DNA of 53,928 bases from a virus, in the IMG/VR virus record IMGVR_UViG_3300045988_144911, one strand, 5' to 3'. This document shows positions 1 through 53,928 of the stretch, one piece after another (positions within the stretch are counted from its first letter, which is position 1; every line of letters starts with the position of its first letter). A program made the translations under genes and the position numbers. The notes under the pieces are model-generated. The model did not search any database. It saw only the letters and a program-made list of their open reading frames with translations, and was not told where the DNA came from.

Positions 1-119
1 CCGCTCCTGCGTCTCAAGAAGCGACGTTTTTATGTCTTTAAGGTCTTTAATCACGTCTGTATTGAACGCCCTCCCTATGGCTTTTATTATCGCCGTCCAA
101 GGGTTGACCCTGATAGGCG
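1..119. repeat. 119-bp direct terminal repeat, identical to 53810..53928 (circular-assembly overlap)
   Basis: Letter-for-letter identity of 1-119 with 53810-53928; a minus-strand gene reads through the junction. Confidence 0.95.
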
Positions 120-189
120 TTATCTGTATGAGGGTAAGCAGGATGATGATGGCTCCCCCGCTCCCCCACAGGATCTCTTTAAGTGTCAT
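1..189 (-). CDS. N-terminal part of a wrap-around membrane protein (148 aa in total; continues from 53809 down to 53552)
   Basis: ATG at 189..187 overlaps the upstream stop (ATGA). Reads MTLKEILWGSGGAIIILLTLIQITPIRVNPW... with one N-terminal TM segment, then joins in frame to the ORF ending at 53552. Confidence 0.7.
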   Translation of the reverse strand, partial: MTLKEILWGSGGAIIILLTLIQITPIRVNPWTAIIKAIGRAFNTDVIKDLKDIKTSLLETQER

Positions 190-287
190 TTCTCAAGCTC
201 CTTCCGGACAGCCTCCCGATACCTCTCCGGAATCTGCTCGATCGTGATCTTCCCCAGCTTCACCTTAATCGCAAGAAACTTAACCAC
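186..287 (-). CDS. XkdX-like small phage protein (33 aa)
   Basis: GTG start 7 nt after GGAGG. Reads MVKFLAIKVKLGKITIEQIPERYREAVRKELEK, which has the XkdX-type KIT.EQ signature and sits after the fibre genes; too short for the ORF track. Confidence 0.55.
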   Translation of the reverse strand: MVKFLAIKVKLGKITIEQIPERYREAVRKELEK

Positions 288-495
288 CAGTCTCACCTCC
301 TGTTATCATCTCAAGAAGAGCCGATTCAAGGGCAGAAAGACGGTCTTCGTATGTGGGAGGCTGAGATACAAGCTGCTTTTCGTATTCTTCCTGAGCCGCT
401 TTAGCTTCTGCTATTTCTTCAGGAGTATATTCTCGTTCAACGTAACTAATTGCTCCGGTAACTCCATTCACTATAACTTCTATACGCTTATCCAA
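280..495 (-). CDS. small fibre-associated protein (XkdW-position); start uncertain (TTG 495 or ATG 522)
   Basis: ORF 280..522. TTG at 495 overlaps the upstream TAA and is preceded by GGAGGTG. Acidic helical protein ending in a LSALESALLEMI-type motif. Confidence 0.55.
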   Translation of the reverse strand: MDKRIEVIVNGVTGAISYVEREYTPEEIAEAKAAQEEYEKQLVSQPPTYEDRLSALESALLEMITGGETGG

Positions 496-2023
496 GTCTG
501 TACACCTCCACAGTAAATCCATTTGAAAGCATCAAATTATTGTCAGCATCATAGCTTGCCGAATTTAATTTTAACTCTATGAAGTCATCGTGATCGGCTA
601 ATGCATACACATAAAATGTGCTCTCAACTTTACTTCGGGAACCATACCCCATAAATTGCGGATATTGCTGAATATATTTATAATCAGCTTCGGTTGTAGA
701 GGAATTTAAATTCATAGCATTCATTTTTGTGCTGTTTCCGAAATAAACTTCAATGTTATAAAATGGCGGCAACATACAGGAATTTTTGCAAGTCGCTCCG
801 ATATTATTACCATATCTCGACTTTACATATCCGCTTGTATCTTTAGCATTAATGTTTAAATAGTAGTTAACTGATCCCCATGCAAAACCAGATAAAATAA
901 CTTTGATTTCCTTTGCAGAAAATCCGCTTATCCTATATATCTGAATAGTACTTTTTTCAATGTGCCATTTTGACACATCAACTGTTGTGTTATTTGTATT
1001 GGGATATGTTATATCTGTGCTTCCATTTCTAAGAGTAAAAGTGTTTGCATCAATCACTCCAACGGTAAGTTTGGCTGTGCTTTGCAATAATGTCGAACAA
1101 AGTTCAAATGGAATTGTTGCAAATGACCCGTCAGGAATAACCATTACAGTGTCACCAGTCGTCAGTCCGTGTCCAGCACAAGTAAAAACTCCAGTTGTCA
1201 AGTCAAGCGCAGTCGGTTGAATTACGGGATTTCCAGAATGAACATACTTAGCTATAAGTCTGTCACTTCCACCACTCCCACCAACCTCCGTCGGCACAAC
1301 AATTCCATCAGCCCCGATTCCGAGGAACTTACCAGAGTTTGCGGTGCCTTGGTTTTTATCGAGCTTTTCCATAAGAGTGCTTTCGGCAGTTTCATAAGGA
1401 TACATACGCTTCCAGCCGCCGCCTACACTTCCCTGAATATACTGGATGTAGAAGTTTGAGTTCTGGTCTATGAGAGCAATATATGCATAACACTTCTGAC
1501 TGCCACTGCTTGCAGTGTTGTCAATCTGCGACACACATACAAAACCTCTGAGAGACGAGTTAGCAGCTTTGGCAGCATCGGGAATATCCGTTACCCTTCT
1601 GTTGACATATGCTGTATAAAACCCGACCTGTGTAAGCCCCACAACATAATCGATAACCGTTCCGCTGCTGATATAAACACCGTAAGGACTTGCATATGTC
1701 CCACTGTTAATCGGATTTACATACTTGTAATTAAGCCCCGGAAACGTCAGACTGTTTAAGAACCTTTTCGCATCTGAAGAAGCTCCATTTACAGATATGT
1801 TCCCGCTTCCATCATCCGAAAATTCAGCTCCGGAAGAATTCTTCCACCCCACATCTCCGTTGGCATTGCTGTTCTTCGTAAGCACCTGACCGGTCGTGCC
1901 GCCGTCAGGCACTCCTCCGGAGCCGGGAAGACCCCTGTCGCCCTTTTCTCCTTTATCACCCTTTATCGCGGGAATCGAAACAATATTCCCGTTCTCGTCT
2001 TTTACGCGTAATATTGCCGCCAT
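488..2023 (-). CDS. tail fibre protein with collagen-like Gly-X-Y segment
   Basis: ATG at 2023 preceded by AAAGGAG. N-terminus MAAILRVKDENGNIVSIPAIKGDKGEKGDRGLPG; long beta-rich C-terminal region. Confidence 0.75.
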   Translation of the reverse strand: MAAILRVKDENGNIVSIPAIKGDKGEKGDRGLPGSGGVPDGGTTGQVLTKNSNANGDVGWKNSSGAEFSDDGSGNISVNGASSDAKRFLNSLTFPGLNYKYVNPINSGTYASPYGVYISSGTVIDYVVGLTQVGFYTAYVNRRVTDIPDAAKAANSSLRGFVCVSQIDNTASSGSQKCYAYIALIDQNSNFYIQYIQGSVGGGWKRMYPYETAESTLMEKLDKNQGTANSGKFLGIGADGIVVPTEVGGSGGSDRLIAKYVHSGNPVIQPTALDLTTGVFTCAGHGLTTGDTVMVIPDGSFATIPFELCSTLLQSTAKLTVGVIDANTFTLRNGSTDITYPNTNNTTVDVSKWHIEKSTIQIYRISGFSAKEIKVILSGFAWGSVNYYLNINAKDTSGYVKSRYGNNIGATCKNSCMLPPFYNIEVYFGNSTKMNAMNLNSSTTEADYKYIQQYPQFMGYGSRSKVESTFYVYALADHDDFIELKLNSASYDADNNLMLSNGFTVEVYRLG

Positions 2024-2034
2024 GCGTTCTCCTT

Positions 2035-2829
2035 TCATTCCGTCCACGCATAAGTTGATTCTGTGTGCTGATAAATCGTGCCGCCGGTGAGCGTTCTGCC
2101 GTTCGACGTAAGTGACAAAGCCGCTCCGGCTGTCCCGTTTTCAATGTTCGCGTCGAAGGTTACGGTGGTGCTGCTTGAAGAGTAATTTGTCCCCCGGACT
2201 TTTATCTGCCCCCGGAGATTCACGCTCACAGCCCCAATAATCAGATTTCTTGCATTTGTATAAAGACTCGTCTTTCCGAGAGTCTTTGATACGTATGCCG
2301 AACCGTTAACCGAGCAGTAAACAGTCGATGACTTGTTTGAGTGACCATATATGTCAAGCGTATACCATACCCCGGCAGATATAGTCCAGTTCGTCCATTC
2401 AGCCGACGCTGCAGTACCGCTGTATTTGTTCTGCGCGCACACATGACCCGAGGTGTTTATATATACCTGCCATCCCGCATTGGTCACCATGTTGTACGCA
2501 AGCACACGGTTTTCAATCAGGGAATCTATCTTAAAGGTGAGTGTTACACCCCACACCGCCGAATCTTCGCAATAATCGTTGAATGATTTCCCGTCCGTGC
2601 AGGTAAGCTGCCCGGAAACATATTTGTAGTCGTTGACCGTCTGAGTAGTCAGCCGTCTTGATATGACCGTTGCGTTTCCGCTTTCGTCAACAGATACGAC
2701 TTTTTGTATGTTCCTTGTCGCCGTACCGTCATATGCTTTCACGTCGAGACACCCGGAATCGGTTGAGCCTGCTGCCGCCTGTCCTTTCACTGCGCCGCCG
2801 ACCGACACGTAAATATTAGCCAGCTTCAT
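2035..2829 (-). CDS. tail/fibre-associated protein, possible lectin (ConA/LamG-like) fold
   Basis: 264-aa ORF tightly packed between two fibre genes; beta-rich and W/Y/N/T/S-rich. Fold assignment is a guess. Confidence 0.5.
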   Translation of the reverse strand: MKLANIYVSVGGAVKGQAAAGSTDSGCLDVKAYDGTATRNIQKVVSVDESGNATVISRRLTTQTVNDYKYVSGQLTCTDGKSFNDYCEDSAVWGVTLTFKIDSLIENRVLAYNMVTNAGWQVYINTSGHVCAQNKYSGTAASAEWTNWTISAGVWYTLDIYGHSNKSSTVYCSVNGSAYVSKTLGKTSLYTNARNLIIGAVSVNLRGQIKVRGTNYSSSSTTVTFDANIENGTAGAALSLTSNGRTLTGGTIYQHTESTYAWTE

Positions 2830-2830
2830 G

Positions 2831-4039
2831 TCAGTACACCAGATAAACCGTGTTCGCAGTAAGCACAGACGGAAGCTCGTCTACAATTTCTATCGACTTC
2901 TGCCCGTCCCACTTGGATATCTTCGCCGCCGTAATCGTGTCAAGCGCCGCCTTGTTGTCGTGCGCGTGCTTCTTTGTAACAGCATCGGAGAGATTGACAT
3001 TCGTCTGATTGTAGGTATCAAGCAGCTGCTTGTTGTCATGGGAGTGCTTCTTCGTCACAGCGTCAGACAGGTTGGCATTCGTCTGATTGTAGCTGTCAAG
3101 CAAAGCCTTGTTGCCGTGAGAATGCTTGCTCGACACCGCGCTTGCAAGATTCGCCTCGGTCTGCGCGTAGCTGTCAAGCAAAGCCTTGTTTGAGTGCGTA
3201 TGCCGCGCCGCCGTGTTGGCATTTATGGCATCGGTCGGTATCGAGCCGTCCACATATGCCTTTATTGTCTTGTTCATGACCGGGTTCTCGGAGGTGTCGG
3301 ACATCTCCGTGTCAACGGTAGTTGAGCCTCCCCCGCCTCCCGGAGCGGTATACAGCTTTCCGTCAGTGTCAACCCCGACGCTCTGTGTCATGGACGCGGT
3401 CTTCGCAACGGGATTGTAAAGCGGCGCGTTCCCGTCAATGTCTATCTGGACGTTGTACCCCTCCGGCATATCCCCGGAGCCGACATAGACTCCCGAAACA
3501 CCCTGCGCTCCGGCAGCTCCTGTTGCCCCGGTGTCGCCTTTCTCGCCCTTGTCGCCCTTCTCGCCTGTGTCTCCCTTGTCGCCCTTTATCTTTCCGGCGG
3601 CAATGTCCGACTTTATTTCAGCCATGTCGGAGGCGGCAGCGGCGGCAGAGTCAGCGGCTGATTTCGCATAATCCTTTATCTGCTCGGTCTCGGTCGGTGT
3701 CGGTGTCTGCGACGGAAGCCCGGAGCCTTTCACCGTCTCGGCGACATACATCCTGCCCGGAAACGAACGGATGACCCTGCCGGATACCGAACCCTCGACA
3801 GCGAACCGTATGACCCCGGTCTTTGCCGTAGCCTCATGCGGTATGTCGATCTCCTCCGACGTGAGCAGAACCGAAACCGGCTTTCCCATCACCGGATAGA
3901 ACGTCACGGTCTTGGTCAGCCCCGTCCATTCCTCCCCGAATATAAAGCGCATACGCTCCACCCCGTAAGACCCGCTCGTCCCCGCACGGATCTCCTTCGG
4001 CTCAAGATCGTATACGCCCACGTTTATTTCATGTACCAT
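2831..4039 (-). CDS. tail fibre / receptor-binding protein with collagen-like repeats and HxH-NK-LLD repeats
   Basis: GDKGDTGEKGDKGEKGDTGATGAAGAQG stretch plus 3.4 copies of a 26-aa repeat (H[ST]H.NK.LLD.Y.QT.ANL..AV..K) typical of Firmicutes phage fibres. Confidence 0.8.
   Translation of the reverse strand: MVHEINVGVYDLEPKEIRAGTSGSYGVERMRFIFGEEWTGLTKTVTFYPVMGKPVSVLLTSEEIDIPHEATAKTGVIRFAVEGSVSGRVIRSFPGRMYVAETVKGSGLPSQTPTPTETEQIKDYAKSAADSAAAAASDMAEIKSDIAAGKIKGDKGDTGEKGDKGEKGDTGATGAAGAQGVSGVYVGSGDMPEGYNVQIDIDGNAPLYNPVAKTASMTQSVGVDTDGKLYTAPGGGGGSTTVDTEMSDTSENPVMNKTIKAYVDGSIPTDAINANTAARHTHSNKALLDSYAQTEANLASAVSSKHSHGNKALLDSYNQTNANLSDAVTKKHSHDNKQLLDTYNQTNVNLSDAVTKKHAHDNKAALDTITAAKISKWDGQKSIEIVDELPSVLTANTVYLVY
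2951..3215. repeat. 78-bp tandem repeat, about 3.4 copies, inside the fibre gene
   Basis: Units start at 2951, 3029, 3107 and 3185 (cttgttg...); period is exactly 78 bp, or 26 aa. Confidence 0.9.
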
Positions 4040-4048
4040 GTTATCTCC

Positions 4049-4921
4049 TTATGTCACCCACGGAGGGCTTCCCGATGTTATCCCGGTCGTGTATATCGCG
4101 CCGTCGGTTATCCATATTCCGGTGTTCCCGACGCGGAGAACAAGTGCAGTCGTACTACTGTTGTACTTCTCTATGCCGATAAAGGCATCGGACGAACCGA
4201 GATTTGTGGTGTAGGATATTTCCTGACTTGCCTCTCCCGCAAGCGTCGTCAGAGCCATCTCCTGACTGTTTACGACAAGAGAACCGGAGCGCGGGTCTGT
4301 TATGTTCCCGCCGGTGTCGTTCGCTCTTATCTCAATTCCCTTGGAGTAACCCACCCCGTCAGGAGTTTCCGAGACGTATATCTTAACGTCAGAGGATTTG
4401 CCCGACGTGCTGTCGAACTGATAGGTTGACCCTATCTGAATCCCCGCACCCTCGGTAATATCGCTCCCCAGAATACAGCCCTTCTTGATGACCGCCGCAT
4501 TCATCGTTGCTTTGCCTGTCCGGTCTACGTTGAAATTTGTCGATGCTATCCTGATATTATCCGATGTCATGTTTATCGTCTTCCCCGCAAGGCTTATGTG
4601 GTCTGCCCCGACCGTGTACGTCCCGGCATTGAAATCAACCTTGTCTGCCCGGAGCGTTGCCGAGGACTGCCCGTTTATCGACTGCAGAATAAGCGATGCG
4701 TCTGCCTTGTAGCCGCCTGCACCGTCAGAGGAAACAACAGCTGCAATTGCCTGTCCGTTCTTCGTGTTCGTCTCAATGACGTTCGACAGCTTCGGGATGT
4801 TGTCCTCGTCGAGGTTGTTTATCTGATCCTCATATGCCCGACGGAACTTTATCTGCTCGTCATTTTGCTTCTTTACCGTCTTTGTCAGCTCGTCGAGCTT
4901 CTTTTTTATCATCTCAAACAA
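4049..4921 (-). CDS. tail spike / fibre-like structural protein
   Basis: 290 aa with an N-terminal coiled-coil (MFEMIKKKLDELTKTVKKQNDEQ) followed by a beta-rich G/S/T/N-rich body; overlaps the upstream gene by 13 nt. Confidence 0.55.
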   Translation of the reverse strand: MFEMIKKKLDELTKTVKKQNDEQIKFRRAYEDQINNLDEDNIPKLSNVIETNTKNGQAIAAVVSSDGAGGYKADASLILQSINGQSSATLRADKVDFNAGTYTVGADHISLAGKTINMTSDNIRIASTNFNVDRTGKATMNAAVIKKGCILGSDITEGAGIQIGSTYQFDSTSGKSSDVKIYVSETPDGVGYSKGIEIRANDTGGNITDPRSGSLVVNSQEMALTTLAGEASQEISYTTNLGSSDAFIGIEKYNSSTTALVLRVGNTGIWITDGAIYTTGITSGSPPWVT

Positions 4922-6312
4922 TCTCTCTCACCTCCGTATGCAATCTCGGTCTGTAAATACTCAATGCGGCAGTGTCCCGTACCGGAGACAGTCAGCTTAT
5001 GCCCGAAATCGCACGTCTGCCGTATCAGCGTCGAAAGCACCACGACCCCGACCTTTGCCCCGGAATCGGAAAGAATCCGGTCTCCGTACTTCAGCTTCAC
5101 GTTGCCGCCCGTCGGTATAACGCACCGGATGCGCGCCTTCTTCAGTCTCTTCTCCTGAAGCTCTCCGCCGAGCGTGAGATCCGTCGTGAACTCAAAAGCC
5201 CCGTACTCGCCGGAGGGTATCGATTTTATCTTTCCCGTGTCGGTGAGCGCGTAAAGAGAGTCATCGTTGTACGTCATCCCGATTATCTTTTCGTTGCATT
5301 CTATTCCGCCGAAGCATCCCGTCGCCGGACAGTAGGTGAATATGAAATTCTCCGCCGGAACATAGGCATAAAGCACGTTGTCCCATGTGCCGAGGATCGA
5401 ACCCTCAAAGGACGATATCTTCAGCTTGTCGGAGATCCTTTCCGGATATCCCCCGGTAAATGCGTATATCCCGTCGTCGGAAACATAAAACAGTATCTGC
5501 GAACACTCGCATATGGCAAGGTTCGATATCGCGCCCTTTGCCGATATGTCGTTCAGCCGGAAGGGATATTTCGTGTTCGCCGTCTGGTGGATGAAATCCC
5601 GCTTGAAGCCGAGAACATGGTTGTCGTAGGTAACTATCCCGGTAAACTCCCCGTCAGCTTTTATGTTCGCCTGCGTCGCGGAATTCCACGGCATGGATGC
5701 GGAATCTTCGTCAGCCGTCGCCGGGAGCCAGCTTGCATAATCGTTGAATGCCGAGGCGTATATTTTACCGTCCTTTACGCCCCACAAACGCCCCTGATAA
5801 ACCGTTATCCAACGGAGCGCCGGAGCGTCGTTCGTCAGATACGAAACCGTAAAATCCGCGTTCTGCTCATAATCGAACGAGTACCTGTCGGGATAGATGA
5901 GTATCTTTCTCACATACACCGACCCGGCAACGCCGGAGTCTCCGGAGGAATATAAATTGAATCTCGCAAGGGAGCGCGGATATTCGTCAGCCTCCGTCGC
6001 CCCCGTTGCCTTTATTGTCGAATGATATACGGCAGAGCCTTTGCGGTAATCGAGCTTTATCGCCCCTCCGTCCCGGTAAATCACGATAAGCACATCCCCG
6101 AATCCGTGTATGGATATGGGATGCGCGTACCCTGTAATAACGTCCTTCGGTATCTGCTCCGCCTCAAGCGCGGGAATGTCCTTCACGGAAATGTTTTTGC
6201 ACGAAGTAAGCTCCCCGCTGTCGTAGTCGTCTCTCCGGTTAAGCCCCGCCCATGAGGTCTTTACCGTTCTCCTGTTCTGCTCCGCCGAGGGTATCGCCGA
6301 CTCAAGATACAT
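4909..6312 (-). CDS. large tail structural protein (beta-propeller-like, candidate tail hub/nozzle)
   Basis: ATG at 6312 in an ATGA overlap with the upstream stop; 467 aa, beta-rich, sits directly after the connector genes. Function inferred from position. Confidence 0.5.
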   Translation of the reverse strand: MYLESAIPSAEQNRRTVKTSWAGLNRRDDYDSGELTSCKNISVKDIPALEAEQIPKDVITGYAHPISIHGFGDVLIVIYRDGGAIKLDYRKGSAVYHSTIKATGATEADEYPRSLARFNLYSSGDSGVAGSVYVRKILIYPDRYSFDYEQNADFTVSYLTNDAPALRWITVYQGRLWGVKDGKIYASAFNDYASWLPATADEDSASMPWNSATQANIKADGEFTGIVTYDNHVLGFKRDFIHQTANTKYPFRLNDISAKGAISNLAICECSQILFYVSDDGIYAFTGGYPERISDKLKISSFEGSILGTWDNVLYAYVPAENFIFTYCPATGCFGGIECNEKIIGMTYNDDSLYALTDTGKIKSIPSGEYGAFEFTTDLTLGGELQEKRLKKARIRCVIPTGGNVKLKYGDRILSDSGAKVGVVVLSTLIRQTCDFGHKLTVSGTGHCRIEYLQTEIAYGGERDCLR

Positions 6313-6911
6313 CACTCGCCGTACCTTTCCTGCCGCTTTCTCGCCCACTCGGTGAACGACGAAAGCTGCGCATTGTAATCCTCAAGCCACTTTGCCGCCT
6401 GCCCGTCGTCGTTGGCAATCTTGTAAGCCTCGCCGCGCAGTTTCGACATGACAAGCTCAAGCCACTCATAAGGCAGCATCACAACACCCGTGACCGCCGT
6501 CTTTATCGCCGGACGTATCCTGCGGATAACGGTGACGGTGTCAGGCTCAACTATGGGCGAAACCTTAACGCTGTCCCCGTCCTGCCAGTAAATCCCCTTG
6601 TCCCCGTCGAAAATGACCGAGGATATCACCCCCGCCCGGACATACTCCCTGCCGTCGCCGTATACCTTCATGATATCGTCGTACCGGCAGAAATCCTCTC
6701 CGGTTCCGGAGGTTATCGAGGACAGAGCAAATCCCCCGCCGGCAAGCGTCACGTTCTGCCTGCCGTAAAAGCCGAGGATGTCGGTATATATAAGCTGTTC
6801 CAGCGCGTTTACCCACCTGATATAGGCGGAATCGGGTATGCTCCCGGCAATATCCACCTCGCCCGAAAGCTCGGTGATGATGTCGGAAAGCGTAACTCCG
6901 GAAGAATACAT
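6312..6911 (-). CDS. head-tail connector/adaptor-like protein
   Basis: 199-aa ORF downstream of the capsid gene; position and size only. Confidence 0.45.
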   Translation of the reverse strand: MYSSGVTLSDIITELSGEVDIAGSIPDSAYIRWVNALEQLIYTDILGFYGRQNVTLAGGGFALSSITSGTGEDFCRYDDIMKVYGDGREYVRAGVISSVIFDGDKGIYWQDGDSVKVSPIVEPDTVTVIRRIRPAIKTAVTGVVMLPYEWLELVMSKLRGEAYKIANDDGQAAKWLEDYNAQLSSFTEWARKRQERYGE

Positions 6912-6920
6912 AAACTCACC

Positions 6921-7259
6921 TCACAACCATGACGGAACACCGTATCTCCGTCTCTTTCTCTTTTCAGCCCACACGGTGCGGTAGGCATAATCGCATCCGC
7001 TCTCGAATGCGCTCTTTCTCTCGCTGTCGCCGTTCTTCAGGTAGACAATGCTGTCCTTCAGAACCGGCATGAACTCGTCGTATACGGCAACCTCGTCGTC
7101 ATATGCCGTCACGACCGAACGCTCCCCGCCTTTGAAAACAGCGGCGACTCCGTAACGCGCGACAAGAATGTCAAGCGTCTCGTTAGCCGCCGCTATGAAT
7201 TCAGCCTGAGAGAGAGGAGCAATGTTGTTGCATCTGTCATACAGCTCCTTGAAAAGCAC
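6921..7259 (-). CDS. head-tail connector-like protein
   Basis: GTG start preceded by AAAGGAG; 112 aa; first gene after the capsid gene. Confidence 0.45.
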   Translation of the reverse strand: MLFKELYDRCNNIAPLSQAEFIAAANETLDILVARYGVAAVFKGGERSVVTAYDDEVAVYDEFMPVLKDSIVYLKNGDSERKSAFESGCDYAYRTVWAEKRKRRRYGVPSWL

Positions 7260-7275
7260 TGTAAAGCTCCTTTCC

Positions 7276-7305
7276 GGGAGGGAAACGGAGAACCGAATCC
7301 CTCCC
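7276..7305 (-). promoter_or_regulatory. 8-bp GC stem-loop just after the capsid gene stop (mRNA stabiliser or attenuator candidate)
   Basis: GGGAGGGA...TCCCTCCC inverted repeat between the MCP stop (7320) and the next RBS; no clear U-run. Confidence 0.35.
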
Positions 7306-7319
7306 CATCAGGTTATTTC

Positions 7320-8570
7320 TCAGTTTGCGTTGCAGTTGGTGAACTTCACGCAGCCGCCCGGATTCTTGCAGATGAAGTCTCCGTAGAGCGTGAGAAGTCC
7401 TCTGTAGTACGAGTAGTTCGGAACAAGGATGAAGTCCGTGCCGCCCTGATCTGCAAAGCCGAGGGTGGTGTGGTGCAGCTCCCAGTCGGAGGTCGCAACG
7501 CCCCATGCCTCGTTTGTCGGAACGAATCTCTCGTTGACGACAACGACCTCGCGGTTTCCGACGACAACGGTGTAGCCGACAGCACCGCCCTTGAACTTCA
7601 TGGTCTTGTCGACGTAAACGGTGTTGTTGGTGCGCATATACTTCTGATATGCCGTGAATGCCGCATCACCCATGAGGATCATGTCGATCTGCGCGTTCTT
7701 GAAGTCCTGCGCACGCTTGACTCCGTCATAGAGGACGATGTCGCCGAGAGCGTTCTTTGCGTCAACGACAGTGGGTTTTACCCAGATGTTGTCAGCCTTG
7801 GTTACGCCGTAGATGGAGGCAACGCCGTCATCCATGACCGCACCGAGACCGGTGAACTCTCTCTTGTATGACTTCTGAAGAGTCACAAAGCCGAAGGTGC
7901 CGACAGCCGTTGCATCGGCAGAGGTAAGCGCCGTCTTCGCGGTGACAGCCTTGTCAAGCGTGACCGCATATCCCTTGGAGGTGGTATTGTACTCACGGTT
8001 GACCGCGAGAACCCTTGCCCCGGCGGTTGCCGGAGCGGTGCCGGAAGCGGTTGCCGAGGTGTTTGCATATGCGTCGATGATCATGCCCTCGCGGACGGTG
8101 ACGCAGTCGGAGACGTAAATGGTGGTCGCGCCGTCTGCCGCCGCCATGATCGACGCAAGGATACCGGAGCCGTTGCCGAAAAGCACACGACCGAGGTTGA
8201 ACTCCGCCGCAGTGTATGCGCTCTTGATCTCATGGTCAAGTGCGTTCATCATCGCACCCTGATTGTTGGACGCGAGCTTGACTGCCTTGTCGGAGATCTC
8301 GATGTTGCAGTAGAGGTCGTGTGCCTGAGTCTTGAAGCCCTTGTAGAGCTGAGGACCGGAATCGGGAGTAGCCGCAGATTCCGGACCGCCGAAGCCTACG
8401 CCGCCGTTGAAGCCGACGGGAGCCGAAGCGACGATGTCGTTTGACATGAGCGGAACCTTCTTGATCTTCTCAAGGAAGGGAGAAGCCTCCGTAGTGAGCT
8501 GGTTTTCAAACGCGGGAAGATACGCGTTTTTGATTATGTCCGCAATAGCGGTAATGGTCTGAACTGCCAT
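7320..8570 (-). CDS. major capsid protein (HK97-fold type)
   Basis: 416 aa following the scaffold gene. Motifs such as MNALDHEIKSAYTAAEFNLGRVLFGNGSG resemble HK97-family capsid proteins. Confidence 0.8.
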   Translation of the reverse strand: MAVQTITAIADIIKNAYLPAFENQLTTEASPFLEKIKKVPLMSNDIVASAPVGFNGGVGFGGPESAATPDSGPQLYKGFKTQAHDLYCNIEISDKAVKLASNNQGAMMNALDHEIKSAYTAAEFNLGRVLFGNGSGILASIMAAADGATTIYVSDCVTVREGMIIDAYANTSATASGTAPATAGARVLAVNREYNTTSKGYAVTLDKAVTAKTALTSADATAVGTFGFVTLQKSYKREFTGLGAVMDDGVASIYGVTKADNIWVKPTVVDAKNALGDIVLYDGVKRAQDFKNAQIDMILMGDAAFTAYQKYMRTNNTVYVDKTMKFKGGAVGYTVVVGNREVVVVNERFVPTNEAWGVATSDWELHHTTLGFADQGGTDFILVPNYSYYRGLLTLYGDFICKNPGGCVKFTNCNAN

Positions 8571-8623
8571 GGTTGATTAAAATCCTTTCTTGTGTTTGTA
8601 ATAAAATCAATCAGTGTGTAATA

Positions 8624-9622
8624 TCAAAATTTCCGGAGACCGAGCATCTTGTATGCCCTCTCCGTTGCCTCCTCAAGAGACTGGGGAGGTTCAGGCTTCA
8701 CCGCCGGAGCCGTTGCCGACCCCTGAGAAGCCGTCACGGGAGGAACGGCGGCGTTCTTTTCTGCCACCTGCTTCACTCTCATCTCTTCAAGCGCACGGAG
8801 CGCGTCGGGGTTGTTCTTCACCCTCTCGACAAGCATCTCCGTCGTTTCCGTCTCCGGCTTCTGACTCATGGCATTTATTCCCCGGTTTATCATGTACGAA
8901 AGAGCGTACTTCATCTCCGGGTCAATGCCGTCAAAGCCGGGTGTGTTTGCCGCAATGCGGTCAATAGCGTCGCCGTAATCGTCAAAATCCTCGAACCCCT
9001 TCGACGATCTGATGCGGTTGCGCGCCGTCATATCCGCCGCCTCTGCGGTCTGCCTCTTGTAGTTGTCCACAATCGGCTGCATTTCCTTCATGACCTCGCC
9101 GAGGACGGTTTTGCGTGCATAGTCCGCCATCGCGGAGCTGTACTTCGCCGTCGCCGCCCTGCGCTCGTCATCCGACAGATACTGAACGTTCTCCACATCA
9201 AACACCGGAGGCTCGATCACTTCTTCAACGATTGTGTTCTCTGCCGCCTGTGACTGCTGTGAAAGCGCGTTCTGGAACTGCGGTATGACTCCCTTGAGCT
9301 GCGCGACAATGTCCTTCAGCTGCTCGTTTTCCTGCCTCATGCGCTCATAGTCGCTGCCTATGCGGTTAAGAAGCTCAGCTCCCGGATTCGCCTCTGCCTG
9401 AGGTGCCGGTGCCGCCGGTTCTGCCGCCGGTTCTGCCGGAGCGGCTGCCGGTTCCGTCGGAGCCTGTACAGGTTCTGCCGTCGGTTCGGTCTGTGCCGCC
9501 TCTGTCGGAGCCGTATCCGGTGCAGGCTCGGAGGGCGTCCCCTCCTGACTCTGCTGTGCAAGAAGCTCGGTCAAAACATCATCAAGTCTCTCTGCCATAA
9601 AATTATATCTGTAAGCCGCCAT
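8624..9622 (-). CDS. scaffolding protein
   Basis: Lies between the portal and capsid genes; A/P/E/T low-complexity tract (APTEAAQTEPTAEPVQAPTEPAAAPAEPAAEPAAPAPQAEA) plus helical, charged regions. Confidence 0.65.
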   Translation of the reverse strand: MAAYRYNFMAERLDDVLTELLAQQSQEGTPSEPAPDTAPTEAAQTEPTAEPVQAPTEPAAAPAEPAAEPAAPAPQAEANPGAELLNRIGSDYERMRQENEQLKDIVAQLKGVIPQFQNALSQQSQAAENTIVEEVIEPPVFDVENVQYLSDDERRAATAKYSSAMADYARKTVLGEVMKEMQPIVDNYKRQTAEAADMTARNRIRSSKGFEDFDDYGDAIDRIAANTPGFDGIDPEMKYALSYMINRGINAMSQKPETETTEMLVERVKNNPDALRALEEMRVKQVAEKNAAVPPVTASQGSATAPAVKPEPPQSLEEATERAYKMLGLRKF

Positions 9623-9630
9623 CGCGGCAA

Positions 9631-11661
9631 TTACATTCTCCTTTCAGTGTTGTTGTTGCTCTGCATTGCCATAGCCCGTGCCATGGCTTCCTGCTGTTTC
9701 TCTGCTATCGCCGCGCGATGCTCGTCTATGTGCTGATCGAAATACTTACAGTACTCCGGATTCTTCTGCCGCAGCATACGGAACCTGTACTGCAAAGCAT
9801 ACTTCAGATGCTCGTTCAGATGCACCGCGTCGTCGTCGTAAATGTATCTCTCCGGGATAACCCCGCTCTCAAAGAAGGAATTTTCCCGCTGTGCGTTCTG
9901 TATCTGCTCCCGGTTCTGCGTCATGATCTGCGAGTAGCCGTTTATCCTCATCTGCTCTATCAGCTTTTCGCGTATCTCGACCGGAACCGTGCCGTTCTCG
10001 TCGGAGAAAAGCCCCATCTGCATGGCGGTGATGAAGTTCTGCTTCTGCGTCTCCTCGGAGGTGATAAGCTCGTTTTCGGTGTCGAACACAACGTCGTAAG
10101 AGTTTATGTCGTCCGCCATCCAAGTAAGCACCCCGCCGACGGCATTTACCCCGACAGCGTTGCATACCCTCACACCCGCCGCGTAACGCTTGTATATGTG
10201 AAGCCACTTCACCGCCAGTTCCTTCACTGCGCTCCGCATATTTTCGGAGGTGAGCGAAAGCCGCGTGTTGTCTATCTGCCGGAGTGACTCTATCGCCGTG
10301 CCGGACGTAACACCGGACGGTGCCGAGCCGTATACCATCAGCTGGGATATCCCCGCCGCGTACTCCATGTCCTGAGCCAACTGATTCATTTCGTTGACGA
10401 TCTCGGTCGGGATGCCGTAATGCCGCAATCTCGACGGTGTACCGAACTCGTTTTTGTAGTTGATGATCTGGTTCGGCGCAATGCCGCGCATGATCATCTC
10501 GTCAAGCTCCTCCGACTCGACAGCCCCGTCCGGAATGAGTATCGGCTCCCCGACTATGCTCTTGATATAGTCGTGCAGCTGATTTTTGCACCCGTTGTAG
10601 GCTCTCTGAAGCGGTATAAGCTCCTGTATGAACGATTTTCCGAAGAACTGACCGGCAACCGCCTTGCACTTTACCGCGACAATAGGCACCCTCTCATAGG
10701 GCAGAACGCCGTAATAGTACAGCTTCTCGCCTATGATGATTGCCATCCTGCCGTCAGCGAACTTCTTTGTCGGCGGCTCATAGAAGGTGATAACGTGTTC
10801 GCACCCGTCGACCCTCTCGGTCTTTGTCGCCATGACCGTGGAGGAGAATGTGTCAAGCCCGTAGCCTCCCGCGCCGGATATAGGTGTCACCACATACCGG
10901 TCGCAGGCTCTCCCCTCGACCCTCAGTCCGTAAAGGTCGTATATCGCCCCGGCATCAAGCACCTGATCGGTGATGAGGTTTCTCTGCTCGTCGACCGTCT
11001 CCTTGTACACCGACTCCGGGAACACCTCATATGGAGAGAGTATCCCGCACACAAGGTCGCCCTCGCATATGTCACGTGTGCCGCCGGTCTCCTCCTGCAC
11101 CGTCCCGATGAGCCGCCCGGCATGAGCGTCCCACCACGACAGCACAAAAGCCGTCCCGGTAAGCTCCGACCACCCGTAAATGCGGTCTTTCAGGCTGTCC
11201 CAGTTTACGTTGCGCTGAGTGTACCGTAAAAGCCCCGTCGATATGTCCGCCTTTGCAAGATCGTCAAGGTCTCCCGTCGCAGGCTTCACCGTCATGAGAT
11301 ACCGCACGTTCCGGAGGTTTGCCATCCGCGTGTCGTAAAGCGGCGCGATTCTGTTGTATACTCCCCTCTCAAGGAAGTCATACTCCGGCTCTATCTCCTC
11401 GATCTCATGCGACCGGGGATTTATCTCGCAGTACTGGTGACCCGCGAGAAAATTTGCGTTGAGAAGCCATTGCAGCTCAAACGCCTGCCTGTCGTTTCTC
11501 CTCCGCTCAAGCTCGGATTTTACCCAAGCCACAAACTCGTCCGCCGTCTGCTCGTCCGGCACACCGGAGGTGTCGATAACGTCAACGACATTTTCGCCGT
11601 TCTGTATGTCCTCCGCCTTCCGTGCCGTGAAAAGACTGCGAATCCCGTCAAAAAAGCTCAT
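9631..11661 (-). CDS. portal protein
   Basis: 676-aa ORF immediately downstream of the terminase module; size and position. Confidence 0.75.
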   Translation of the reverse strand: MSFFDGIRSLFTARKAEDIQNGENVVDVIDTSGVPDEQTADEFVAWVKSELERRRNDRQAFELQWLLNANFLAGHQYCEINPRSHEIEEIEPEYDFLERGVYNRIAPLYDTRMANLRNVRYLMTVKPATGDLDDLAKADISTGLLRYTQRNVNWDSLKDRIYGWSELTGTAFVLSWWDAHAGRLIGTVQEETGGTRDICEGDLVCGILSPYEVFPESVYKETVDEQRNLITDQVLDAGAIYDLYGLRVEGRACDRYVVTPISGAGGYGLDTFSSTVMATKTERVDGCEHVITFYEPPTKKFADGRMAIIIGEKLYYYGVLPYERVPIVAVKCKAVAGQFFGKSFIQELIPLQRAYNGCKNQLHDYIKSIVGEPILIPDGAVESEELDEMIMRGIAPNQIINYKNEFGTPSRLRHYGIPTEIVNEMNQLAQDMEYAAGISQLMVYGSAPSGVTSGTAIESLRQIDNTRLSLTSENMRSAVKELAVKWLHIYKRYAAGVRVCNAVGVNAVGGVLTWMADDINSYDVVFDTENELITSEETQKQNFITAMQMGLFSDENGTVPVEIREKLIEQMRINGYSQIMTQNREQIQNAQRENSFFESGVIPERYIYDDDAVHLNEHLKYALQYRFRMLRQKNPEYCKYFDQHIDEHRAAIAEKQQEAMARAMAMQSNNNTERRM

Positions 11662-11891
11662 TTCACATCAGTCTCCTTCCCGTCCCAGCGGTCTTTTATC
11701 GCCTTCCTCGGTCGTTCAGGCGCACGGTAAGGCTCTTTCTTCAGCCGCGCATACTCCTCAGCCGACCGGCAGGAAAGCCTCTCGGTCAGCTCGTCAATGC
11801 GCTTCTGCTTCTCTCTTAAGCATCCTGTCCAGAGTATGATAAGCACCGCCTGAAGCACAAGGTTGATAACCGAAAGCATCACTCCGAGCAT
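11658..11891 (-). CDS. small membrane protein (77 aa)
   Basis: ATGA overlaps at both ends; N-terminal TM segment MLGVMLSVINLVLQAVLIILW. Confidence 0.5.
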   Translation of the reverse strand: MLGVMLSVINLVLQAVLIILWTGCLREKQKRIDELTERLSCRSAEEYARLKKEPYRAPERPRKAIKDRWDGKETDVK

Positions 11892-12139
11892 CACGCGCCG
11901 CCCTTCTTTGCCGCCGGCTTCTTCTCCGGCTTCTTCTCTTCGTCGGCTTTCTCCGGCGCAAAGGCTTTTTTGTACTCCTCCGGATACATCACCCCGAAAA
12001 GCTCCTTCGCACACTCCCGGCAGATGATGACCGTCGGACGGTACTCGGGGTTTCTCGTTACGATAAAGCTCGCCACTCTCTCGCACCCCGGCACAAAGCA
12101 CATCCTGTCTATCTTTTGTATTTCTATAGGTCTCGGCAT
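11891..12139 (-). CDS. small zinc-ribbon-like protein with Lys-rich tail (82 aa)
   Basis: ATG at 12139 after a GGGGGAAA RBS; CxxC...CxxC (CFVPGC...CRECAKE); C-terminal KKPEKKPAAKKGGA. Confidence 0.5.
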   Translation of the reverse strand: MPRPIEIQKIDRMCFVPGCERVASFIVTRNPEYRPTVIICRECAKELFGVMYPEEYKKAFAPEKADEEKKPEKKPAAKKGGA

Positions 12140-12156
12140 ATATTTTCCCCCATATG

Positions 12157-13515
12157 TCAGAATCTGCGGCTCCGCCCCTTCCGGCTTGCCGCGCAAATAG
12201 CTTTTTTCTTTATCTCCTGAAGCCTCTCCCCGTCGGTCAGCTCCCTCTCCGGTGCTTTTGCAGGAACCGCCCTGCTCACACAGTAGTACCGGAGCGCGTC
12301 GCAAATGTGCGTGATTTCGTGCGGATCGGTCGCTGCGTCTCCCGGTCGGCTCTCAGAAAACTCAAGAAGCTGGAGGTTCTTTATCAGCACCCTGCACCCC
12401 TCGAAAACCCGCAGACGTGAGGTTTCCTCCCCGTCCATGCCGACGATCGGCTTTATATGCTCCTTGACGCACAGCCAACCGCTTATCCGCTCCGCGTTGC
12501 ACTTCGTGAACCTCACACCGCTCTCGGCGAAAAGCTCCGCGACGTTCTTTCCGGTGTCCTTTGTCCGCGACCACAGGTCAGGCGGCGCAAACGTCGCCTC
12601 AATCTTCTCGTCTCCGGTCATCTCCACGATCTTCTTTGCGGCGTCCCCGGCGATAAGGTTCGGCTCATGCAGCTCCCGGTATACGTACTCCTGCCCGGTC
12701 TCGTCAACGGCGATCCATAAAACCGCGCACATATCAAGCCCGTAGTCAATCGCCCGGTACCGTCTCCAGTGCGGCTGTATCTCGATATAAGGCACGACGT
12801 GAATCTTCGGTCGGAACTCGGAGAAAAACCTCCCCTCATAAGAGTACCAGTCTCCATACCTCCAAGCCGCCCTCTGCGCCGGAGGGAGCGACTCCAGCTT
12901 CTTTATATAATCGGGGTCAGCCTCCATCAGCGCCTGATTGTCCGTCACAAGGCTCTGTATAAAAACATAGTCGTCCGGGTTTTCCTCCGGATTGAAATCC
13001 CGCTCGATGAAAAGCCGCCTTATCCACTGCATCCCGACACCGCCGGGGTTGCAGGTGATGTATATCCGGTGCGGGAACGAATTTACGCCTCGGTTCGTCG
13101 CTTTTATGGCGTTGAACCACTCCTCTTTGAGCTGCTGTGCCTCATCAAGATAAACAATGTCCCATTCTTGTCCGTTATACTGTAAAGTATCCCCGTCGTT
13201 GGAACAATAGGAAAACTTTATCCTGCTTCCGTTTGGAAAGCAAAGGGACTTGTCCTTGTCCTTGTATACGGCATAACCGACGGTCTCAAGCCGCAGGGGA
13301 TTTATGTGGTTCTCCGTCAGCTCCACATAAGAGCGCCGGATTATCATCTGCTTTATCCCCGGATAGGATAAAGCCATAAGCAGCGCCTTGAACCGCACCG
13401 CCCATGACTTGCCGCCGGATCTCGCACCGCCAAAGCACACATATCTCTGAGTCGCCTCAAGAAACTCGATCTGCTTCGGCTGAGGACTGCCCAGCGTTAT
13501 CTTTATTTCGCCCAT
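12157..13515 (-). CDS. terL: terminase large subunit
   Basis: 452 aa; Walker A-like FGGARSGGKS; sits after the small subunit with a 13-nt overlap. Confidence 0.9.
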   Translation of the reverse strand: MGEIKITLGSPQPKQIEFLEATQRYVCFGGARSGGKSWAVRFKALLMALSYPGIKQMIIRRSYVELTENHINPLRLETVGYAVYKDKDKSLCFPNGSRIKFSYCSNDGDTLQYNGQEWDIVYLDEAQQLKEEWFNAIKATNRGVNSFPHRIYITCNPGGVGMQWIRRLFIERDFNPEENPDDYVFIQSLVTDNQALMEADPDYIKKLESLPPAQRAAWRYGDWYSYEGRFFSEFRPKIHVVPYIEIQPHWRRYRAIDYGLDMCAVLWIAVDETGQEYVYRELHEPNLIAGDAAKKIVEMTGDEKIEATFAPPDLWSRTKDTGKNVAELFAESGVRFTKCNAERISGWLCVKEHIKPIVGMDGEETSRLRVFEGCRVLIKNLQLLEFSESRPGDAATDPHEITHICDALRYYCVSRAVPAKAPERELTDGERLQEIKKKAICAASRKGRSRRF

Positions 13516-14006
13516 TCCTTCATGACGTCCGGCATCTCGATGATCACCTTCTGCTCCGTCTCAATCGGAGCATTGAAACCGCACATCGTAGCCGCCTGCT
13601 GTATAGCCTTGAGCGCAACGGTCGCGGAAGGAGGATCATATCCGCGTATGATCTTCCCGTTCTCATCCCTGCAGGCTTCTCCGTCCCTGCCTCGCATGAC
13701 AGGCTGAGCCGCCTCAAGCGCGTCGTCAGCTATCTTCTTCAGCTTCTTCAGCGTCTCGTCCCTCGTCCAGATCGAAAGGGAGGCGTTCTGCTCCCGCAGC
13801 TCTTTTATAAAATCCTGTATGTGCGGCATAGCGAAAAGGTGCGATGCCTTTGCCTGTGCTGTCGCTCTCTTTCCTTCAAGCCTGTATCCGGCTTTTATGT
13901 AGCTGTCGAACAGCGTCTCTCCGCTCGCGACGTTGTAGCAAAAATTTCTCTGCTTCTCCGTCAGATCGCGTGCGTTTCCGGACTTGTCCGTGTATCTCTT
14001 AGCCAT
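13503..14006 (-). CDS. terS: terminase small subunit
   Basis: ATG at 14006 after GGAAGGAGG. The LTEKQRNFCYNVASGETLFDSYIKAGY motif is typical of Terminase_2-type small subunits. Confidence 0.8.
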   Translation of the reverse strand: MAKRYTDKSGNARDLTEKQRNFCYNVASGETLFDSYIKAGYRLEGKRATAQAKASHLFAMPHIQDFIKELREQNASLSIWTRDETLKKLKKIADDALEAAQPVMRGRDGEACRDENGKIIRGYDPPSATVALKAIQQAATMCGFNAPIETEQKVIIEMPDVMKEWAK

Positions 14007-14081
14007 ATGTACCTCCTTCCGGTAAAAATTCAAAAGCCCCGCCGTCCCAACCGCCGCCCATTGTGTGCGGCACGAAAAAAA

Positions 14082-14101
14082 GGATATCTCCGGAGATATC
14101 C
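14082..14101. repeat. perfect 20-bp palindrome GGATATCTCCGGAGATATCC
   Basis: Self-complementary with no loop; lies in the leader between the candidate late promoter and terS. Confidence 0.9.
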
Positions 14102-14398
14102 ATGATATTATTGTATCAGATAAAAAGGGACAAAAGGGACAAATTTCGCTCCCCGAAAAAATTTTTTCGGATTTTTAAAAATTTTTTTCAAAAACCCCTT
14201 GACAAATGCACTCAAACGGTCGCCGAGGCTCTGAAGTCTCTCCGCAAAAGAACCAGGCTTTCGCAAACAGCTTTCGGCGACATCTGCGGCGGCATCCCCC
14301 TCCGCACGATCCAGAACTGGGAGAGCGGCGTCAGAGAATGCCCCGATTACGTCCTCTTCCTCATAAAATCCCACCTGAAGAGCAAAAATCTCATCTGA
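14102..14398 (+). CDS. XRE-family helix-turn-helix protein (start uncertain)
   Basis: C-terminal half LRKRTRLSQTAFGDICGGIPLRTIQNWESGVRECPDYVLFLI is a clear HTH. The N-terminal 30 aa are low-complexity and overlap the AT-rich control region. Confidence 0.6.
   Translation: MILLYQIKRDKRDKFRSPKKFFRIFKNFFQKPLDKCTQTVAEALKSLRKRTRLSQTAFGDICGGIPLRTIQNWESGVRECPDYVLFLIKSHLKSKNLI
14110..14140 (-). promoter_or_regulatory. candidate late promoter: extended -10 TGATACAAT (minus strand) with tandem 9-bp repeats upstream
   Basis: Reverse complement of 14110-14118 is TGATACAAT. AAAAGGGAC occurs twice in tandem at 14123-14140; the surrounding sequence is AT-rich. Confidence 0.3.
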
Positions 14399-14410
14399 CA
14401 CAATCCCGAC

Positions 14411-14451
14411 ACACCCGCGGCACATAAGTGATACGCGGGTGTTCTTTTTTT
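14411..14451 (+). terminator. rho-independent terminator
   Basis: 9-bp perfect stem ACACCCGCG/CGCGGGTGT followed by TCTTTTTTT. Confidence 0.8.
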
Positions 14452-14490
14452 GTGCTAAACTTTAATCAGCAAAAGAAAGGAGCATCCGAT

Positions 14491-14847
14491 ATGTACGCTT
14501 ATAACCCCTATAGCCAGCAGCAGGCTATGGCATACTCGCAGGATATGTATAACTCCCGCCAGTACCAGCAGCCCCGTCCTCAGTACCCGCAGGTCATCCC
14601 GGTGCAGGACGAGCTTACCGCGAGATCGGCTCAGATACCTATGGACGGTACCGACACCTACTTCTTCAACTCCCAAGCCGGAGAGATATACGCAAAGCGC
14701 CTCTCAATGGTCGACGGCTCGATCTGCTTCGATGTGTATAAAAAGCGCCTGCCGGAATACCCGGAAAAGGAGCGCTATGCCACCGTCGCCCAGCTCGACG
14801 AGATCTCCGCAAGACTGAAGAAACTCGAAGGAGGCGATGAGCAGTGA
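14491..14847 (+). CDS. accessory cassette protein A, Q/Y-rich N-terminus (118 aa)
   Basis: ATG after AAAGGAG; starts MYAYNPYSQQQAMAYSQDMYNSRQYQQPRPQYPQ; no family recognised. Confidence 0.6.
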   Translation: MYAYNPYSQQQAMAYSQDMYNSRQYQQPRPQYPQVIPVQDELTARSAQIPMDGTDTYFFNSQAGEIYAKRLSMVDGSICFDVYKKRLPEYPEKERYATVAQLDEISARLKKLEGGDEQ

Positions 14848-15071
14848 ACCCCGTCCAGATGATGATGCAGATGCTCACCTCCGGCGGAAATCCCGAGGCA
14901 ATCATGCGGCAGATCGTGTCGCAGAATCCCGTCCTTTCCCCGGCACTGCAGCTCTGTCAGGGCAAAAACCCGGCACAGCTTGAGAGTATATTTTACAACC
15001 TTTGCAAAAGCAAAGGCATAGACCCGCAGAGCATCGCCGCTCAGTACGGCATATCTCTGCCCCAAAAATGA
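14844..15071 (+). CDS. accessory cassette protein B, small helical protein with repeated NP motifs (75 aa)
   Basis: GTG start overlapping the upstream TGA, GAAGGAGG 8 nt upstream. Confidence 0.6.
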   Translation: MNPVQMMMQMLTSGGNPEAIMRQIVSQNPVLSPALQLCQGKNPAQLESIFYNLCKSKGIDPQSIAAQYGISLPQK

Positions 15072-15121
15072 CTATATCCGGCGCGCAGGATATAAATATA
15101 TCATCCGAAAGGAACAAAAAC

Positions 15122-15781
15122 ATGGAAAACGAGTACACATCCGGCTTTATCGCCGGGCAGAACACCAACCGCGGATACGGTTATAACGACGGTATGTGCG
15201 GCATGGGAGGAGGATGGTTTATCTGGATAATCCTCATATTTGCCATCTTCGGCGGCAACTGGTTCGGCGGCAGCCGGAACGCGGTCGACGAAAATGCCCT
15301 CTCAGCCACCATGCAGAGAGGATTTGACAACCGCACCGTCGTAAGCAAGCTCGACGGCATCACAAACGGTCTCTGCGACGGCTTCTATGCCCAGAACAGC
15401 ACCATGCTTAACGGCTTCAACGGCATCGGCATGGCAGTCAGGGACGCGCAGTATGCCGCGAAGGACTGCTGCTGCGAGACCAACCGCAACATCGATGCCG
15501 TCCGCTACGACGCGCAGAAGAACACCTGTGACATCACAAGCGCCATCCACGCGGAAGGCGAGGCGACCCGCGCCCTGATTCAGGCGAACACCGTTCAGGA
15601 ACTCCGCGACCGCCTTGAGGCAAAGGACAGGGAGCTTCTCACGGCTAACTTCAGCCTCAGTCAGCAGGCTCAGACCTACTCCCTCGTCAACGAGATACGC
15701 CCGGTCTCCAAGCCTGCGTATATCACCTGTTCCCCCTACGCCGCAAACGGAACCGGCTCCTGCCTCGGCTGCGGCTGTTAA
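15122..15781 (+). CDS. accessory cassette protein C, membrane-anchored Cys-rich protein (219 aa)
   Basis: ATG after AAAGGAAC. Has a GYGY plus Gly-rich TM segment (GGGWFIWIILIFAIFGGNWFGG), a CCC motif and a C-terminal SCLGCGC. Confidence 0.65.
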   Translation: MENEYTSGFIAGQNTNRGYGYNDGMCGMGGGWFIWIILIFAIFGGNWFGGSRNAVDENALSATMQRGFDNRTVVSKLDGITNGLCDGFYAQNSTMLNGFNGIGMAVRDAQYAAKDCCCETNRNIDAVRYDAQKNTCDITSAIHAEGEATRALIQANTVQELRDRLEAKDRELLTANFSLSQQAQTYSLVNEIRPVSKPAYITCSPYAANGTGSCLGCGC

Positions 15782-15891
15782 CCGGACCGGAGCCGCATAA
15801 AGCCATAAGCCGATAAGCGGCTCCATAAAACAAAAGCCCGGAGGGGAAGCTCTCCGGGTTCTCGCCTGAAAAAGGCTGAAAGGAAAATTTT

Positions 15892-16299
15892 ATGTGCTGC
15901 AATACCTGTAAGCTCTGCCCGAGGCTCGTCCTTTCGCAGGCAGTAACCTTCGCAAACAACACCCTGACGATAAACCTCCCCGCCGGTACCTATACCAACA
16001 GAGAGAAATACTGTATCGTCATCGCGCAGACCATCCCCGCGACCGCCACAATAAGCGCCCCTGTGGTGATAACCATAGGCACGGGAACGGCAACCTACCC
16101 GCTCCTCACCGCAGGCTGCGCTCCGGCTACCGCCGCAGACGTGAGAACAAGAACCAAGTACCCCACAAGGCTCGTCACCTCCGCCTCCGGCGCGTCGTTC
16201 AGAATGCTCGGCTGTACCTCCCGCGCCTGCGCAACCCCGACGCTCTCAACAATAGACGGCGGAGCAGCCGCAAACGCGACCCTCCCGACTGGTGACTGA
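15892..16299 (+). CDS. accessory cassette protein D, Cys-rich beta-rich protein (135 aa)
   Basis: N-terminus MCCNTCKLCP; T/A/I-rich body; RBS AAAGGAAA; preceded by two hairpins (15789-15824 and 15837-15858). Confidence 0.6.
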   Translation: MCCNTCKLCPRLVLSQAVTFANNTLTINLPAGTYTNREKYCIVIAQTIPATATISAPVVITIGTGTATYPLLTAGCAPATAADVRTRTKYPTRLVTSASGASFRMLGCTSRACATPTLSTIDGGAAANATLPTGD

Positions 16300-16301
16300 C
16301 C

Positions 16302-16883
16302 ATGCCGGCGGACGATATCCTCGCCGGACTTAAAGCCCGGTCGCTTGAGGGAGTGATGTTTCACGGCAGGATGCGCGAGTACTTCCTGTATCTCGGTCTC
16401 CGAGGCTACGCAGCCATGCACAGCTTCCATGAGACCGAAGAAAGACTCGGTGCCGAAAAACTGACGGACTACTTCATGGCGCAGAACGGCATCCTTATCC
16501 CGGAGAAATCCGCCGCCGCTCCCGACGTCATCCCGGCACAGTGGTACCGCATGAGACGTCAGGACACCGATGCCCAATGGCGGCGCAGAGCCGTCCGGGA
16601 CGGTATGACCGCATGGCGCGACTGGGAGAAGTCAACCGCCGTGAGCCTGAAAGACATGATCTTCCGGCTCTCCTCGGAAAACGAGTACGGCTGCTGCCGC
16701 CTCGCGGAGCAGAAGCTCTCCGACGTCGAGTCAGAGATCTCCGGAGCCGAGGACATGATCTTCGACCTTGAGTCGATAGAATATGACCTCCCGACCATAA
16801 TCGGCAGACAGCCCGACATCGCAAAGAAGTACCTCACGAAGATAACCTTACTCATGACCCCGGCGTGCGCGCTCGGCATCTGA
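16302..16883 (+). CDS. accessory cassette protein E, weakly ferritin-like four-helix candidate (193 aa)
   Basis: FLYLGLRGYAAMHSFHETEERLGAEKLTDYFMAQNG resembles ferritin helix A/B spacing, but the metal ligands look incomplete. Confidence 0.5.
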   Translation: MPADDILAGLKARSLEGVMFHGRMREYFLYLGLRGYAAMHSFHETEERLGAEKLTDYFMAQNGILIPEKSAAAPDVIPAQWYRMRRQDTDAQWRRRAVRDGMTAWRDWEKSTAVSLKDMIFRLSSENEYGCCRLAEQKLSDVESEISGAEDMIFDLESIEYDLPTIIGRQPDIAKKYLTKITLLMTPACALGI

Positions 16884-16887
16884 GCGC

Positions 16888-16909
16888 GTGACAGATTCGT
16901 GACAGATTT
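16888..16909 (+). repeat. two tandem 11-bp GTGACAGATT[CT] repeats (candidate integrase arm sites)
   Basis: Copies at 16888-16898 and 16899-16909; the same TGACAGATT core recurs twice at 17106-17129. Confidence 0.6.
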
Positions 16910-16994
16910 GAGTCTGAAATCCGATTCTGTCGTCTCATTTGCGAGACCACAGAATCAAACTCAAAACTCCCACAAACCCCGATAATACAAGGAA

Positions 16995-17028
16995 AAACCC
17001 GCATATCCAGCAGATACGCGGGTTTATT
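16995..17028 (+). terminator. rho-independent terminator closing the accessory cassette
   Basis: ACCCGC...GCGGGT stem followed by TTTATT. Confidence 0.6.
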
Positions 17029-17032
17029 CAAT

Positions 17033-17062
17033 TGGTGCGGGAAACGGGACTTGAACCCGTAC
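17033..17062 (-). other. tRNA 3'-end fragment (T-arm, acceptor strand and CCA); candidate attP core
   Basis: Minus strand reads ACGGGTTCAAGTCCCGTTTCCCGCACCA. No matching 5' acceptor strand or anticodon arm is present nearby, and the site lies beside the integrase gene. Confidence 0.7.
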
Positions 17063-17105
17063 AAAAAGTCCAAAAACCCCCGTAATCATTGGCTTTTTCA
17101 AATGT

Positions 17106-17129
17106 CATGACAGATTTCATGACAGATTT
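17106..17129 (+). repeat. two tandem 12-bp CATGACAGATTT repeats (candidate integrase arm sites)
   Basis: Copies at 17106-17117 and 17118-17129, overlapping the int stop codon; same orientation as the 16888 pair. Confidence 0.6.
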
Positions 17130-18172
17130 TCTGAAAAACGCTTGAAAACGTCCCTGTAATAGTCCTCGAGCTTATCAAAGAAAATGTCCTTCTTATCCCT
17201 CATGATATGCCCATAAACCTGTTGTACCATGTTCTCTGTCTCATGTCCGAGCATATCCGCGATGTATTTTACCGGTATTCCAAGCATTATCATGACCGAT
17301 GCGGCATAATGACGCAGCTCGTGGAAGGTGTAGTGTGCGCCGGGACACACTTCCCGCAAAACCTTCTGATACCTGTCATATATAACAAGCGGCTTCAGAC
17401 CGGTAATGTACTCAGCTTCCGGGTCACACTGCCTCTTCATGGCTGACTTAAGTACGGAGATCATTCTGACCGTCCGGTTCCCTGCTTTGGTCTTCGTCGC
17501 TTTTTCAATAAGCTGATTGTCTTCGTCCATGACCTTTGCGCGGCGAACCGAAATGATCCCGGACTTAAAATCGACATCCGACCATTTCAAGCCGCAGATT
17601 TCACTCATGCGCATTCCCGCCAGCGCGCCCAGAAGCACCGGCAGTTCTATTTCGGTGTCCCTGACTGCGGAAATCAGCTTTACAACATCTTCTTCGGTCG
17701 GTATGGTGATATCCGGCTTTTTTCTTTGCGGCAAAGTCGTATACAGCACGAAATCCGGTCTGAACATCTTCAGCGACGCAGAAAGAAGCCCGTGGGCGTT
17801 TCTGACGGTCTTCGGTGAATGTTCTGCCGCCTCAAGGTTTACAGCCCTTTGCACATCCTCCTGCGTCAAATCGAAAATGCGAATGTCCCGTAAGCCTTGC
17901 AGATAATTTTTCTGATACCCTTTGTATTCCCTGTATGTCTTCGGCGACAGTACGTTCTTCTTTGCTTCCGCATAACGCGTTATTGCTTCGTCAACCGTGA
18001 TGTTATCCGCGCGGTTGCCTTTTTTGTTTGCATCAAACTGCGCCGCCTCAAGCTGCACGGCTTTTTTGTTTTTCCCGGTAAAGCTCCGGTAATGTGCTTT
18101 TCCGTCCGGATCAGTATAATCCAGCACCCGCGCCCTGTACGACCCGGACGGCAGCCTGTCTACCTTAACCAC
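17117..18172 (-). CDS. int: tyrosine recombinase / phage integrase
   Basis: 351 aa; C-terminal HELRHYAASVMIMLGIPVKYIADMLGH...VYGHI fits the R-H-R-Y catalytic pattern; GTG start. Confidence 0.9.
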   Translation of the reverse strand: MVKVDRLPSGSYRARVLDYTDPDGKAHYRSFTGKNKKAVQLEAAQFDANKKGNRADNITVDEAITRYAEAKKNVLSPKTYREYKGYQKNYLQGLRDIRIFDLTQEDVQRAVNLEAAEHSPKTVRNAHGLLSASLKMFRPDFVLYTTLPQRKKPDITIPTEEDVVKLISAVRDTEIELPVLLGALAGMRMSEICGLKWSDVDFKSGIISVRRAKVMDEDNQLIEKATKTKAGNRTVRMISVLKSAMKRQCDPEAEYITGLKPLVIYDRYQKVLREVCPGAHYTFHELRHYAASVMIMLGIPVKYIADMLGHETENMVQQVYGHIMRDKKDIFFDKLEDYYRDVFKRFSENLS

Positions 18173-18588
18173 AGCATTATCCTCTGATATGCAGACACCA
18201 CATACCGTATGTATCCCATGTTCCCGTGATGGCTGTCGTATATCACAAGTACCGCCGCGCCGACAACGAAAAGCGTCAGAACGCCGAAAAGAACCGCAAT
18301 CTTGCGGTTTTTGTCTTTTATGACCTTCGTGTATATGCCGATTATCTTGTCCTCAAACACCGTGTCGCGCTTTCCTGTCGGCTCCGCCTTTGAGATCCCG
18401 GCATACTCGTCCACCGACCCGCCGAGAGCCTTTATCACTTCCACAACCGCCTGAAATGCCGGATTTTCCGTGCTTCCCGACATGATCCTCTGCACCGTCC
18501 CGGCAGGAACCCCGCTTATGTCGGCTATCTGCGCCAGCGTGAGATTTCTTTCGTCCTTGAGTCTGTTCAGATACTCCGAAAGTGTCAT
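18160..18588 (-). CDS. XRE-family HTH regulator with C-terminal transmembrane anchor
   Basis: HTH LTLAQIADISGVPAGTVQRIMSG plus TM IAVLFGVLTLFVVGAAVLVIY. Ends in TAG, the only TAG stop I found, and overlaps the int start by 13 nt. Confidence 0.75.
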   Translation of the reverse strand: MTLSEYLNRLKDERNLTLAQIADISGVPAGTVQRIMSGSTENPAFQAVVEVIKALGGSVDEYAGISKAEPTGKRDTVFEDKIIGIYTKVIKDKNRKIAVLFGVLTLFVVGAAVLVIYDSHHGNMGYIRYVVSAYQRIMLWLR

Positions 18589-18744
18589 TTTCTGTTTTCC
18601 CCTCCCGTTATTTTTGCTTTTTTATGCTGAAAATTCGTTTTTGAAGGCGAATCTTTCATTTGTGAACTGAATGCCCATTTTTGCCTATTGATTATTCACC
18701 CCGTCAGTGATACAGTTAAATCATACCAATTGCGGAGGTGTATT

Positions 18745-18909
18745 ATGAACTCAACCGGCGACCGTCTGAAAAACTATTTTGAAAAAGCTCCAAAGCGAGA
18801 AAAGCTCTTCGCCCTGAAGCTCCTTCGGAAATTCATTTTACAAAAGTCATCAAAAGGGAAAGATATTCTTCCTTCTCCCTCTCGCTCAGACCGTCCACAA
18901 GCTCCGTAA
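18745..18909 (+). CDS. possible small protein (54 aa), doubtful
   Basis: Strong RBS GGAGGTG 4 nt before the ATG, but the 3' half overlaps the convergent gene 18833..19060 by 77 nt. Confidence 0.3.
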   Translation: MNSTGDRLKNYFEKAPKREKLFALKLLRKFILQKSSKGKDILPSPSRSDRPQAP

Positions 18910-19060
18910 ACTCGTCGGTAAGCCTCTTTTCTTCGTCCCCGCATTCTTCTGCCGAAACATCGTTCCCGTCGATTTTCAGCGCGCGCACTGCGGCAAGAAG
19001 CGCGTCCTCCGGGAAGTCTCCCGAAAGAATAACGTCCGCCAGCTTTCTTTTGTCTATCAT
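18833..19060 (-). CDS. small acidic helical protein (75 aa)
   Basis: Internal ATG at 19060 after GGGGAGA; reads MIDKRKLADVILSGDFPEDALLAAVRAL... Confidence 0.5.
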   Translation of the reverse strand: MIDKRKLADVILSGDFPEDALLAAVRALKIDGNDVSAEECGDEEKRLTDEFTELVDGLSEREKEEYLSLLMTFVK

Positions 19061-19099
19061 GCAAAAAAAATCTCCCCGATTTTTCGTCGTTTTAACCAA

Positions 19100-19128
19100 T
19101 TGACTTTTCCGGCAATCCGGAATATAAT
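19100..19128 (+). promoter_or_regulatory. consensus-like promoter TTGACT-17-TATAAT with palindromic operator in the spacer
   Basis: TTGACT at 19100-19105, TATAAT at 19123-19128; the spacer contains TTCCGGCAATCCGGAA. Confidence 0.65.
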
Positions 19129-19196
19129 ATACTTACCCGAACACCCGTTCGATTTACCGATACCCCAAGACCAAACAAAGAAAGGCAGTACATATC

Positions 19197-19361
19197 ATGA
19201 CAGCATCCGAACGCGAAGCCCTCAACCTCCGAATTGCAAAGATGATCAGCTCCCTGACGGACGAACAGTACGAAGAATTTCTTTTCCGCCTCGTTTCCGA
19301 GGTTAACATGAACCCGGAAATCAAGTATAATAATTCAGAAGCCCCGCATATGCGGAGCTGA
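19197..19361 (+). CDS. small protein (54 aa)
   Basis: ATG about 70 nt downstream of the 19100 promoter; reads MTASEREALNLRIAKMISSLTDEQYEEFLFRLVSEV...; too short for the ORF track. Confidence 0.45.
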   Translation: MTASEREALNLRIAKMISSLTDEQYEEFLFRLVSEVNMNPEIKYNNSEAPHMRS

Positions 19362-19528
19362 GAGCATTTTCTTTCGGTCGCCCTACTCCGGTTTGAGGTG
19401 ACTGCACAACCCCTACTGAAAGCTCCGCCAGCAACGCCCCGGTGCGCTCTGTACTTCGTCGCTTGAGTACAGTATACACCTGATTTTGCGATTTGTCAAT
19501 ATTTTTTTACAATAAGGAGAAACCAAAA

Positions 19529-19912
19529 ATGATCGTCGTACTTCTAACCTTTGCCGCCGTCATAATTATTATGGCATATATGTTTTACAGATTTGCCGAC
19601 ACGGACATCACAGACAAAAGGCACATTGTAACCGTCAGCTTTACCTATGATGTACCGACAGCCGACGGAGCGGGTTTTCAGAACGTAATTGCATCGGCAA
19701 GCATTGAGCTTCCGATAGAATCGCCGCTTCACCCGTTATGCAACACAATAGCAACGGAATCAAAAAGACTGTCCTTTACCGCAAGCGCAAAAGAACGGCA
19801 GAAAATCCGTGAATTTATTCTGGAAGCCGCCTCAATTGCCGCCCCAATGTGGCAGGAACAGCACGACGCGCTCCAAAAAGAGCTTGTCAAGACACTTTTC
19901 AAGAACAGTTAA
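19529..19912 (+). CDS. membrane-anchored protein (127 aa)
   Basis: ATG after AAGGAGA; N-terminal TM MIVVLLTFAAVIIIMAYMFY; followed by a terminator. Confidence 0.6.
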   Translation: MIVVLLTFAAVIIIMAYMFYRFADTDITDKRHIVTVSFTYDVPTADGAGFQNVIASASIELPIESPLHPLCNTIATESKRLSFTASAKERQKIREFILEAASIAAPMWQEQHDALQKELVKTLFKNS

Positions 19913-19919
19913 CCCTATT

Positions 19920-19950
19920 CCGCCCCTCCGCAAGGAAGGGCGGTTTTGTT
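19920..19950. terminator. terminator hairpin between convergent genes
   Basis: CCGCCC...GGGCGG stem followed by TTTTGTT. Confidence 0.65.
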
Positions 19951-20524
19951 ATCCCACGCTGCTTATAAGCTCATTCAGATAACTTTTCTGATCTTCATAT
20001 GTTGCCTCGTCAATATCTCCGCCCTTAACTGCTTCCCGCATGGATTTATCATAAAGCAACAAGAGATTTGGCGCTTCCGACATCGGATTGAGCTGTCCGC
20101 GGTAAATGTGAAACCTTCCGCTGCTCAGTTGGTCGAAACATATATTTACAATCATAATCCGAGCTTTCTTTTCCATTTCACGCGGAGCGTTCGGAATCAA
20201 AGACTCGTCAGCCTTTCTTAAATACGGGCTGATTATTCCCATTATTACCGGTTTTGCTGAAAGCTCGTTTTTGTTTTCTTCGTTATCGATGATATCAATG
20301 CAAATTTGCTCAAGTCGTTCTGCTTTGCTTCTGCCGCCGACTTCGCTCTCATTTTCATACTTACAGCAAGCTACAGCCGCAAAAATTATAACGCCGAACC
20401 CGATAATAATAAATGATGTTGCAGCCTCTCCGAATATTGCTCCCGTCACGCTTCCTACCGCGCCGAGAACAACAAGGGCTATACCAAAAACCAGAAACAC
20501 AATCGCAATTACTTTTTTCATCAC
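19949..20524 (-). CDS. two-TM membrane protein with cytoplasmic domain (191 aa), repressor operon
   Basis: N-terminal hydrophobic segments (VIAIVFLVFGIALVVLGAV and SFIIIGFGVIIFAAVACC); visibly AT-rich. Confidence 0.7.
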   Translation of the reverse strand: MMKKVIAIVFLVFGIALVVLGAVGSVTGAIFGEAATSFIIIGFGVIIFAAVACCKYENESEVGGRSKAERLEQICIDIIDNEENKNELSAKPVIMGIISPYLRKADESLIPNAPREMEKKARIMIVNICFDQLSSGRFHIYRGQLNPMSEAPNLLLLYDKSMREAVKGGDIDEATYEDQKSYLNELISSVG

Positions 20525-20556
20525 TTATTTCCTCCCATCATGTTAATGTCAATGCT

Positions 20557-21123
20557 TCATTTGAATGCAAACGCAAACAAAACATCAAGAGCCACAAAAA
20601 CAATATATGCAACTATTCTTACACGCCCATTGATTATTTCGCGTCGTGAATAATCCTCAAACATATCAAGAGCAAGTGTATCATATACTATCTGATCACC
20701 GATTCCTTCTTTCGCCATCGTCTTTAATGTGTCCAGCGTTCTATCCGCTTTGTTTTGCGCAATGTTAAGGTTTGCGAAACTAAGCGCATAGCATATCATA
20801 AAACTCGCAACGAGGCTCAATGCAGTGACCAACAAATAAAGAACTATCTGCCCCGAACTTCTAATAATTCTATTTCTAATTGTAAAAGCAACACTTGTAA
20901 GCCCCAACAATATTAGCATGAAAACGATTTCCGCGTTACCGTTATACTTTTCAAGCGGTAATAACGCCCTGTCAATTTGGTCTCTTATGTTTTCGTTTTT
21001 TACGTTTTTCACAATCTCAGAAAAATCCATAGACCGATCGAAAAAATGTAAAAAAGACAGGGTTAAAAGAATCACCACCATGCCAATCGTAGATTCCGCC
21101 ACCGTAAGCCAAAACGCCTTCAT
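20557..21123 (-). CDS. multi-pass membrane protein (188 aa), repressor operon
   Basis: About five hydrophobic segments; its start overlaps the repressor stop (ATGA); visibly AT-rich. Confidence 0.7.
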   Translation of the reverse strand: MKAFWLTVAESTIGMVVILLTLSFLHFFDRSMDFSEIVKNVKNENIRDQIDRALLPLEKYNGNAEIVFMLILLGLTSVAFTIRNRIIRSSGQIVLYLLVTALSLVASFMICYALSFANLNIAQNKADRTLDTLKTMAKEGIGDQIVYDTLALDMFEDYSRREIINGRVRIVAYIVFVALDVLFAFAFK

Positions 21124-21458
21124 TTCTCCGCTCCCAATACCGCTTCAAGAACTTTCTCAATCTTAACTGCATCCTCATCAGACAAGGACGCGATCATATC
21201 CATAACCTTCACCCTCTCCTCCGACATCTCAACTCCCCTCCAAGATGTTCCGGAGGCTTTTTTTGTTTCTCCCAGAAGGCTGTCAACAGATACGTCAAAA
21301 TATCCGGCAATTTTCAACAGCGTCTTGTGATGAGGAACCTTTCCCTGTTTCCATGAAGTTACAGCTCCGCTTGAACAGCCCATTTCTTTCGCCACCGCAT
21401 TGGGGCTTTTTTTGATTTTCAGACAAAGACTATAATACGCTTCCCAGAACATAATCAC
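21120..21458 (-). CDS. CI-like XRE-family repressor
   Basis: HTH SPNAVAKEMGCSSGAVTSWKQGKVPHHKTLLKIAGYFDVSVDSLLG; divergent from the early operon; RBS AGAGGTGA. Confidence 0.8.
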   Translation of the reverse strand: MIMFWEAYYSLCLKIKKSPNAVAKEMGCSSGAVTSWKQGKVPHHKTLLKIAGYFDVSVDSLLGETKKASGTSWRGVEMSEERVKVMDMIASLSDEDAVKIEKVLEAVLGAEK

Positions 21459-21497
21459 CTCTAATAAATTAAAAATGAGAAAATCTCATTTTTCCTA

Positions 21498-21526
21498 TTG
21501 ACAATCTCAACAAGTTGAGATATAAT
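21498..21526 (+). promoter_or_regulatory. early promoter, perfect TTGACA-17-TATAAT with palindromic operator in the spacer
   Basis: TTGACA at 21498-21503, TATAAT at 21521-21526, operator TCTCAACAAGTTGAGA at 21505-21520. Confidence 0.8.
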
Positions 21527-21640
21527 ATACTCATCAAAGCACCGAAGACCATGTCGGTGCCGCGATACCAGATACATCACTCCATATATCTGTTTGAGAC
21601 GGCATAAGCGCCTTACCATATACAATTGTTCCGCAACTCA

Positions 21641-21669
21641 ATTGTAACACGGCAGGGCGCAAATGTCAA
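21641..21669 (-). promoter_or_regulatory. leftward promoter TTGACA-17-TACAAT for the repressor operon
   Basis: Reverse complement of 21641-21669 is TTGACATTTGCGCCCTGCCGTGTTACAAT. The inverted repeat ACAATTG...CAATTGT (21622-21645) overlaps the -10. Confidence 0.65.
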
Positions 21670-21707
21670 CAAAAAAATGAATCAAAATTAAAGAAGGAGG
21701 ATAAAGC

Positions 21708-21917
21708 ATGAACCTCGATCTCAAAACCCGCATGGTAAGACTTCGACTTAAGCAGAAGGATGCCGCAGAAATGCTGAACCGTTCCGGTCTGAATACCTGC
21801 AAATCAGAAGTATCGGTGGCAATAAACAGACTGCGCGATTATCCCAAGCTCGACGTGGTCAGAAACGAGCTGTCAAATCTTCTGACAAAGCTCGAACGCG
21901 AAAGGGGAATAAAATAA
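21708..21917 (+). CDS. first early gene, small DNA-binding-like protein (Cro position)
   Basis: RBS AAGGAGG; 69 aa; reads RLKQKDAAEMLNRSGLNT... Confidence 0.55.
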   Translation: MNLDLKTRMVRLRLKQKDAAEMLNRSGLNTCKSEVSVAINRLRDYPKLDVVRNELSNLLTKLERERGIK

Positions 21918-22180
21918 TGCCCCGCATATCTAAGTCCGAAGAGGATCGGCGGTACGCTTCGGTCATAAGACACCTTGACGCATACAAAGCCGCAAGATTC
22001 CGGAACGGCGACGACAAAACTGCGGTCGCCTCCGCACTCGGTCTCTCCCCGGCAAGAATGTACCGCATCCTCTCCGGCTCCGCCGACACACTGACACTGA
22101 GAGAGATCATGACCATCGCAAATACGCTCAACATCTCGGTTCCGGCGCTGCTCGGCTGCCGGGAGGAAAGGACGATATGA
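21917..22180 (+). CDS. HTH protein (87 aa)
   Basis: TAVASALGLSPARMYRILSGSADTLTLREIMTIANTLNISVPALLG. Confidence 0.6.
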   Translation: MPRISKSEEDRRYASVIRHLDAYKAARFRNGDDKTAVASALGLSPARMYRILSGSADTLTLREIMTIANTLNISVPALLGCREERTI

Positions 22181-22341
22181 AAAAGTACATCCCCGGCACA
22201 CTCGCCCTCGCCCTTGCGTATCTCTTCCTGATACTCGCGTTCACAATAGGCATAAAGGCTCTTGTTTCCCTGCCGGTTATCGTGTACGCACAGTACAGAC
22301 TCTTAAGAAGAGCAAAAAAACAGCCACTGCCGAAGCAGTGA
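22177..22341 (+). CDS. small membrane protein (54 aa)
   Basis: ATGA overlap with the upstream gene; TM GTLALALAYLFLILAFTIGI; too short for the ORF track. Confidence 0.45.
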   Translation: MKKYIPGTLALALAYLFLILAFTIGIKALVSLPVIVYAQYRLLRRAKKQPLPKQ

Positions 22342-22495
22342 CTGTCGCAAAGGAGGGCGGCGGTAAAATAGCGAAAACCCGCCGCAATGAAACCAGACCC
22401 CAAGAGGAAAAAGGTCAGTATTCAGTATTATTGTATTGCCTTTTTCCGAAAAAGTTAACCCCAAAATCAAAAAAACAATGAAAAGAGGAATACAA

Positions 22496-22786
22496 ATGAA
22501 CCCCTACACCCCCGCAGAAATGCACACCTTCGCGGAATACGCCCTCGAACACGTTTATAAGCTCAATACCCACACCCCGGAAACCATGCAGTTCGATACA
22601 CACTACTGCCCGATCGCGGTCACCGTCAGCCTTTTTTTTCTGTCAGAAGACGGCTGGAACGTCCTCCGTTCAGAACACGCAGATACATACAGACACTCAT
22701 CAAAAAACGACGTATACGACGCAATCGCCCGCTGGGAAGAAAGATACCTCAAAAAGGAGACCCCCGAAGATGACAATCTGGGATGA
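22496..22786 (+). CDS. hypothetical early protein
   Basis: ATG after AAGAGGA; an alternative ATG lies at 22478. Confidence 0.55.
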   Translation: MNPYTPAEMHTFAEYALEHVYKLNTHTPETMQFDTHYCPIAVTVSLFFLSEDGWNVLRSEHADTYRHSSKNDVYDAIARWEERYLKKETPEDDNLG

Positions 22787-22979
22787 AATCACCATATCCG
22801 ACTACGAGCAGAAATGGCTCGACCCGGACTATGATTTTGCAAACCGCAGCTTCCGGTCCGACGAAGAAGCAGCCGAGACCGATACCCGCGAAATGCCCCT
22901 CACGGAAGATGAGGAGTATGAAGAAGACCTCCGCATGACGGAGATGAGAAGAGAAATCCTCGGAAGGAGATACGCATGA
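22770..22979 (+). CDS. small acidic hypothetical protein
   Basis: 69 aa, E/D-rich; operon context. Confidence 0.5.
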   Translation: MTIWDEITISDYEQKWLDPDYDFANRSFRSDEEAAETDTREMPLTEDEEYEEDLRMTEMRREILGRRYA

Positions 22980-23476
22980 ACCTCTACGAAATCAACTCAC
23001 AGATAAAACGAATCCTCGATAACGGCTTCAACGGGAGCATCGACCCGGAGACCGGAGAGATCATCGACGAAGGCGAACACGACCTTGAAACCCTTGAAAT
23101 CCTCCGACAGGACAAGCTCGAAGGCATAGCCCTCTACATCAAGAACCTGACCGCTCTGGCAGACGATATAAAGGCAGAGGAGAAATCCCTCGCCGAGCGC
23201 AGAAAAGCCGCAGAAGCCAAAGCAGAACGCCTGAGCGCATATCTCGCGGACGACCTCACCTCTCACGGTGAGAAAAAGCTCGAAACCGCAAAATGCGCCG
23301 TCACAATGAGAAAATCCGAAGCGGTCATCGTCGACGAATCCCTCCTCGACATGACATGGTTCAAGCCCACCACCACATACAAGCCGATGCTGGCTGAAAT
23401 AAAGAAGGCAATCAAAGCCGGAGAAACCGTCGACGGCGCACACATCGAAGAAAGGCAGAAGGTAACAGTGAAATGA
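22976..23476 (+). CDS. Siphovirus Gp157-family protein
   Basis: MNLYEINSQIKRILDNG...ETGEI...ALYIKNLTALADDIKAEEKSLAERRK matches my memory of the Gp157 pattern. Confidence 0.6.
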   Translation: MNLYEINSQIKRILDNGFNGSIDPETGEIIDEGEHDLETLEILRQDKLEGIALYIKNLTALADDIKAEEKSLAERRKAAEAKAERLSAYLADDLTSHGEKKLETAKCAVTMRKSEAVIVDESLLDMTWFKPTTTYKPMLAEIKKAIKAGETVDGAHIEERQKVTVK

Positions 23477-24084
23477 ACGAGAAAAACTACTTTACAGAGC
23501 TGAACGCGATAAACGTCAGCGACAAAACCGAGAAGAAAAACGGTATGACCTACCTCTCATGGGCATGGGCATGGGGAGAGCTGAAAAAGCTCCATCCGGA
23601 TGCAACCTATACCGTCTACGAAAACAAGGACGGCTGGCTCTACCACACCGACGGTCGCACCTGCTGGGTAAAAACCGGCGTCACCGTAAACGGAATCGAG
23701 AACATCGAGTACCTGCCGGTCATGGATTTCCGCAACAACTCCATCCCGGCGGACAAAGTAACCTCCTATGACGTAAACAAAGCCGTCCAGAGATCTCTCA
23801 CCAAAGCCGTTGCCCGTCACGGTCTCGGTCTGTACATCTATGCCGGAGAAGACCTCCCCGAAGGCGAGGAAAAGCCGCAGGAGAGACAGACCGAAAAGCC
23901 CCCGAAAGCCAAACCCTCAGCCGAAATCACCTGCACCAAATGCGGAGTAAAGATCGAGCCGGTCATTGCCAAAACCGGCAAGACCATGACCGCACAGGAG
24001 ATATCCGACTTCTCAAGAAAGAAGTTCGGACAGTGCCTCTGCCCCGCCTGCCAGAAGATCGAGAACGAAAGAGCTAAAGCATGA
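23473..24084 (+). CDS. single-strand annealing protein (Rad52/Sak-like, DUF1071-type) with C-terminal zinc ribbon
   Basis: YLSWAWAWGELKKLHPDATY and HGLGLYIYAGEDLP motifs; CTKCG...CPACQ at the C-terminus. Confidence 0.6.
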   Translation: MNEKNYFTELNAINVSDKTEKKNGMTYLSWAWAWGELKKLHPDATYTVYENKDGWLYHTDGRTCWVKTGVTVNGIENIEYLPVMDFRNNSIPADKVTSYDVNKAVQRSLTKAVARHGLGLYIYAGEDLPEGEEKPQERQTEKPPKAKPSAEITCTKCGVKIEPVIAKTGKTMTAQEISDFSRKKFGQCLCPACQKIENERAKA

Positions 24085-24611
24085 AAGGCAGAATCGCCTC
24101 CGAAATAACCTTCACCGCCGACCGGAAGCAGCGCGTCACGATAGAGCTTGACGAGGACTTCCGCCCGGCATGGGACGAGCTTCACGGGGAGGAGCTTGAG
24201 ATATCGGTCAAAAAGTACCGCAAAAAGCGCAGCCTTGATTCGTCAGCCTACGCATGGGTGCTCCTCGACCGCCTCTCCGAAAAGCTCCGCATCCCGAAGG
24301 AAAGGATATACCGCTCCCTTATCCGCGACGTTGGCGGCAACTGCACAGCCGTCTGCGTTCAGGACAAGGCAGCGGACAAGCTGACGGAATCATGGCAGAG
24401 AAACGGCATCGGATGGGTGACAGACACCATGCCCTCAAAGCTGGACGGCTGTAAGACAGTGATCCTCTATTACGGCTCCTCCACCTACGATACCGCCCAG
24501 ATGTCCCGCCTCCTCGACCTCATCATCGAGGAGTGCAAAGAGCAGGGCATCGAAACCAAAACCCCGAACGAGATCGCGGAGATGCTGAGCCTATGGGAAA
24601 ACGCGAGATAA
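24081..24611 (+). CDS. NinB/Orf-like recombination mediator candidate
   Basis: KKRSLDSSAYAWVLLDRLS ... YGSSTYDTAQMSRLLDLIIEECKEQGIET parallels the lambda NinB layout (RSLDQN...STS...ELLE). Confidence 0.4.
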   Translation: MKGRIASEITFTADRKQRVTIELDEDFRPAWDELHGEELEISVKKYRKKRSLDSSAYAWVLLDRLSEKLRIPKERIYRSLIRDVGGNCTAVCVQDKAADKLTESWQRNGIGWVTDTMPSKLDGCKTVILYYGSSTYDTAQMSRLLDLIIEECKEQGIETKTPNEIAEMLSLWENAR

Positions 24612-24907
24612 AATCCGTACTCAAGACCCGCCCCGGTCTGTGCTACCTCTGCAAAAGGCAGACGGAAACCTGCCTCCACCACGTGTACGGAGCGTTCAAC
24701 CGATGGATGTCCGACGAAAACGGCTTCGTCGTCTTTCTCTGTCCGTCATGCCATACCGAATCCCCCACATCAGCCCATAAATGCCGCGACACCGACCTTT
24801 ACCTCAAGCGCAGATGTCAGGTGGCATACGAAAAAAACCACACAAGAGACGAGTTTATGCGCCTTGTGGGACGAAATTACTTAACCGAAAAGGAGAAAGA
24901 GAAATGA
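24593..24907 (+). CDS. HNH/zinc-finger-like phage protein (NinG/DUF968-like)
   Basis: Internal ATG at 24593; CYLC...HHV...LCPSCH Cys/His pattern. Confidence 0.45.
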   Translation: MGKREIKSVLKTRPGLCYLCKRQTETCLHHVYGAFNRWMSDENGFVVFLCPSCHTESPTSAHKCRDTDLYLKRRCQVAYEKNHTRDEFMRLVGRNYLTEKEKEK

Positions 24908-25191
24908 AAGAACAGAACTACATCGTAAGAGCCGACAGAGCAGGAGTGTTCTTCGGCAAAATCAAGGAGCGCAGCGGAAGCGAAGTCACCATGACCGATG
25001 TCCGCCGTATCTGGTACTGGGACGGTGCGGCATCCCTTTCACAGCTTGCCGTCGAGGGAACAAAAAAACCCAAAAATTGCAAGTTCACCATCTATGTTCC
25101 CGAGATGATTATACTCGGTGTGATTGAGATTATCCCCTGTACCGCCGAGGCTGAAGTCAGCATAAAGGAAGTCCCGGAATGGAGAGTGTAA
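24904..25191 (+). CDS. conserved phage hypothetical protein
   Basis: ATGA overlap with the upstream gene; RRIWYWDGAASLSQLAVEG motif. Confidence 0.55.
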   Translation: MKEQNYIVRADRAGVFFGKIKERSGSEVTMTDVRRIWYWDGAASLSQLAVEGTKKPKNCKFTIYVPEMIILGVIEIIPCTAEAEVSIKEVPEWRV

Positions 25192-25841
25192 AAAAGTTTG
25201 TTGCTGTCAGCTACGGCTCCGGCTACGGCTCCGACTACGGCTCCGGCACCTGCGGCGACTACGACTACGACAAAGGCGACGGCTACGGCTCCGGCTACGG
25301 CTACGACTACGACTACGGCAAAGGCGACGGCTACGGCTCCGGCTACGGCAAAGGCGACGGCAAAGGCTCCGGCATCGGCTCCGGCTACGGAATTGCGTCG
25401 TACGACGGCAGAGATGTGCATCTGATTGATGACGTACAGACCATAATAACTGCCGTATTCGGCGGCGCCGCAAAAGGATACATTCTCGAAACTGATCTGA
25501 CTCTCACGCCCTGCTACGTCGCAAAAAGCGGAAACACCTTCGCCCACGGAAATACATTAAAAGAGGCAATCGACGCACTGCACGAAAAGCTCTTTGATGA
25601 TATGCCCGAAGAAGACCGCATCGCAGAATTCTTCAAAGCCCACAGCCCCGGCGTGAAATATCCCGCAAAAGATCTCTTTGTGTGGCACAACAGGCTCACC
25701 GGAAGCTGCGAAGCCGGACGGATGTCCTTCGTCCGCAGCCACGACATAGACCTCGAAAACGATACCTTCACCATAGAGGAGTTCGTCAGCCTCTGCAAAG
25801 ACAGCTACGGCGGAGAAACGATAAAAAAGCTCCTCGGATAA
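25179..25841 (+). CDS. phage protein with Gly/Tyr/Asp-rich repeat N-terminus
   Basis: About 60 aa of GYGSGYG / DYDYGKGDGYGSGYG repeats, followed by a globular domain (CYVAKSGNTFAHGNTLKEA...LTGSCEAGR). Confidence 0.7.
   Translation: MESVKKFVAVSYGSGYGSDYGSGTCGDYDYDKGDGYGSGYGYDYDYGKGDGYGSGYGKGDGKGSGIGSGYGIASYDGRDVHLIDDVQTIITAVFGGAAKGYILETDLTLTPCYVAKSGNTFAHGNTLKEAIDALHEKLFDDMPEEDRIAEFFKAHSPGVKYPAKDLFVWHNRLTGSCEAGRMSFVRSHDIDLENDTFTIEEFVSLCKDSYGGETIKKLLG
25210..25392. repeat. degenerate short tandem repeats (ggctacggctccg family) encoding the GYG tract
   Basis: Visible periodic repeats; every reading frame on both strands is open across the tract. Confidence 0.85.
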
Positions 25842-25858
25842 CCCCTCAGACAGCCTGA

Positions 25859-25903
25859 TGACAGCCGGCAAAGACCGACCGCCCGGCAGAGCGTATCTGC
25901 CCC
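25859..25903 (+). repeat. copy 1 of the duplicated 45-nt element
   Basis: TGACAGCCGGCAAAGACCGACCGCCCGGCAGAGCGTATCTGCCCC; hairpin GGCAGA-gcgta-TCTGCC at 25885-25901. Confidence 0.85.
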
Positions 25904-26207
25904 AAACCCGCAATCCTTTGCGCGCTCACACGAAAGAATTTAATGTTCCGGATATATGAGATTCGGATATATGTGAGAAAAAACGGCACAGGTTGAGAAA
26001 AGACTCCGATATGAGTACCGTAAAACGGGATCGGATGACACCCGGAAAAGGGACGGGGCTGAGAGACAAACGGGCAATAAGAGGTCTTGGCAGTCGGAAA
26101 AAGCAACGACCCTCCGCACAAAGAGGTTAAGGCGGTGACATACGGGAAAGACCATCTGAGGGGAACGGCGCCGTAACCTCAGCGCAGCACACTCAGCGAA
26201 ACGGTGT

Positions 26208-26253
26208 TGACAGCCGGCAAGAGACCGACCGCCCGACGGAGCGCATCCGTCCC
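26208..26253 (+). repeat. copy 2 of the duplicated 45-nt element
   Basis: TGACAGCCGGCAAGAGACCGACCGCCCGACGGAGCGCATCCGTCCC; hairpin GACGGA-gcgca-TCCGTC at 26235-26251. Confidence 0.85.
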
Positions 26254-26530
26254 AGTATCAAGCCTTGCCAAAGTACACGGCGAATGAGCGCGGAGAGATA
26301 TGGCGACACTCCCGCGCCGGAGATGTGACTGTACGGCGTTACCCGCAGACGCTATCACATCAGCGGGACACCGGATCGTAGTTCAATCAGCAGAACGCTT
26401 CGTAACGCACACGCCGCCCGAAAGACTTCCCCGAGCGGCGGGAAGATGTGAAGGTGCAATTCCTTCCGTTCCGACCAGCCGAAAGGCAAAAAAATACCGA
26501 AAAACAATTTCGAAAGGAGATTTCCCCAAG

Positions 26531-26764
26531 ATGAACGCTGCAACACAATGCTTCAAGGTGCTTGAGCATCTGAAGTACATCGGCTCCCTGACACAGGCAA
26601 AGGCGCTTGAACTCTACGGCATAGCCCGTCTGACCTCCCGCGTCAACGACCTCAAGAGAAAGGGAATCGTAATCAACACAAGGACGATCCCGGCAAAAAA
26701 CCGATTCGGCGAGACCGTCCACGTCACCGAGTACAGCTTACCGAAGGGAGAAAAATCAGAATGA
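26531..26764 (+). CDS. winged-helix DNA-binding protein (HTH_39-like)
   Basis: ATG after AAAGGAGA. VLEHLKYIGSLTQAKALELYGIARLTSRVNDLKRKGIVI fits the pattern of this phage HTH family. Confidence 0.6.
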   Translation: MNAATQCFKVLEHLKYIGSLTQAKALELYGIARLTSRVNDLKRKGIVINTRTIPAKNRFGETVHVTEYSLPKGEKSE

Positions 26765-27216
26765 GCGCACTTAACTTCAATCAGGCGATCTTAGCCGGTC
26801 GCCTCACCGCAGACCCCGAACTCAAGACCACGCAGTCCGGCATATCGGTGACACAGTTTACCGTTGCCGTAAGCCGCCCGAAACGTAAGGACGACAACAC
26901 CGACACCTCCGACTTCATCTCATGCGTCGCATGGAAGGAAAGAGCCGAGCTTGTCACAAAGTACTTCCGCAAAGGCTCCGCTATCATGGTAATCGGTCAG
27001 ATCCAGACCCGCACATGGACGGACAACAACAACCAGAAGCGCTACGCGACGGAAATCCTCGTCGACAATATCCGTTTTGTCGACAGTAAAGCCGACGCCG
27101 CGCAGAAATCGCCCACAGCGAACGAAAATTCCGGAGCGCCCTCTTATATCCCCGATGCCTATAAAGCCCCGAATTTCGAGGAAGTGACCGCCGACGACGG
27201 CGATTTGCCGTTCTGA
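26761..27216 (+). CDS. ssb: single-stranded DNA-binding protein
   Basis: OB-fold N-terminus (NQAILAGRLTADPELKTTQSGISVTQFTVAV) and acidic tip DDGDLPF. Confidence 0.9.
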   Translation: MSALNFNQAILAGRLTADPELKTTQSGISVTQFTVAVSRPKRKDDNTDTSDFISCVAWKERAELVTKYFRKGSAIMVIGQIQTRTWTDNNNQKRYATEILVDNIRFVDSKADAAQKSPTANENSGAPSYIPDAYKAPNFEEVTADDGDLPF

Positions 27217-27233
27217 TAAAAGGAGAACAAACA

Positions 27234-28058
27234 ATGGCACGTCCCTTCAAGGACGGGATTGAATATTTTCCTCTTGATGTGGATTTTTTCGATGACGACA
27301 AGGTAAGACTTCTCCGTCAGAAGCATAAGGCTAAAGGGATGTATATGCTTGTGTTCCTGCTTTGCCGGATGTACAAAAATGACGGATACTATATGAAGTG
27401 GAACGGCAGTCAGGCTGAACTCATGGCAGACGACATGAGATGCGCTGACACCGTCTCCCTCACGAGGTTGGTTGAAGATGCGTTAGAATGCGGCTTCTTT
27501 GATAAGCGCATAGCGAGGACGCATGAAGTTCTGACAAGTGCAGGGATTCAGCGAAGATTTGTCCAAGCGGCAGTCAATCGCGGCACTATCCATATGATAA
27601 CAGAGTTTTTTCTGCTCGACCCTCACGATGTGAGAGACGTTCCGGCTAAAGCTCTTTCAAAACTTGTCTTAAAATCAGTTATCTCCGAGAAAACCCCGGT
27701 TATCTCCGAGAAAACCCCGGTTATCTCCGATTTAATTCCACAAAAAGAAATAGATAAAGAAATATATAATCCCCCCATACCCCCCAAGGGAAAGAACGCA
27801 CAGCAGACTGCCGCTGACTCTGACTTCGAGCGGTTCTGGAAAGCCTATCCGAACAAAACCGGAAAGGAATACGCAAGGAAATGCTTTGTCAAGGTCACGG
27901 AGAATGTAAACACCCTGATTGAAGCGGTCGAACGTCAGAAGACGTGGGACAGGTGGACAAAAGAAGGCGGTAAGTTTATCCCCAATCCCTCCACATGGCT
28001 CAACCAGAAGCGGTGGGAAGATGAACCCCCGCAGGAAGCAAAACCAAGATATATGTAA
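27234..28058 (+). CDS. replisome organiser / replication initiation protein (DUF4373, Lin1244-like N-terminus)
   Basis: MARPFKDGIEYFPLDVDFFDDDKVRLL and C-terminal FERFWKAYPNKTGKEYARK...STWLNQKRWEDE motifs; internal iterons. Confidence 0.7.
   Translation: MARPFKDGIEYFPLDVDFFDDDKVRLLRQKHKAKGMYMLVFLLCRMYKNDGYYMKWNGSQAELMADDMRCADTVSLTRLVEDALECGFFDKRIARTHEVLTSAGIQRRFVQAAVNRGTIHMITEFFLLDPHDVRDVPAKALSKLVLKSVISEKTPVISEKTPVISDLIPQKEIDKEIYNPPIPPKGKNAQQTAADSDFERFWKAYPNKTGKEYARKCFVKVTENVNTLIEAVERQKTWDRWTKEGGKFIPNPSTWLNQKRWEDEPPQEAKPRYM
27679..27730 (+). repeat. 21-bp direct repeats, 2.5 copies (TTATCTCCGAGAAAACCCCGG); iteron/origin candidate
   Basis: Exact copies at 27679-27699 and 27700-27720 plus a 10-bp partial copy; they encode ISEKTPV ISEKTPV. 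Confidence 0.85.
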
Positions 28059-28072
28059 AAGGAGTAATTAGA

Positions 28073-28375
28073 ATGGAATTCATAATCGAAAAAGAACTCG
28101 TCTCCGAAGAAGAAAAGACTCTCCGTCAGCTTAAGTTTTACCGCAAAGAGGAAATCAAAAAGCGGTTAACAGACGCGCGGATGCTGTATCCCGAATTTGA
28201 CAGGCACTGCAAAGAAAATGACTTTGAAGCACTGATCAATTTATGGGCAGACATTCTTGAAAATTTCGACGCAGTCGATATAGGCATAGGATTCCGAATT
28301 TATTTCACGACCCGCGGCGAGAACATTACCCCCGCCGGCGTGGTCAGGTGCATCCAAGGACTGTACGATGACTGA
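28073..28375 (+). CDS. helicase loader candidate (SPP1 G39P-like)
   Basis: 100 aa just upstream of the helicase gene; LYPEFD...LINLWADILENFD...V resembles the G39P family layout. Confidence 0.45.
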   Translation: MEFIIEKELVSEEEKTLRQLKFYRKEEIKKRLTDARMLYPEFDRHCKENDFEALINLWADILENFDAVDIGIGFRIYFTTRGENITPAGVVRCIQGLYDD

Positions 28376-30134
28376 ATTCGAATATGCCAATATGTATCTC
28401 GGCGATTTCAAGGTCGTAGGCAACGAGATAAAGCCGCTCTACTGTCCCTTCTGCGGCGGCGGCAATCATCAGGATCGCTACACCTTCGCCCTGAACATGG
28501 AGAATCACACCTTCAACTGTATGCGCGGCTCCTGCGGCGTTAAGGGTCACTTCTCGGAGCTGTGCCGGGAGAAAAACCTCCGGTATGACGATCCGGCTGA
28601 CCCGGCACCCCGCCCGAAAGCCCCGGCGAAGAAGTACAAAAAGCCGGATACAAAGCTGTTTCCCCTTGAAAACGATTCCCCGGCAATGATATATATGCAG
28701 AAGAGGCGGCTGTCGCCCTCCATAATCGCGTATTTCGGCATTTTGAGGGACGGACAGGGAAACATAGCCCTCCCCTTCTATCGTTCGTCAGAGGGCAGAA
28801 AAACGGCATCTCCGACGTTCGTCAAATACCGTCCTCCGAGGAAGGTCGAAAAGGGAGAGAGAAAGATGTGGCGCGAGACCGGAGCCGAGCCGATACTCTT
28901 CGGCATGGATCTGTGTACCTTCGGCACAAAATCTCTCATCATCACCGAGGGAGAGTTCGACTGCATGGCTGCGTTTCAGGCTTTCTCGGAGAAGCGCCCC
29001 ATGAACGTCGTCTCCGTCCCCTCCGGCGCCGAGGATTTCACATGGCTCGATACCTGCGCCGAATTCCTCGAAAAATTCGATAAGTTCGTCATCCTCGGCG
29101 ACAGCGACGAGCCGGGAAAGAAGATGGCTGCCGAGCTTGTAAAGAAGCTCCCCGGAAAGAACATCCTCCTCCCCGACTACGACGCATACCTCGGATGCAA
29201 GGACATGAACGAGCTGCTTGTCCGTCACGGAGAGCAGGCAGTAGTAAACGCACTTGCCGCCGTGAAGGAAACCCCGGTCGAAGGTCTTATAAACTTTGCC
29301 GACGTGCAGATGACGGATATACTGAAGCTCCCGCGCACTCTGTCGGGAATAAAATCCCTCGACAAAAAGGTCGGCGGATTCCTTGAGGGCGACCTCACCG
29401 TCTGGACGGGTAAGCGCGGATGCGGAAAATCCTCCGTCCTCAACCAGATCGGGCTTGACGCAATAGATCAGGGCAAAAACCTCTGCGTCTATTCCGGAGA
29501 GATCCCGGCTGACAGGCTCAAGTATCAGATAACCTGCTGTGCCGCCGGAAGGGAAAACCTCTCCTTCGTCCGCGACGAGAGGACTGGAAGAGACGTTGTC
29601 ACGGTCGGCAGAGACACCGCCGGAAAGATAGACCGCTGGCTCGACCGTCGCCTGTGGCTCTACGACAACAGGATAGTCCAGTCCGACGAGAGAGACAGCA
29701 TAATCAATATCTTCACCGCCGCATACAGACGATATGACTGCCGCGTCTTCATTGTGGACAACCTGATGACCGTTGCCCTCGCCGCAAAGCCCGGTGAAAT
29801 GTATCAGGTTCAGGGCGAGTTCGTCATAAGGCTGAGAAAATTCGCCGAGAAGTACGGAGTTCACGTCCATGTCGTCGTCCACCCGAGGAAAACAAATGAC
29901 GAGATAAAGGACAGCGACGAGGTCGGCGGCTCCGGCACGATAACCAATATCGCCTGTAACGTCTTCACCGTCATGCGCGGCGTCGAGGAAAACGATATCG
30001 CCAAAATCCGCTGTCTGAAGTCAAGAATGTACGGCGAGACCGGAGACTTCGAACTGAAATACGACCCCGTTTCCCGCCGCTTCTCGGAGGAGTACGCGGG
30101 AGCAAAAATCTACGGATGGGAGAAACTATCATGA
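28368..30134 (+). CDS. bifunctional primase-helicase (zinc finger, TOPRIM and DnaB/RecA-like ATPase)
   Basis: CPFCGGG...CMRGSCG zinc finger, LIITEGEFDCMAAF TOPRIM motif, Walker A GKRGCGKSS, and VHVHVVVHPRK. Confidence 0.85.
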   Translation: MTEFEYANMYLGDFKVVGNEIKPLYCPFCGGGNHQDRYTFALNMENHTFNCMRGSCGVKGHFSELCREKNLRYDDPADPAPRPKAPAKKYKKPDTKLFPLENDSPAMIYMQKRRLSPSIIAYFGILRDGQGNIALPFYRSSEGRKTASPTFVKYRPPRKVEKGERKMWRETGAEPILFGMDLCTFGTKSLIITEGEFDCMAAFQAFSEKRPMNVVSVPSGAEDFTWLDTCAEFLEKFDKFVILGDSDEPGKKMAAELVKKLPGKNILLPDYDAYLGCKDMNELLVRHGEQAVVNALAAVKETPVEGLINFADVQMTDILKLPRTLSGIKSLDKKVGGFLEGDLTVWTGKRGCGKSSVLNQIGLDAIDQGKNLCVYSGEIPADRLKYQITCCAAGRENLSFVRDERTGRDVVTVGRDTAGKIDRWLDRRLWLYDNRIVQSDERDSIINIFTAAYRRYDCRVFIVDNLMTVALAAKPGEMYQVQGEFVIRLRKFAEKYGVHVHVVVHPRKTNDEIKDSDEVGGSGTITNIACNVFTVMRGVEENDIAKIRCLKSRMYGETGDFELKYDPVSRRFSEEYAGAKIYGWEKLS

Positions 30135-30244
30135 ATAAATATCAGGAATATGAGGACGCAAAGGAAATCCTGAAACACCTTCCCCTGACCCCCGAACAGT
30201 ACGAACAGGCGCTGAAACAACTCGCCGAGGAGCTGGGGATATGA
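30131..30244 (+). CDS. small protein (37 aa)
   Basis: ATGA overlaps with both neighbouring genes; reads MNKYQEYEDAKEILKHLPLTPEQYEQALKQLAEELGI. Confidence 0.45.
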   Translation: MNKYQEYEDAKEILKHLPLTPEQYEQALKQLAEELGI

Positions 30245-30792
30245 GTAAATACAGCATCATCTACGCCGACCCGCCGTGGAGCTACAATCAGCGCACCGCG
30301 AGAGGTTCGGCAGAACACCATTACCCCACAATGTCTCAGGAGGATCTGAAAAATCTCCCGATATCCGAAATCGCAGAAAAAGACTGCACGCTGTTCATGT
30401 GGGCGACCTTCCCCATGATAAAAGAGGCTCTGGAGCTGATAGAAGCATGGGGCTTCCGGTATAAAACAACCGCCTTCGTGTGGGCAAAGAAAAACCGGAA
30501 ATCCGATTCATGGTTCACCGGTCTCGGCTTCTGGACGAGGAGCAATGCCGAGATATGTCTGCTTGCCGTCAAGGGGAATCCGAAAAGGCAGTCATCGTGC
30601 GTCAGTCAGCTTATCGTTTCCCCGCGCGAGGAACATTCCAAGAAGCCCGACGAAACCCGCGACCGCATAGTAAAGCTGATGGGCGACCTCCCCCGCGTCG
30701 AGCTGTTCGCAAGGCAGAAAACCGAAGGATGGGACGTGTGGGGCAACGAGGTCAAAAGCGATATATACCTCAAGGAGGCACACCGTGAGTAA
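30241..30792 (+). CDS. MT-A70 family N6-adenine DNA methyltransferase
   Basis: The IIYADPPWSY catalytic motif and the remainder of the sequence are typical of MT-A70. Confidence 0.85.
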   Translation: MSKYSIIYADPPWSYNQRTARGSAEHHYPTMSQEDLKNLPISEIAEKDCTLFMWATFPMIKEALELIEAWGFRYKTTAFVWAKKNRKSDSWFTGLGFWTRSNAEICLLAVKGNPKRQSSCVSQLIVSPREEHSKKPDETRDRIVKLMGDLPRVELFARQKTEGWDVWGNEVKSDIYLKEAHRE

Positions 30793-31120
30793 ATACCACA
30801 ACCGCAAAACCACCCTCCCCACCGGCGAGACCTTCGACAGCCAACGCGAAGCCCTCCGGTACACACACCTTGCCTTCCTCGCAAAAGTCGGATACATAAC
30901 CGACCTGAAGCGACAGGTAAAATTCACATTGATCCCGAAGCAGCGCCTGAAATCCGGCAAAGCCCTCCGCGAATGCGCATACGTCGCAGACTTCACCTAC
31001 ACCGACACCCGCACCGGAGAGCATATCGTCGAGGACGTAAAGGGACACCGCACACCGGAGTATATCATCAAGAAAAAGCTCATGCTCCACCTCTACGGAA
31101 TCGAGGTGACCGAGACATGA
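30785..31120 (+). CDS. DUF1064 family protein (nuclease-fold candidate)
   Basis: KYHNRKT...FDSQREALRY...YVADFTY...VEDVKGHRTPEYIIKKKL pattern; GTG start. Confidence 0.65.
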   Translation: MSKYHNRKTTLPTGETFDSQREALRYTHLAFLAKVGYITDLKRQVKFTLIPKQRLKSGKALRECAYVADFTYTDTRTGEHIVEDVKGHRTPEYIIKKKLMLHLYGIEVTET

Positions 31121-32556
31121 GAAATTACGGAGACATCACAAAGATAAGCGGATATGAAGTCCCGCCTGTCGATGTGGTCATAGGAGGAAGCCCGTGTCAG
31201 GATCTGAGCGTTGCCGGACTGAGAAAAGGACTTTCCGGACAGCGGTCGGGGCTTTTCATGGATCAGATAAGAATCGTAAAGGAGATGAGAGAAAATGACA
31301 GGATGCACGGCAGAACAGGTGACGATGTTCGACCTGGATTCATGGTGTGGGAAAACGTGTGCGGTGCTTTCTCCTCAAACGGAGGCAAAGACTTCCTCGC
31401 CGTCCTTGAAGAAACCGCGCACATCGCAGACGAAAATGCCGTTATACCTGAACCTCCGCAGGGAAAATGGAGAAACGCGGGAGTTATCATGGGAGACGGA
31501 TGGAGCATCGCTTGGAGAGTACACGACGCACAGTTTTGGGGAGTCCCCCAGCGCCGCCGTCGAATCTCGCTTGTCGCAGATTTTGCAGGAGGACGCGCCC
31601 CGGAAATATGTTTTGTCCGCAAAAGCCTGTCAGGGCATCCTGAACCGCGCAGAGAGGAGAGGAAAGAAGCTCCCGGACAGGCTGTACCGTGCGCTGATAA
31701 AACAGGCAGGACAGTCTACGGAATCTCCTCCTACGAATCAAATGCCATGAAGTCTTCCAACCCCGAAAGCGGCATTTCCGAAGCCGAAACCGTAAGAACC
31801 CTCGACGGCAACGGCGGCAACCCCGCGTGCAACCAGGGCGGTATGCTTGTGTATGACAGTCGGGGAAACGGAGACGGCACAACAGTTCCGACAATGACCG
31901 GAGACCATCAGAACCGCGTCACCGATTACACCGCAATTGTCCTTCACGAATCCGCCGGGGAGTATGCCGAGAACGCGTCGATCGCACTCAGAAATTCCGA
32001 TTACAAGCACCCGCCCGTCACATGGTGGGACGGCAAGGACACCGTTCAGACCATTACCGCCAACCTCGCGAATCAGCGGATGCCGGACAAAGGAAGCCTC
32101 AACGCCTTCGTTGATTTCAGAAACGGAAAAGAAAGCGTCATAAACGGTACGCTTCAGGCAAAGGAAAGCGGCGGCTCGTCAGTGAATCTCAACAACACCG
32201 TGAGAGAAAACGAGCTTGTCCGCCGTCTGACCCCGCTTGAGTGCGAACGTCTTCAGGGACTGCCCGACGGATGGACTGACATCGGAGACTGGACGGACGA
32301 TAAAGGCAAAAAGCATAAGACCACCGACAGCAACCGCTACAAAGCCCTCGGAAACAGCATCGCCCTCCCATTCTGGAAATACCTTCTCAAGCGTATTTCC
32401 GCAGAGTATGAGCGCGATGCAGCAATGGCAAGCCTGTTCGACGGTATAGGTTCCTTTCCCCTTATGTGGGAGCAGATAAACGGCAAAGGTTCGTGTAAAT
32501 GGATATCCGAGATCGAGCCGTTCTGCTGCGCCCTGACCGAAAAGAGGTTCTCATGA
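31117..32556 (+). CDS. DNA cytosine-5 methyltransferase, circularly permuted (motifs III-X followed by I-II)
   Basis: GGSPCQDLS (IV), ENVCG (VI), QRRRR (VIII), RLTPLECERLQGLPDGWT (IX), ALGNSIALPF (X), then MASLFDGIGSF (I) and WISEIEP (II) at the C-terminus. Confidence 0.8.
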   Translation: MRNYGDITKISGYEVPPVDVVIGGSPCQDLSVAGLRKGLSGQRSGLFMDQIRIVKEMRENDRMHGRTGDDVRPGFMVWENVCGAFSSNGGKDFLAVLEETAHIADENAVIPEPPQGKWRNAGVIMGDGWSIAWRVHDAQFWGVPQRRRRISLVADFAGGRAPEICFVRKSLSGHPEPRREERKEAPGQAVPCADKTGRTVYGISSYESNAMKSSNPESGISEAETVRTLDGNGGNPACNQGGMLVYDSRGNGDGTTVPTMTGDHQNRVTDYTAIVLHESAGEYAENASIALRNSDYKHPPVTWWDGKDTVQTITANLANQRMPDKGSLNAFVDFRNGKESVINGTLQAKESGGSSVNLNNTVRENELVRRLTPLECERLQGLPDGWTDIGDWTDDKGKKHKTTDSNRYKALGNSIALPFWKYLLKRISAEYERDAAMASLFDGIGSFPLMWEQINGKGSCKWISEIEPFCCALTEKRFS

Positions 32557-32732
32557 CCTTCGCCAAAACCCTCCGCCAGCAGGGCAAGCTCACCCGCATC
32601 CACCCGGAGCGGAAGATAAAGCACAACCCCGACCCTCTCCACCCGGACGAGATCGAGATGTGCCTGACCTGCGAAAAGAAAACCTGTCGCGGATGCGAAA
32701 ATAAATTCAGAGAAATGAGGAAAACAACATGA
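32553..32732 (+). CDS. small Cys-rich zinc-ribbon-like protein (59 aa)
   Basis: ATGA overlap with the upstream gene; CLTCEKKTCRGC. Confidence 0.5.
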   Translation: MTFAKTLRQQGKLTRIHPERKIKHNPDPLHPDEIEMCLTCEKKTCRGCENKFREMRKTT

Positions 32733-32983
32733 AGTATATTGATGCAGAAGCATTATCAAGCATTCTTCGCGCGAAATCCGATATGGCAATCGGTACTCCG
32801 AAAATGGTATTCGCGTCCGTCGAAAAAATGATTGATCTGCTACCCGGAATTGTTCTTTGCGGAGAATGCAAATACTATCAGGATAACAACGGCGGCTATC
32901 CGCACGAAAACTGCAAATGGAACAAAGATGAAACACCTGACCCGGATGACTTCTGCTCCGGCGGAGAAAGGATAGAAAAATGA
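32729..32983 (+). CDS. hypothetical phage protein
   Basis: 84 aa; CGECKYY...CKW Cys pattern; operon context. Confidence 0.55.
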   Translation: MKYIDAEALSSILRAKSDMAIGTPKMVFASVEKMIDLLPGIVLCGECKYYQDNNGGYPHENCKWNKDETPDPDDFCSGGERIEK

Positions 32984-33510
32984 TCAGAACTTACATCAAA
33001 AAGCCGCTTGCCGTTCAGGCGGTGCAATGGACGGGAGATAACACCAATGAAATCATCGATTTCGGAGGCACTGTTAATGGGTGCAACACAATATCGGATA
33101 TCGGTAAAAGCTACTTGGTAGTCCGTACTCTCGAAGGAGATTTGGAAATTTCCCTCGGAGATTATGTCATCCGGGGAACATCCGGCGAGTATTATCCCTG
33201 CAAACCGGATATTTTCGGGAGAATTTACGAAGAGCAGGACGACATGACCTACAAAGAAACCATCACATGGCATGAGGTAAAGACAAGGCCGCTGACAGAC
33301 GAGGAAAAAGACCAGCATTCCACATGGGACATGATAGTCGAAGGCGCAATACCGTATGAAAACGAAGAAATCCTTATTGCCACAAAAAACGGAGTGTTTA
33401 CAGACACCTGCCTGTATGACTACGACGGGGGATTTTACCTCGACAGCGGTAAGGACTGGGATGAAATTCTCGCATGGGCACCAATACCAAGGTACAAGAA
33501 AAATGTTTGA
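32980..33510 (+). CDS. phage protein with DUF551-like C-terminus
   Basis: N-terminal KKPLAVQAVQW...GDYVIRGTSGEYYPCKPDIF; C-terminal W.E.....P.....ILIAT...W..ILAWAPIP. Confidence 0.55.
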   Translation: MIRTYIKKPLAVQAVQWTGDNTNEIIDFGGTVNGCNTISDIGKSYLVVRTLEGDLEISLGDYVIRGTSGEYYPCKPDIFGRIYEEQDDMTYKETITWHEVKTRPLTDEEKDQHSTWDMIVEGAIPYENEEILIATKNGVFTDTCLYDYDGGFYLDSGKDWDEILAWAPIPRYKKNV

Positions 33511-33649
33511 TTTCATTGAGGAATACAAAGCATTAACAAAAGATTTTTGTCCCGCGCCGAACGCAAAATATCAGCCGAAACGGTCAACAGTGCTGAAAAG
33601 AAAGAAAAAACAAAAGAAAAGGCGGAGGAAGAATCGTGATAACCGATAA
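33503..33649 (+). CDS. possible small basic protein (48 aa)
   Basis: Internal ATG of ORF 33356..33649; K/R-rich tail; weak support. Confidence 0.3.
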   Translation: MFDFIEEYKALTKDFCPAPNAKYQPKRSTVLKRKKKQKKRRRKNRDNR

Positions 33650-33821
33650 GAAAGCCCTTGAGGCTTGTAAAACAATCGCCGAATACTGCGCCCAAAGAAG
33701 CTGCTGCCAGAGGTGCATATTCCGCAAGCACAAACCCGACAGGTGGGAGTGCCATGTCTACGCAATGAATATGGCAGAAATTCTGTCAAACATCGAGGCA
33801 AAGAAAAGAGGCAGACTATGA
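33636..33821 (+). CDS. small Cys-rich hypothetical protein
   Basis: 61 aa, alternative start codon; operon context. Confidence 0.45.
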   Translation: MITDKKALEACKTIAEYCAQRSCCQRCIFRKHKPDRWECHVYAMNMAEILSNIEAKKRGRL

Positions 33822-34069
33822 CCCTCTCCCGCAAAACCCGACAGGAAATGCACGACAAGCAGATACAGAGCAACACTCTCTCCCTCTGCTATCTTGCCGC
33901 CGTGCTGACGCTGAACGGAAGATTCGGATTCGGCGAAAAACGGATACAGAAATTCGTCACCGAGTTCGATCAGACCATCAAAGACTACAGAGAGAGATAC
34001 GGAAAAGTTGCTCACGAAGCGCTTGAAAAACACGTAAAAGAAAAAGGAATCGAGGCTGAATGGAAATGA
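33818..34069 (+). CDS. hypothetical protein (83 aa)
   Basis: ATGA overlap with the upstream gene; reads MTLSRKTRQEMHDKQIQSNTLSLCYLAAVLTLNGRFGFGEKR. Confidence 0.5.
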   Translation: MTLSRKTRQEMHDKQIQSNTLSLCYLAAVLTLNGRFGFGEKRIQKFVTEFDQTIKDYRERYGKVAHEALEKHVKEKGIEAEWK

Positions 34070-34347
34070 AAGCAGAAAAAGACGCACTCAGGTTAGTAAA
34101 AGACCTGAATCGACACGAAGCGGAGGTGAAAAGGCTGAGACAAGCCCTTTGCGACAAATTCCGTGACGATTTCGACGGCGGTTATATCGGCGACTTCTTC
34201 ATCGTTGATGAGCCGCAAGGCGACGAGCAGGACGACGGCGAATGGTGTGACCAGTGGACAGGCTACGAATGTGACACCGGAAGCGGCACTTACTACTATG
34301 CCGTCGAAGGATCGAAGAAGTATATCGCCATTACATATGGCTTCTGA
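34060..34347 (+). CDS. hypothetical protein, paralogue 1 of a tandem pair
   Basis: Shares ...DDG.W......Y......G.GT.YY..E.S.KYIA..Y.F with the next gene. Confidence 0.6.
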   Translation: MEMKAEKDALRLVKDLNRHEAEVKRLRQALCDKFRDDFDGGYIGDFFIVDEPQGDEQDDGEWCDQWTGYECDTGSGTYYYAVEGSKKYIAITYGF

Positions 34348-34358
34348 GGAGGAACAAA

Positions 34359-34655
34359 ATGAAAAAAGCAGATTTTCTTGTTGCAGAAGGAGTTGCAGCT
34401 CTTAAGAATCACAGAGAAGCCGAAAAAGGACTTGAGGAATTGATACTCAGATGTTTGTGTGATACGTTCCACGACGATTATCTGGGCTGTGAAATTGAAG
34501 ACTGCTTTATCGCAGACAAACCGGAAGGAGAAATACGCGATGACGGCGTGTGGTACACCTTTTACAACGATTATAAAAACGAAATTGGCGGAGGTACCCG
34601 TTATTACCCAATCGAAGATTCGGAAAAATACATAGCTGTATCATACAGCTTCTGA
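34359..34655 (+). CDS. hypothetical protein, paralogue 2 of a tandem pair
   Basis: Same architecture as 34060..34347; the identical junction TTCTGAGGAGGAACAAAATGA follows both genes. Confidence 0.6.
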   Translation: MKKADFLVAEGVAALKNHREAEKGLEELILRCLCDTFHDDYLGCEIEDCFIADKPEGEIRDDGVWYTFYNDYKNEIGGGTRYYPIEDSEKYIAVSYSF

Positions 34656-34666
34656 GGAGGAACAAA

Positions 34667-34978
34667 ATGAGAAGAAAAACAGAAATTTTTATCTGCGACA
34701 TCTGCGGCATGGAGACGGAAGTCACAGAAGATTTTAAAACACATCGCGTTATGTGTCCGGCAAGAGTTTGTTTTAAGGACGGAAGTCAGATAAAAAACGA
34801 GGCACTGGCAGATATGTGTCCCGACTGCTACAATGCCTATTTTGCACTGTTCGATCAGCATTTCGCCACAATCAAAAAAACTCCATACGGTGATTTCGTT
34901 GTCACCAAAAAATTTAAAACCGAAGACCCATTCACAATAAACGAACCGGAGGAATTCAAAAATGCACCCGACACTTAA
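34667..34978 (+). CDS. hypothetical Cys-containing protein
   Basis: 103 aa; CDICG...CPDC; RBS GAGGAGG. Confidence 0.55.
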   Translation: MRRKTEIFICDICGMETEVTEDFKTHRVMCPARVCFKDGSQIKNEALADMCPDCYNAYFALFDQHFATIKKTPYGDFVVTKKFKTEDPFTINEPEEFKNAPDT

Positions 34979-35243
34979 AACCGCCCTCGATACCTTCGGG
35001 GCATACGCTCAGACCGTCGTCGCGATTGAGGAACTGTCCGAGCTTCAGAAGGAGCTTTGCAAAGCCATCCGCACCGGCATCGGCGACCCGGAAAACCGCG
35101 ACCACATAGCAGAGGAGATCGCCGACGTGTACATCATGCTTGAGCAGATGGAAGCCCTCTTCGACGTGTCCGAGGACGTCCCGCTTTACAGGATAGCAAA
35201 AATCGACCGCCTCGGAAAGAGACTGAAGGAGAATGCAAAATGA
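34962..35243 (+). CDS. MazG-like nucleotide pyrophosphohydrolase (small all-alpha type)
   Basis: AIEELSELQKELCK...IAEEIADVYIMLEQ carries the EExxE...EExxD-type motifs. Confidence 0.55.
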   Translation: MHPTLKTALDTFGAYAQTVVAIEELSELQKELCKAIRTGIGDPENRDHIAEEIADVYIMLEQMEALFDVSEDVPLYRIAKIDRLGKRLKENAK

Positions 35244-35725
35244 CAATAAATCTCCCCGTCAGCATCGGCGATCACGTCTACTTCATCCGCGATCACGAAA
35301 ACCAGAAACGCATAGCCTTCGGCACGATAAAGGAGATATTCTTCTCTCAGAATATGCGCCTCATGATCCGCGTAAAAGGATACCGAGCCGCCGAATGGGG
35401 CGTGAAAGCCTTCAGAACGCGCAAGGAAGCCGAGACCGCCATCGGAAATACCGTGTGGGAAAGCGCAAGCGACGCGCAAAAAAACGCGACAGCAGTGTAT
35501 AATGCCATGGTCGAGTACGTCAGAAACGCGCTCACCGAATCAAGGGAATCGCAAAAGAAGCTCGCCGACCGGGCAGGAGTTTCACAGGGAACCGTCACGA
35601 GCTTCCTCTCCGGAGGACGCTCCGTCGGCACGAACCTGACGCTCGCGCTCCTTGAAGCCTCCGGAATCGACACTTTTGATATGTTCTATACCTACATCGA
35701 CAAAAAGGAGGAAGAGACAGCATGA
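35240..35725 (+). CDS. protein with C-terminal HTH
   Basis: SQKKLADRAGVSQGTVTSFLSGGRSVGTNLTLALLEASGID. Confidence 0.55.
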   Translation: MTINLPVSIGDHVYFIRDHENQKRIAFGTIKEIFFSQNMRLMIRVKGYRAAEWGVKAFRTRKEAETAIGNTVWESASDAQKNATAVYNAMVEYVRNALTESRESQKKLADRAGVSQGTVTSFLSGGRSVGTNLTLALLEASGIDTFDMFYTYIDKKEEETA

Positions 35726-35913
35726 TCTGCCCATACTGCAAAAGCATATTCACAGTCTGCCACGAAGCGCGGAGCAACAACGACGACAACGAAAATTACA
35801 GAAAACGCAAATGCCATGACTGCGGACAAGACTTCTACACCGTCGAGTTCGTCGCCGAGGAAAACGAATCTTTCGTCAAGGCATGGCGAAAAGCCGGGAG
35901 GAAAAGCAAATGA
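35722..35913 (+). CDS. small zinc-ribbon protein (NrdR-like N-terminal ribbon)
   Basis: CPYC...RKRKCHDCGQDFYTVE. Confidence 0.4.
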   Translation: MICPYCKSIFTVCHEARSNNDDNENYRKRKCHDCGQDFYTVEFVAEENESFVKAWRKAGRKSK

Positions 35914-36221
35914 TACACGAATATATAGACCGCTTCAAATTGCTTGATGATTTTAACGAGACAAAGCTTTATAAAATATCGGGGTAGTTTGAAAAGATAA
36001 TCCGCGATCAACCCGCCGCCGATGTAATTGAAGTCAGACATGGTGAATGGTGCGTGATTGAATACGAATACCTGACTTGTTCTGTTTGCGGGGAATCGAT
36101 GTATACAGGGTGTAACAGCACAAAAGAAGCAGAACAATTAAAAACGTACTGGAAATTTTGCCCGTATTGTGGCGCGAAGATGGATACAGAAAAGAAACCG
36201 AAAGGGAGGAAAAGCAAATGA
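35910..36221 (+). pseudogene. gene interrupted by one in-frame TAG (35985-35987); pseudogene or read-through
   Basis: MIHEYIDRFKLLDDFNETKLYKISG-TAG-FEKIIRDQPAADVIEVRHGEWC...CPYCGAKM. ATGA coupling at both ends; no start codon or RBS for the 3' part. Confidence 0.55.
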
Positions 36222-36442
36222 CGACCGAAGAACGTGTCCGGAAGATCCTCGCAAACAGCACCTTCCCCTCGCTCCCCAAAAAGGAACAGCGCGAGGTAAG
36301 GAAACATAAGATCGAGACCCATATTGAAGTTCTCAAATGGCTCCTCGACAACGACGAAATGCCGGACAGCTGGCGCAAAAAGCTGAAAAAAAGACTTGAA
36401 TTCTGGCTTGATACATACGAAAGGGATTATACAAATGGCTGA
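36218..36442 (+). CDS. hypothetical protein (74 aa)
   Basis: ATGA overlap with the upstream gene; reads MTTEERVRKILANSTFPSLPKKEQ. Confidence 0.5.
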   Translation: MTTEERVRKILANSTFPSLPKKEQREVRKHKIETHIEVLKWLLDNDEMPDSWRKKLKKRLEFWLDTYERDYTNG

Positions 36443-36782
36443 CGATAAGCTCTTAAAGGCGGCATCAGATGCGCTGACCGAACTCGCGCATCATTTTCTC
36501 GGCGAAGATTGGTATTCCAGCTACATGAACCAAGAGAATATATACAAAGACATTGTTAATACCATCTGCCGGAGATATCAAGGAGTTAAGGAAGACCCCG
36601 TGCGTAAATGGCGGCGCAGACACAAACGTTGTTCCTTCTGCAATCACTTTGAGTTGTATCCCGAAGACACGAGCACAATCGGAATCGTCAATAAAGGCTG
36701 GTGCAGAGCAAAGAGCAAACAGGTGAACTATTCCTGCCGCCGCATATGCAGATTATTCGAACTGAAAGGAAAACCGAAATGA
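36435..36782 (+). CDS. hypothetical protein (115 aa)
   Basis: Internal ATG at 36435 overlapping the upstream stop; Cys/His-containing C-terminus. Confidence 0.5.
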   Translation: MADDKLLKAASDALTELAHHFLGEDWYSSYMNQENIYKDIVNTICRRYQGVKEDPVRKWRRRHKRCSFCNHFELYPEDTSTIGIVNKGWCRAKSKQVNYSCRRICRLFELKGKPK

Positions 36783-37078
36783 CCGACTACAGCGAAGAAT
36801 TCGACCGCCTCCGCAGAAACCGCGTTGAGCTGTCGTATATAAAGTACGGTCCCGCAAGGATAAACTTCGGCGGCGGCAGAGTAGACGCTCTCAAAACCGC
36901 CGAGGACTGCATCGAAGCCTTCAAGCGGGACAAAAATACCGAACACCTCGTCGACGCCGCGAACTACTTAATGTTCCGCTTTATGTACCCCTACCCCGGA
37001 GAACACTTCCGCGCCACCGACAGCAGCGAAAGCGTAAAACCCGTCGGAATACCGATAAATATGGAGGAATCAATATGA
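36779..37078 (+). CDS. hypothetical protein (99 aa), possibly NTP-pyrophosphohydrolase-like
   Basis: ATGA overlap with the upstream gene; LSYIKYG...EHLVDAANYLMF gives only a weak resemblance. Confidence 0.4.
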   Translation: MTDYSEEFDRLRRNRVELSYIKYGPARINFGGGRVDALKTAEDCIEAFKRDKNTEHLVDAANYLMFRFMYPYPGEHFRATDSSESVKPVGIPINMEESI

Positions 37079-37491
37079 ATATGATCGAAGTTTTGTGCAG
37101 AAACGATAACTGCCAGTTCTACGATGTCAACACAGGACATTGCTGGTGTCCGTATATCGAAATCGGCGACGATCTGACCTGCGATTCGTTTTCGGAGCTT
37201 ACGGTCGAAGTGTGGGGAGAAGAACCGATACAGTTCTGGATTGCGGTAAGGCAGGACGGAGAACCTCACCGCAAGCTCGTCTGGGGCAGAAAGGTAACCG
37301 TCTGCGGAGAGGTTTTCTATACAACGTATGACCTGAGATATAAGGACAAAAACATCCTTCTGACCGACCCGAGAACCGGGTATTTACTGCCATCGCCCGA
37401 AGAGGTTGAAAAGAACATCGAAACAGTTCGCAAGAGGCGAGAAGAACTTCCCGACGTAATGACCTACCCCGTAAAGGAGGACGAACCATGA
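37075..37491 (+). CDS. hypothetical protein
   Basis: 138 aa; operon context. Confidence 0.55.
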   Translation: MNMIEVLCRNDNCQFYDVNTGHCWCPYIEIGDDLTCDSFSELTVEVWGEEPIQFWIAVRQDGEPHRKLVWGRKVTVCGEVFYTTYDLRYKDKNILLTDPRTGYLLPSPEEVEKNIETVRKRREELPDVMTYPVKEDEP

Positions 37492-37832
37492 CCCTGAAAA
37501 ACAAAATCCTGAAAGCCCTCGGCAGAGAAGAGGTGCAATGGTACAGAGAATTCGGTGTCCTCGCTCCCTTCTGCCCGTATTGCGGAGAACCCGCCTACGA
37601 CACGCACAGATGCGCTTTCTGCGGAAGAAAATATATCTGGAGAGATTCGCCCCACCCGCCGACAATCGCTGAATACGGCGATTATACAGCGGCTCAGACC
37701 GGCGGCTCCATCCTCATCTTCAAGGGAGACCGGCTGGTATATCATGCATCGTATACAGGCGACCCCATGACGGAGGACGAGCTGAAAGACCATATAGCCT
37801 TTGTCTTCGGGCTGGGTATGACAGATGACTGA
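37488..37832 (+). CDS. zinc-ribbon-containing hypothetical protein
   Basis: CPYCGEPAYDTHRCAFCG. Confidence 0.55.
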   Translation: MTLKNKILKALGREEVQWYREFGVLAPFCPYCGEPAYDTHRCAFCGRKYIWRDSPHPPTIAEYGDYTAAQTGGSILIFKGDRLVYHASYTGDPMTEDELKDHIAFVFGLGMTDD

Positions 37833-38364
37833 GGAGCAAAAGAAGCTCATGGCGGATAACTATCCGCTTGTGTATGCCTTCGCGAACAGGTTTGCCTTCA
37901 ACAGCAGCGAAACCGACGACTACATAAATGCCGGGTATGAAGCCCTGTACTCCGCCGCCGTTACTTATGACCCGGATAACCGCAATGGAAGCAGCTTCTC
38001 AACCTACGCCTCTGCCTGTATCATGAACGGTATGCGCGTCATGTACAAGCACATCATGCGCAGCCGCGTAAAGGCAGGACAGATGAAGGCGAACTACCGG
38101 TTCGGGGACAATCCGGAGGAAGAAGAACTGCCGTATGAAGAACCCGGCTTCGTCCGCGCCGAAAACGAGGACGTGTGCAGTCAGGCTCTGAAAAATCTCA
38201 CGGAAGAACAGAGAAATTACATCGTAAGACGCTATTTTTGCAAAGAAACCGCAAGAAGCATAGCTAAGGAGTGCGGAGTCTCCCCTCAGCGGATGTGCCA
38301 GAAGGAAAAGAAGATTCTTGAGAAAATGCGCAAAAACGTCACCGGAAGGAGATCCCGCTCATGA
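37825..38364 (+). CDS. sigma-70 family RNA polymerase sigma factor (phage-encoded)
   Basis: Region 2-like YINAGYEALYSAAVTYDP...FSTYASACIMNGM and region 4-like LTEEQRNYIVRRYFCKETARSIAKECGVSPQRMCQKEKKILEKMR. Confidence 0.65.
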   Translation: MTEEQKKLMADNYPLVYAFANRFAFNSSETDDYINAGYEALYSAAVTYDPDNRNGSSFSTYASACIMNGMRVMYKHIMRSRVKAGQMKANYRFGDNPEEEELPYEEPGFVRAENEDVCSQALKNLTEEQRNYIVRRYFCKETARSIAKECGVSPQRMCQKEKKILEKMRKNVTGRRSRS

Positions 38365-38648
38365 AATGGCTGAAATATACCTACAGGGGAGAAACACAAT
38401 ATCGGTGCGAAAAGTGCGGCAGGGAGTACCGTTTTCCCTGTAATAACTGCCCGTCGTGCGGAGCAAAAGCCGACGGAATAACCGAAAGGAAGGTGATCTG
38501 TTACGGAATCAAAAGAACTCAGCCGGTATCACTGGCTGAAAAAGGAGATAGAGGATATCGAGAACCGCATTCTCCGCCTCACCGGGAGAGCGACGCAGAC
38601 GACCCAGACCATGACCGGGATGCCCTTCGGCGGCGGAACGACCGATAA
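38361..38648 (+). CDS. small zinc-ribbon protein; the 3' half of the ORF looks non-genuine (overprints the next gene)
   Basis: YRCEKCG...CNNCPSCG in the first 45 aa; after about 38495 the translation turns compositionally odd while another frame carries a conserved regulator. Confidence 0.45.
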   Translation: MKWLKYTYRGETQYRCEKCGREYRFPCNNCPSCGAKADGITERKVICYGIKRTQPVSLAEKGDRGYREPHSPPHRESDADDPDHDRDALRRRNDR

Positions 38649-38895
38649 AACCGCAATCGCCGCCGAGATCGCAGACGCAAAGGCAGAGCTTGACGACAGA
38701 CGGTATAAGGTCGAGCAGGAGTACGTCCGGCTTCAGAAGTTCATAAGCTCGGTTGACGACCCGCGTATGCGCCTTATAATCCAATACCGCTGTATCGACG
38801 GCAGAAGCTGGCAGAACATAGCCATGAAGCTCGGAGCCTACAATTCCGCAGGAAGCGTAAAGAAAGCATATTACAGATTCATAAAAACGGTATAA
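38611..38895 (+). CDS. RinA/DUF1492-like late transcriptional regulator (first ATG shown; the conserved frame is open from 38497)
   Basis: MTGMPFGGGTTDKTAIAAEIADAKAELD...RMRLIIQYRCIDGRSWQNIAMKLG. The upstream in-frame KELSRYHWLKKEIEDIENRILRL also looks genuine but has no ATG, GTG or TTG. Confidence 0.6.
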   Translation: MTGMPFGGGTTDKTAIAAEIADAKAELDDRRYKVEQEYVRLQKFISSVDDPRMRLIIQYRCIDGRSWQNIAMKLGAYNSAGSVKKAYYRFIKTV

Positions 38896-38938
38896 GAAAA
38901 GACCGGCACACCAAAAACGATGTGCCGGTTTTCTTTTT
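38896..38938. terminator. bidirectional rho-independent terminator between the convergent operons
   Basis: 8-bp stem CCGGCACA/TGTGCCGG flanked by an A-run on one side and TTTTCTTTTT on the other. Confidence 0.8.
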
Positions 38939-39146
38939 ACGCCGTAACGAAGGCGAATATCTTATCGGTTATACTGCTCTTCAGCCGGTTGTAGGTCGAC
39001 AGACTGATGTTCAGCGCAAGCGTAGTCTCAATCCCGCTCTTCCCGCGCCGCAGATACGGTATCACCTCAAGCTCACGGTCGGTAAAACCGCATTCCGGGA
39101 TAAGCCGCTCCCACAGCGCGGACGGATAATCGTACCTCACCATCAC
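38937..39146 (-). CDS. small LuxR/GerE-type HTH regulator
   Basis: FTDRELEVIPYLRRGKSGIETTLALNISLSTYNRLKSSITDKI; its start overlaps the giant gene stop. Confidence 0.6.
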   Translation of the reverse strand: MMVRYDYPSALWERLIPECGFTDRELEVIPYLRRGKSGIETTLALNISLSTYNRLKSSITDKIFAFVTA

Positions 39147-42100
39147 GCTTTACCCGCTTTGCGGAGGACTTTGAGTATGTCCGCCTCGGTGATGCCGTAT
39201 TCTCCGTATGTCTTCAGCATCTTTTTGATGTACGCCGCTCTCTTCGATACGTCAATGTAGATAAGCTGTTCCTTCACTTCCTTCTCCATCTTCCTGTGCA
39301 TCTCGTCGTAAACCTCGTCGTCGGTCTTGGAGCCTCCGTCCTCCCTCTCCCGCCGCTTCATTGCGGATTCGATGAAGTCTTCAAACTCCTTGCCCTCAAG
39401 ACTGCTCACGGCGGATACAGAGCTTACAATGCTGTTCACCTTAGCCTTGTACGAACCGGGATTGACCTTCCTCAGCTCATACAGATCGTCCATCAGAGAG
39501 GATTTCATAACGGCATTCTTTATCTTGGTCTCGGTGTACCCGTGATAAATCATGTCCCGCTTGATCTTCACATAGTCGGAATACCTGCCCCGGTCAACAG
39601 CGTCGCGGAGAACATCGTAATAAGCCTCAGTTACCGCCGCCTTGTTCGTAAGCTCAACGTCCTTCCATGCCTTCAGATAGTTGTACTGAGTCATCGGTGA
39701 GACAAGACCGGAGTCAAATATGATTCTGTCAAGACCCGCCTTGAAATCACGGATTACGTTCTTCGCCGACCATCCGAACAGATTGGATGCCGCATTCACA
39801 ATGTCCTGAAGCATTCCGAGATTCGGACGACCGCCGTTCTGCGAGATGAGATACTTGTTTATCAGCCCTCCGAGGTCGGTAAGAGCCGCAAGATCCATTC
39901 TCTCAACAGTCTTTCCGAACGCGCCGGATTCGATCGCCGTCCATACCGTTTCAGCAAGCTGCCATACGGGAGCAAGCCCTCCGGACAGTATGTCCTTTAG
40001 AGCGTTTTCACTGAACGATTTCAGAATATCGTCCCACAGCTCGTCGTCGTCGTCTCTGTCAAGAGTTCCGCGCCAGAGCGATACAAGCGTTGTTATCGCC
40101 GACACCGCGACCGTGTTCGCAACGGAGGAAGCGATAACCTTGACAAGTTTCTTTTTTGCGCCCGGCTTTCCTCTCGCCGCGTCGTTTATCGCGGAGGTCA
40201 GATATGAATACTGCTTCAACGGTTCGTTCTGGAATGCATACAGGAACTTGCTTGCCGTCCCCGCATTCTGAACAGCCATCGACGAATCAAGCGCCGACTG
40301 AACGACCTGTGTCTTTCCGATGACCTCAGAGAATTTGCTGTTGACCGCTTCAAAGTATTCCTTGCTTCCCTTGGTATACTTGTTCTGCGCGTCGATCTCG
40401 GCTTTGCTCATTCTCCATAGCCTCGACCACGTCCACATATCCGCAAACTCTGCGCCCGAATCCATTGCGTCGTTTATTTTTACGAGAAAGTTTTTCGGTT
40501 CGTTGTTATACAGTTCCTCAAAGCTCTTTCTCGTCATGTTCTCCGACGCGCCCCAGTTCTTCAGCTTTGCAACTCCCGAATGCTCAAGCATTTCGTTCAT
40601 CTCCGCTTTGACCTGCGACGGGCTTAAATCCTTGAAGCTGTTCCATGCTTTAATTCCGGCTGACGAGAATTCCGGCAATGCGCGGAATATCGACATCGGC
40701 TGTTTCAGTACGACTGAGATGTTTTTCGCAACCGCCGCCGCCTTGTAGTTCGACAGCAGTTTTTCGGAAAACGCTTCGACTCCCTGACTTGCATATATTT
40801 CGGTTCCGCTCAGATTGTTGATGAGGTTTCTGTAGAATTTATCTGCCTGACCTCCATACTGCCTTATGAGTGTCTGTTTCAGACTTGTCCCGTTTCCAAG
40901 CCTCAGCGCGTACATCTTCTTCGCGTTGTCAAGCTCCTGCGCAAAGGCGTTGTACTGCGCCATGTTAGTCAGATGCCGTCCGATAACGTCGTAAATGTCC
41001 TCGGCAACAAGTGCTTTTCCGGCGCGTCCGGTTCTCTCTTTGGTAAAGCTCAGACCGAGAAGATTCATTTCGTAGTTCGGATTGTCGGCAATCGCGCGGT
41101 AATCGTCTGCCGTCCTCATCGGGAAGTAGTTCTCCGTCGTGTACTTCTTGTAACCGTACATCGCCATTGATACTTCGTTTCCGAGCCGCGCCGCCTCTCC
41201 GTTCAGGATCGCGGATATCCTGTCAGCACACGCTATCTGCGCGTCAGTCAGAGACCCGATGATCTTGTCTGCGTCAGCCTCGTTCAGAACAAGTTTTCTG
41301 CTCTGCTCGTTGAATACGCTCACTGTTCTGAAAATTCTCCAGTTTTTTGTTCTGTTTTCTTTGGTCTGCACGTCAGCCTTTGCTTTGAATTTTCCAATGA
41401 CAAGCCCGCCGTCTTTGTTGAACAGGCATCTTCTCGAATCCTCCTGATTCAGGAGCAGATGTACCGTCATCAGCTGTGAAGGCGTTGCACGGAGTGTGCC
41501 GGTCGAAAGGTTGAGCGTGATCTCCTTGGCTTTCTTTCCGTGCCACCCCTCCGGGATTCCTTCTTTTCCAATCGCGTCAGACATAAGCGACGACAGCAGC
41601 TCGATGTTCGCTCCGAATTTGTCCTGACACTTTCTGAATGTCCGAAGCTGTTCGTCCATTACGTCAGAATCAATGCCGTTGAAAAATCCGTATGCGTCGA
41701 TAGAACCGTAGTGTACCCACTCAAGCCCTTTTCTGAGAGTGTTAAAACCCGTCAACACCCGCGTTTTTCTGTCCCTGTTTTTCGCAAGCCCGATCTCCTT
41801 CTGCGCCTGCCAAGACTTCGCCGCAAGCCCTTCTCTCGGGTCGTAAAGCCGCTTGATCTCCGCCGTCAGGTGCTTCAGCTGATTGAATATTCCGTTAAGC
41901 TCCTCAAGCTGCGCCGAGGAAAGCTCCGTCAGCTTCTTTCCCTGATTGGCTTCCACCCACGCCGCCATTCTCTCAAGCAAGCCGGAGTCAACGATAAGCT
42001 GCTTCTCCTGAACATTCAGGTCGGTCTCGGCAATGTCAAGCCCGTTTTTGCCGTCCTCTGCCGTTGCGTTATTCGCCGCTTCGATGACCCTCAATATCCT

Positions 42101-45100
42101 GTCGTATACACCCTGATTCGCCACGCTCTTTCCTGTCGTGATGTCAACAGCCGCAAGGAATTCCATAAGCGGCTTCCTCATCGCCTCGGTGAAGTGGTTC
42201 TCCGTCGTCGGACCGGAGAGCATCGACGATGCTTCGGTATACCTGCGCAGCACCCTGTTCCGGAGAATCGTCTGTTTCTGCTTCTCGGAACGGTTTTTGA
42301 ACTGCTCCGCATATTTTTCCTTCAGCGAAGTTATGGCTTTTTCTCTCTGCTCCTTGAGCTGCGCTATCCGCTTACGCATGGCATTTATACTAACCGTATT
42401 TTCCCCGTTGTAAAGAAGCTCGGATATCGCTCTGCCGATGGATTTCTTGACGAGCTGTTCTTCGTAGGAAAGCACGTTGCTTTCTCCGATGCCGTTGATA
42501 CGCATATTTCTCGCGAGGTCGGCAATAAGCACAGCCTGTTCCGTACCGTCTGTTATGTTGTCGGGGAAATACTCCGGATAGATTTCCGACAGCTCGGCAT
42601 ATACCTCCGAAAGAGCGCGTCCCTTCTGCTCATTCACAAGCCCGACGATACCGAAAAGCGATTTCCTGAAATCCGACCACGTTTCAAATCCGGCAGCTTT
42701 CGCAACAGAAGCACGGATCTCTGTCGGAACGAAAATCTTCTCCGTGCGGAGCTTCTTTTTTACGTCTCTCGCTTCGTTGTATTCGTCTCTCAGAGGCGAC
42801 ACCCAATCATATATCTCGTTTTCGATGTCTCCGACCATTGCGGCAAGAATGTCCGCGTCGTGCCTGTAGTCCCTTCCGAGAGCTTTGCCGTCGAGACGAT
42901 TCTCATAAGCATACCGGAAAAGCCTTTTAACCGTGTCCAGAAGCTGTTCTCTCGGAATGCGTTCTCCCGATGTCTCCGAAAGATCCGCGATCCGGTTGAG
43001 AAATTCATTGAATTTGTACGGATATCCGCTCTTGTAATATCTCTCTTTCGAGAATTTCTCAAGCACGTTCTTTATGGCTTTGTCTTCTGCTTCTATGGTT
43101 TCCGTTTCACTTTGTGCAGATTTCACAAGAGAATGTCTCTCGTCAGAGGAATCTTTTTCAATGCTCTGCATAGACTGTGTATTGACAACTGAATCATTTT
43201 GTGATACACTGTTGTCAGAGCGTTGAGCACCTGTATTAACGGAATTCTTCTGAATTCCAAGAGGAGGCGACGCTTTTATTTTTTTGTTCGGTCTCAGACC
43301 GATGTTATAAACATAGCTGTCGCCACCGCTTCTACGGACGTTTGCAAGAAGGTCGTAAACTTCGTTGTCTATCTGCACCGTCTTGACGTAATAATCCCAA
43401 AAGCCAATACCATTGTGCGCAGAATTACTCTTGCCCTGCTCCGCGTTGCTCCCGGTATAATCCGCATTCTCAACAAGTTCAAAGATATCTCCGTCCGCGC
43501 CTGCGCGGATTTTTGCTTTCCAACCCTTTTCGGAAGACTGATTGTCTCCGTAAATGTTTTTCTTGACATCCGTATCTTCAAACGTTGCATAGTACGCATG
43601 ACCGTTCCGGATGAATTTCGCGGTTCTTCCACGGTAGTCATTCTTCATGATCTCCTCAAACCGCTTCATTCTTTCCTTGTTCGTGAGATTCTTTATGTCG
43701 TCGCTTGTTTCGTATACCTCAATTCCGTCTTTGTTCGTTCCGGCAAGCGACCACCGTATATCCCGGTTCCCGCTGTCAAACCTCTCGGTAAGCGGAATGA
43801 CGTTGCCGCTGTCGTCGTAGGTTATCGGGTCGGCGGATTTGACCTGTTCGGAACTTCTTATGACGTATGAAAATCCGCGCGAAACCGGCTTTCCGTCAAC
43901 AAGGTCGCCGCCCTCGTCAAGGATTATGCTGTCATAATCAAGCCCGTTTTCGTCAATGAATTCCGCAATGTCATATCCGTCAGTCCAGTCGGGAAGCCCG
44001 GATTCCTGAACCTTGCTCAGCCCGTATTCGGAACGCATTTTATCAAAGATTTCCCGGCATTCCGGTTTCCTTGTGTCAAACGCGTTTCCGAGGTTGGCGT
44101 AAACTTCATAGAGAGAACTATTGTCTCCGGGTTTTGCATAACGGGAGGCATATTTTTTGTTCTCGGTGAAATACGACCAGTCGCGGAACTCGGTAAAGCC
44201 GCCGCCCTTCTTTGAGCCGTGCCAGAACAGTCGGTCATACCCGTTCGCCTTGGCTGCTTCATCCACAAGTCTGCGCTGTTCTTCGGTATCGCCCGATTCC
44301 GCCGCCTCGTCAACAAGCCTCTGCTGTTCCTCGACATTTCCGGATTCAACGGCTTTCATGTACTCGTCGTTCGCACGGGCGAGAGAATATCTGAACCTGT
44401 CAAGCCCTGACTGCTCTCTCACTTCACCGGTCTCGTAAAAGTGTTTTATGTCGTTCACGATCCTTGTGGGGTTGATGTTGCCCTCGTATTCAAGCGTGCC
44501 GACGGTTTTTCCGGTTTCGTCCGAAAGGTCAACAGCAAAATAACCACCGTCCGAAAACTCATTCGCGAATCTGCGGATAGTGGTATATTGCTCTTTTGAC
44601 GGCTCGGTCGAAGCGGAAATGTCAAGTCCGGGAGTCTCCGCCATGATACGGATATTTCCGTCATTCATGAAGCGGACAAGCGCATCGGTTCCCTTGGTAT
44701 TTTCGTATATCGCATCGATGGCTCTGTGGTCTTCACCGCGCGAACCGTAATGCTGCCCCTTCTCGCCCGAGAAATTCAGCATCTTTCCGTTCGGCACGAT
44801 ATATCCCGCGTCGTAGAAATACGGTGTATACCCGAATTCCTTCACCGCCTGTTTGCGGAAATAGTCGGCTTCACTCAGCCCCGATTTTTCGATAGCAGCC
44901 AGTTCTCCGGTGCTTGCTCTGCCCGAACCGCTTTCCGAACTTTTTTCAATGTCGGCTCTCAGCGCATCGCGGCGGTCAACAAGGTCGGCATATCCGGATT
45001 CTTTTCTCCAAGCCTGATATGCTTTCATGCCTTCCGCAATATTGTCGCTGTTTATAGCCTTGCTCAAATCGTCATTTGCTTTTTTGAACGCGTCGGATTT

Positions 45101-48100
45101 CTCAATTTCCCTGATCCGGTTCGTCAGCTCCGTTTCTTCTCTCTGCAGCTCTGCTACGGTGTCAGCGGAGGACGCAAGCGAAAACCTCTTTTCAGGTTTC
45201 GATACTTCGTTCAGTCTTTTTCCGGCTTCCGAACCCGCACCAAGCGCCCCATTCTGGCTATCAGTTCCCCTGTTTCCTCGTCGTAATCCTCCGTTGCGTC
45301 GTTCAGAATCCAGTATTTCGGCACTTTCAGAAACGCCAGCGGTCGGAATTTTTCCGGTCCGGTATATTTCGCCCGGTCTCCTTCCGTTCTCATCCGCATC
45401 AGACAGTCGTCCAGCCTTTCCTCGGTCATTTCGTCTTCTCTTGACCACCTCATCAGCAGATGTCTGTACATCCGTTTGTTCGATATCATAAGAAACTCCC
45501 TCCTTCAGGATCGTATCAATCTGCTTCTTATTATATCCAATTGCTTTGAGGTTGTCAACGATCTTTTTGAAAACCTCGTCATAAGAGAATACTTCGCCGT
45601 TGTTTTCTATCGGCAAAGCCCGACGCTCTTCCTCCGTCATGTCAAGCCGCTGAGATACATTTCTTGCTTCTGTCTCTCCGTAGTTCTGGAAATAATAATA
45701 TTTCGCATAGTCCCCGAGCGAGGCTCCGCCCTTGGCTTCAAGATATCCGATAAGATAGTTCATCTTGTCCTGCGGCTTACTTTCGGCAACGAATTCCGGG
45801 TTGTTCTTTATGAGATCATAGGCGAGGTTCACCGCATAAAACATTCCGGTTTTCGGGCTTGTCCCGCGAACAAACCCCTCTGCCTGCTGAATAGCGTGCT
45901 GCAATTCATGTGAAAGTACATATTTTGCTTTTTCTGAAGTCAGTCCTTTTTTGAGTTCGATGAATTTTCCGTCAGGAGAGTATTTTCCGTTCGTTGCTGG
46001 CGACCCTCCGGTCACAACATCAACCATATGCACCGGAATATCCGCAATCCAAGGATAAGCCGCGAACAGCCTGTCGTGCTTCACATAGTCTCCGACCGTC
46101 TGCGGGTTGTCAACATACCCGTCGGGATTGAACCGCATCTCTTTGTCGCTTATCTCATATCTCCACTTTCCGTCTTTTCCGAGCCACCATCCGGTTCTTT
46201 TTCGGATAGTGTCCATCGAAACTCCGTTCTGATACATCTGATAAGCTCCGCCGAGCGAGTTCAGATCGGCAGTCCGCGAGTTCGCCCCCGCAAGACTGTG
46301 ACGTTTTCCTTCGCCACTCTCAACCGCAGCTTCGCCTTTGACATCCGTCCCGTAAGCCCTCTTAAGCTCCCCGGTCAGCATATCTCTCAGCCTCTCCGCT
46401 GCCTGTCTCTGCTCGACCGCAAGATAGGCATCCCTGCCCCTGATACGCGCAATAAACCTCTCAAGAGCGTTCAGAATCCGTTTGATGATCCCCGGCTTGT
46501 TCCGGTTCATCGCCCAGAAGATGTTCTCCCCGGCTTTGCTTGAATGCCCCATGTCGTCAACCGCCGCGCCGAACATATCCGCCATGATCTCTTCAAATAT
46601 GTACGCATCGTTGACCACTTTCTCGGCAGAAGCGCGTCTCTGCTCCTCCGTGCCTTTCATCTCAAGCATCGCCTGTTCGGTGTACGCGTCAACGTATCTG
46701 CGCCAGTTCTTCTCTTTCTGCGCGTCCTCCGACCTCCACGAACGGTCGTCCGGATGCTCAAGCCGTCCCTTAAGGTCGAATGCGTCATACTGCGTCCCGG
46801 CAACAGCCTTTATGAAATCCAAGGTTAGCCCAGAATCCGCGTGCGCTATCTCATGCGCGATCGTCTGCGTCACCGCACGGTCGAACGAAACACTTTTCCC
46901 GGAATTGAGAACAAACCCGTTTCCGTCCGCCGCCAGTTCAAGTTTTACAACGTTTTCGACCCCGTTCCAGTCTCGGCTGACTTTTATCGTGTTTGTGCTT
47001 TTGTCAAAGTATGCGCCGGACTTCATTCCGTCTGCCGTCTCAACATTGTCAACGACCTCGATGTTGACTCCCATCTTCTTCAGAGGCTTGCGGAGTGAAT
47101 CAACAATTTTGTCAACCTCTCCGGCGCGTACAAGTCTGCCCATCTCGCGGAAATCGTCCATTGCTTTTGCAAGTGAATTGTTCCGGGAAGCGGCTTCTTT
47201 CAGTTCTCCGATCCGCTGTGCTTTTTCCTCTGCCGTAATGGAATCGGAGCTTTCGATGTTCTTGATTTCCTGCTCGATTCCGGCATTCTCGTTTCTGAAA
47301 AATGCGTCCTGTTCCGCTTTGCTGTTGAGGTTTGCAAGTGCAGAAGCGTTCTCTGCCGAATACCTCTCGTCCTGATACGCGCTGAAATCCGCCCTGACCC
47401 GCTTTTTAGCCGTTTCCTGCGTTGTTTTTGTCTCTGATGAGTTAGTACCGCCCTCGCCGGAAACGTTCGCTGCAGGCGATTCTGTGAACCCTGATAGGTC
47501 ACCGCCGTTTATGACATAATTCCTCACCGTCTCAAGAAACCTGTGCTGACGGTTCGTCGCATCAATGGTAGCCTTGGTCTCCGCGCTCTTTACCTTCTCG
47601 CTGTTGCGCAGACGGCTGTTCTCGGCGCGGTTCGCCTGTATCGCCTGATCGATGATGACCGCCGCGTTCTTGTGTCCCTCGGTTGCCGTTTTGCCGCTCT
47701 CAATCGCACTCTGCGCGGCTTTCAGCGTGTCGGATGAGTTCTTTATAATGTCAAGCGTCTGCCGCACGGAGGCGCGTTTCTGCGACACCGTAGTTCCGCC
47801 GATTCTCAGTCCGGTCAGCCGCTCAAACGCCGCGAGCGTACCCCTGTCCTTGAGAATGTTCCGTTCAATGTCCTTGTTCGACAGCTCCCCCATGGAAAGA
47901 AGACTGAACATCTTTTCGTCATTTCCGGAGGTAACGTCAACCTTGGTCTCCTGCGCGCTCTTCGCTTTTTCAAGAACCGCCTGTATAGAATCCGCATTTA
48001 TTTTTCCGGAGGAGATAAGATTCTTTATCTGATTCAGATTGTCAATTGAAGCATCAATGTTCGCGGAAATTTCGGAAGCCTGATTCTTACCATACTTTTT

Positions 48101-50575
48101 TTTGGCATAGGATTTGAGATATTCATACCAGTCCTTGCCCTCAGAGATTATCTCAGCCGCCGCCTTTGCATCTCCTTTTTTCAGAGCATCGGAAGCATCG
48201 TTGAGTATAGAATAATCGATTTTCTTTGCGTTGTTGTAAAGCCCCTCTGCATTGCCGGGATCGATTGCGGAAATCTGTGCGTCGGCGTTTGCTTTCCCGG
48301 TTCTGTATGCGCCGGCGATCGTCAGCGACGAGCTTGCAAGACCGGAGATAAACCCGCCGGCTCCAGCCCAGCCGATGTCAGCCGCAACCTCTCCCGCAGC
48401 CTTTTTAACAGCCTCTTCGCGGGTCATGCCGTCTCTTACATACTCCGTGACCTTTCTGTCGTAATCCGAATCGTAGCCTTTGCTTATTTTGTCAATGACC
48501 GTGTTTGCAATCTCGGTGAACACTTCTTCGGAAGCCTCAACCCCGTTCTGCGTGAGGATCATCTTTATTGCTTTTTTCGGTATGGTCGGCTTTGACTCAA
48601 CAATGTTCCTGATGCTCGACAGGTTCTCTATCGACAGATACTCAAAGGTCGCCTCTGCAATTCCGGACAGAAGCGATTCCCAGTATATCTGGCTGCTCGA
48701 TGCGCCGGATTCATAAAGCTCCGCCGCCTTCGATGCCGCCGCAGAACCGCCCATCGATATAGTGTACAGCTTTCCGAGAGTCGCCATTCCGAATGCCGAG
48801 TCGACTCCGGACATAAGCGACTGATATACCTGTGACATGACGTTCTGCCCGAACATCTCCCAGCCGATGCTGTCCTCGATGTCCTTTGCAACAAGCCCTC
48901 TCGCCTCGCGTCCCGCAACAGAAAACAGATTGTAATTCTCGTAGGGATTATATCCTTTGCCTTCCCAATCGCCTTTTGAAGCAAGGTCGAGTCTCTGCCC
49001 TATTTCACCAATGGTCGAAATCCCGCCTCCCAAGACATTCAGCGGAACGGATGCCGCAGAATAAGCAATGTCTCCCGCCGTTTTGTTTAATCCCTCGTTG
49101 CTGTCGGCAATAAGATATCCGAGAGCCGCACCACCAAGCCCGCCGAAGGTGTTTGCAAGAGCCGCCGCGCTGACGTTCCCGAATATTTTGCTGTTTTTCA
49201 GATCCCGGATAAACTGCTTGACCTCTTCGGTATTGCGGTAATCAAGAGTGACATCCATATCTTCAAGATATTTGTCCGCCGCCTCTTTTCCCTGCGTACC
49301 GAGCAGATAATAATATACCCGCTTTTCATCATCAGTCATAAGTCCGTAATGATATCCGAGCGCATCCCGTTTTGCGGCGCCGAGATCGGAAGACCATACA
49401 GTTGTACTGTCCGTCTTGTTACCGTATTTGTCGTTGGTCAGATCCTCATAGAATCTCAGCTTGTTTACGATGCTTGGCGCGTCCTGACCTTTGGTATCTT
49501 CTGCAGTAAGTATCGGATCACTCGCTTTTCGCTTGTTGTATGCTTCCGCACGTTTTTGTGTCGCGGCATTTTCATAATTGAGATAATCCTCAAACGTCGG
49601 ATTCTCTACCGCCTTGCCGGATATAACTCCCTGAAGAAAATCCTCGTTGTTCGCAAGATTCCGGTATCCCGCCGCTGTTCTCATCCTGTCAACGTTGTTC
49701 AGCGCAAAAGACTCAAGCTGATATTCCTGCGTCAGCCAGTTCAGAACCTCGTCGTCGGTCATGCCGTCAAGACCGTACTGTTGCTTTGCCTCATTTATCG
49801 CCGTTCTGTTGTATGCCTTTTTTCCGCTCCTTGCGTTTGATACGAGCTGTCCTGTCGAAAGAGAGTCACTCGATGTGTTGATTCTGTCAAGATACCCCTT
49901 CAGCTCGGCAAGGTTTTTCTTCCCCGCCTCCGCGTCATAATCGTTGACGATATAGTCCTCGTCACGCCTTTTATCGGTGCGGTAATTGAAGTCAGCCTCG
50001 TTTTTGTACTGCCCATAATACGCCCCGAGGTCGCCGAAAAACTTAATCTCACTGCCATAAGCCTTTATCTGCTCCCCGACCGCCTTCTTCTGATCATCGC
50101 TCCCGCCGTATGTGTTGTAATACTCCGCAAGCGCATTCAGCCTGTCGCGCATCTTTTTGACCTGATCCGACGAGCCGTTTATCGTCTCCTGAGAATAGTA
50201 CTTCGACGGGTCGAACTGCGTGCCGTAGGTCGATGAAATGCTCTTCGCAAGAGCCTCCATGTCGTCATTCAGCGTCTCGGCTCCGACCTTGTTCCATGCC
50301 GCATTCCTCGCGTCGCGTTTCGTGATGAAATCACTTGCATTCTTCGCCTCTCCCGATGCAAGCGCGGCTTTGTATTGATCCCATAAAGAGCCGCCCTTGT
50401 AGTTCGGAATTCTGTTCTGCTTTGCCGCCGCCGCAAGACGTTCCTCGCGATTCTTCTTTATCGCCTCCTCGCGCTTCCTCTCGTCCTCGCGTCTCTTCTT
50501 AACGTCGGAAACCGCTCTGTCTGCAAGGCTTTGCGTGATCTTATAAAGGTCTTCGGTTGATATCCTGTTTCCCAT
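39143..50575 (-). CDS. giant polyvalent multi-domain protein (3,810 aa)
   Basis: Uninterrupted 11,433-nt ORF with RBS AAGGAGA. Contains HEIAH and HELQH metallopeptidase-type motifs, an H-Y-E ART signature and a Gly-rich hydrophobic segment. Confidence 0.9.
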   Translation of the reverse strand: MGNRISTEDLYKITQSLADRAVSDVKKRREDERKREEAIKKNREERLAAAAKQNRIPNYKGGSLWDQYKAALASGEAKNASDFITKRDARNAAWNKVGAETLNDDMEALAKSISSTYGTQFDPSKYYSQETINGSSDQVKKMRDRLNALAEYYNTYGGSDDQKKAVGEQIKAYGSEIKFFGDLGAYYGQYKNEADFNYRTDKRRDEDYIVNDYDAEAGKKNLAELKGYLDRINTSSDSLSTGQLVSNARSGKKAYNRTAINEAKQQYGLDGMTDDEVLNWLTQEYQLESFALNNVDRMRTAAGYRNLANNEDFLQGVISGKAVENPTFEDYLNYENAATQKRAEAYNKRKASDPILTAEDTKGQDAPSIVNKLRFYEDLTNDKYGNKTDSTTVWSSDLGAAKRDALGYHYGLMTDDEKRVYYYLLGTQGKEAADKYLEDMDVTLDYRNTEEVKQFIRDLKNSKIFGNVSAAALANTFGGLGGAALGYLIADSNEGLNKTAGDIAYSAASVPLNVLGGGISTIGEIGQRLDLASKGDWEGKGYNPYENYNLFSVAGREARGLVAKDIEDSIGWEMFGQNVMSQVYQSLMSGVDSAFGMATLGKLYTISMGGSAAASKAAELYESGASSSQIYWESLLSGIAEATFEYLSIENLSSIRNIVESKPTIPKKAIKMILTQNGVEASEEVFTEIANTVIDKISKGYDSDYDRKVTEYVRDGMTREEAVKKAAGEVAADIGWAGAGGFISGLASSSLTIAGAYRTGKANADAQISAIDPGNAEGLYNNAKKIDYSILNDASDALKKGDAKAAAEIISEGKDWYEYLKSYAKKKYGKNQASEISANIDASIDNLNQIKNLISSGKINADSIQAVLEKAKSAQETKVDVTSGNDEKMFSLLSMGELSNKDIERNILKDRGTLAAFERLTGLRIGGTTVSQKRASVRQTLDIIKNSSDTLKAAQSAIESGKTATEGHKNAAVIIDQAIQANRAENSRLRNSEKVKSAETKATIDATNRQHRFLETVRNYVINGGDLSGFTESPAANVSGEGGTNSSETKTTQETAKKRVRADFSAYQDERYSAENASALANLNSKAEQDAFFRNENAGIEQEIKNIESSDSITAEEKAQRIGELKEAASRNNSLAKAMDDFREMGRLVRAGEVDKIVDSLRKPLKKMGVNIEVVDNVETADGMKSGAYFDKSTNTIKVSRDWNGVENVVKLELAADGNGFVLNSGKSVSFDRAVTQTIAHEIAHADSGLTLDFIKAVAGTQYDAFDLKGRLEHPDDRSWRSEDAQKEKNWRRYVDAYTEQAMLEMKGTEEQRRASAEKVVNDAYIFEEIMADMFGAAVDDMGHSSKAGENIFWAMNRNKPGIIKRILNALERFIARIRGRDAYLAVEQRQAAERLRDMLTGELKRAYGTDVKGEAAVESGEGKRHSLAGANSRTADLNSLGGAYQMYQNGVSMDTIRKRTGWWLGKDGKWRYEISDKEMRFNPDGYVDNPQTVGDYVKHDRLFAAYPWIADIPVHMVDVVTGGSPATNGKYSPDGKFIELKKGLTSEKAKYVLSHELQHAIQQAEGFVRGTSPKTGMFYAVNLAYDLIKNNPEFVAESKPQDKMNYLIGYLEAKGGASLGDYAKYYYFQNYGETEARNVSQRLDMTEEERRALPIENNGEVFSYDEVFKKIVDNLKAIGYNKKQIDTILKEGVSYDIEQTDVQTSADEVVKRRRNDRGKAGRLSDADENGRRPGEIYRTGKIPTAGVSESAEILDSERRNGGLRRGNRGTDSQNGALGAGSEAGKRLNEVSKPEKRFSLASSADTVAELQREETELTNRIREIEKSDAFKKANDDLSKAINSDNIAEGMKAYQAWRKESGYADLVDRRDALRADIEKSSESGSGRASTGELAAIEKSGLSEADYFRKQAVKEFGYTPYFYDAGYIVPNGKMLNFSGEKGQHYGSRGEDHRAIDAIYENTKGTDALVRFMNDGNIRIMAETPGLDISASTEPSKEQYTTIRRFANEFSDGGYFAVDLSDETGKTVGTLEYEGNINPTRIVNDIKHFYETGEVREQSGLDRFRYSLARANDEYMKAVESGNVEEQQRLVDEAAESGDTEEQRRLVDEAAKANGYDRLFWHGSKKGGGFTEFRDWSYFTENKKYASRYAKPGDNSSLYEVYANLGNAFDTRKPECREIFDKMRSEYGLSKVQESGLPDWTDGYDIAEFIDENGLDYDSIILDEGGDLVDGKPVSRGFSYVIRSSEQVKSADPITYDDSGNVIPLTERFDSGNRDIRWSLAGTNKDGIEVYETSDDIKNLTNKERMKRFEEIMKNDYRGRTAKFIRNGHAYYATFEDTDVKKNIYGDNQSSEKGWKAKIRAGADGDIFELVENADYTGSNAEQGKSNSAHNGIGFWDYYVKTVQIDNEVYDLLANVRRSGGDSYVYNIGLRPNKKIKASPPLGIQKNSVNTGAQRSDNSVSQNDSVVNTQSMQSIEKDSSDERHSLVKSAQSETETIEAEDKAIKNVLEKFSKERYYKSGYPYKFNEFLNRIADLSETSGERIPREQLLDTVKRLFRYAYENRLDGKALGRDYRHDADILAAMVGDIENEIYDWVSPLRDEYNEARDVKKKLRTEKIFVPTEIRASVAKAAGFETWSDFRKSLFGIVGLVNEQKGRALSEVYAELSEIYPEYFPDNITDGTEQAVLIADLARNMRINGIGESNVLSYEEQLVKKSIGRAISELLYNGENTVSINAMRKRIAQLKEQREKAITSLKEKYAEQFKNRSEKQKQTILRNRVLRRYTEASSMLSGPTTENHFTEAMRKPLMEFLAAVDITTGKSVANQGVYDRILRVIEAANNATAEDGKNGLDIAETDLNVQEKQLIVDSGLLERMAAWVEANQGKKLTELSSAQLEELNGIFNQLKHLTAEIKRLYDPREGLAAKSWQAQKEIGLAKNRDRKTRVLTGFNTLRKGLEWVHYGSIDAYGFFNGIDSDVMDEQLRTFRKCQDKFGANIELLSSLMSDAIGKEGIPEGWHGKKAKEITLNLSTGTLRATPSQLMTVHLLLNQEDSRRCLFNKDGGLVIGKFKAKADVQTKENRTKNWRIFRTVSVFNEQSRKLVLNEADADKIIGSLTDAQIACADRISAILNGEAARLGNEVSMAMYGYKKYTTENYFPMRTADDYRAIADNPNYEMNLLGLSFTKERTGRAGKALVAEDIYDVIGRHLTNMAQYNAFAQELDNAKKMYALRLGNGTSLKQTLIRQYGGQADKFYRNLINNLSGTEIYASQGVEAFSEKLLSNYKAAAVAKNISVVLKQPMSIFRALPEFSSAGIKAWNSFKDLSPSQVKAEMNEMLEHSGVAKLKNWGASENMTRKSFEELYNNEPKNFLVKINDAMDSGAEFADMWTWSRLWRMSKAEIDAQNKYTKGSKEYFEAVNSKFSEVIGKTQVVQSALDSSMAVQNAGTASKFLYAFQNEPLKQYSYLTSAINDAARGKPGAKKKLVKVIASSVANTVAVSAITTLVSLWRGTLDRDDDDELWDDILKSFSENALKDILSGGLAPVWQLAETVWTAIESGAFGKTVERMDLAALTDLGGLINKYLISQNGGRPNLGMLQDIVNAASNLFGWSAKNVIRDFKAGLDRIIFDSGLVSPMTQYNYLKAWKDVELTNKAAVTEAYYDVLRDAVDRGRYSDYVKIKRDMIYHGYTETKIKNAVMKSSLMDDLYELRKVNPGSYKAKVNSIVSSVSAVSSLEGKEFEDFIESAMKRREREDGGSKTDDEVYDEMHRKMEKEVKEQLIYIDVSKRAAYIKKMLKTYGEYGITEADILKVLRKAGKA
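43680..44250 (-). other. ADP-ribosyltransferase-like module (H-Y-E type) within the giant protein
   Basis: LFWHGS (His codon at 44221-44219), WSYFTENKKYASRYA, SLYEVYANL; downstream EQVKSADPITYDDSGNVIPLTERFD. Confidence 0.55.
45655..46375 (-). other. second HExxH module within the giant protein
   Basis: GWWLGKDGKWRYEISD ... VLSHELQHAIQQAEGF (HELQH at 45896-45910) ... YGETEARNVSQR. Confidence 0.5.
46585..47128 (-). other. zincin-like metallopeptidase module within the giant protein
   Basis: VTQTIAHEIAHADSG (HEIAH at 46841-46855) with downstream FEEIMADMFG as a possible third ligand. Confidence 0.55.
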
Positions 50576-50586
50576 GTATTCTCCTT

Positions 50587-50627
50587 AAAAAATAAAACAA
50601 GGCACGTCATCGGGGGATAACGTGCCT
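50587..50627 (-). terminator. rho-independent terminator/attenuator directly upstream of the giant gene
   Basis: Minus-strand stem AGGCACGT/ACGTGCCT followed by TTGTTTTATTTTTT, then AAGGAGA and the ATG. Confidence 0.7.
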
Positions 50628-50667
50628 GCAGCTTACCGCCCCCGCGGTTGGTTTATTTATTTGTCGC

Positions 50668-51930
50668 TCACACCGGATCGATGTCGGCAAGCCAGCGCGT
50701 CGTGTAATCTCCGGTCAGAAGACCCTTTGCGTATTTCGTCGCGGATATACCGAGCGCTTCCGCCTCTTTGCGCAGCTTATTCTGAATGTCCGTCGGCAGA
50801 TCGGAAATCTCTCCGTTCTCTCCGACCTTTTCTTTGAACATCATGAGCGGGTAAAACGAACCGTATTTGCTCTTCGTGTCGGAAGATTCCGTCTCTCCGC
50901 TGTAGTACGTGTTCCCGCCTGCACCGCTTATGATATCCGTATACCTCTTGACAATGTCCTCAATATCCGGATAGCTTTGACCGTACTGGTTCACGATCAT
51001 GGCTCCCGCGCTGAGCAGTCCCTGTTCTCCGCCTTTGTCATACGCGGTCTGCAATGCATTGCCTATGTTGCCGCTGACCTCGGGAGTAATCGTCGCCGTC
51101 CCCGTGTTGTACTTCTCGGCAAGAAGCGACGGCAGAACTTTCTGAACCATGTTGTTGTACGCCACCGTTGCTGTCGTGTCGTCGGAATACCGGTTCTTTG
51201 CCGCATCCATCGCCGACTGCGCATTCGATGTGGATATCCCGAGCAGCTGCTGAGTGTTGACTCCCATCTTCTCAAGCGCGCCGAGCATATTCGAAAAACG
51301 CTGATTGCTTGCGTCGTTCACCGCTCTCACTCCGGAATTGAGGTATGACAGCTTCTGCCGCCTTGCGTTTGCTTCCGCGTAGGAATCGATGTTTCCGCCG
51401 TTCGAGGAAGCGGCATCGGCATATTCCGCATTCGCCGCATTGTCTCCGCCAAGCCCGTATTGCGACATGATTGCCTTGCCCCAGTCGGTCTCAAGCGGAT
51501 TCTGATTCTTGTACGATTCCACAAGGTCGGTGTAATACTTTTCATGCGCGTCAGCCTTGTTCAGCCCGTACCTGTTGTTCGCAAGAAGCTGATTGCTTAT
51601 CTTTGTCCAGTAGCCGTCATCATAGTTCCCGGCACTGCTTATCGCCTTGATGTAGTCATCATACGGCGACTTGACAACAGTCGTTGCGGTCGTATCGCCC
51701 GGTAACGAATCGTTTCCCGCTCCGCCGCCTGTCCCGGAAGTGTCGGCGGGAATTCTCCCCATCTGAGAGTCTTTCTCCCTCTGCTTGTTCATCTGATCCT
51801 GACGCCACTGATTGACATCGTTGACGTTTCCCGTGTTTCCGAACTTTCCGGAACTTGCTCCGTGAGCAGTATTGTTCTTTTTCTCTCCGCTCATGTCGGA
51901 CATATGCTTTATATAGCTTTTTATCGCCAT
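50668..51930 (-). CDS. 420-aa G/N/S/A-rich protein of unknown function (candidate virion-internal protein)
   Basis: Abuts the endolysin stop with no gap; no TM segment and no recognised motif. Confidence 0.6.
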   Translation of the reverse strand: MAIKSYIKHMSDMSGEKKNNTAHGASSGKFGNTGNVNDVNQWRQDQMNKQREKDSQMGRIPADTSGTGGGAGNDSLPGDTTATTVVKSPYDDYIKAISSAGNYDDGYWTKISNQLLANNRYGLNKADAHEKYYTDLVESYKNQNPLETDWGKAIMSQYGLGGDNAANAEYADAASSNGGNIDSYAEANARRQKLSYLNSGVRAVNDASNQRFSNMLGALEKMGVNTQQLLGISTSNAQSAMDAAKNRYSDDTTATVAYNNMVQKVLPSLLAEKYNTGTATITPEVSGNIGNALQTAYDKGGEQGLLSAGAMIVNQYGQSYPDIEDIVKRYTDIISGAGGNTYYSGETESSDTKSKYGSFYPLMMFKEKVGENGEISDLPTDIQNKLRKEAEALGISATKYAKGLLTGDYTTRWLADIDPV

Positions 51931-52740
51931 TCACTTTACCTCGCTCCCGTTGCACCACCCGTTAGCGGTACACCCGCCGAAGCCCTTCAGCAGATACGGA
52001 TGCCGCGATTTTCCGGGTCGGTATATCCTCATGACCTTTGCTTTTCCCGGCTTGCACCCGAAGCCGATAAGCGCGTTTGCGTTCCGGTAATGCTTTTTTC
52101 CGGTAAAGATTACGGTGTCGCCGACGGATATCACCTTTGAGGGATGAAGAAGCCCGTCCACGTCGCGCCGGAAGTCGTCCATCGTCAGCCCGAACTTCTT
52201 CAGCCAATGGTCGCAGTCGGCGTGATTGTTTGCATAGCCCTTTTTGTACGCCTCTCTGTGCGATACGATGACCGAGGCTTCCCATCCCCATCTGCGGCAG
52301 ATGTCGGCACACAGAGAAACGGCAGCGTTGTAGCAAGCCTTGAAGTACGTCTCGTCCTTCAGCCCGTCCTCGCATATCTCAAACTGTATGTGCGGATACG
52401 GAGGATAGTTGTAAGAGCCTTTCTTGCCGTTACCCACGCCCCACGCGCATATCTCCTCCGGAAGCAGATGAAGTATGCCGACCGTGCCGTCAGCAAGCCG
52501 TCCGATCATATAGTGAACCGCCTTGTTCACGTTCGGTCTGTTCCAGTGATTGCCGTACCTGTTCCTCCCGATCTTTGCGATTATCTCCGCGCGGTCGGGA
52601 TCGTCGTCAGACGGCTGACAGTACCTCGCCACCGAGGTCTGGTTAACTCCGGTTGAGTGTACCACGATCCCGACCGGCTCACACTCCTGATATACCGCAT
52701 AGCACCTTGACTGTGTGTGGAGGCATTCGGTTATATTCAT
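51931..52740 (-). CDS. endolysin, N-acetylmuramoyl-L-alanine amidase (Amidase_2/PGRP type) with C-terminal binding domain
   Basis: GIVVHSTG ... AVHYMIG ... AWGVGNG ... HIQFEICE ... VSHREAY...HADCDHW parallels the PlyG-type amidase layout. Confidence 0.8.
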   Translation of the reverse strand: MNITECLHTQSRCYAVYQECEPVGIVVHSTGVNQTSVARYCQPSDDDPDRAEIIAKIGRNRYGNHWNRPNVNKAVHYMIGRLADGTVGILHLLPEEICAWGVGNGKKGSYNYPPYPHIQFEICEDGLKDETYFKACYNAAVSLCADICRRWGWEASVIVSHREAYKKGYANNHADCDHWLKKFGLTMDDFRRDVDGLLHPSKVISVGDTVIFTGKKHYRNANALIGFGCKPGKAKVMRIYRPGKSRHPYLLKGFGGCTANGWCNGSEVK

Positions 52741-53033
52741 TATCTGCCCTCCTCACCGTCGTCGGCACCGGTCTTGTCCCCGGAAAGCTGCTTGTATATC
52801 TGATGCGCTCCCGTCGCCGCAAGCCCGGATACTATGCCCACAGCGACCGCCGTGATGACGTCCCCGGCAGGGAAGTCCGGCATTATGTACATTCCCAGTA
52901 CGCCAAGCCCTCCTCCGAGTATGCCGCATATCACCGGAAGCCACTTGTTGTCAAGCGGTGTCGCCTTGATAAGCTGCGCGGCAAGATAGCAAATGACCGT
53001 TATCGCCGCAATTCCCGTTATTCCGAAATCCAT
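52740..53033 (-). CDS. holin (phage_holin_4_1 / LL-H-like)
   Basis: 97 aa, three hydrophobic segments, charged C-terminus, GIVSGLAATGAHQIYKQL motif; sits immediately upstream of the endolysin. Confidence 0.8.
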   Translation of the reverse strand: MDFGITGIAAITVICYLAAQLIKATPLDNKWLPVICGILGGGLGVLGMYIMPDFPAGDVITAVAVGIVSGLAATGAHQIYKQLSGDKTGADDGEEGR

Positions 53034-53048
53034 ATGTTTGTCTCCTTT

Positions 53049-53303
53049 TCAGTATTTTCTGTTTTCGATTTTCCTGTAAGCGTCAAGATAAATTTCATCT
53101 TTCTGCTTGTTGTATGTGACCTCATAGTACATACCGTCTCGCAGTGTTGTAGCGAAGAGAGCCTTGATGTTGCCGAGGATACGGCAGTCCCACACCATAA
53201 AGACATTGTCTGTTCCGATCACGGCATTCTTTTCAACAAGATTTTCGTTTGTGTAATCTCGCACAAGTGTCTTTGCTTTCCCGACAAACTCTGCATTAGT
53301 CAT
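53049..53303 (-). CDS. conserved hypothetical phage protein (84 aa)
   Basis: The MYYEVTYNKQKDEIYLDAYRKIEN motif recalls a small family seen near lysis cassettes. Confidence 0.55.
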   Translation of the reverse strand: MTNAEFVGKAKTLVRDYTNENLVEKNAVIGTDNVFMVWDCRILGNIKALFATTLRDGMYYEVTYNKQKDEIYLDAYRKIENRKY

Positions 53304-53316
53304 ATTTTTTCTCCTT

Positions 53317-53538
53317 TCAGTAAAGCACCGTCTGACAGGTTATTTTTGTGCTGTCCCAGAACGGCGTATTGTCCTTGTCAGGCGCGTTCGTCAGACCCCT
53401 GTATGTGATGCCGGAAGACTCTTTGCCGTTCTTATACCCGTCCTCATACCCCTGAGAGTACGCCTCCTCGACATACTTCTTCAGCTCCTCCGCCGAAAAC
53501 GCATTTTCTTTGCCGCCGATTATTACGATAGGCTTCAT
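53317..53538 (-). CDS. hypothetical protein (73 aa)
   Basis: RBS AGGAGAAAAAAC; operon context. Confidence 0.5.
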   Translation of the reverse strand: MKPIVIIGGKENAFSAEELKKYVEEAYSQGYEDGYKNGKESSGITYRGLTNAPDKDNTPFWDSTKITCQTVLY

Positions 53539-53551
53539 GTTTTTTCTCCTT

Positions 53552-53928
53552 TCAGGTTAAAAAATCGTTTGTTTCAAGAAGTATCTTGTATACCCGGCGC
53601 AGGTTCTCTATCGCAAGCACCGCCCGGTTGTTCTTGTAGTCGGGATGAGCCTTGCAATACCTCTCATACTCGTCTATCTCGACAAGCACATCGTCAAATT
53701 CTTCCTTGGTATGCCGGAGTTTGCGCAAGACCTCCCCGTTGAAGCGGAGTATCTGCCTCCGATGCTCGTCCGCCGCTCTCATGTCGTCGGCAAGTATATG
53801 CCCTTCAAGCCGCTCCTGCGTCTCAAGAAGCGACGTTTTTATGTCTTTAAGGTCTTTAATCACGTCTGTATTGAACGCCCTCCCTATGGCTTTTATTATC
53901 GCCGTCCAAGGGTTGACCCTGATAGGCG
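53552..53928 (-). CDS. C-terminal part of the wrap-around membrane protein (the true start is at 189 in the repeated copy)
   Basis: The frame stays open to the window end. The ORF-track start at 53863 is an internal GTG (Val). Conserved RILRFNGEVLRKLRHTKEEFDDVLVEIDEYERYC segment. Confidence 0.7.
   Translation of the reverse strand, partial: PIRVNPWTAIIKAIGRAFNTDVIKDLKDIKTSLLETQERLEGHILADDMRAADEHRRQILRFNGEVLRKLRHTKEEFDDVLVEIDEYERYCKAHPDYKNNRAVLAIENLRRVYKILLETNDFLT
53810..53928. repeat. 119-bp direct terminal repeat, identical to 1..119
   Basis: Exact identity with the start of the window. Confidence 0.95.

Follow-up and report, generated by a model that had tools for sequence, protein, structure and literature searches.

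In the 53,928-nucleotide stretch of viral DNA analysed here (the window), we found a cassette of five plus-strand genes (A–E) whose first three represent a single copy of an uncharacterised gene module that is very widespread among phages and combines a membrane-anchored, cysteine-rich protein with small partners. The explanation that we tentatively favour, with low confidence, is that the cassette is a mobile, conserved accessory operon for a membrane-anchored stalk-and-tip complex at the host envelope. The features of the region are collected in Table 1.

Table 1. Cassette A–E and its surroundings in the window.
Feature	Position	Strand	Basis or remark
Perfect 20-bp palindrome GGATATCTCCGGAGATATCC, then TTTTTTT on the minus strand	14082..14101	−	listing of terminator-like sites; sequence
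Remnant ORF, 98 aa	14102..14398	+	comparison of the window with L004 and L009; Pfam; PHROG
Intrinsic terminator, 9-bp GC-rich stem and T-run	14411..14451	+	folding, shuffles; unchanged in L004 and L009
Candidate extended −10 promoter element TGCTAAACT	14453..14461	+	inferred from sequence; TGCTAAAAT in L004 and L009
Five-gene cassette A–E	14491-16883	+	between divergent terminase gene (TerS) and tRNA-type attP
Gene A, 118 aa, AAAGGAG ribosome-binding site	14491-14847	+	ORF listing, homologue alignment
Gene B, 75 aa, GTG start	14844-15071	+	ORF listing, homologue alignment
Gene C, 219 aa, module core	15122-15781	+	homologue alignments, hydropathy, phrog_16490
Two stem-loops, 15789-15824 and 15835-15860	15789..15860	+	folding; immediately past the C stop codon
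Gene D, 135 aa	15892-16299	+	AF2 model, BFVD fold search, phrog_31654
Gene E, 193 aa	16302-16883	+	profile matches to prokaryotic ferritins; start 2 nt past D
Left pair of TGACAGATT direct repeats, candidate integrase arm-type sites	16885..16909		kept in L004, L009 and L011
Hairpin, 13-bp arms	16995..17025	−	folding on both strands
attP core, copy of tRNA 3′ end (reverse complement TGGTGCGGGAAACGGGACTTGAACCCGT)	17033..17060	−	alignment with integrated relatives
Right pair of TGACAGATT repeats	17104..17129		overlaps integrase gene 3′ end
Integrase gene	17117-18172	−	Pfam Phage_integrase on the L009 orthologue

The ORF listing and the sequence confirm all five plus-strand ORFs reported at this place in an initial annotation. 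Each is under purifying selection (dN/dS of 0.04–0.45 in comparison with two related phages; 0.04–0.09 for gene A), which, together with the large numbers of relatives of C and D, indicates that A–E are genes and not chance ORFs. The tight coupling claimed for the set holds for A and B, where B starts with a 4-nt overlap of the A stop codon, and for D and E, but not for C and D, which are separated by a 110-nt gap holding two hairpins. Searches of Pfam, PHROG and NCBIfam bear out the statement that no function can be assigned by homology.

Gene A consists of a Tyr/Gln/Pro-rich low-complexity N-terminus, which is kept in homologues and agrees with its description as Q/Y-rich, a conserved central domain of ~50 aa (V..EA..G..D..IY.K..G..Y) and, at its C-terminus, a coiled-coil-like helix; searches of Pfam, PHROG and NCBIfam give no match, and a signal peptide is absent. 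Gene B, described as helical with NP motifs, indeed encodes a helical protein, which is rich in Met and Gln, carries three conserved NP motifs and has a KGIDP..G tail. It likewise has no signal peptide, and its matches are weak (XPC-binding, E = 0.27; phrog_21220, E = 0.012).

Gene C runs from an acidic N-terminal tail through a Gly-flanked aromatic transmembrane segment (residues 32–50), the conserved motif NGLCDGFYAQN..MLNGF, a CCCETNRNID..Y....TCD unit that some homologues have twice, and a coiled coil (~161–189) to a PAY..CSP....GCGC C-terminus. Consistent with its earlier assignment as a membrane protein, the hydrophobic segment has a 19-residue Kyte-Doolittle mean of 1.8, and a core with a mean of ~2.4 over 13 residues is present in every homologue. 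The CCC motif and the GCGC end, both noted before, are nearly invariant across the family, while the number of GF.G and CCC units differs among homologues. From these features, C is predicted to cross the membrane once and to combine Cys-rich repeats with a coiled coil. Judged by the charge difference across the membrane segment, 54 of 69 variants favour an N-out/C-in topology, and N-in/C-out is predicted for a natural anchor-swap variant (L034). C matches phrog_16490 (E = 1e-11) and has at least 7,963 relatives in databases, and all 458 IMG/VR matches to the C motif were confirmed as relatives; neither these relatives nor the 2,536 relatives of D have a Pfam, NCBIfam or PADLOC assignment. The AF2 monomer model of C failed (pLDDT 47), for which a shallow alignment may be the reason.

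The hairpins said to part A–C from D–E are real, with a combined folding energy of −37.6 kcal/mol (z = −3.5). A strong stem-loop 3′ of C (z < −2) is found in 80 of 98 distinct loci, with a median of −22 kcal/mol in 50 nt; its position, but not its sequence, is kept across the family, and examples with trailing T-runs occur in CPD1 and L006. The stem-loops may terminate transcription partially or stabilise the 3′ end of the mRNA, dividing A–B–C from D–E.

Gene D, which matches phrog_31654, carries an N-terminal Cys cluster (C..CKLC) followed by a beta domain of eight strands in the AF2 model (pLDDT 77.5), in line with its description as beta-rich. Against BFVD, the model retrieves many tail-fibre proteins (E = 1e-4 to 1e-2, probability 1.0, TM-score ~0.45–0.5); against the PDB there is no significant fold match, the top hit, a baseplate/tail-fibre complex of a phage, having E = 0.054. 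In its predicted fold, D thus resembles tail-fibre distal domains, the likeness being at the fold level only. Homologues of D form 373 clusters at 50% identity, the best 150 of which are mostly stand-alone proteins of ~70–190 aa. No natural C–D fusions were found, and the eight inspected among the few longer D-containing proteins look like assembly chimeras or N-terminal extensions. In other lineages, position 4 is taken by a second family that aligns end to end with Pfam BclA_C (E = 0.005, below the Pfam cut-off), a weak likeness to the C-terminal domain of exosporium BclA. Neither family has a signal peptide.

The description of E as ferritin-like with incomplete ligands is upheld by profile matches to prokaryotic ferritins (E = 1e-3 to 3e-2), which are collinear over helices A–B and in some cases over the full length, and by the loss of the ferroxidase ligands. 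The E family keeps four invariant residues (H21, H40, E109 and E145), one per predicted helix, and has no Pfam match. It has 27 close relatives only; distant E-like genes occur in CPD1, HMD-PC1, L012 and L025. E is present in 13 of 94 loci, an unrelated protein, DUF7841, standing in its place elsewhere. On these profile matches, E is a degenerate ferritin homologue, the helical and lineage-specific fifth gene.

To describe the distribution of the module, we used 99 non-identical C loci, with denominators of 93, 94 or 98 depending on the feature. A lies upstream of C in 86 of 93 loci and B in 63 of 93, and a beta-rich gene lies 3′ of C in 91 of 94 (D in 30, the second family in 61); the order A–B–C–D is strict in 50 loci. 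Carriers include temperate and lytic-looking Clostridia phages as well as six C. perfringens phages. The module adjoins attP in temperate phages, follows the holin and endolysin genes in a lytic-looking 45-kb phage that has it in full, and lies among early genes in the C. perfringens phages, of which six records match, phiCP13O, phiCP39O and phiCP26F not being among them. C without the rest of the module is found in Crassvirales, in a Bacteroides phage (isolated on Bacteroides uniformis) and in archaeal (Methanomassiliicoccales) viruses. The earlier view of the cassette as a moron holds for its position, an accessory transcription unit with terminators at a prophage end adjoining attP, as judged by folding and comparison with integrated relatives. 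It does not hold in the sense of a one-off peculiar to this prophage, since the collinear order A–B–C, stem-loop, beta-rich fourth gene and helical fifth gene recurs in ~100 distinct phage loci. Terminators bound the unit in the window and in CPD1.

The left edge of the cassette region is a terminator-like or operator-like palindrome just upstream of the divergent TerS gene, kept in L004 and L009. The next ORF, previously taken for a small XRE-type HTH gene, is a deletion remnant by comparison with L009 and L004, and we rejected it as a regulator of the cassette. Specifically, two genes of 150 and 203 aa, the latter ending in the HTH, and a perfect TTGACA-17-TATAAT promoter stand in the counterpart region of L009, and all of them are lost in L004; of this promoter, the window retains only the −35 hexamer TTGACA (14199–14204), fused in frame to the HTH tail. 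The N-terminal ~35 aa of the ORF are read-through of AT-rich regulatory DNA, and its C-terminus is the HTH tail, with PHROG transcription-regulator matches and a Pfam HTH_3 match (E = 5e-4, 20.5 bits) under the cut-off of 23. The terminator proposed downstream of this ORF is well supported: a stem at 14411–14442, followed by TCTTTTTTT, folds with −21 kcal/mol (z = −3.85; none of 200 shuffles is as stable). It shields the cassette from upstream transcription. Immediately past it, 30 nt 5′ of the gene A start, lies a candidate extended −10 element, and the cassette probably has its own promoter of this type; a scan for consensus −35/−10 sequences finds no plus-strand promoter at this element.

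At the other end, the proposed attP is supported by the integrated relatives L004 and L011, in which a complete tRNA-Gly(TCC) lies past E, followed by host genes; four TGACAGATT repeats flank the attP core. The hairpin regarded as the 3′ terminator of the cassette is real, with −21.6 kcal/mol (z = −4.6) and a following T-run on the minus strand, but only −18.4 kcal/mol and no T-run on the plus strand. Because the T-run is on the minus strand, the hairpin looks more like a terminator of the integrase gene, or a bidirectional one, in which case it may possibly end the cassette transcript too.

These data led us to the stalk-and-tip reading. C is stalk-like in that the number of its GF.G/CCC units varies, it has a coiled coil and its monomer model fails; position 4 is tip-like in that the model of D matches BFVD tail-fibre proteins and the alternative family is BclA_C-like. 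Coupling of C and D is suggested by their Cys clusters, which sit at the very end of C and the very start of D, and by the overlap of the C and D ORFs in some loci. The operon would thus offer five positions, with A, B and C constant at positions 1–3 and followed by a conserved stem-loop or terminator, a small beta-rich protein at position 4 (family D here, a weakly BclA_C-like family elsewhere) and a helical protein at position 5 (ferritin-like E here, DUF7841 elsewhere). C would sit in the host cytoplasmic membrane via its Gly-flanked aromatic helix, and its Cys-rich repeats and coiled coil would drive oligomerisation into a stalk, while the N-terminal Cys cluster of the position-4 protein would dock on the Cys-rich C-terminus of C, perhaps via metal or disulphides. 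A and B would serve in the cytosol, in assembly or tethering, and be overproduced along with C. Several points argue against this arrangement. No natural C–D fusions were found, the topology predictions for C differ among variants, D resembles fibre tips at the fold level only, and the BclA_C match of the alternative family is sub-threshold. The terminator-like hairpin between C and D suggests unequal stoichiometry, unlike a 1:1 stalk and tip; D and its alternative, having no signal peptides, could not reach the bulk of C if it were outside the cell; and the high conservation of D is unlike that of a host-specific receptor binder.

The cassette could instead encode an accessory virion fibre, which we consider unlikely. 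C would then be a trimeric shaft held by its hydrophobic N-terminus, position 4 an exchangeable receptor-binding tip, and A and B assembly chaperones, and the set would assemble in the cytoplasm and travel on the particle as a fibre at its head, neck or side. The tail-fibre-like predicted fold of D, the BclA_C-like alternative, a classic trimeric fibre tip, and the occurrence of two unrelated tip-type families at one position, like receptor-binding protein swapping, are in accordance with such a fibre, as are the lack of signal peptides in A, B and D, which fits cytoplasmic assembly, and the failed monomer model of C, typical of intertwined fibres. In addition, late operons of L006-type phages and of cr116_1 have the module inside them or as their last part, and depositors annotated crAss homologues of C as 'viral fiber' or 'spike'. 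However, virion attachment domains are normally lineage-specific, whereas C keeps the same transmembrane-like N-terminus in a phage combining a P22-type portal with an SU10-type adaptor, in phages named as siphoviruses or podoviruses, in Crassvirales and in viruses of archaea. In CPD1 and the Bacteroides phage C3_41T2LP, the module is surrounded by early or recombination genes, and in the window it forms a transcription unit of its own, directed away from the late operon. Furthermore, only the six records of C. perfringens phages match it, there is no match in crAss001, and the ~60% identity of D over the best 120 relatives listed is unlike host-range determinants.

Class III holins such as T4 gpT share with C its size and layout (~220 aa, one N-proximal transmembrane segment, large C-terminal domain), and the module lies a few genes past the holin and endolysin genes in L006-type phages, CPD1 and cr116_1. 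Nevertheless, it is very unlikely that the cassette is a lysis-timing or membrane-permeabilisation accessory in which C, with its large non-membrane domain, acts like gpT as a one-pass holin or antiholin and A, B and D as its regulators. A recognisable holin and endolysin are already present in every phage examined, no holin family matches C, and Cys-rich repeats are foreign to holins. The window has separate Phage_holin_5_2 (E = 2e-23) and Amidase_2 genes, indicating that the cassette is not the lysis system, and it lies far from these genes, on the opposite strand.

A lysogenic-conversion moron of the kind suggested initially, expressed from the prophage and building, in a spore-forming Clostridia host, a structure of the envelope or spore surface by mother-cell assembly, like coat or exosporium proteins, would fit the moron position with terminators, the abundance of Tyr, Gln, Cys and Gly in the cassette proteins, the ferritin-like E, the BclA-like position-4 alternative, the missing signal peptides and the presence of C. 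perfringens among isolated hosts. We regard it as highly unlikely, because the host range of C spans Crassvirales, the B. uniformis phage and Methanomassiliicoccales viruses; a spore-specific role is unlikely with such a host range. The full module also occurs in C. perfringens phage isolates whose examined stretches carry no annotated integrase, and in the lytic-looking 45-kb phage; the suggested resemblance of C to YjcZ finds no support in NCBIfam, where neither YjcZ nor coat families match; and the base composition of the cassette does not depart from that of the rest of the phage.

Finally, a metal-handling or redox module, in which C and D would use their conserved Cys clusters to bind metal or Fe-S on the inner face of the membrane and E would supply or buffer iron, is extremely unlikely: the eight or nine conserved Cys in C and five in D, the ferritin descent of E with its invariant residues and the charge bias towards a cytoplasmic bulk domain of C fit it, but E is confined to a few loci and has lost its ferroxidase ligands, profile searches match no metalloprotein family, and the Cys spacing of the module proteins is not that of a known cluster-binding motif.

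Returning to the stalk-and-tip complex, we suggest that it would be produced and work at the envelope of the infected or lysogenic cell, where its most plausible roles would be in the control of phage entry or exit, e.g. superinfection exclusion, or interference with receptors or injection. In this lineage, the module forms a moron placed between TerS and attP, bounded by terminators of its own and probably driven by an extended −10 promoter of its own.

Five plus-strand genes, A to E, occupy the stretch between the small terminase gene (TerS) and attP. All five are present in the ORF list and in the sequence between TerS and the integrase gene (int), as the initial annotation had claimed, and dN/dS values of 0.04–0.45 against two related phages indicate purifying selection on every one of them. 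GC content is 0.52–0.59 in the cassette and 0.53–0.57 in the adjacent late genes. Searches of the five proteins against Pfam, NCBIfam, PHROGs and PADLOC returned only PHROG families with no assigned function, and no PADLOC defence model matched at E ≤ 0.1, in accordance with the earlier statement that no function could be assigned.

Coordinates of the cassette genes, their neighbours and the lysis genes of the window
Feature	Position	Strand	Basis or remark
Gene A	14491-14847	+	ORF list and sequence
Gene B	14844-15071	+	GTG start 4 nt inside the end of A
Gene C	15122-15781	+	ORF list and sequence
Gene D	15892-16299	+	ORF list and sequence
Gene E	16302-16883	+	ORF list and sequence
Small terminase gene (TerS)	13503-14033	minus	divergent left neighbour of the cassette
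Integrase gene	17117-18172	minus	right neighbour of the cassette
Phage_holin_5_2 (E = 2e-23) adjoining Amidase_2 endolysin	51931-53033	minus	domain scan of the window

The cassette is preceded by the strong terminator that had been proposed for it, a stem-loop at 14411–14451 (−21 kcal/mol, z = −3.85) followed by seven T residues. The two hairpins said to separate A–C from D–E likewise lie between C and D and reach −37.6 kcal/mol (z = −3.5). The proposal that a terminator at 16995–17028 bounds the cassette stands only in part: the hairpin, at 16995–17025, is real, but its T-run lies on the minus strand, and it is therefore primarily the integrase terminator, possibly bidirectional. A scan for consensus −35 and −10 elements detected no classical promoter upstream of A. 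The sequence from the terminator to the start of A is kept in the window and its close relatives L004 and L009, and it includes, after the terminator, TGcTAAA(A/C)T, which we infer to be a candidate extended −10 element; the cassette probably has its own promoter.

The small XRE-type HTH gene placed ahead of the cassette by the initial annotation turned out to be promoter DNA fused to the tail of another gene. The corresponding region of L009 contains two genes, one of 150 aa and one of 203 aa that has this HTH at its end, along with a perfect TTGACA-17-TATAAT promoter. The window ORF at 14102–14398 is a deletion fusion that puts the −35 hexamer in frame with the HTH tail of the 203-aa gene, and the −10 of the upstream TTGACA promoter is lost. 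As an XRE/Cro-type gene, the ORF scores 20.5 bits against HTH_3, below the Pfam cut-off of 23, and covers positions 1–35 of the 55 in the profile. In L004, everything is deleted down to the terminator and the −35 hexamer alone remains. The window (14102–14398), L009 (8120–9290) and L004 (9150–9290) thus make a nested deletion series in this divergent regulatory region, and, judging by the sequence comparison, the variable locus adjoining the cassette is being eroded.

Several further regulatory features were observed in the window. Immediately ahead of TerS on the minus strand, the late-operon leader (14082–14145) contains a perfect 20-bp palindrome and a T-run; further upstream are a tandem AGGGACAAA repeat and the extended −10-like element TGATACAAT. 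In sequence, the leader resembles a promoter whose transcripts would have to pass a terminator by antitermination. Two candidate late-gene regulators are a sigma-70-family protein (regions 2 and 4) encoded by the phage at 37825–38364 on the plus strand and, where the early and late arms meet, a small minus-strand ORF (38937–39146) whose product, read by eye, has a LuxR/GerE-like HTH. In the lineage of the related locus L099, a sigma-r4/GerE-like 79-aa gene lies directly upstream of A. The distal end of the late operon is a single 3,810-aa ORF (39143–50575, minus strand) for a 'polyvalent protein' with LPD23, ADP-ribosyltransferase (ART-PolyVal) and putative metallopeptidase (DUF6782) domains; polyvalent proteins probably enter the host cell together with the phage DNA. 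Beside the integrase, a repressor-like HTH_3/HTH_31 protein (18160–18588, minus strand) has a hydrophobic, transmembrane-like C-terminal end (IAVLFGVLTLFVVGAAVLVIY) and may be a membrane-tethered XRE regulator.

The position of attP beside the cassette is supported by three features. Positions 17033–17060 are a copy of a tRNA 3′ end; four TGACAGATT repeats flank this core; and the integrated relatives L004 and L011 have a complete tRNA-Gly(TCC) gene after E, followed by host genes that include a cation ATPase and Cu-oxidase_4. Since the window joins int and the cassette through attP, it represents an excised or circular phage genome. L009 and L004 carry different tRNA 3′-end copies at the place of 17033–17060, with the arm repeats and the cassette unchanged, and the differing cores among close relatives indicate that a single phage lineage has changed its integration target.

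The moron of Hendrix and colleagues is reportedly an autonomous accessory transcription unit in lambdoid and other prophages. The cassette resembles it in lying between the conserved TerS and attP/int at a prophage end, in having a terminator before it and a hairpin after it, and in being transcribed against its neighbours; it differs in having the same base composition as the rest of the phage and five genes rather than one or two. The moron position proposed initially holds for the prophage end and the terminators; the core is also found in late and early operons elsewhere. The organisation in the window lineage is that of a moron, a known kind, and its content is an undescribed five-position module.

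Relatives of C number at least 7,963 in the database, a family of at least about 8,000 clusters at 90% identity, and those of D number 2,536. A tblastn search with C matched 32 phage records, six of them from C. perfringens phages. Iterated local HMMs over 50 loci revealed a strict A-B-C-D order. In IMG/VR, the motif C[DN]G[FG]YAQN gave 458 matches, every one of which proved to be a C relative, and the addition of 80 IMG/VR loci gave 99 non-identical C loci for synteny counts. Upstream of C, A is found in 86 of 93 loci and B in 63 of 93. Downstream, D follows C in 30 of 94 loci. Among the loci without D, 66 have an ORF of ≥80 aa immediately 3′ of C, and in 61 of these it belongs to a second beta-rich family of ~140 aa that takes the place of D. 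Position 5 is held by E in the window lineage, by a distant E in phages CPD1 and HMD-PC1 and the related loci L012 and L025, and elsewhere by a DUF7841 protein. By this shared gene order, the cassette is one copy of a widespread module.

The genomic surroundings of the module vary. It adjoins attP and int in the window lineage, every relative found for which carries the cassette, and in the L099 lineage. In a 45-kb phage that encodes a DNA polymerase and a primase, the module ends the late operon, after the holin and a CHAP endolysin, and in the C. perfringens phages CPD1 and HMD-PC1 its neighbours are a KilA/antirepressor gene on one side and recombination genes on the other. It is positioned between TerS and the capsid gene in crAss-like cr116_1 and among recombination genes in Bacteroides phage C3_41T2LP; in a Methanomassiliicoccales virus, C follows a DGR reverse transcriptase, with an integrase gene ~4 kb further downstream. 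The A-B-C core, being present also inside late and early operons of lytic-looking phages, is thus not a lineage-specific add-on, and, as six records in all among C. perfringens phages carry the module, it is mobile and dispensable.

Some individual loci show peculiarities of their own. The C homologue of Methanomassiliicoccales virus vir215 (L053, 3152–5759), given as phrog_16490 in the record, has immediately upstream of it a tail protein and a reverse transcriptase of the kind found in diversity-generating retroelements. CPD1 (L001, 5173–5796) has an insertion between B and C, an HNH-type homing-endonuclease-like gene, C is split into two places in Clostridium phage CPQ4, and an I-HmuI-like endonuclease lies directly upstream of C in C3_41T2LP; homing elements seem to target the module. 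Furthermore, C ends ~1.1 kb from the contig end in some thirty related IMG/VR contigs of 42–47 kb (within L092–L126), which suggests a genuine genome terminus or an assembly-breaking repeat just downstream of the module.

A strong GC-rich stem-loop 3′ of the C stop codon is a further common element, found at z < −2 in 80 of 98 distinct loci. It has a median of −22 kcal/mol within 50 nt and is followed in many loci by a T-run; its position is constant, its sequences differ, and in CPD1 and the related locus L006 it is a scored terminator. A-B-C is therefore the constant unit, with positions 4 and 5 behind a putative attenuator, and A-B-C is probably more highly expressed than the latter.

Protein C is composed of an acidic N-terminal tail, a Gly-flanked aromatic hydrophobic helix, GF.G-type units and a C-terminal part in which a coiled coil is followed by a PAY..CSP..GCGC tail. 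Two motifs, NGLCDGFYAQN and CCCETNRNID..Y....TCD, are nearly invariant, the second being duplicated in some homologues. Consistent with the membrane anchor first assigned to C, the hydrophobic helix is found in every homologue, with a Kyte-Doolittle 13-residue mean of ~2.4. The charge difference (positive-inside rule) favours N-out/C-in in 54 of 69 variants, a weak but consistent bias. In the related locus L034 (2987–3691), a C variant homologous to that of L030 from GDIQRGFD onward has a canonical signal-anchor after a Lys/Arg cluster in place of the Gly-rich aromatic anchor; it is strongly N-positive, predicting a topology opposite to that of the rest of the family. The AF2 monomer model of C, built with 121 sequences, is poor (pLDDT 47, pTM 0.14). 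No relative of C was found in Pfam, in NCBIfam or, with a profile, among PDB sequences, and 39 diverse A and 43 diverse C homologues gave no consistent Pfam family. The YjcZ family of sporulation proteins, which we take to be NCBIfam TIGR01732, consists of tiny (~30–50 aa) Gly-flanked transmembrane proteins. The resemblance to it that had been suggested could not be upheld: C has no NCBIfam match at E ≤ 1 and is 219 aa long with a large conserved non-membrane domain. As a holin, C was rejected as well, no holin family being matched and the window's holin and endolysin lying elsewhere.

Protein D was predicted to be beta-rich, and its AF2 model (pLDDT 77.5) indeed contains eight strands. Against PDB folds, the best match is a phage baseplate/tail-fibre complex at E = 0.054, with none at E ≤ 0.001; against BFVD, homologues of D come first, followed by many tail-fibre proteins at E = 1e-4 to 1e-2 with TM-scores of ~0.45–0.5. 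With Foldseek probability 1.0, the model superposes on portions of such proteins (annotated 'T7 tail fibre', or 'tail fiber protein' in Pseudomonas phage Epa13 and Xanthomonas phage FoX6); the resemblance would be to the distal (tip) domains of tail fibres. Unlike those domains, D stands alone, has a Cys cluster at its N-terminus and belongs to a strongly conserved, not hypervariable, family, and no sequence-level link to tail fibres was found. Among the matches listed, D is a stand-alone protein of ~130 aa and never forms the terminal part of a long fibre. When the D profile was run against 1.84 billion representatives, no genuine C-D or fibre-D fusion was found among the few longer proteins read: they are either D fragments attached to unrelated sequence (TerS, integrase, CHAP, ROK kinase or half of C) or proteins with N-terminal extensions.

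The family that replaces D gives an end-to-end alignment with Pfam BclA_C (E = 0.005; 17 bits, far below the cut-off of 38). In the BclA exosporium filament, which assembles without signal peptides, a stalk carries a trimeric C1q-like BclA_C tip. The module is similar in that a stalk-like protein is encoded just upstream of the BclA_C-like one and signal peptides are absent. It differs in having no collagen repeats, in encoding stalk and tip as separate genes and in including non-spore-formers among its hosts; furthermore, the window carries D, not the BclA_C-like protein. No sequence relationship was detected between D and the BclA_C-like family or between E and DUF7841. The candidates crAss gp023 and DUF7841 found no support as D homologues in hhalign; a BFVD match of D to a 'DUF7841 domain-containing' crAss protein is therefore no proof that DUF7841 has the D fold. 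The DUF7841 protein of L006 had no tblastn match in the phage collection.

Of the small upstream proteins, A begins with a Y/Q/P-rich low-complexity stretch and ends in a coiled-coil tail, with a small conserved domain between them, and its profile matched only coiled-coil noise among PDB sequences. B is helical and Met/Gln-rich with NP motifs. Assignment of B to the STI1/XPC-binding domain was rejected (E = 0.27 and 11 bits, the Pfam cut-off being 26; NCBIfam rad23 E = 0.068), and its TAL-effector matches in the PDB profile search contain no single significant stretch, pointing to an artefact of repeats or composition. E appears ferritin-like with incomplete ligands, as was first read: its profile matches many prokaryotic ferritins among PDB sequences at E = 1e-3 to 3e-2 and is collinear with them over helices A–B, for several over the full chain (Ftn; Archaeoglobus fulgidus 1s3q, Thermotoga maritima 1vlg). 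In Pfam, no model, ferritin included, matches E at E ≤ 1. Of the ferroxidase ligands looked for (Glu on helix A, ExxH on helix B), Glu17 is replaced by Ser and His53 by Gly in the HMMER alignment of the window protein, and, unlike ferritins, the E family has its own invariant residues, H21, H40, E109 and E145. Judged by reading the sequences, none of the proteins A, B, D and E has a signal peptide.

From these features, we tentatively propose a membrane-anchored stalk-and-tip complex acting at the cell envelope. C would be a membrane-anchored, oligomeric, Cys-rich stalk, and position 4 would supply a tip-type beta domain, either the tail-fibre-tip-like D or the BclA_C-like protein. D, through the Cys cluster at its extreme N-terminus, would face the Cys-rich extreme C-terminus of C, and A and B may be cytosolic helpers co-produced with C. 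The probable place of action of such a complex would be the envelope of the infected or lysogenic cell, with exclusion or the control of entry or exit as possible roles. Superinfection-exclusion proteins (lactococcal Sie2009, S. thermophilus Ltp, T4 Imm) are small, phage-encoded, membrane-anchored, dispensable, mobile and located at module boundaries. The likeness of C to them may be one of function, as an analogy only, with no relationship in sequence or fold; they are single genes, each restricted to a host or phage group, whereas C is conserved in more than one phylum and accompanied by as many as four partner genes.

The chief rival reading, that of an accessory virion fibre, is in our view unlikely. 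Fibre-like folds and the absence of signal peptides speak for it, but the membrane-type anchor is conserved across virus types, the genomic contexts are non-structural and the module is dispensable. Three further readings are far less probable. A spore or envelope moron is improbable, and the spore-surface role suggested in the initial annotation is disfavoured by homologues in a Bacteroides phage, crAss and archaeal viruses and by the lytic-looking phages among the carriers. Lysis control is scarcely plausible either, because the window has its Phage_holin_5_2 holin and Amidase_2 endolysin outside the module. Metal handling is of similarly low probability.

The stalk-and-tip proposal can be extended, somewhat more doubtfully, to a new class of phage membrane-anchored assembly, common to gut viruses of Firmicutes, Bacteroidota and methanogenic archaea, with exchangeable tips (D or BclA_C-like) and fifth genes (E or DUF7841), that serves a general, membrane-located step of the infection cycle. 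If so, that step would be, for instance, the exclusion of competing viruses or the organisation of entry, assembly or exit sites, and would have no characterised counterpart. We found no paper that deals with the module, with DUF7841 or with the crAss 'spike/viral fiber' genes; those found on module-carrying or related C. perfringens phages give no function and no virion proteomics for module proteins. The B. cellulosilyticus crAss paper has a 'tail spike', which is another protein.

C is among the larger phage protein families with no Pfam entry or function. Its hosts span Clostridia to Bacteroides to methanogenic archaea, nearly always with the same small partners and the stem-loop. The module is widely kept, yet is present in only some C. 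perfringens phages and Crassvirales, and is thus probably important for gut-phage fitness; candidate roles are phage-phage competition, envelope interaction and host range. As culturable phages carry it (CPD1, 17DYC and HMD-PC1; Bacteroides phage C3_41T2LP), the question is experimentally testable. Even if the module proved to be an ordinary side fibre or exclusion protein, thousands of 'hypothetical' gut-phage genes would gain a new annotation.

Follow-up and report, generated by a model that had tools for sequence, protein, structure and literature searches.

The gap and its coding status

The window analysed here, a stretch of 53,928 nucleotides, comes from a temperate phage with a genome of about 53 kb, one that turns up very commonly in metagenomes of the human gut. 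The genes between 21.5 and 31 kb all lie on the plus strand, and among them an intergenic gap (Table 1) separates, as had been proposed in a sequence-only reading of the window, a recombination module (Gp157/Gam, Sak, NinB) from a replication module (SSB, initiator, primase-helicase). The HTH_39 protein encoded on its right is indexed, as an exact sequence, in 1102 blocks of public assemblies; DNA similar to the gap itself was not found among GenBank phages. A perfect sigma-70-type promoter is present upstream, at 21498-21526 (+), and no convincing terminator was found on the plus strand from 21.5 to 31 kb. Together, the promoter and the lack of a convincing plus-strand terminator before 31 kb place the gap inside a long operon, and our best guess is that it is an intercistronic part of a long rightward early transcript.

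The gap had been taken to be non-coding, and this is borne out by stops in all six frames. Among relatives the gap varies in length through indels (350, about 223, 147 and 33 nt), which means that no frame can cross the whole gap under any genetic code. An alternative genetic code was considered for one reverse frame that is interrupted by TGA stops only, but TGA is the stop codon of neighbouring genes, and two of the indels, 350 and about 223 nt long, have lengths not divisible by three; the candidate was rejected. The small ORFs of the gap gave zero PHROG matches. One of them, a candidate basic ORF within cassette A (26011-26130), is without a gene call at the same place in relatives; among its copies the sole indel is an in-frame CGG codon and the sole substitution falls at a second codon position, in a cassette whose copies have varied too little for coding to be judged. 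The description of the gap as a GC-rich island does not hold, since its GC content of 55.3%, against 51.6% for the window, is at the 80th percentile of 689-nt windows; the GC content of all modules is 51-68%.

Table 1. Features of the intergenic gap, in window coordinates
Feature	Position	Strand	Remarks
Intergenic gap	25842-26530	+	689 bases; upstream 220-aa ORF ends at 25841, ATG of HTH_39 gene at 26531
Element E copy 1, 5' part, TGATGACAGCCGGCAAAGACCGACCGCCC	25856-25884	+	direct repeat; in most relatives right after the stop codon of the upstream gene
Hairpin 1, GGCAGA-GCGTA-TCTGCC	25885-25901, then CCA to 25904	+	variant always found with cassette A
Cassette A body	25905-26204	+	300 nt; optional; 63% purine; folding z = -0.7
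Two 13-nt repeats, CGGATATATG(A/T)GA, in cassette A	25949-25976	+	no more copies in the window
Candidate 39-codon basic ORF, MSTVKRDRMTPGKGTGLRDKRAIRGLGSRKKQRPSAQRG, in cassette A	26011-26130	+	read from sequence; weak Shine-Dalgarno
Element E copy 2, 5' part	26205-26234	+	one-base insertion, AAGAG
Hairpin 2, GACGGA-GCGCA-TCCGTC	26235-26251, then CCA to 26254	+	common resident variant
Cassette B leader	26255-26371	+	117 nt; optional; nearly invariant; folding z = -1.4
tRNA-like element, variant 1	26372-26477	+	7-bp acceptor stem, D arm, 40-nt arm replacing the anticodon loop, T arm, discriminator A, CCA
5' UTR of HTH_39 gene	26478-26530	+	GCC-GAAA-GGC hairpin (26478-26487), A-rich stretch, AAGGAG (26514-26519)

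A mosaic of optional modules

Comparison with about 45 related phage sequences shows that small non-coding modules, each of them optional, are stacked in the gap, which is not a single large RNA or a replication origin. The modules are element E, cassette A, cassette B (a leader followed by the tRNA-like element) and cassette C, which is found in relatives only. They have been gained and lost independently, giving 12 combinations, the smallest of which is an "empty" form of ~100 nt. Each module terminates in a stem followed by (N)CCA, the junctions are exact after the CCA, and adjacent modules abut without a spacer; in every arrangement the 5' UTR of the HTH_39 gene lies directly 3' of the last CCA. 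Cassette C, though unrelated in sequence, likewise ends in a perfect 6-bp hairpin and ACCA. Within the window, a perfect 6-bp hairpin right before CCA occurs at 4 of 511 plus-strand CCA sites, and two of the four are the copies of E.

Covariation among the relatives was found in two pieces only, the hairpin of E and the tRNA-like element. For cassettes A and C and the B leader, neither covariation nor significant folding was seen, and no family (for cassette A, no Rfam family) matched; folding energy is ordinary for the whole gap, A, the B leader and C, with z of -0.2 to -1.5 on the plus strand. Cassette A is carried by the window and by L231, L232, L149, L167, L174, L095 and L147, and by no other relative. 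The B leader exists in eight distinct versions, each at most three sites away from the window copy, with 7 variable sites in total, none of them compensatory. It is missing in the L159-type loci, which have a minimal order of stop codon, hairpin, 4 nt, tRNA-like element, CCA, small hairpin and ribosome-binding site. An ORF in L164 prompted the idea that the leader is a gene remnant; this was rejected because a large deletion in L164 has joined the leader to the start (29 codons) of the homologue of window gene 21917-22180, and the ORF is the product of that fusion.

The locus is recombinogenic: upstream genes have been swapped, homing endonucleases have been inserted, and L164 has a large deletion. 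Reshuffling of modules among co-circulating phages may proceed by crossovers between the E repeats (46-50 nt), one clear product of E1 and E2 being L011, and by deletion or insertion at shared CCAG ends. It is possible to read the whole mosaic as neutral: the tRNA-like element would be a phage tRNA-Pro pseudogene in decay, cassettes A and C and the B leader would be leftovers of recombination and deletion at a hotspot between gene modules, and the hairpin would be the only functional piece, unrelated to the rest. The cassettes are indeed optional in phages with almost identical neighbours, the phage has Sak, NinB and Gam-like functions, and both the recombinogenic locus and the featureless folding of A, C and the B leader agree with such a history. 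However, the B leader is almost invariant, three unrelated modules share the stem and (N)CCA ending, and substitutions in the stems of the tRNA-like element are all compensated or wobble changes, while its anticodon arm has been replaced wholesale in three ways, a pattern unlike pseudogene decay. We regard neutral debris as unlikely, though worth keeping in mind.

The architecture also resembles that of an integron array in its head-to-tail modules without spacers, its hairpin-forming ends and its combinatorial content in relatives. Small non-autonomous mobile DNAs or retro-inserted RNAs, inserting 3' of a hairpin-CCA as integron cassettes, IS200/IS605 elements or cDNAs of CCA-ended RNAs might do, would account for modules that abut exactly after CCA; the terminal stem and CCA of each module would rebuild the target, and cassette A is flanked by direct repeats of 46-50 nt. 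The hairpins are nevertheless 17-18 nt rather than 57-141 nt, the junction motif is CCA/G (joined at the slash), and the integron RYYYAAC / GTTRRRY cores are absent from the module junctions. Deletions between CCAG/CCAGCC microhomologies or E repeats would explain all the junctions equally well, no module was found elsewhere than at the gap locus, and a pattern scan of genome contigs gave only chance matches in unrelated bacteria. No reverse transcriptase, integron-type integrase or Y1 transposase is among the scanned minority of window ORFs, and the G.U intermediates of the hairpin suit RNA better than recombinase half-sites. Mobility of this kind is very unlikely.

The modular structure bears on two larger proposals of the sequence-only reading. 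A single large RNA of the GOLLD/ROOL kind is contradicted by the lack of any Rfam match other than tRNA at E<=10, by the ordinary folding energy and by the occurrence of the pieces in 12 combinations. The gap shares with those RNAs its length, its non-coding nature, the prophage-type genome around it and a neighbouring tRNA-related element, but in place of one conserved RNA it has pieces of 50-300 nt that are present independently of one another. Whole-window Rfam scans returned drum RNA only, and a sensitive scan of 25700-26700 to E = 10 returned a tRNA and two chance matches only. The long-range pairing suggested between 25921-25928 and 26285-26292 would link cassettes A and B, each of which is found without the other, and its arms carry three substitutions (25922, 26288 and 26292), all uncompensated. 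Local stems proposed at 26155-26181 and 26322-26361 show no covariation among relatives either. The tandem repeats described in cassette A stand in part: CGGATATATG(A/T)GA does occur twice, 15 nt apart, but Tandem Repeats Finder reported nothing there and the count is not above that of shuffles.

A replication origin, the other proposal, fares no better. The initiator of L171 is 99.3% identical, yet its gap is empty (~100 nt), and other relatives are without A or B (L173, L175 and L217 without A); cassettes A and B are therefore not the origin, since phages can lack them and still have a 99% identical initiator. An origin or auxiliary origin acting at the DNA level might still use the repeats of cassette A as iterons, or the hairpins as single-strand priming signals for the primase-helicase. 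The gap does adjoin the replication module, cassette A has degenerate copies in addition to its two 13-nt repeats, and the hairpins could also form in plus-strand single-stranded DNA. An iteron-type origin would nonetheless have only two good repeats in the gap, with a count within the shuffle range, and no AT-rich unwinding stretch, and the tRNA likeness of the main structured piece favours RNA. Such a role is highly improbable. Hairpin promoters of the N4 type, which need a giant virion RNA polymerase, were also rejected: the 3810-aa ORF of the phage encodes a polyvalent protein (LPD23, ART-PolyVal), not a polymerase.

A covarying hairpin in element E

The direct repeat noted earlier is real and spans 25856-25904 and 26205-26254, with a 33-nt core at 85% identity; the window holds no further copy. 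In HNH-type loci the stop codon of the upstream gene is a TGA that belongs to element E itself. The 5' part of E is missing in L159-type loci and in L174, and is thus dispensable for the hairpin, which is the sole piece found in nearly every arrangement (L164 is without it). The two hairpins of the window differ by two base pairs, both fully compensated, and the selection for pairing that had been proposed from this difference is upheld by covariation among relatives. Twelve distinct hairpin contexts from relatives have 98.6% of their cells paired, with A-U, G.U or G-C at pair 2 and G-C or A-U at pair 4, and the sole mismatch sits in a recombinant. In the variant table, the GGCAGA/TCTGCC type occurs exclusively on the left side of cassette A. 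All loops fit G-N-R-N-A (GCGCA, GCGTA or GCATA) and vary at positions 3 (a purine) and 4 only, and the flanks are an invariant GCCC on the 5' side and CCA or ACA on the 3' side. The structure is assigned to the plus, transcribed strand because the G.U intermediates would be A.C on the other strand. It is likely that the hairpin is a functional RNA structure of that strand, its shape kept by selection.

In phage lambda, nutR lies on the early rightward transcript, ahead of the replication genes. The E hairpin lies about 4.3 kb downstream of the early promoter and before the replication genes, and it resembles lambda boxB in its short stem and its GNRA-like pentaloop with a varying fourth base, the stem having 6 bp, not 5. 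The 6-bp stem, restricted loop variation, conserved flanks and presence in nearly every arrangement would suit a protein-binding site of the boxB type, serving in nut-like antitermination or as a translational or stability operator at the head of the replication genes, with the cassettes and the tRNA-like element as passengers. Against this, L164 does without the hairpin, a second hairpin site is absent from the rest of the genome, and no intrinsic plus-strand terminator was found downstream. No boxA-like sequence was recognised and no N-like protein was identified; the sole arginine-rich candidate (26011-26130) lies within the optional cassette A. We consider a boxB-type role quite unlikely.

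A tRNA-like element without an anticodon

Scored against the Rfam tRNA model (RF00005), the tRNA-like element reaches 40.8 bits in the window, 45.4 in L225 and 42.4 in L164, where the gathering score is 29. Three variants are found among the phages; the changes that separate them in the acceptor, D and T stems are compensated. In all, 96.9% of cells at the cloverleaf pairs are paired and 4 pairs have changed on both sides, although these represent few independent events, as only three lineages are involved. ACCA, U8, A14, G19, U54, C56 and A58 are common to all three variants. G18 and U55 are present in variant 3 only; variants 1 and 2 lack G18 and carry G55, which makes their elbow non-canonical. 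One acceptor-stem pair of the window copy (CGGATCG/CGTTCCG) is a U.U mismatch, found in no relative.

A 7-nt anticodon loop is missing from all three variants, and the Rfam alignment of the window element has 40 nt at a place where 9 are expected. The anticodon place is occupied by a 40-nt extended hairpin, by a short CCGC/GCGG hairpin, or by a 5-6-nt loop with a long extra arm; these arms are mutually unrelated, and one variant has a loop indel. ARAGORN finds no tRNA in the window and in L164 reports only 'tRNA-??? (ga)', and a default Rfam scan of the whole window misses the element. The sequence-only reading had also overlooked it, although it is the most informative feature of the gap.

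The last 16 nt of the element are identical to those of a genuine tRNA-Pro(TGG) in L241 (6125-6201), which has the same T stem, GAAGG/CCTTC, and the same 3' strand, CGTTCCGACCA. The likeness extends to a 7-bp acceptor stem starting with C1-G72, G2-C71 and G3-C70, to A73 and to the encoded CCA. The identity of tRNA-Pro resides in C1-G72 and A73 of the acceptor together with a GG-containing anticodon. The acceptor end of the element fits and the anticodon is absent, which places it outside tRNA-Pro proper; it also differs in sitting in an operon between protein genes, not in a tRNA cluster. The shared acceptor end and the compensated stems suggest that the element is an anticodon-less derivative of tRNA-Pro whose shape has been kept by selection. 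Many relatives with near-identical flanking genes are without any tRNA-like element.

A role as phage attP was rejected, as about 8 kb separate the element from the integrase gene (17117-18172, minus strand). The only integrase found is a tyrosine enzyme of the Phage_integrase family, and its gene is adjoined by another, attP-like tRNA 3' fragment, ACGGGTTCAAGTCCCGTTTCCCGCACCA, on the minus strand at 17033-17060.

Possible functions of the modules

Bacterial RNase P reads the stack of acceptor and T arm, the elbow and the 3' RCCA, and some polycistronic mRNAs and tRNA-like structures are also cleaved by it. Tentatively, our best guess is that the early operon transcript undergoes tRNA-type processing, a reading that we hold as possible rather than probable and that extrapolates from tRNA resemblance to function. 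The tRNA-maturation enzymes of the host would take the tRNA-like element for a pre-tRNA, with RNase P acting at the 5' end and trimming at the 3' end back to CCA. The early polycistronic RNA would thus be cut between the recombination and replication genes. The upstream message would be left with a protective hairpin at its 3' end, the downstream message would begin at the GCC-GAAA-GGC hairpin just before the ribosome-binding site, and a small CCA-ended tRNA mimic might be released.

Comparable signals in longer transcripts are the RNase P sites of bacterial polycistronic mRNAs, the tRNA punctuation of mitochondria and the mascRNA of MALAT1. As in those systems, a non-decoding tRNA shape with an acceptor/T stack, an elbow and RCCA lies at a functional boundary; in contrast to them, the predicted substrate is optional among close relatives and is joined by extra stem-CCA microhelices. 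Since many relatives are without the element, processing there cannot be essential. The E hairpin, at 6 bp, is short for an RNase P substrate, the model leaves cassettes A and C and the B leader unexplained, and RNA processing alone gives no reason for DNA modules to join exactly at CCA.

The shared endings could instead mean that the gap encodes decoys. Processed stem-CCA microhelices and the tRNA mimic would expose CCA-3'OH ends and absorb toxins that act on acceptor ends, shielding the real tRNAs early in infection. Toxins that read the acceptor stem exist, namely the toxSAS/CapRel pyrophosphokinases and the MenT/AbiE nucleotidyltransferases (PMC9712102, PMC11559606, PMC11541572). A stem and (N)CCA end three different types of module, the tRNA-like element retains the acceptor half and elbow and drops the anticodon, and presence/absence polymorphism with allelic replacement is typical of counter-defence loci. 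Both the exposed CCA ends and the toxins in the host are, however, purely presumed, and a single-copy operon spacer would have to rival the whole tRNA pool; literature searches found neither a precedent for CCA-end decoys nor a description of the tRNA-like element. We judge decoys decidedly unlikely. Put more generally, the gap would encode an exchangeable set of acceptor mimics that end in CCA (microhelices of two kinds and an anticodon-less tRNA-Pro mimic with three alleles), released by tRNA-processing enzymes of the host and acting in trans, a proposal that seems to us equally doubtful. Its targets could be host factors at acceptor ends, such as toxins that pyrophosphorylate or extend the CCA, and the CCA/G junctions would mirror the exchange of units.

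Implications

The usual explanations for tRNA genes in phages are codon usage and escape from anticodon nucleases. Here a tRNA shape is conserved without an anticodon, lies between early modules and is present in some phages and absent from others, which points to a non-decoding use of the tRNA fold, as punctuation or as acceptor mimicry. Because ARAGORN and default whole-contig Rfam filters miss the element, such elements are probably under-reported. The natural variants of this locus, with empty, A, B and C forms and three tRNA-like alleles, provide a ready allelic series.

Genome context of the gap

The window is a complete contig of a temperate phage of about 54 kb, which also encodes a large terminase and MT-A70 and C5 methylases. 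The gap is non-coding, with stops in all six frames, and lies between recombination genes (Gp157/Gam-like, Sak, NinB-like) and replication genes (SSB, initiator, primase-helicase), as the sequence-only reading had placed it; its description as a GC-rich island was not borne out (55.3% GC versus 51.6% for the window, the 80th percentile). The 220-aa protein encoded before it has a low-complexity, Gly/Tyr/Asp-rich stretch of 70 N-terminal residues that differs in length between relatives (201-238 aa); its conserved C-terminal domain had no match in Pfam or PHROG. The exact HTH_39 protein occurs in 1102 index blocks of public assemblies, most on contigs of about 53 kb, with sample labels resembling human-gut cohort names, and the nearest GenBank matches are from human faeces.

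Features of the phage genome and of the gap
Feature	Position	Strand	Detail
TGACAGATT motifs	16889-16908, 17108-17127		repeated, on either side of tRNA fragment
tRNA 3' fragment ACGGGTTCAAGTCCCGTTTCCCGCACCA	17033-17060	-	T arm, acceptor strand, ACCA; adjoins integrase gene
Tyrosine integrase	17117-18172	-	
drum RNA motif (RF02958, orphan)	19359-19464	-	full length; 65.5 bits, gathering score 43
Promoter-like sites	19499-19471	-	close to drum motif
HTH repressor-like gene	21120-21458	-	
Promoter TTGACA-17-TATAAT	21498-21526	+	perfect (12/12); heads long rightward gene block
Facing promoter	21669-21641	-	11/12, extended -10 TG
Gp157/Gam-like, Sak, NinB-like, DUF6948		+	upstream of gap
220-aa ORF	25179-25841	+	upstream of gap
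Gap	25842-26530		
E1	25856-25904		first copy of element E
Cassette A	25905-26204		
39-codon ORF	26011-26130		basic; within A
E2	26205-26254		second copy of element E
Cassette B leader	26255-26371		
tRNA-like element	26372-26477		variant v1; tRNA match 26372-26474, then CCA
HTH_39, SSB, Lin1244_N/replisome-organiser initiator, Toprim-DnaB primase-helicase		+	downstream of gap
3810-aa ORF	39143-50575	-	LPD23, ART-PolyVal, weak metallopeptidase domain

Elsewhere in the genome, the facing, overlapping, near-perfect sigma-70-type promoters between the repressor-like gene and the rightward early genes look like the phage's genetic switch, and the drum RNA motif sits in the lysogeny-side region. The 3810-aa ORF is a "large polyvalent protein", a kind thought to be delivered along with DNA. 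The tRNA fragment adjoining the integrase gene is probably the attP core and derives from another tRNA than the tRNA-Pro-like element of the gap, which is itself not attP.

Modular architecture across relatives

Pattern scans, flanking-protein searches and exact-protein look-ups yielded some 45 different forms of the gap from IMG/VR, ENA and Logan contigs. Modules come and go independently, giving 12 arrangements, of which the window represents E1-A-E2-B. Element E consists of TGACAGCCGGCAA(G)AGACCGACCGCCC, a hairpin and CCA; the direct repeat that it forms, with both hairpins, is present as originally described. Cassette A has a 300-nt body, on whose left side the hairpin is always its own variant GGCAGA/TCTGCC; cassette B is a 117-nt leader plus the tRNA-like element; and cassette C (147 nt) occurs only in relatives (L215, L220, L225-227). 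The empty form, of about 100 nt, passes from element E directly to GCCGAAAGGC, an A-rich stretch, AAGGAG and ATG. Junctions are exact: ...TCCGTCCCA|GCCGAAAGG in the empty form, CCA|AACCCGC from E1 to A, CCA|GTATCAAGCC from E to B, CCA|GCCCCAAGCG from E to C, ...TTCCTGCACCA|GTATCAAGCC from C to B, and ...CGTTCCGACCA|GCCGAAAGG from B to the downstream sequence. Each of these optional, recombining, non-coding units therefore terminates in a stem plus CCA or ACCA, including cassette C, which ends in the perfect hairpin GCAGGA-CAAGAT-TCCTGC and ACCA. In the window, a perfect 6-bp hairpin just before CCA occurs at 4 of 511 plus-strand CCA sites, two of them the E copies. The hairpin of one relative, L011, is chimeric (GGCAGA...TCCGTC), as expected after a crossover between E1 and E2 in an L149-like phage, with deletion of A. 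No module was found away from the gap locus in the sequence searched, and it is very unlikely that these are mobile hairpin-CCA units.

Some relatives carry homing-endonuclease genes (L215 1228-1794, L249 479-1045, L221 3209-3766; NUMOD4 + HNH_3 or HNH/HNH_5), one interrupting the small zinc-ribbon/HNH-like gene that precedes the gap and a second placed after the SSB gene, which fits the region's heavy mosaicism. In L164, a related 7.9-kb contig, an ORF over the B leader (2278-2454) is a deletion fusion: loss of the entire recombination module has brought codon 29 of a gene homologous to window gene 21917-22180 up against the final 43 nt of the leader. The same contig has a FuFi-1 RNA (RF02986, 112.5 bits) at 1638-1804, minus strand.

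A large GOLLD/ROOL-like RNA is not supported, given this architecture, a sensitive Rfam scan that returns a tRNA match, and ordinary folding energies (z = -1.5 for the plus strand of the gap; sub-pieces likewise). The suggested pairing of 25921-25928 with 26285-26292 would join A to B, which occur separately, and its three observed substitutions are uncompensated. Both copies of CGGATATATG(A/T)GA exist as described; Tandem Repeats Finder reports no tandem repeat. A and B cannot be the replication origin, since L171 has an empty gap despite a 99.3% identical initiator, and A is also missing from L173, L175 and L217; a DNA-level replication element of some kind has the lowest probability of the readings considered.

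Cassettes A and C and the B leader showed no Rfam match, significant folding or compensated substitutions. The candidate ORF in A has a weak ribosome-binding site and one in-frame codon indel, and no gene is called there in relatives. That the gap is neutral debris with a pseudo-tRNA is unlikely.

The element E hairpin

The proposed selection for hairpin structure holds up and is strengthened by population data: compensated pairs recur in relatives, and among twelve distinct contexts 98.6% of cells are paired, compared with 36-46% in slid-register controls, the sole mismatch being the L011 recombinant. Pair 2 is A-U (3), G.U (4) or G-C (5) and pair 4 G-C (9) or A-U (2). Because the G.U forms would read A.C on the opposite strand, the hairpin is assigned to the plus strand, which is the operon's sense strand. 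Its loop is always G-N-R-N-A (GCGCA, GCGTA, GCATA), flanked by invariant 5' GCCC and 3' CCA or ACA. The 5' portion of E is not required, being absent from L159-type loci and L174. A boxB-like protein-binding hairpin with the cassettes as passengers is a reading less probable still than debris.

The tRNA-like element

The tRNA match scored 40.8 bits (gathering score 29) and passes this threshold only if a short stretch is scanned; the 40 nt occupying the anticodon-loop position cause it to be missed by ARAGORN and by Rfam scans of the whole window in both gathering and E-value mode. Three variants occur among relatives, v1 being that of the window. In v2 the 40-nt arm is replaced by a short hairpin (CCGC-ACGCG-GCGG), and v3, labelled "tRNA-???" by ARAGORN, has a 5- or 6-nt loop, a long extra arm, T arm GTCGG-TTCAACT-CCGAC, D stem GCTC/GAGC and acceptor CGGAACA/TGTTCCG. 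Once the variable arm is left out, pairing in the cloverleaf reaches 96.9% across variants, four pairs in the acceptor, D and T stems are altered on both sides, and no shuffle reached its covariation score; U8, A14, G19, U54, C56 and A58 are retained in all three. In v1, the T stem and last 16 nt exactly match those of a bona fide tRNA-Pro(TGG) on an unrelated IMG/VR contig, and also tRNA-Pro att fragments, which makes the element a tRNA-Pro derivative. Its acceptor half and elbow are maintained by selection, and it lacks an anticodon. In the window allele, position 5 is T instead of A (CGGATCG), which leaves a U.U acceptor mismatch (26372-26378/26467-26473); this allele is otherwise found only in the near-identical L231 and L232, and the remaining 13 distinct sequences lack it.

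The AT-rich phage L127 encodes a homologue of the 220-aa protein with 48% identity, directly followed by a small tRNA-like hairpin (AGTCCTGC...GGTGGTTCGATTCCACCGCAGGACT, about 575-625). This hairpin has an 8-bp acceptor-like stem and a canonical T arm, with neither D nor anticodon arm, and may be an att remnant or simply coincidental.

Possible function

A long early operon thus has two RNA-type structures under purifying selection, both on its sense strand. In the minimal, L159-type order, a stop codon is followed by 4 nt, the hairpin, ACAC, the tRNA-like element, CCA, GCC-GAAA-GGC and a ribosome-binding site. Our favoured, still tentative, proposal is tRNA-type processing of the early transcript: host tRNA-maturation enzymes would cut at the tRNA-like element, splitting off a recombination message ending in the hairpin, and the replication message would begin with the small hairpin and ribosome-binding site, with the possible release of a CCA-ended tRNA mimic. 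Toxins targeting tRNA acceptor ends are documented (PMC9712102, PMC11559606, PMC11541572), and the CCA ends could instead be decoys against them, an improbable reading that ranks below the boxB-like one. Some of these readings are not mutually exclusive.

In summary, what the sequence-only reading observed is partly confirmed. The real content of the gap is a modular spacer, its notable member a tRNA-Pro mimic that, within the known kind of tRNA-like elements, has no anticodon. Comparable elements have likely been overlooked by routine annotation.

Follow-up and report, generated by a model that had tools for sequence, protein, structure and literature searches.

A giant gene and its reality

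The window, by which we mean the whole stretch of 53,928 nucleotides that was analysed, carries an exact 119-nt terminal repeat (positions 1-119 are identical to positions 53810-53928), indicating that it is a circular assembly of 53,809 bp. On its minus strand lies a single uninterrupted ORF of 3,810 codons plus stop that takes up 21.2% of the circular genome (Table 1), in agreement with an earlier sequence-only reading, which had put one giant ORF at about a fifth of the genome. Gene calling returns this 3,810-aa protein in identical form from 3 contigs of ~53.7 kb, and the diverged phage homologues P0121 (4,189 aa) and P0122 (4,104 aa), which are 61-71% identical to it, are collinear at both ends and carry head, cassettes and tail in the same order.

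Megablast of 25 kb of the window against GenBank phages gave no match, tblastn with two parts of the giant protein matched a single unannotated 4.8-kb faecal contig, and NCBIfam returned nothing for the protein. Two literature leads, a match to a 'structural protein' of Tenacibaculum phage Gundel_1 and a paper on the podovirus AP-20-A, proved uninformative and were dropped.

Table 1. Features of the giant gene, its product and its surroundings
Feature	Residues	Position	Strand	Basis or remark
Giant ORF	3,810 aa + stop	39143..50575	(-)	ORF listing and translation; identical protein on 3 contigs
Ribosome-binding site AAGGAG		50581..50586	(-)	5 nt 5' of the giant-gene ATG; read from sequence
N-terminal region, charged, helical	1-470	49166..50575	(-)	31-35% D/E/K/R; poorly conserved
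Gly/Ala/Ser-rich module	470-770	48266..49168	(-)	conserved; alignment A3
First zincin-like module (putative)	1181-1341	46553..47035	(-)	HEIAH aa 1241-1245; YIFEEIMADMFG aa 1325-1336
Junction 1, RHSL	1425-1428	46292..46303	(-)	
LPD23	1427-1483	46127..46297	(-)	Pfam PF18838, E 9.4e-21, 73.8 bits (cutoff 27)
Second zincin-like module (putative)	1484-1660	45596..46126	(-)	HELQH aa 1556-1560; GETEARN ~aa 1633-1639
Junction 2, RFSL	1797-1800	45176..45187	(-)	
Cassette 'E', domain of unknown function (FGYTPYFYDAGYIVPNGKMLNFSGEKGQHYGSRGEDHRAI...)	1801-2061	44393..45175	(-)	unit recurs in relatives
Junction 3, RYSL	2062-2065	44381..44392	(-)	
ART-PolyVal	2111-2249	43829..44245	(-)	Pfam PF18760, E 7.7e-10, 40.1 bits (cutoff 31.2)
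Junction 4, RWSL	2274-2277	43745..43756	(-)	
LPD3-like cassette	2322-2416	43328..43612	(-)	Pfam PF18798, E 9.5e-4, 19.8 bits, below cutoff 27
Junction 5, RHSL	2480-2483	43127..43138	(-)	
C-terminal module, family-defining	2560-3700	39476..42898	(-)	PHROG 22978, E 2e-78
Sole strongly hydrophobic helix (LVKVIASSVANTVAVSAITTLV)	3477-3498	40082..40147	(-)	Kyte-Doolittle, 19-residue windows
420-aa ORF directly 5' of the giant gene		50668..51930	(-)	no family match (Pfam none); neighbour in relatives
Terminator-like hairpin + T-run		50600..50627	(-)	92-nt gap between 420-aa ORF and giant gene; possible attenuator
Terminator-like hairpin, 12-pair stem + T-run		38902..38929	(-)	ends the minus-strand late block
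phrog_511 'internal virion protein' homologue	479 aa	4909..6348	(-)	syntenic with the giant gene

Constant end modules

Only two stretches of the chain, aa 550-770 and aa 2600-3700, are conserved; what lies between them is variable. The N-terminus is charged and helical, as it had been described. Next to it, the Gly/Ala/Ser-rich module (~300 aa) is common to about a third of the family representatives and has the family motifs FLYxTGMSxADS, GVEASEExxTEIAN and GLAGxGGALSGGxMGG (glycine-zipper-like); in the present protein, GGLGGAALGYL occupies aa 478-488 and GWAGAGGFISGLASSSLTIAG aa 735-755 (48311-48373). The segment previously noted here is thus present, but its supposed hydrophobicity is not borne out, as no 19-residue Kyte-Doolittle window in it scores above 1.4. 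The module matches nothing in the PDB, N4 or MuF proteins.

It is the C-terminal module that defines the family. An exhaustive HMMER search (E <= 1e-3, clusters at 50% identity) collected 3,242 cluster representatives, nearly all of them giant (median 2,727 aa) and nearly all with the module as their extreme C-terminus; the protein studied here likewise exceeds 2,000 aa and carries a helical C-terminal module of ~1,000-1,100 aa. The last 1,250 residues, in which the sequence-only reading had recognised no motif, are in fact the most conserved part of the giant protein, with QQP..R (aa 3291-3298), K3339, D3379/W3383/W3387, TQVV (aa 3422-3425) and F..EP (aa 3448-3452) among the invariant residues. 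The C module is uncharacterised and has no PDB match. An AF2 model (pLDDT 71.7) predicts a mostly alpha-helical module with one small beta domain; its fold matches in BFVD reach down to E 2e-42, and Foldseek against the PDB returned nothing below E 0.39. The single strongly hydrophobic helix of the protein also lies here, preceded by KKK and followed by DRDDDDE, a pattern that is kept in the family consensus.

PDB sequence searches gave no significant match for the giant protein, the C-module and Gly-module profiles, the phrog_511 protein or the adaptor. Direct comparisons set both end modules apart from the terminal domains of N4 gp50 (BLASTP, hhalign and hmmsearch all non-significant), from phi24B gp47 (no sequence or profile similarity) and from MuF or SPP1 gp7 (hhalign probability <1%). 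For a T7-type core or ejection protein (gp14-gp15-gp16) there was neither a PDB sequence match nor a fold match, leaving an analogy of position. As the end modules resemble neither N4 gp50, phi24B gp47, the T7 core nor anything else in the PDB in sequence or fold, it is by their position and conservation that a structural role is proposed for them. Both modules and the junction motif described below are absent from Pfam, and a term search of Iyer et al. 2017 (PMC5512222) found no description of them. New here are the recognition of the Gly and C modules as the constant parts of the family, the junction motif that delimits the cassettes between them, and the shuffling of these cassettes among relatives and their sharing with a strain-variable chromosomal locus.

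Enzymatic and LPD cassettes

Between these ends, LPD23 and ART-PolyVal both score above their Pfam gathering cutoffs, so that at least two hallmark domains of polyvalent proteins sensu Iyer et al. 2017 share one chain, and the gene sits in the late/virion context of a portal-terminase phage, with terS, terL, portal, MCP, adaptor, fibres and lysis genes on the same strand. The assignment to the polyvalent proteins made by the sequence-only reading thus holds, and every motif quoted in its favour is present within a few bases of where it had been placed: TIAHEIAHA at aa 1238-1246 (46838-46864), EEIMAD at aa 1328-1333, GWWLGKDGKWRYEI at aa 1462-1475, SHELQHAIQQAEGF at aa 1555-1568 (45872-45913) and LFWHGS, SYFTEN and SSEQ within aa 2116-2244 (43844-44230).

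Two putative zincin-like modules are recognised by conserved motifs, each HExxH being accompanied by a downstream E..A motif that is conserved in homologues. The motifs of the first module, for which Pfam has no significant match, are kept in P0121, P0122 and P0127 and degenerate in P0124. In the second, H/E/H is retained in 28-29 of 29 aligned homologues. Two HExxH peptidase modules had been proposed from the outset; their motifs stand, but PF18818 (MPTase-PolyVal) was not detected and DUF6782, matched in the second module, stays below threshold (20.7 bits, cutoff 27). A zincin-like MPTase is the hub domain most often seen in polyvalent proteins, though not an obligatory one. The H-Y-E signature of the ADP-ribosyltransferase is substantiated by the Pfam match and by the conservation of H2119-G-S, Y2135 and E2243 (H in 33, Y in 24 and E in 23 of 36 homologues). 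Cassette 'E' has no Pfam match, and an AF2 model of aa 1180-2300 (pLDDT 46.9) is too poor to judge the zincin or ART folds; its Foldseek search was uninformative.

A MuF domain, which had been named as something to search for, gave no PF04233 match in Pfam even at E <= 1, and together with the hhalign probability of <1% against SPP1 gp7 this led us to reject a MuF-anchored head cargo of the SPP1 gp7 or Mu gp30 type; other known capsid-targeting domains were likewise not found in the giant protein. Nor does it match any RNA polymerase family in Pfam or NCBIfam.

Junction motif, cassette shuffling and a chromosomal counterpart

The short motif R[FHWY]SL occurs five times in the giant protein compared with 0.12 expected occurrences, and every copy lies at a cassette boundary (Table 1). 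Cutting 122 relatives at this motif yields shuffled cassette strings, and a relaxed version of it is 3.2-fold enriched in 131 distant family members. Module swapping among relatives, which had been put forward as something to look for, can be seen directly as the shuffling of cassette strings between constant ends. For instance, one relative with 72% protein identity in the C module carries PBECR5, GNAT, MuF_C and ART cassettes instead, and the close relative L008 is similar to the giant protein only from aa 2466 onward.

Near-identical cassettes also exist outside phages. Abundant chromosomal proteins of 1,646 aa match the middle 1,550 aa of the giant protein (aa 1334 to aa 2890), their gene being 83-92% identical to the middle of the ORF at the nucleotide level. 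This gene lacks both end modules and any phage context, and its locus is strain-variable and lies beside RHS/YD-shell polymorphic-toxin fragments, suggesting that the cassettes need no virion in order to persist, or even to function. The many homologues that start at M1342 proved to be intact chromosomal genes that occupy one fixed locus, flanked by DUF6514 and DUF1846 genes, and stop-codon recoding or a split gene was rejected as their explanation.

A chromosomal gene this similar to the ORF middle raises the question of whether the phage contig was misjoined through it, or whether the ORF is a decaying fusion, and an assembly chimera had been named from the beginning as one finding that would refute the sequence-only reading. 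The abundance of the matching chromosomal proteins would fit such an origin, as would the abrupt start and end of the homology at aa 1334 and aa 2890. Yet the same protein on 3 contigs, the head, cassette and tail order kept by the diverged P0121 and P0122, 11.4 kb without a frame break and a circular contig with a clean k-mer overlap make a chimera highly implausible.

A podovirus neighbourhood

This temperate podovirus of gut Clostridia has a structural module that runs in the order terS, terL, portal, scaffold, MCP, SU10-type adaptor, phrog_511 protein and fibres. Tube, sheath, chaperone and TMP families are missing among the scanned structural-gene ORFs and among the Pfam matches from the adaptor onward, and a tape-measure-sized ORF is absent from 14 of 16 related contigs. 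In a podovirus of Clostridia, neither a tape measure nor a tail tube is expected; their lack, once presented as a peculiarity, is that of an ordinary podovirus-type module. The idea that the giant protein is itself the tape measure protein was rejected on the same grounds, no tail chaperone, tube or sheath family having been found among those ORFs and matches. Neither the 420-aa ORF nor the structural ORFs nearby gave a match when searched directly against Pfam.

Synteny ties the giant gene to virion genes. A phrog_511 homologue lies 1.5-3 kb upstream of it in 49 of 80 related viral contigs and is present in all 16 phrog_511-centred loci, and the aforementioned 16 related contigs share the order terL, portal, scaffold, MCP, fibre, phrog_511, ~325 aa, ~425 aa and giant gene. 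In relatives, a LysM/transglycosylase-like protein of ~410 aa is found directly upstream. A gene for 2,200-3,700 aa ending the structural module is a hallmark of the lineage (390 IMG/VR contigs), meaning that size and operon-end position, which had seemed unusual, are the rule here and have already been published for LM41 φ1/φ4, phi24B gp47 and N4 gp50.

What sets this phage and its close kin apart is only that the gene follows the lysis genes rather than preceding them; in most relatives it resides inside the structural module, ahead of the fibre and lysin genes. In the window, the giant gene shares the late strand with the virion genes and is preceded by the holin (52740-53033) and the amidase endolysin (51931-52740), as already recognised, and then by the 420-aa ORF. 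A homologue of the latter adjoins the giant gene in nearer relatives, and a ~425-aa protein takes that place in distant ones. The terminator-like hairpin in the gap between the two genes is missing in relatives in which the 420-aa-type and giant genes abut (L076 spacing). Given this hairpin directly upstream, co-transcription of the giant gene with the late operon is unproven. On its other side, a 68-aa ORF separates the giant gene from the second hairpin.

Such a position also invites the view that the protein is never packaged but is a late cytoplasmic multi-enzyme, or a toxin released by lysis that helps the lysogen population: late through its adjacency to the lysis genes, freed at burst and possibly acting as an ART toxin against other bacteria or the host. 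ART exotoxins encoded by phages are well known as a class, and the location after holin and endolysin, the hairpin that sets the gene apart from its upstream neighbour and the occurrence of nearly the same cassettes in the strain-variable chromosomal gene beside RHS/YD-shell fragments would all be in keeping with it. We nevertheless regard this view as quite unlikely, because most relatives have the gene within the structural module, ~1,400 conserved non-enzymatic residues would have no role in a soluble toxin, a Pfam scan of the giant protein recognised no signal peptide or receptor-binding domain, and the phi24B counterpart (by architecture) is virion-borne.

Comparison with known systems

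The giant protein is a well-characterised new example of a described protein type, not a new kind. With the polyvalent proteins of Iyer et al. (PMC5512222) it shares a single giant chain bearing an ART, LPD domains and, putatively, zincin-like peptidases, as well as the residence among the late/virion genes of a portal-terminase phage; LPD23 and ART-PolyVal are Pfam families that stem from that very study. It differs from them in having neither MuF, N4-RNAP, DarA/DarB nor PF18818. ARTs packaged in phage heads were predicted by Iyer 2017 (PMC5512222) and by the 2022 NAD-ADPr survey.

Prophages φ1 and φ4 of Clostridium clostridioforme LM41, which are temperate, predicted podoviruses of gut Clostridia, have an 8-kb ORF at the 3' end that amounts to almost 20% of the genome, shows similarity of LPD3 type and was read as a polyvalent protein (PMC11318856). 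Judged by this published description, their size and layout fit the 41-kb relatives L025 and L137, whereas the gene in the window is larger (11.4 kb) and follows the lysis genes.

In the Stx phage phi24B, a temperate podovirus, the last late gene encodes gp47 (vb_24B_48), a 2,811-aa protein with LPD and MuF-C domains. Mass spectrometry finds gp47 in abundance in virions, yet the cryo-EM model does not show it, and its authors propose that it is an ejection protein packaged in the capsid (bioRxiv 10.64898/2026.04.10.717836). Both proteins have two HExxH motifs and an ORF of similar length ahead of their gene (421 aa in phi24B), although phi24B has a Gram-negative host and gp47 lacks the R[FHWY]SL motif. 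The 420-aa ORF shows no sequence or profile similarity to the 421-aa ORF either, and the possibility that they correspond was rejected. We treat the relation between gp47 and the giant protein as a functional analogy rather than as shown homology.

N4 gp50, a virion RNA polymerase of ~3,500 aa, belongs to a podovirus whose late operon ends with its gene, after two ejection-protein genes, and its beads-on-a-string design permits passage through a ~35 Å channel (PMC13434306). An HExxH module and loosely connected domains are common to both proteins, but an RNA polymerase domain is missing from the giant protein and its comparisons with gp50 by BLASTP, hhalign and hmmsearch were all non-significant, so that an N4-like virion RNA polymerase was rejected. 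The phage studied here encodes a sigma factor instead.

Finally, polymorphic toxin/RHS cassette systems and self-processing MARTX-type multi-effector toxins likewise combine constant delivery parts with exchangeable effector cassettes and short conserved junctions, and the chromosomal, strain-variable cassette gene lies beside YD-shell/RHS fragments. Unlike these toxins, the giant protein is proposed to be delivered by a virion rather than a secretion system, processing at its junctions is speculative, and a Pfam scan found no RHS, HINT or CPD domains in it.

Proposed function

We consider the giant protein to be probably a capsid-packaged ejection and effector polyprotein, inferring its packaging, ejection, membrane insertion and early effector action from analogy with the systems above. 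It would be made late, alongside the virion proteins, and a few copies would be packed into the capsid. Upon infection, the chain, a string of loosely linked domains, might leave by way of the portal and short tail, either preceding the DNA or together with it. The Gly-zipper and C modules could serve in encapsidation and in forming or anchoring a conduit across the Gram-positive envelope, the C module including the single hydrophobic helix and subsequent poly-Asp run. The variable middle would then constitute an exchangeable effector payload—LPD23 with a putative zincin, the unknown domain, the ART and the LPD3-like cassette—directed at early host targets. More speculatively, the zincin modules might cleave at the R-[FHWY]-S-L junctions and thereby free the cassettes. 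In favour of the capsid-packaged reading stand the Pfam-supported domains and conserved catalytic motifs, the late-strand context with a strong ribosome-binding site, the constant ends around a shuffled middle, and the precedents of phi24B gp47 and N4 gp50. Counting against it are the negative search for MuF or another capsid-targeting domain, the dissimilarity of both end modules to known ejection proteins, the weak hydrophobicity of the Gly-rich module, the sub-threshold zincin matches, the poor AF2 model of the middle, the near-identical cassettes in a chromosomal gene and the hairpin directly upstream. The ejectosome role suggested by the sequence-only reading is plausible and has an experimental precedent, by analogy, in phi24B gp47.

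The same facts might be accommodated by a mainly structural ejection or tail-extension protein akin to T7 gp16 or P22 gp16/gp20, which would build a trans-envelope channel and use its zincins to degrade the wall, while the ART and LPD cassettes would merely ride along, inactive or of secondary importance. The synteny with phrog_511 and two or three mid-sized ORFs recalls T7 gp14-15-16, and this view is further favoured by the LysM/transglycosylase-like protein directly upstream in relatives, by the conservation of the hydrophobic helix and the glycine zipper in the family, and by the phi24B authors' proposal that gp47 acts as a conduit. However, homologues keep both HExxH motifs and the ART catalytic residues, and no fold resemblance to T7 gp15/gp16 or to any other solved ejection protein was found. 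Moreover, even close relatives differ in their cassettes, which turn over fast, whereas their end modules do not change, as would fit an arms-race payload but not a scaffold. A mainly structural role therefore appears unlikely to us, and a combined ejection and effector function is the reading we prefer.

Although podophages that infect Gram-positive anaerobes of the gut are abundant, they have hardly been studied, and this family provides a concrete candidate for how DNA and protein pass the thick wall in gut phages of Gram-positive hosts. Its members fall into thousands of clusters at 50% identity and occur on hundreds of viral contigs and in prophages throughout the Clostridia, with ~20% of each family genome being spent on one protein. 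While the window holds no surprise for specialists, it offers a clean and complete reference example. The cassette region represents a natural catalogue of candidate early-acting anti-host effectors, and the simple junction motif could serve for the automatic parsing of such proteins and for testing self-processing.

A more far-reaching reading would join these elements, in that the junctions would be both cleavage sites for the protein's own zincins and recombination joints with the chromosomal cassette gene, and the C module a new ejectosome device. We put this forward only tentatively and consider it doubtful as a whole. If it were true, a self-processing polyprotein would free four or five effectors in the newly infected cell, effector modules would be shuffled within a single pool common to phage and bacterium, and the C module would be the envelope-crossing device of Gram-positive podoviruses.

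The giant gene encodes a polyvalent protein

The minus-strand open reading frame from 50575 to 39143 runs uninterrupted for 3,810 codons (21% of the genome), and all of the motifs quoted from it in the earlier sequence-only reading were found within a few bases of the positions assigned to them. That this giant gene is an assembly chimera seems scarcely credible: the identical 3,810-aa protein is called on three contigs of ~53.7 kb each, and two diverged homologues, P0121 (4,189 aa) and P0122 (4,104 aa), are collinear with it at both ends.

The whole protein and ten overlapping segments were run against Pfam using curated thresholds. Because LPD23 and ART-PolyVal pass these thresholds, membership in the polyvalent-protein class, as proposed from the sequence-only reading, is established at the sequence level, placing the giant protein among the polyvalent proteins of phage type that Iyer et al. 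described in 2017; the ART-PolyVal hit likewise supports the ADP-ribosyltransferase (ART) signature noticed by eye. PF18818 and MuF, two further profiles suggested at that stage, gave no Pfam match, nor did RNA polymerase families, and NCBIfam and PDB sequence searches with the giant protein returned no matches. Two zincin-like modules are putatively assigned from their HExxH motifs. The second motif is kept in 28–29 of 29 aligned homologues, while its profile match falls short of the threshold; the first (HEIAH, aa 1241–1245) and the downstream YxxEEIxAD are kept in the few homologues having this region and degenerate in one. Among 36 homologues, the putative ART residues H2119, Y2135 and E2243 are retained in 33, 24 and 23, respectively. 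An AlphaFold model of aa 1180–2300 (pLDDT 46.9) was too poor for fold confirmation, and Foldseek on this model was uninformative.

A strong AAGGAG ribosome-binding site precedes the gene. Inside the 92-nt gap upstream, 25 nt 5′ of the start, lies a terminator-like hairpin with a T-run, which may attenuate expression and thereby keep the dose low; it is not conserved, the upstream gene abutting the giant gene in relatives such as L076.

Two constant modules define a very large family

An exhaustive HMMER search with aa 2890–3810 yielded 3,242 representatives (clustered at 50% identity) at E ≤ 1e-3 and 1,843 at E ≤ 1e-30. Giant proteins make up nearly all of these (median length 2,727 aa, longest 4,685), with the match at their extreme C-terminus. 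When the giant protein was mapped onto 152 representatives, conservation appeared in two places only: aa 2600–3700 in essentially all of them, and aa 550–770 in about one-third. The C-terminal quarter, in which no motif had been recognized, is indeed motif-less, yet it is the best conserved region of the protein. Between these constant parts, distant members carry either LPD23 and ART or MuF_C (PBECR) and DUF6782.

The C-terminal module (aa 2560–3700, hereafter C module) has no Pfam family and matches PHROG 22978, a family of unknown function; by sequence, the giant protein belongs to the very large, unnamed family that this module defines. The C-module profile has no relative among solved structures. 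Its AlphaFold model, built from 24 sequences and of moderate confidence (pLDDT 71.7, pTM 0.63), is almost wholly helical with one small beta domain; it has no fold match in the PDB and matches C-terminal fragments of giant proteins from uncultured phages in BFVD, down to E 2e-42, under names including MuF C-terminal domain, nuclease, PolyVal ADP-ribosyltransferase and, in one Tenacibaculum phage, structural protein. The module has invariant polar residues, and its consensus retains a hydrophobic helix with an RDDDDD run behind it. The Gly-rich module (aa 470–770), which has no PDB relative, is marked by the motifs FLYxTGMSxADS, GVEASEExxTEIAN and the glycine-zipper-like GLAGxGGALSGGxMGG. Its Gly/Ala/Ser-rich composition was as described, but strong hydrophobicity was not borne out on the Kyte–Doolittle scale, the sole 19-residue window above 1.4 in the giant protein lying at aa 3477–3498.

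Exchangeable cassettes are joined at a short motif

Similarity to relatives is block-wise, and the swapping of modules anticipated earlier can be seen directly: P0121 has an additional cassette after aa 2061, P0122 has aa 1436–1796 replaced, and the giant ORF of a closely related 53-kb phage (IMGVR_UViG_3300045988_139242) shares aa 2466–3810 only (72% protein identity, best segment up to 88%), its upstream part encoding a PBECR5 nuclease, a GNAT acetyltransferase, MuF_C and a different ART. Homology break points coincide with the motif R-[FHWY]-S-L, which occurs five times in the giant protein (aa 1425, 1797, 2062, 2274 and 2480) against 0.12 expected by residue shuffling (maximum 2 in 2,000 shuffles). 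When 122 related proteins were split at this motif and the resulting segments clustered, combinatorial cassette strings emerged between constant ends, such as D-C-E-A-B (35 proteins), D-C-E-A-A-B (13 proteins), D-C-E-F-B and D-C-H-A-J-B; the window protein reads O-C-E-A-A-M. Among 131 distant members, a relaxed version of the motif shows 3.2-fold enrichment (219 observed vs 69 expected). The preceding residues are Gly/Ser/Asp/Asn-rich, and the four junctions within the poor aa 1180–2300 model are all predicted in low-confidence linkers. The junction motif may be where the built-in zincins process the chain, may be a joint for recombination, or may serve in both ways; a term search of the polyvalent-protein paper found no description of it (Iyer et al. 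2017).

The cassettes have a chromosomal counterpart

Residues 1342–2890 are 70% identical, with long near-identical stretches, to a very common 1,646-aa protein (P0015, >100 variants). The corresponding genes are complete and occupy a single fixed locus in bacteria, flanked by a DUF6514 ORF and a DUF1846 gene; YD-shell/RHS fragments with small ORFs lie upstream. The cassettes thus persist outside a virion gene. Since phage and chromosomal genes share 83–92% nucleotide identity with an abrupt start and end, and the chromosomal genes lack both the head found in the phage and the greater part of the C module, sequence comparison suggests that the phage and its probable host lineage have recently exchanged cassettes. 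Two strains hold different cassette sets at this locus (1,646 aa vs 2,036 aa), and the chromosomal gene has the look of a polymorphic reservoir from which the phage shares cassettes.

Closing the structural module is the rule

An exact 119-nt terminal repeat (bases 1–119 = 53810–53928) indicates a circular genome of 53,809 bp, and gene order was read along the minus strand across the artificial contig ends. Replication genes, methylases and a sigma factor lie on the plus strand; given its tyrosine integrase and repressor, the phage is temperate.

Features of the phage genome, the giant protein and the chromosomal counterpart
Feature	Position	Strand	Remark
terS	13503-14033	minus
terL	12157-13515	minus
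Portal	9631-11661	minus
Scaffold-like ORF	between portal and major capsid protein	minus	332 aa
Major capsid protein	7320-8570	minus
SU10-type adaptor	6312-6911	minus
phrog_511 'internal virion protein' homologue	4909-6348	minus	479 aa
Collagen-like fibres, then several small ORFs	after phrog_511 homologue	minus
Holin	52740-53033	minus
Amidase endolysin	51931-52740	minus
420-aa ORF	between endolysin and giant gene	minus
Terminator-like hairpin	50600-50627	minus	5′ of giant gene
Giant gene, then 68-aa ORF		minus	last in minus-strand order
Terminator-like hairpin	38929-38902		3′ of 68-aa ORF
Tyrosine integrase	17117-18172
Repressor	18160-18588
LPD23	aa 1427-1483		E 9e-21, above Pfam threshold
DUF6782 metallopeptidase	around HELQH, aa 1556-1560		below Pfam threshold
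ART-PolyVal	aa 2111-2249		E 8e-10, above Pfam threshold
LPD3	aa 2322-2416		below Pfam threshold
Chromosomal counterpart	L136 10001-14941; L171 10001-16111		contigs ~656 kb; ~ window 41906-46574

By its gene content, the structural module is of podovirus type. No tube, sheath, chaperone or tape-measure families were found among the structural-gene ORFs scanned, precomputed Pfam matches spanning the genes from the adaptor onward; in a podovirus-type module a missing tape measure is expected, and the peculiarity earlier seen in it falls away.

The size and position of the gene, also taken as unusual, proved typical. A scan of IMG/VR with the C-module profile yielded 390 viral contigs of 20–58 kb; in the 80 kept, the module sits in an ORF of about 2,200–3,660 aa, with a phrog_511 homologue 1.5–3 kb upstream on the same strand in 49. 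On one 41-kb contig (L025/L137), terL, portal, scaffold-like, MCP, fibre and phrog_511 genes are followed by those for a minor head/tail protein (325 aa) and a LysM/transglycosylase-like protein (410 aa), then by the giant gene (2,919 aa), behind which lie an endolysin and a serine integrase. This layout is repeated in sixteen phrog_511-centred loci, 14 of which have no tape-measure-sized ORF. Because this context recurs, a giant gene ending the structural module is the rule in this lineage of temperate podoviruses; in reference genomes the C module occurs in Clostridia only (Oscillospiraceae, Lachnospiraceae, Ruminococcaceae, Christensenellales). Directly upstream, loci L137–L167 share a set of mid-sized ORFs, namely phrog_511 (~530 aa), ~325 aa ('minor head/tail'), ~315 aa and ~425 aa, the last with a LysM/transglycosylase-like N-terminus in L025; by analogy, these are candidates for co-ejected proteins like T7 gp14–16 or N4 gp51–52.

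Placement after the fibre and lysis genes, in turn, sets apart the window phage and its nearest relatives, which also have a homologous 420-aa ORF directly 5′ of the giant gene. A non-packaged late enzyme or a lysis-released toxin might be read from this local order; in most relatives, fibres and lysis genes follow the giant gene, and we regard such a role as quite improbable.

A probable capsid-packaged ejection and effector protein

The best-supported reading, and in our view a probable one, is a capsid-packaged protein combining ejection and effector functions. It would be expressed late from its strong AAGGAG site, the upstream hairpin perhaps holding the dose low, and a few copies would be packaged via one or both conserved end modules. 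It could then exit through portal and tail as a loosely joined domain string and be anchored, or form a channel, in the envelope by its glycine zipper and single hydrophobic helix, whereupon the ART and other cassettes would act early on targets in the host, perhaps once the zincins have cut at the junctions. We infer packaging, exit, anchoring and early action from virion-gene synteny, from the architecture of constant ends and variable payload, and from precedents. The constant ends and synteny would also suit a mainly structural conduit protein; set beside the variable enzyme payload, this appears unlikely.

Among the precedents, gp50 comes last of the late genes in the podovirus N4, and its beads-on-a-string layout was proposed to permit passage through a ~35 Å channel (PMC13434306). 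Similarly, phi24B gp47, a 2,811-aa product with LPD domains from the final gene of a temperate podovirus, was abundant when virions were analysed by mass spectrometry yet is absent from the cryo-EM model, its authors proposing an ejection protein (bioRxiv 10.64898/2026.04.10.717836). The giant protein resembles both in its layout and probably in what it does, although homology to either could not be demonstrated. Counting against the ejection reading, neither conserved module is similar in sequence, profile or fold to gp50, gp47, SPP1 gp7 or any ejection protein of solved structure. Earlier computational surveys predict ARTs that are packaged in the head. Likened by description only, the same phenomenon is published for the Clostridia podovirus prophages φ1 and φ4 of C. 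clostridioforme LM41, in which an ORF at the 3′ end takes up almost 20% of the genome (PMC11318856).

Other assignments were rejected: a MuF-fusion (no MuF match, no similarity to SPP1 gp7), an N4-type RNA polymerase (no match to its families), a T7-type core protein (no similarity to solved ejection proteins) and a tape measure protein (podovirus-type structural module). Beyond the literature, two conserved modules that are still uncharacterised, the junction motif and the combinatorial cassettes it delimits, and the cassette pool shared with an RHS-adjacent chromosomal locus make the self-processing and ejectosome hypotheses directly testable.

Further features of the genome

A sigma-70 family factor (Sigma70_r2/r4; 37825–38364, plus strand) closes the early block, convergent with the giant gene. 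Taken with the adaptor of SU10 type, it presumably recalls phiEco32/SU10-type podoviruses, which likewise use their own sigma factor. GC content drops to 0.42–0.48, vs ~0.53 elsewhere, at 1–2000, including the distal fibre gene (488–2047), and at 18000–22000, adjoining integrase and repressor; these are likely a recently acquired receptor-binding gene and an attP/moron region. The collagen-like tail fibre gene at 2831–4039 (minus) contains three tandem 78-nt repeats (2937–3170, 64–81% identical). Tandem repeats of 12 nt (some 18 nt) at 25198–25419 lie in the plus-strand ORF 25179–25841, whose low-complexity product, rich in Gly/Tyr/Asp/Ser (GYGSGYG..DYDYDKGDGYG), is without PHROG match. Finally, a 62-nt intergenic element occurs at 34304–34365 and 34612–34673 (308 nt apart, 77% identity); carrying a ribosome-binding site and start codon (…TTCTGAGGAGGAACAAAATGA) and preceding two small early ORFs, it may have arisen by duplication of a region for regulation or translation initiation.
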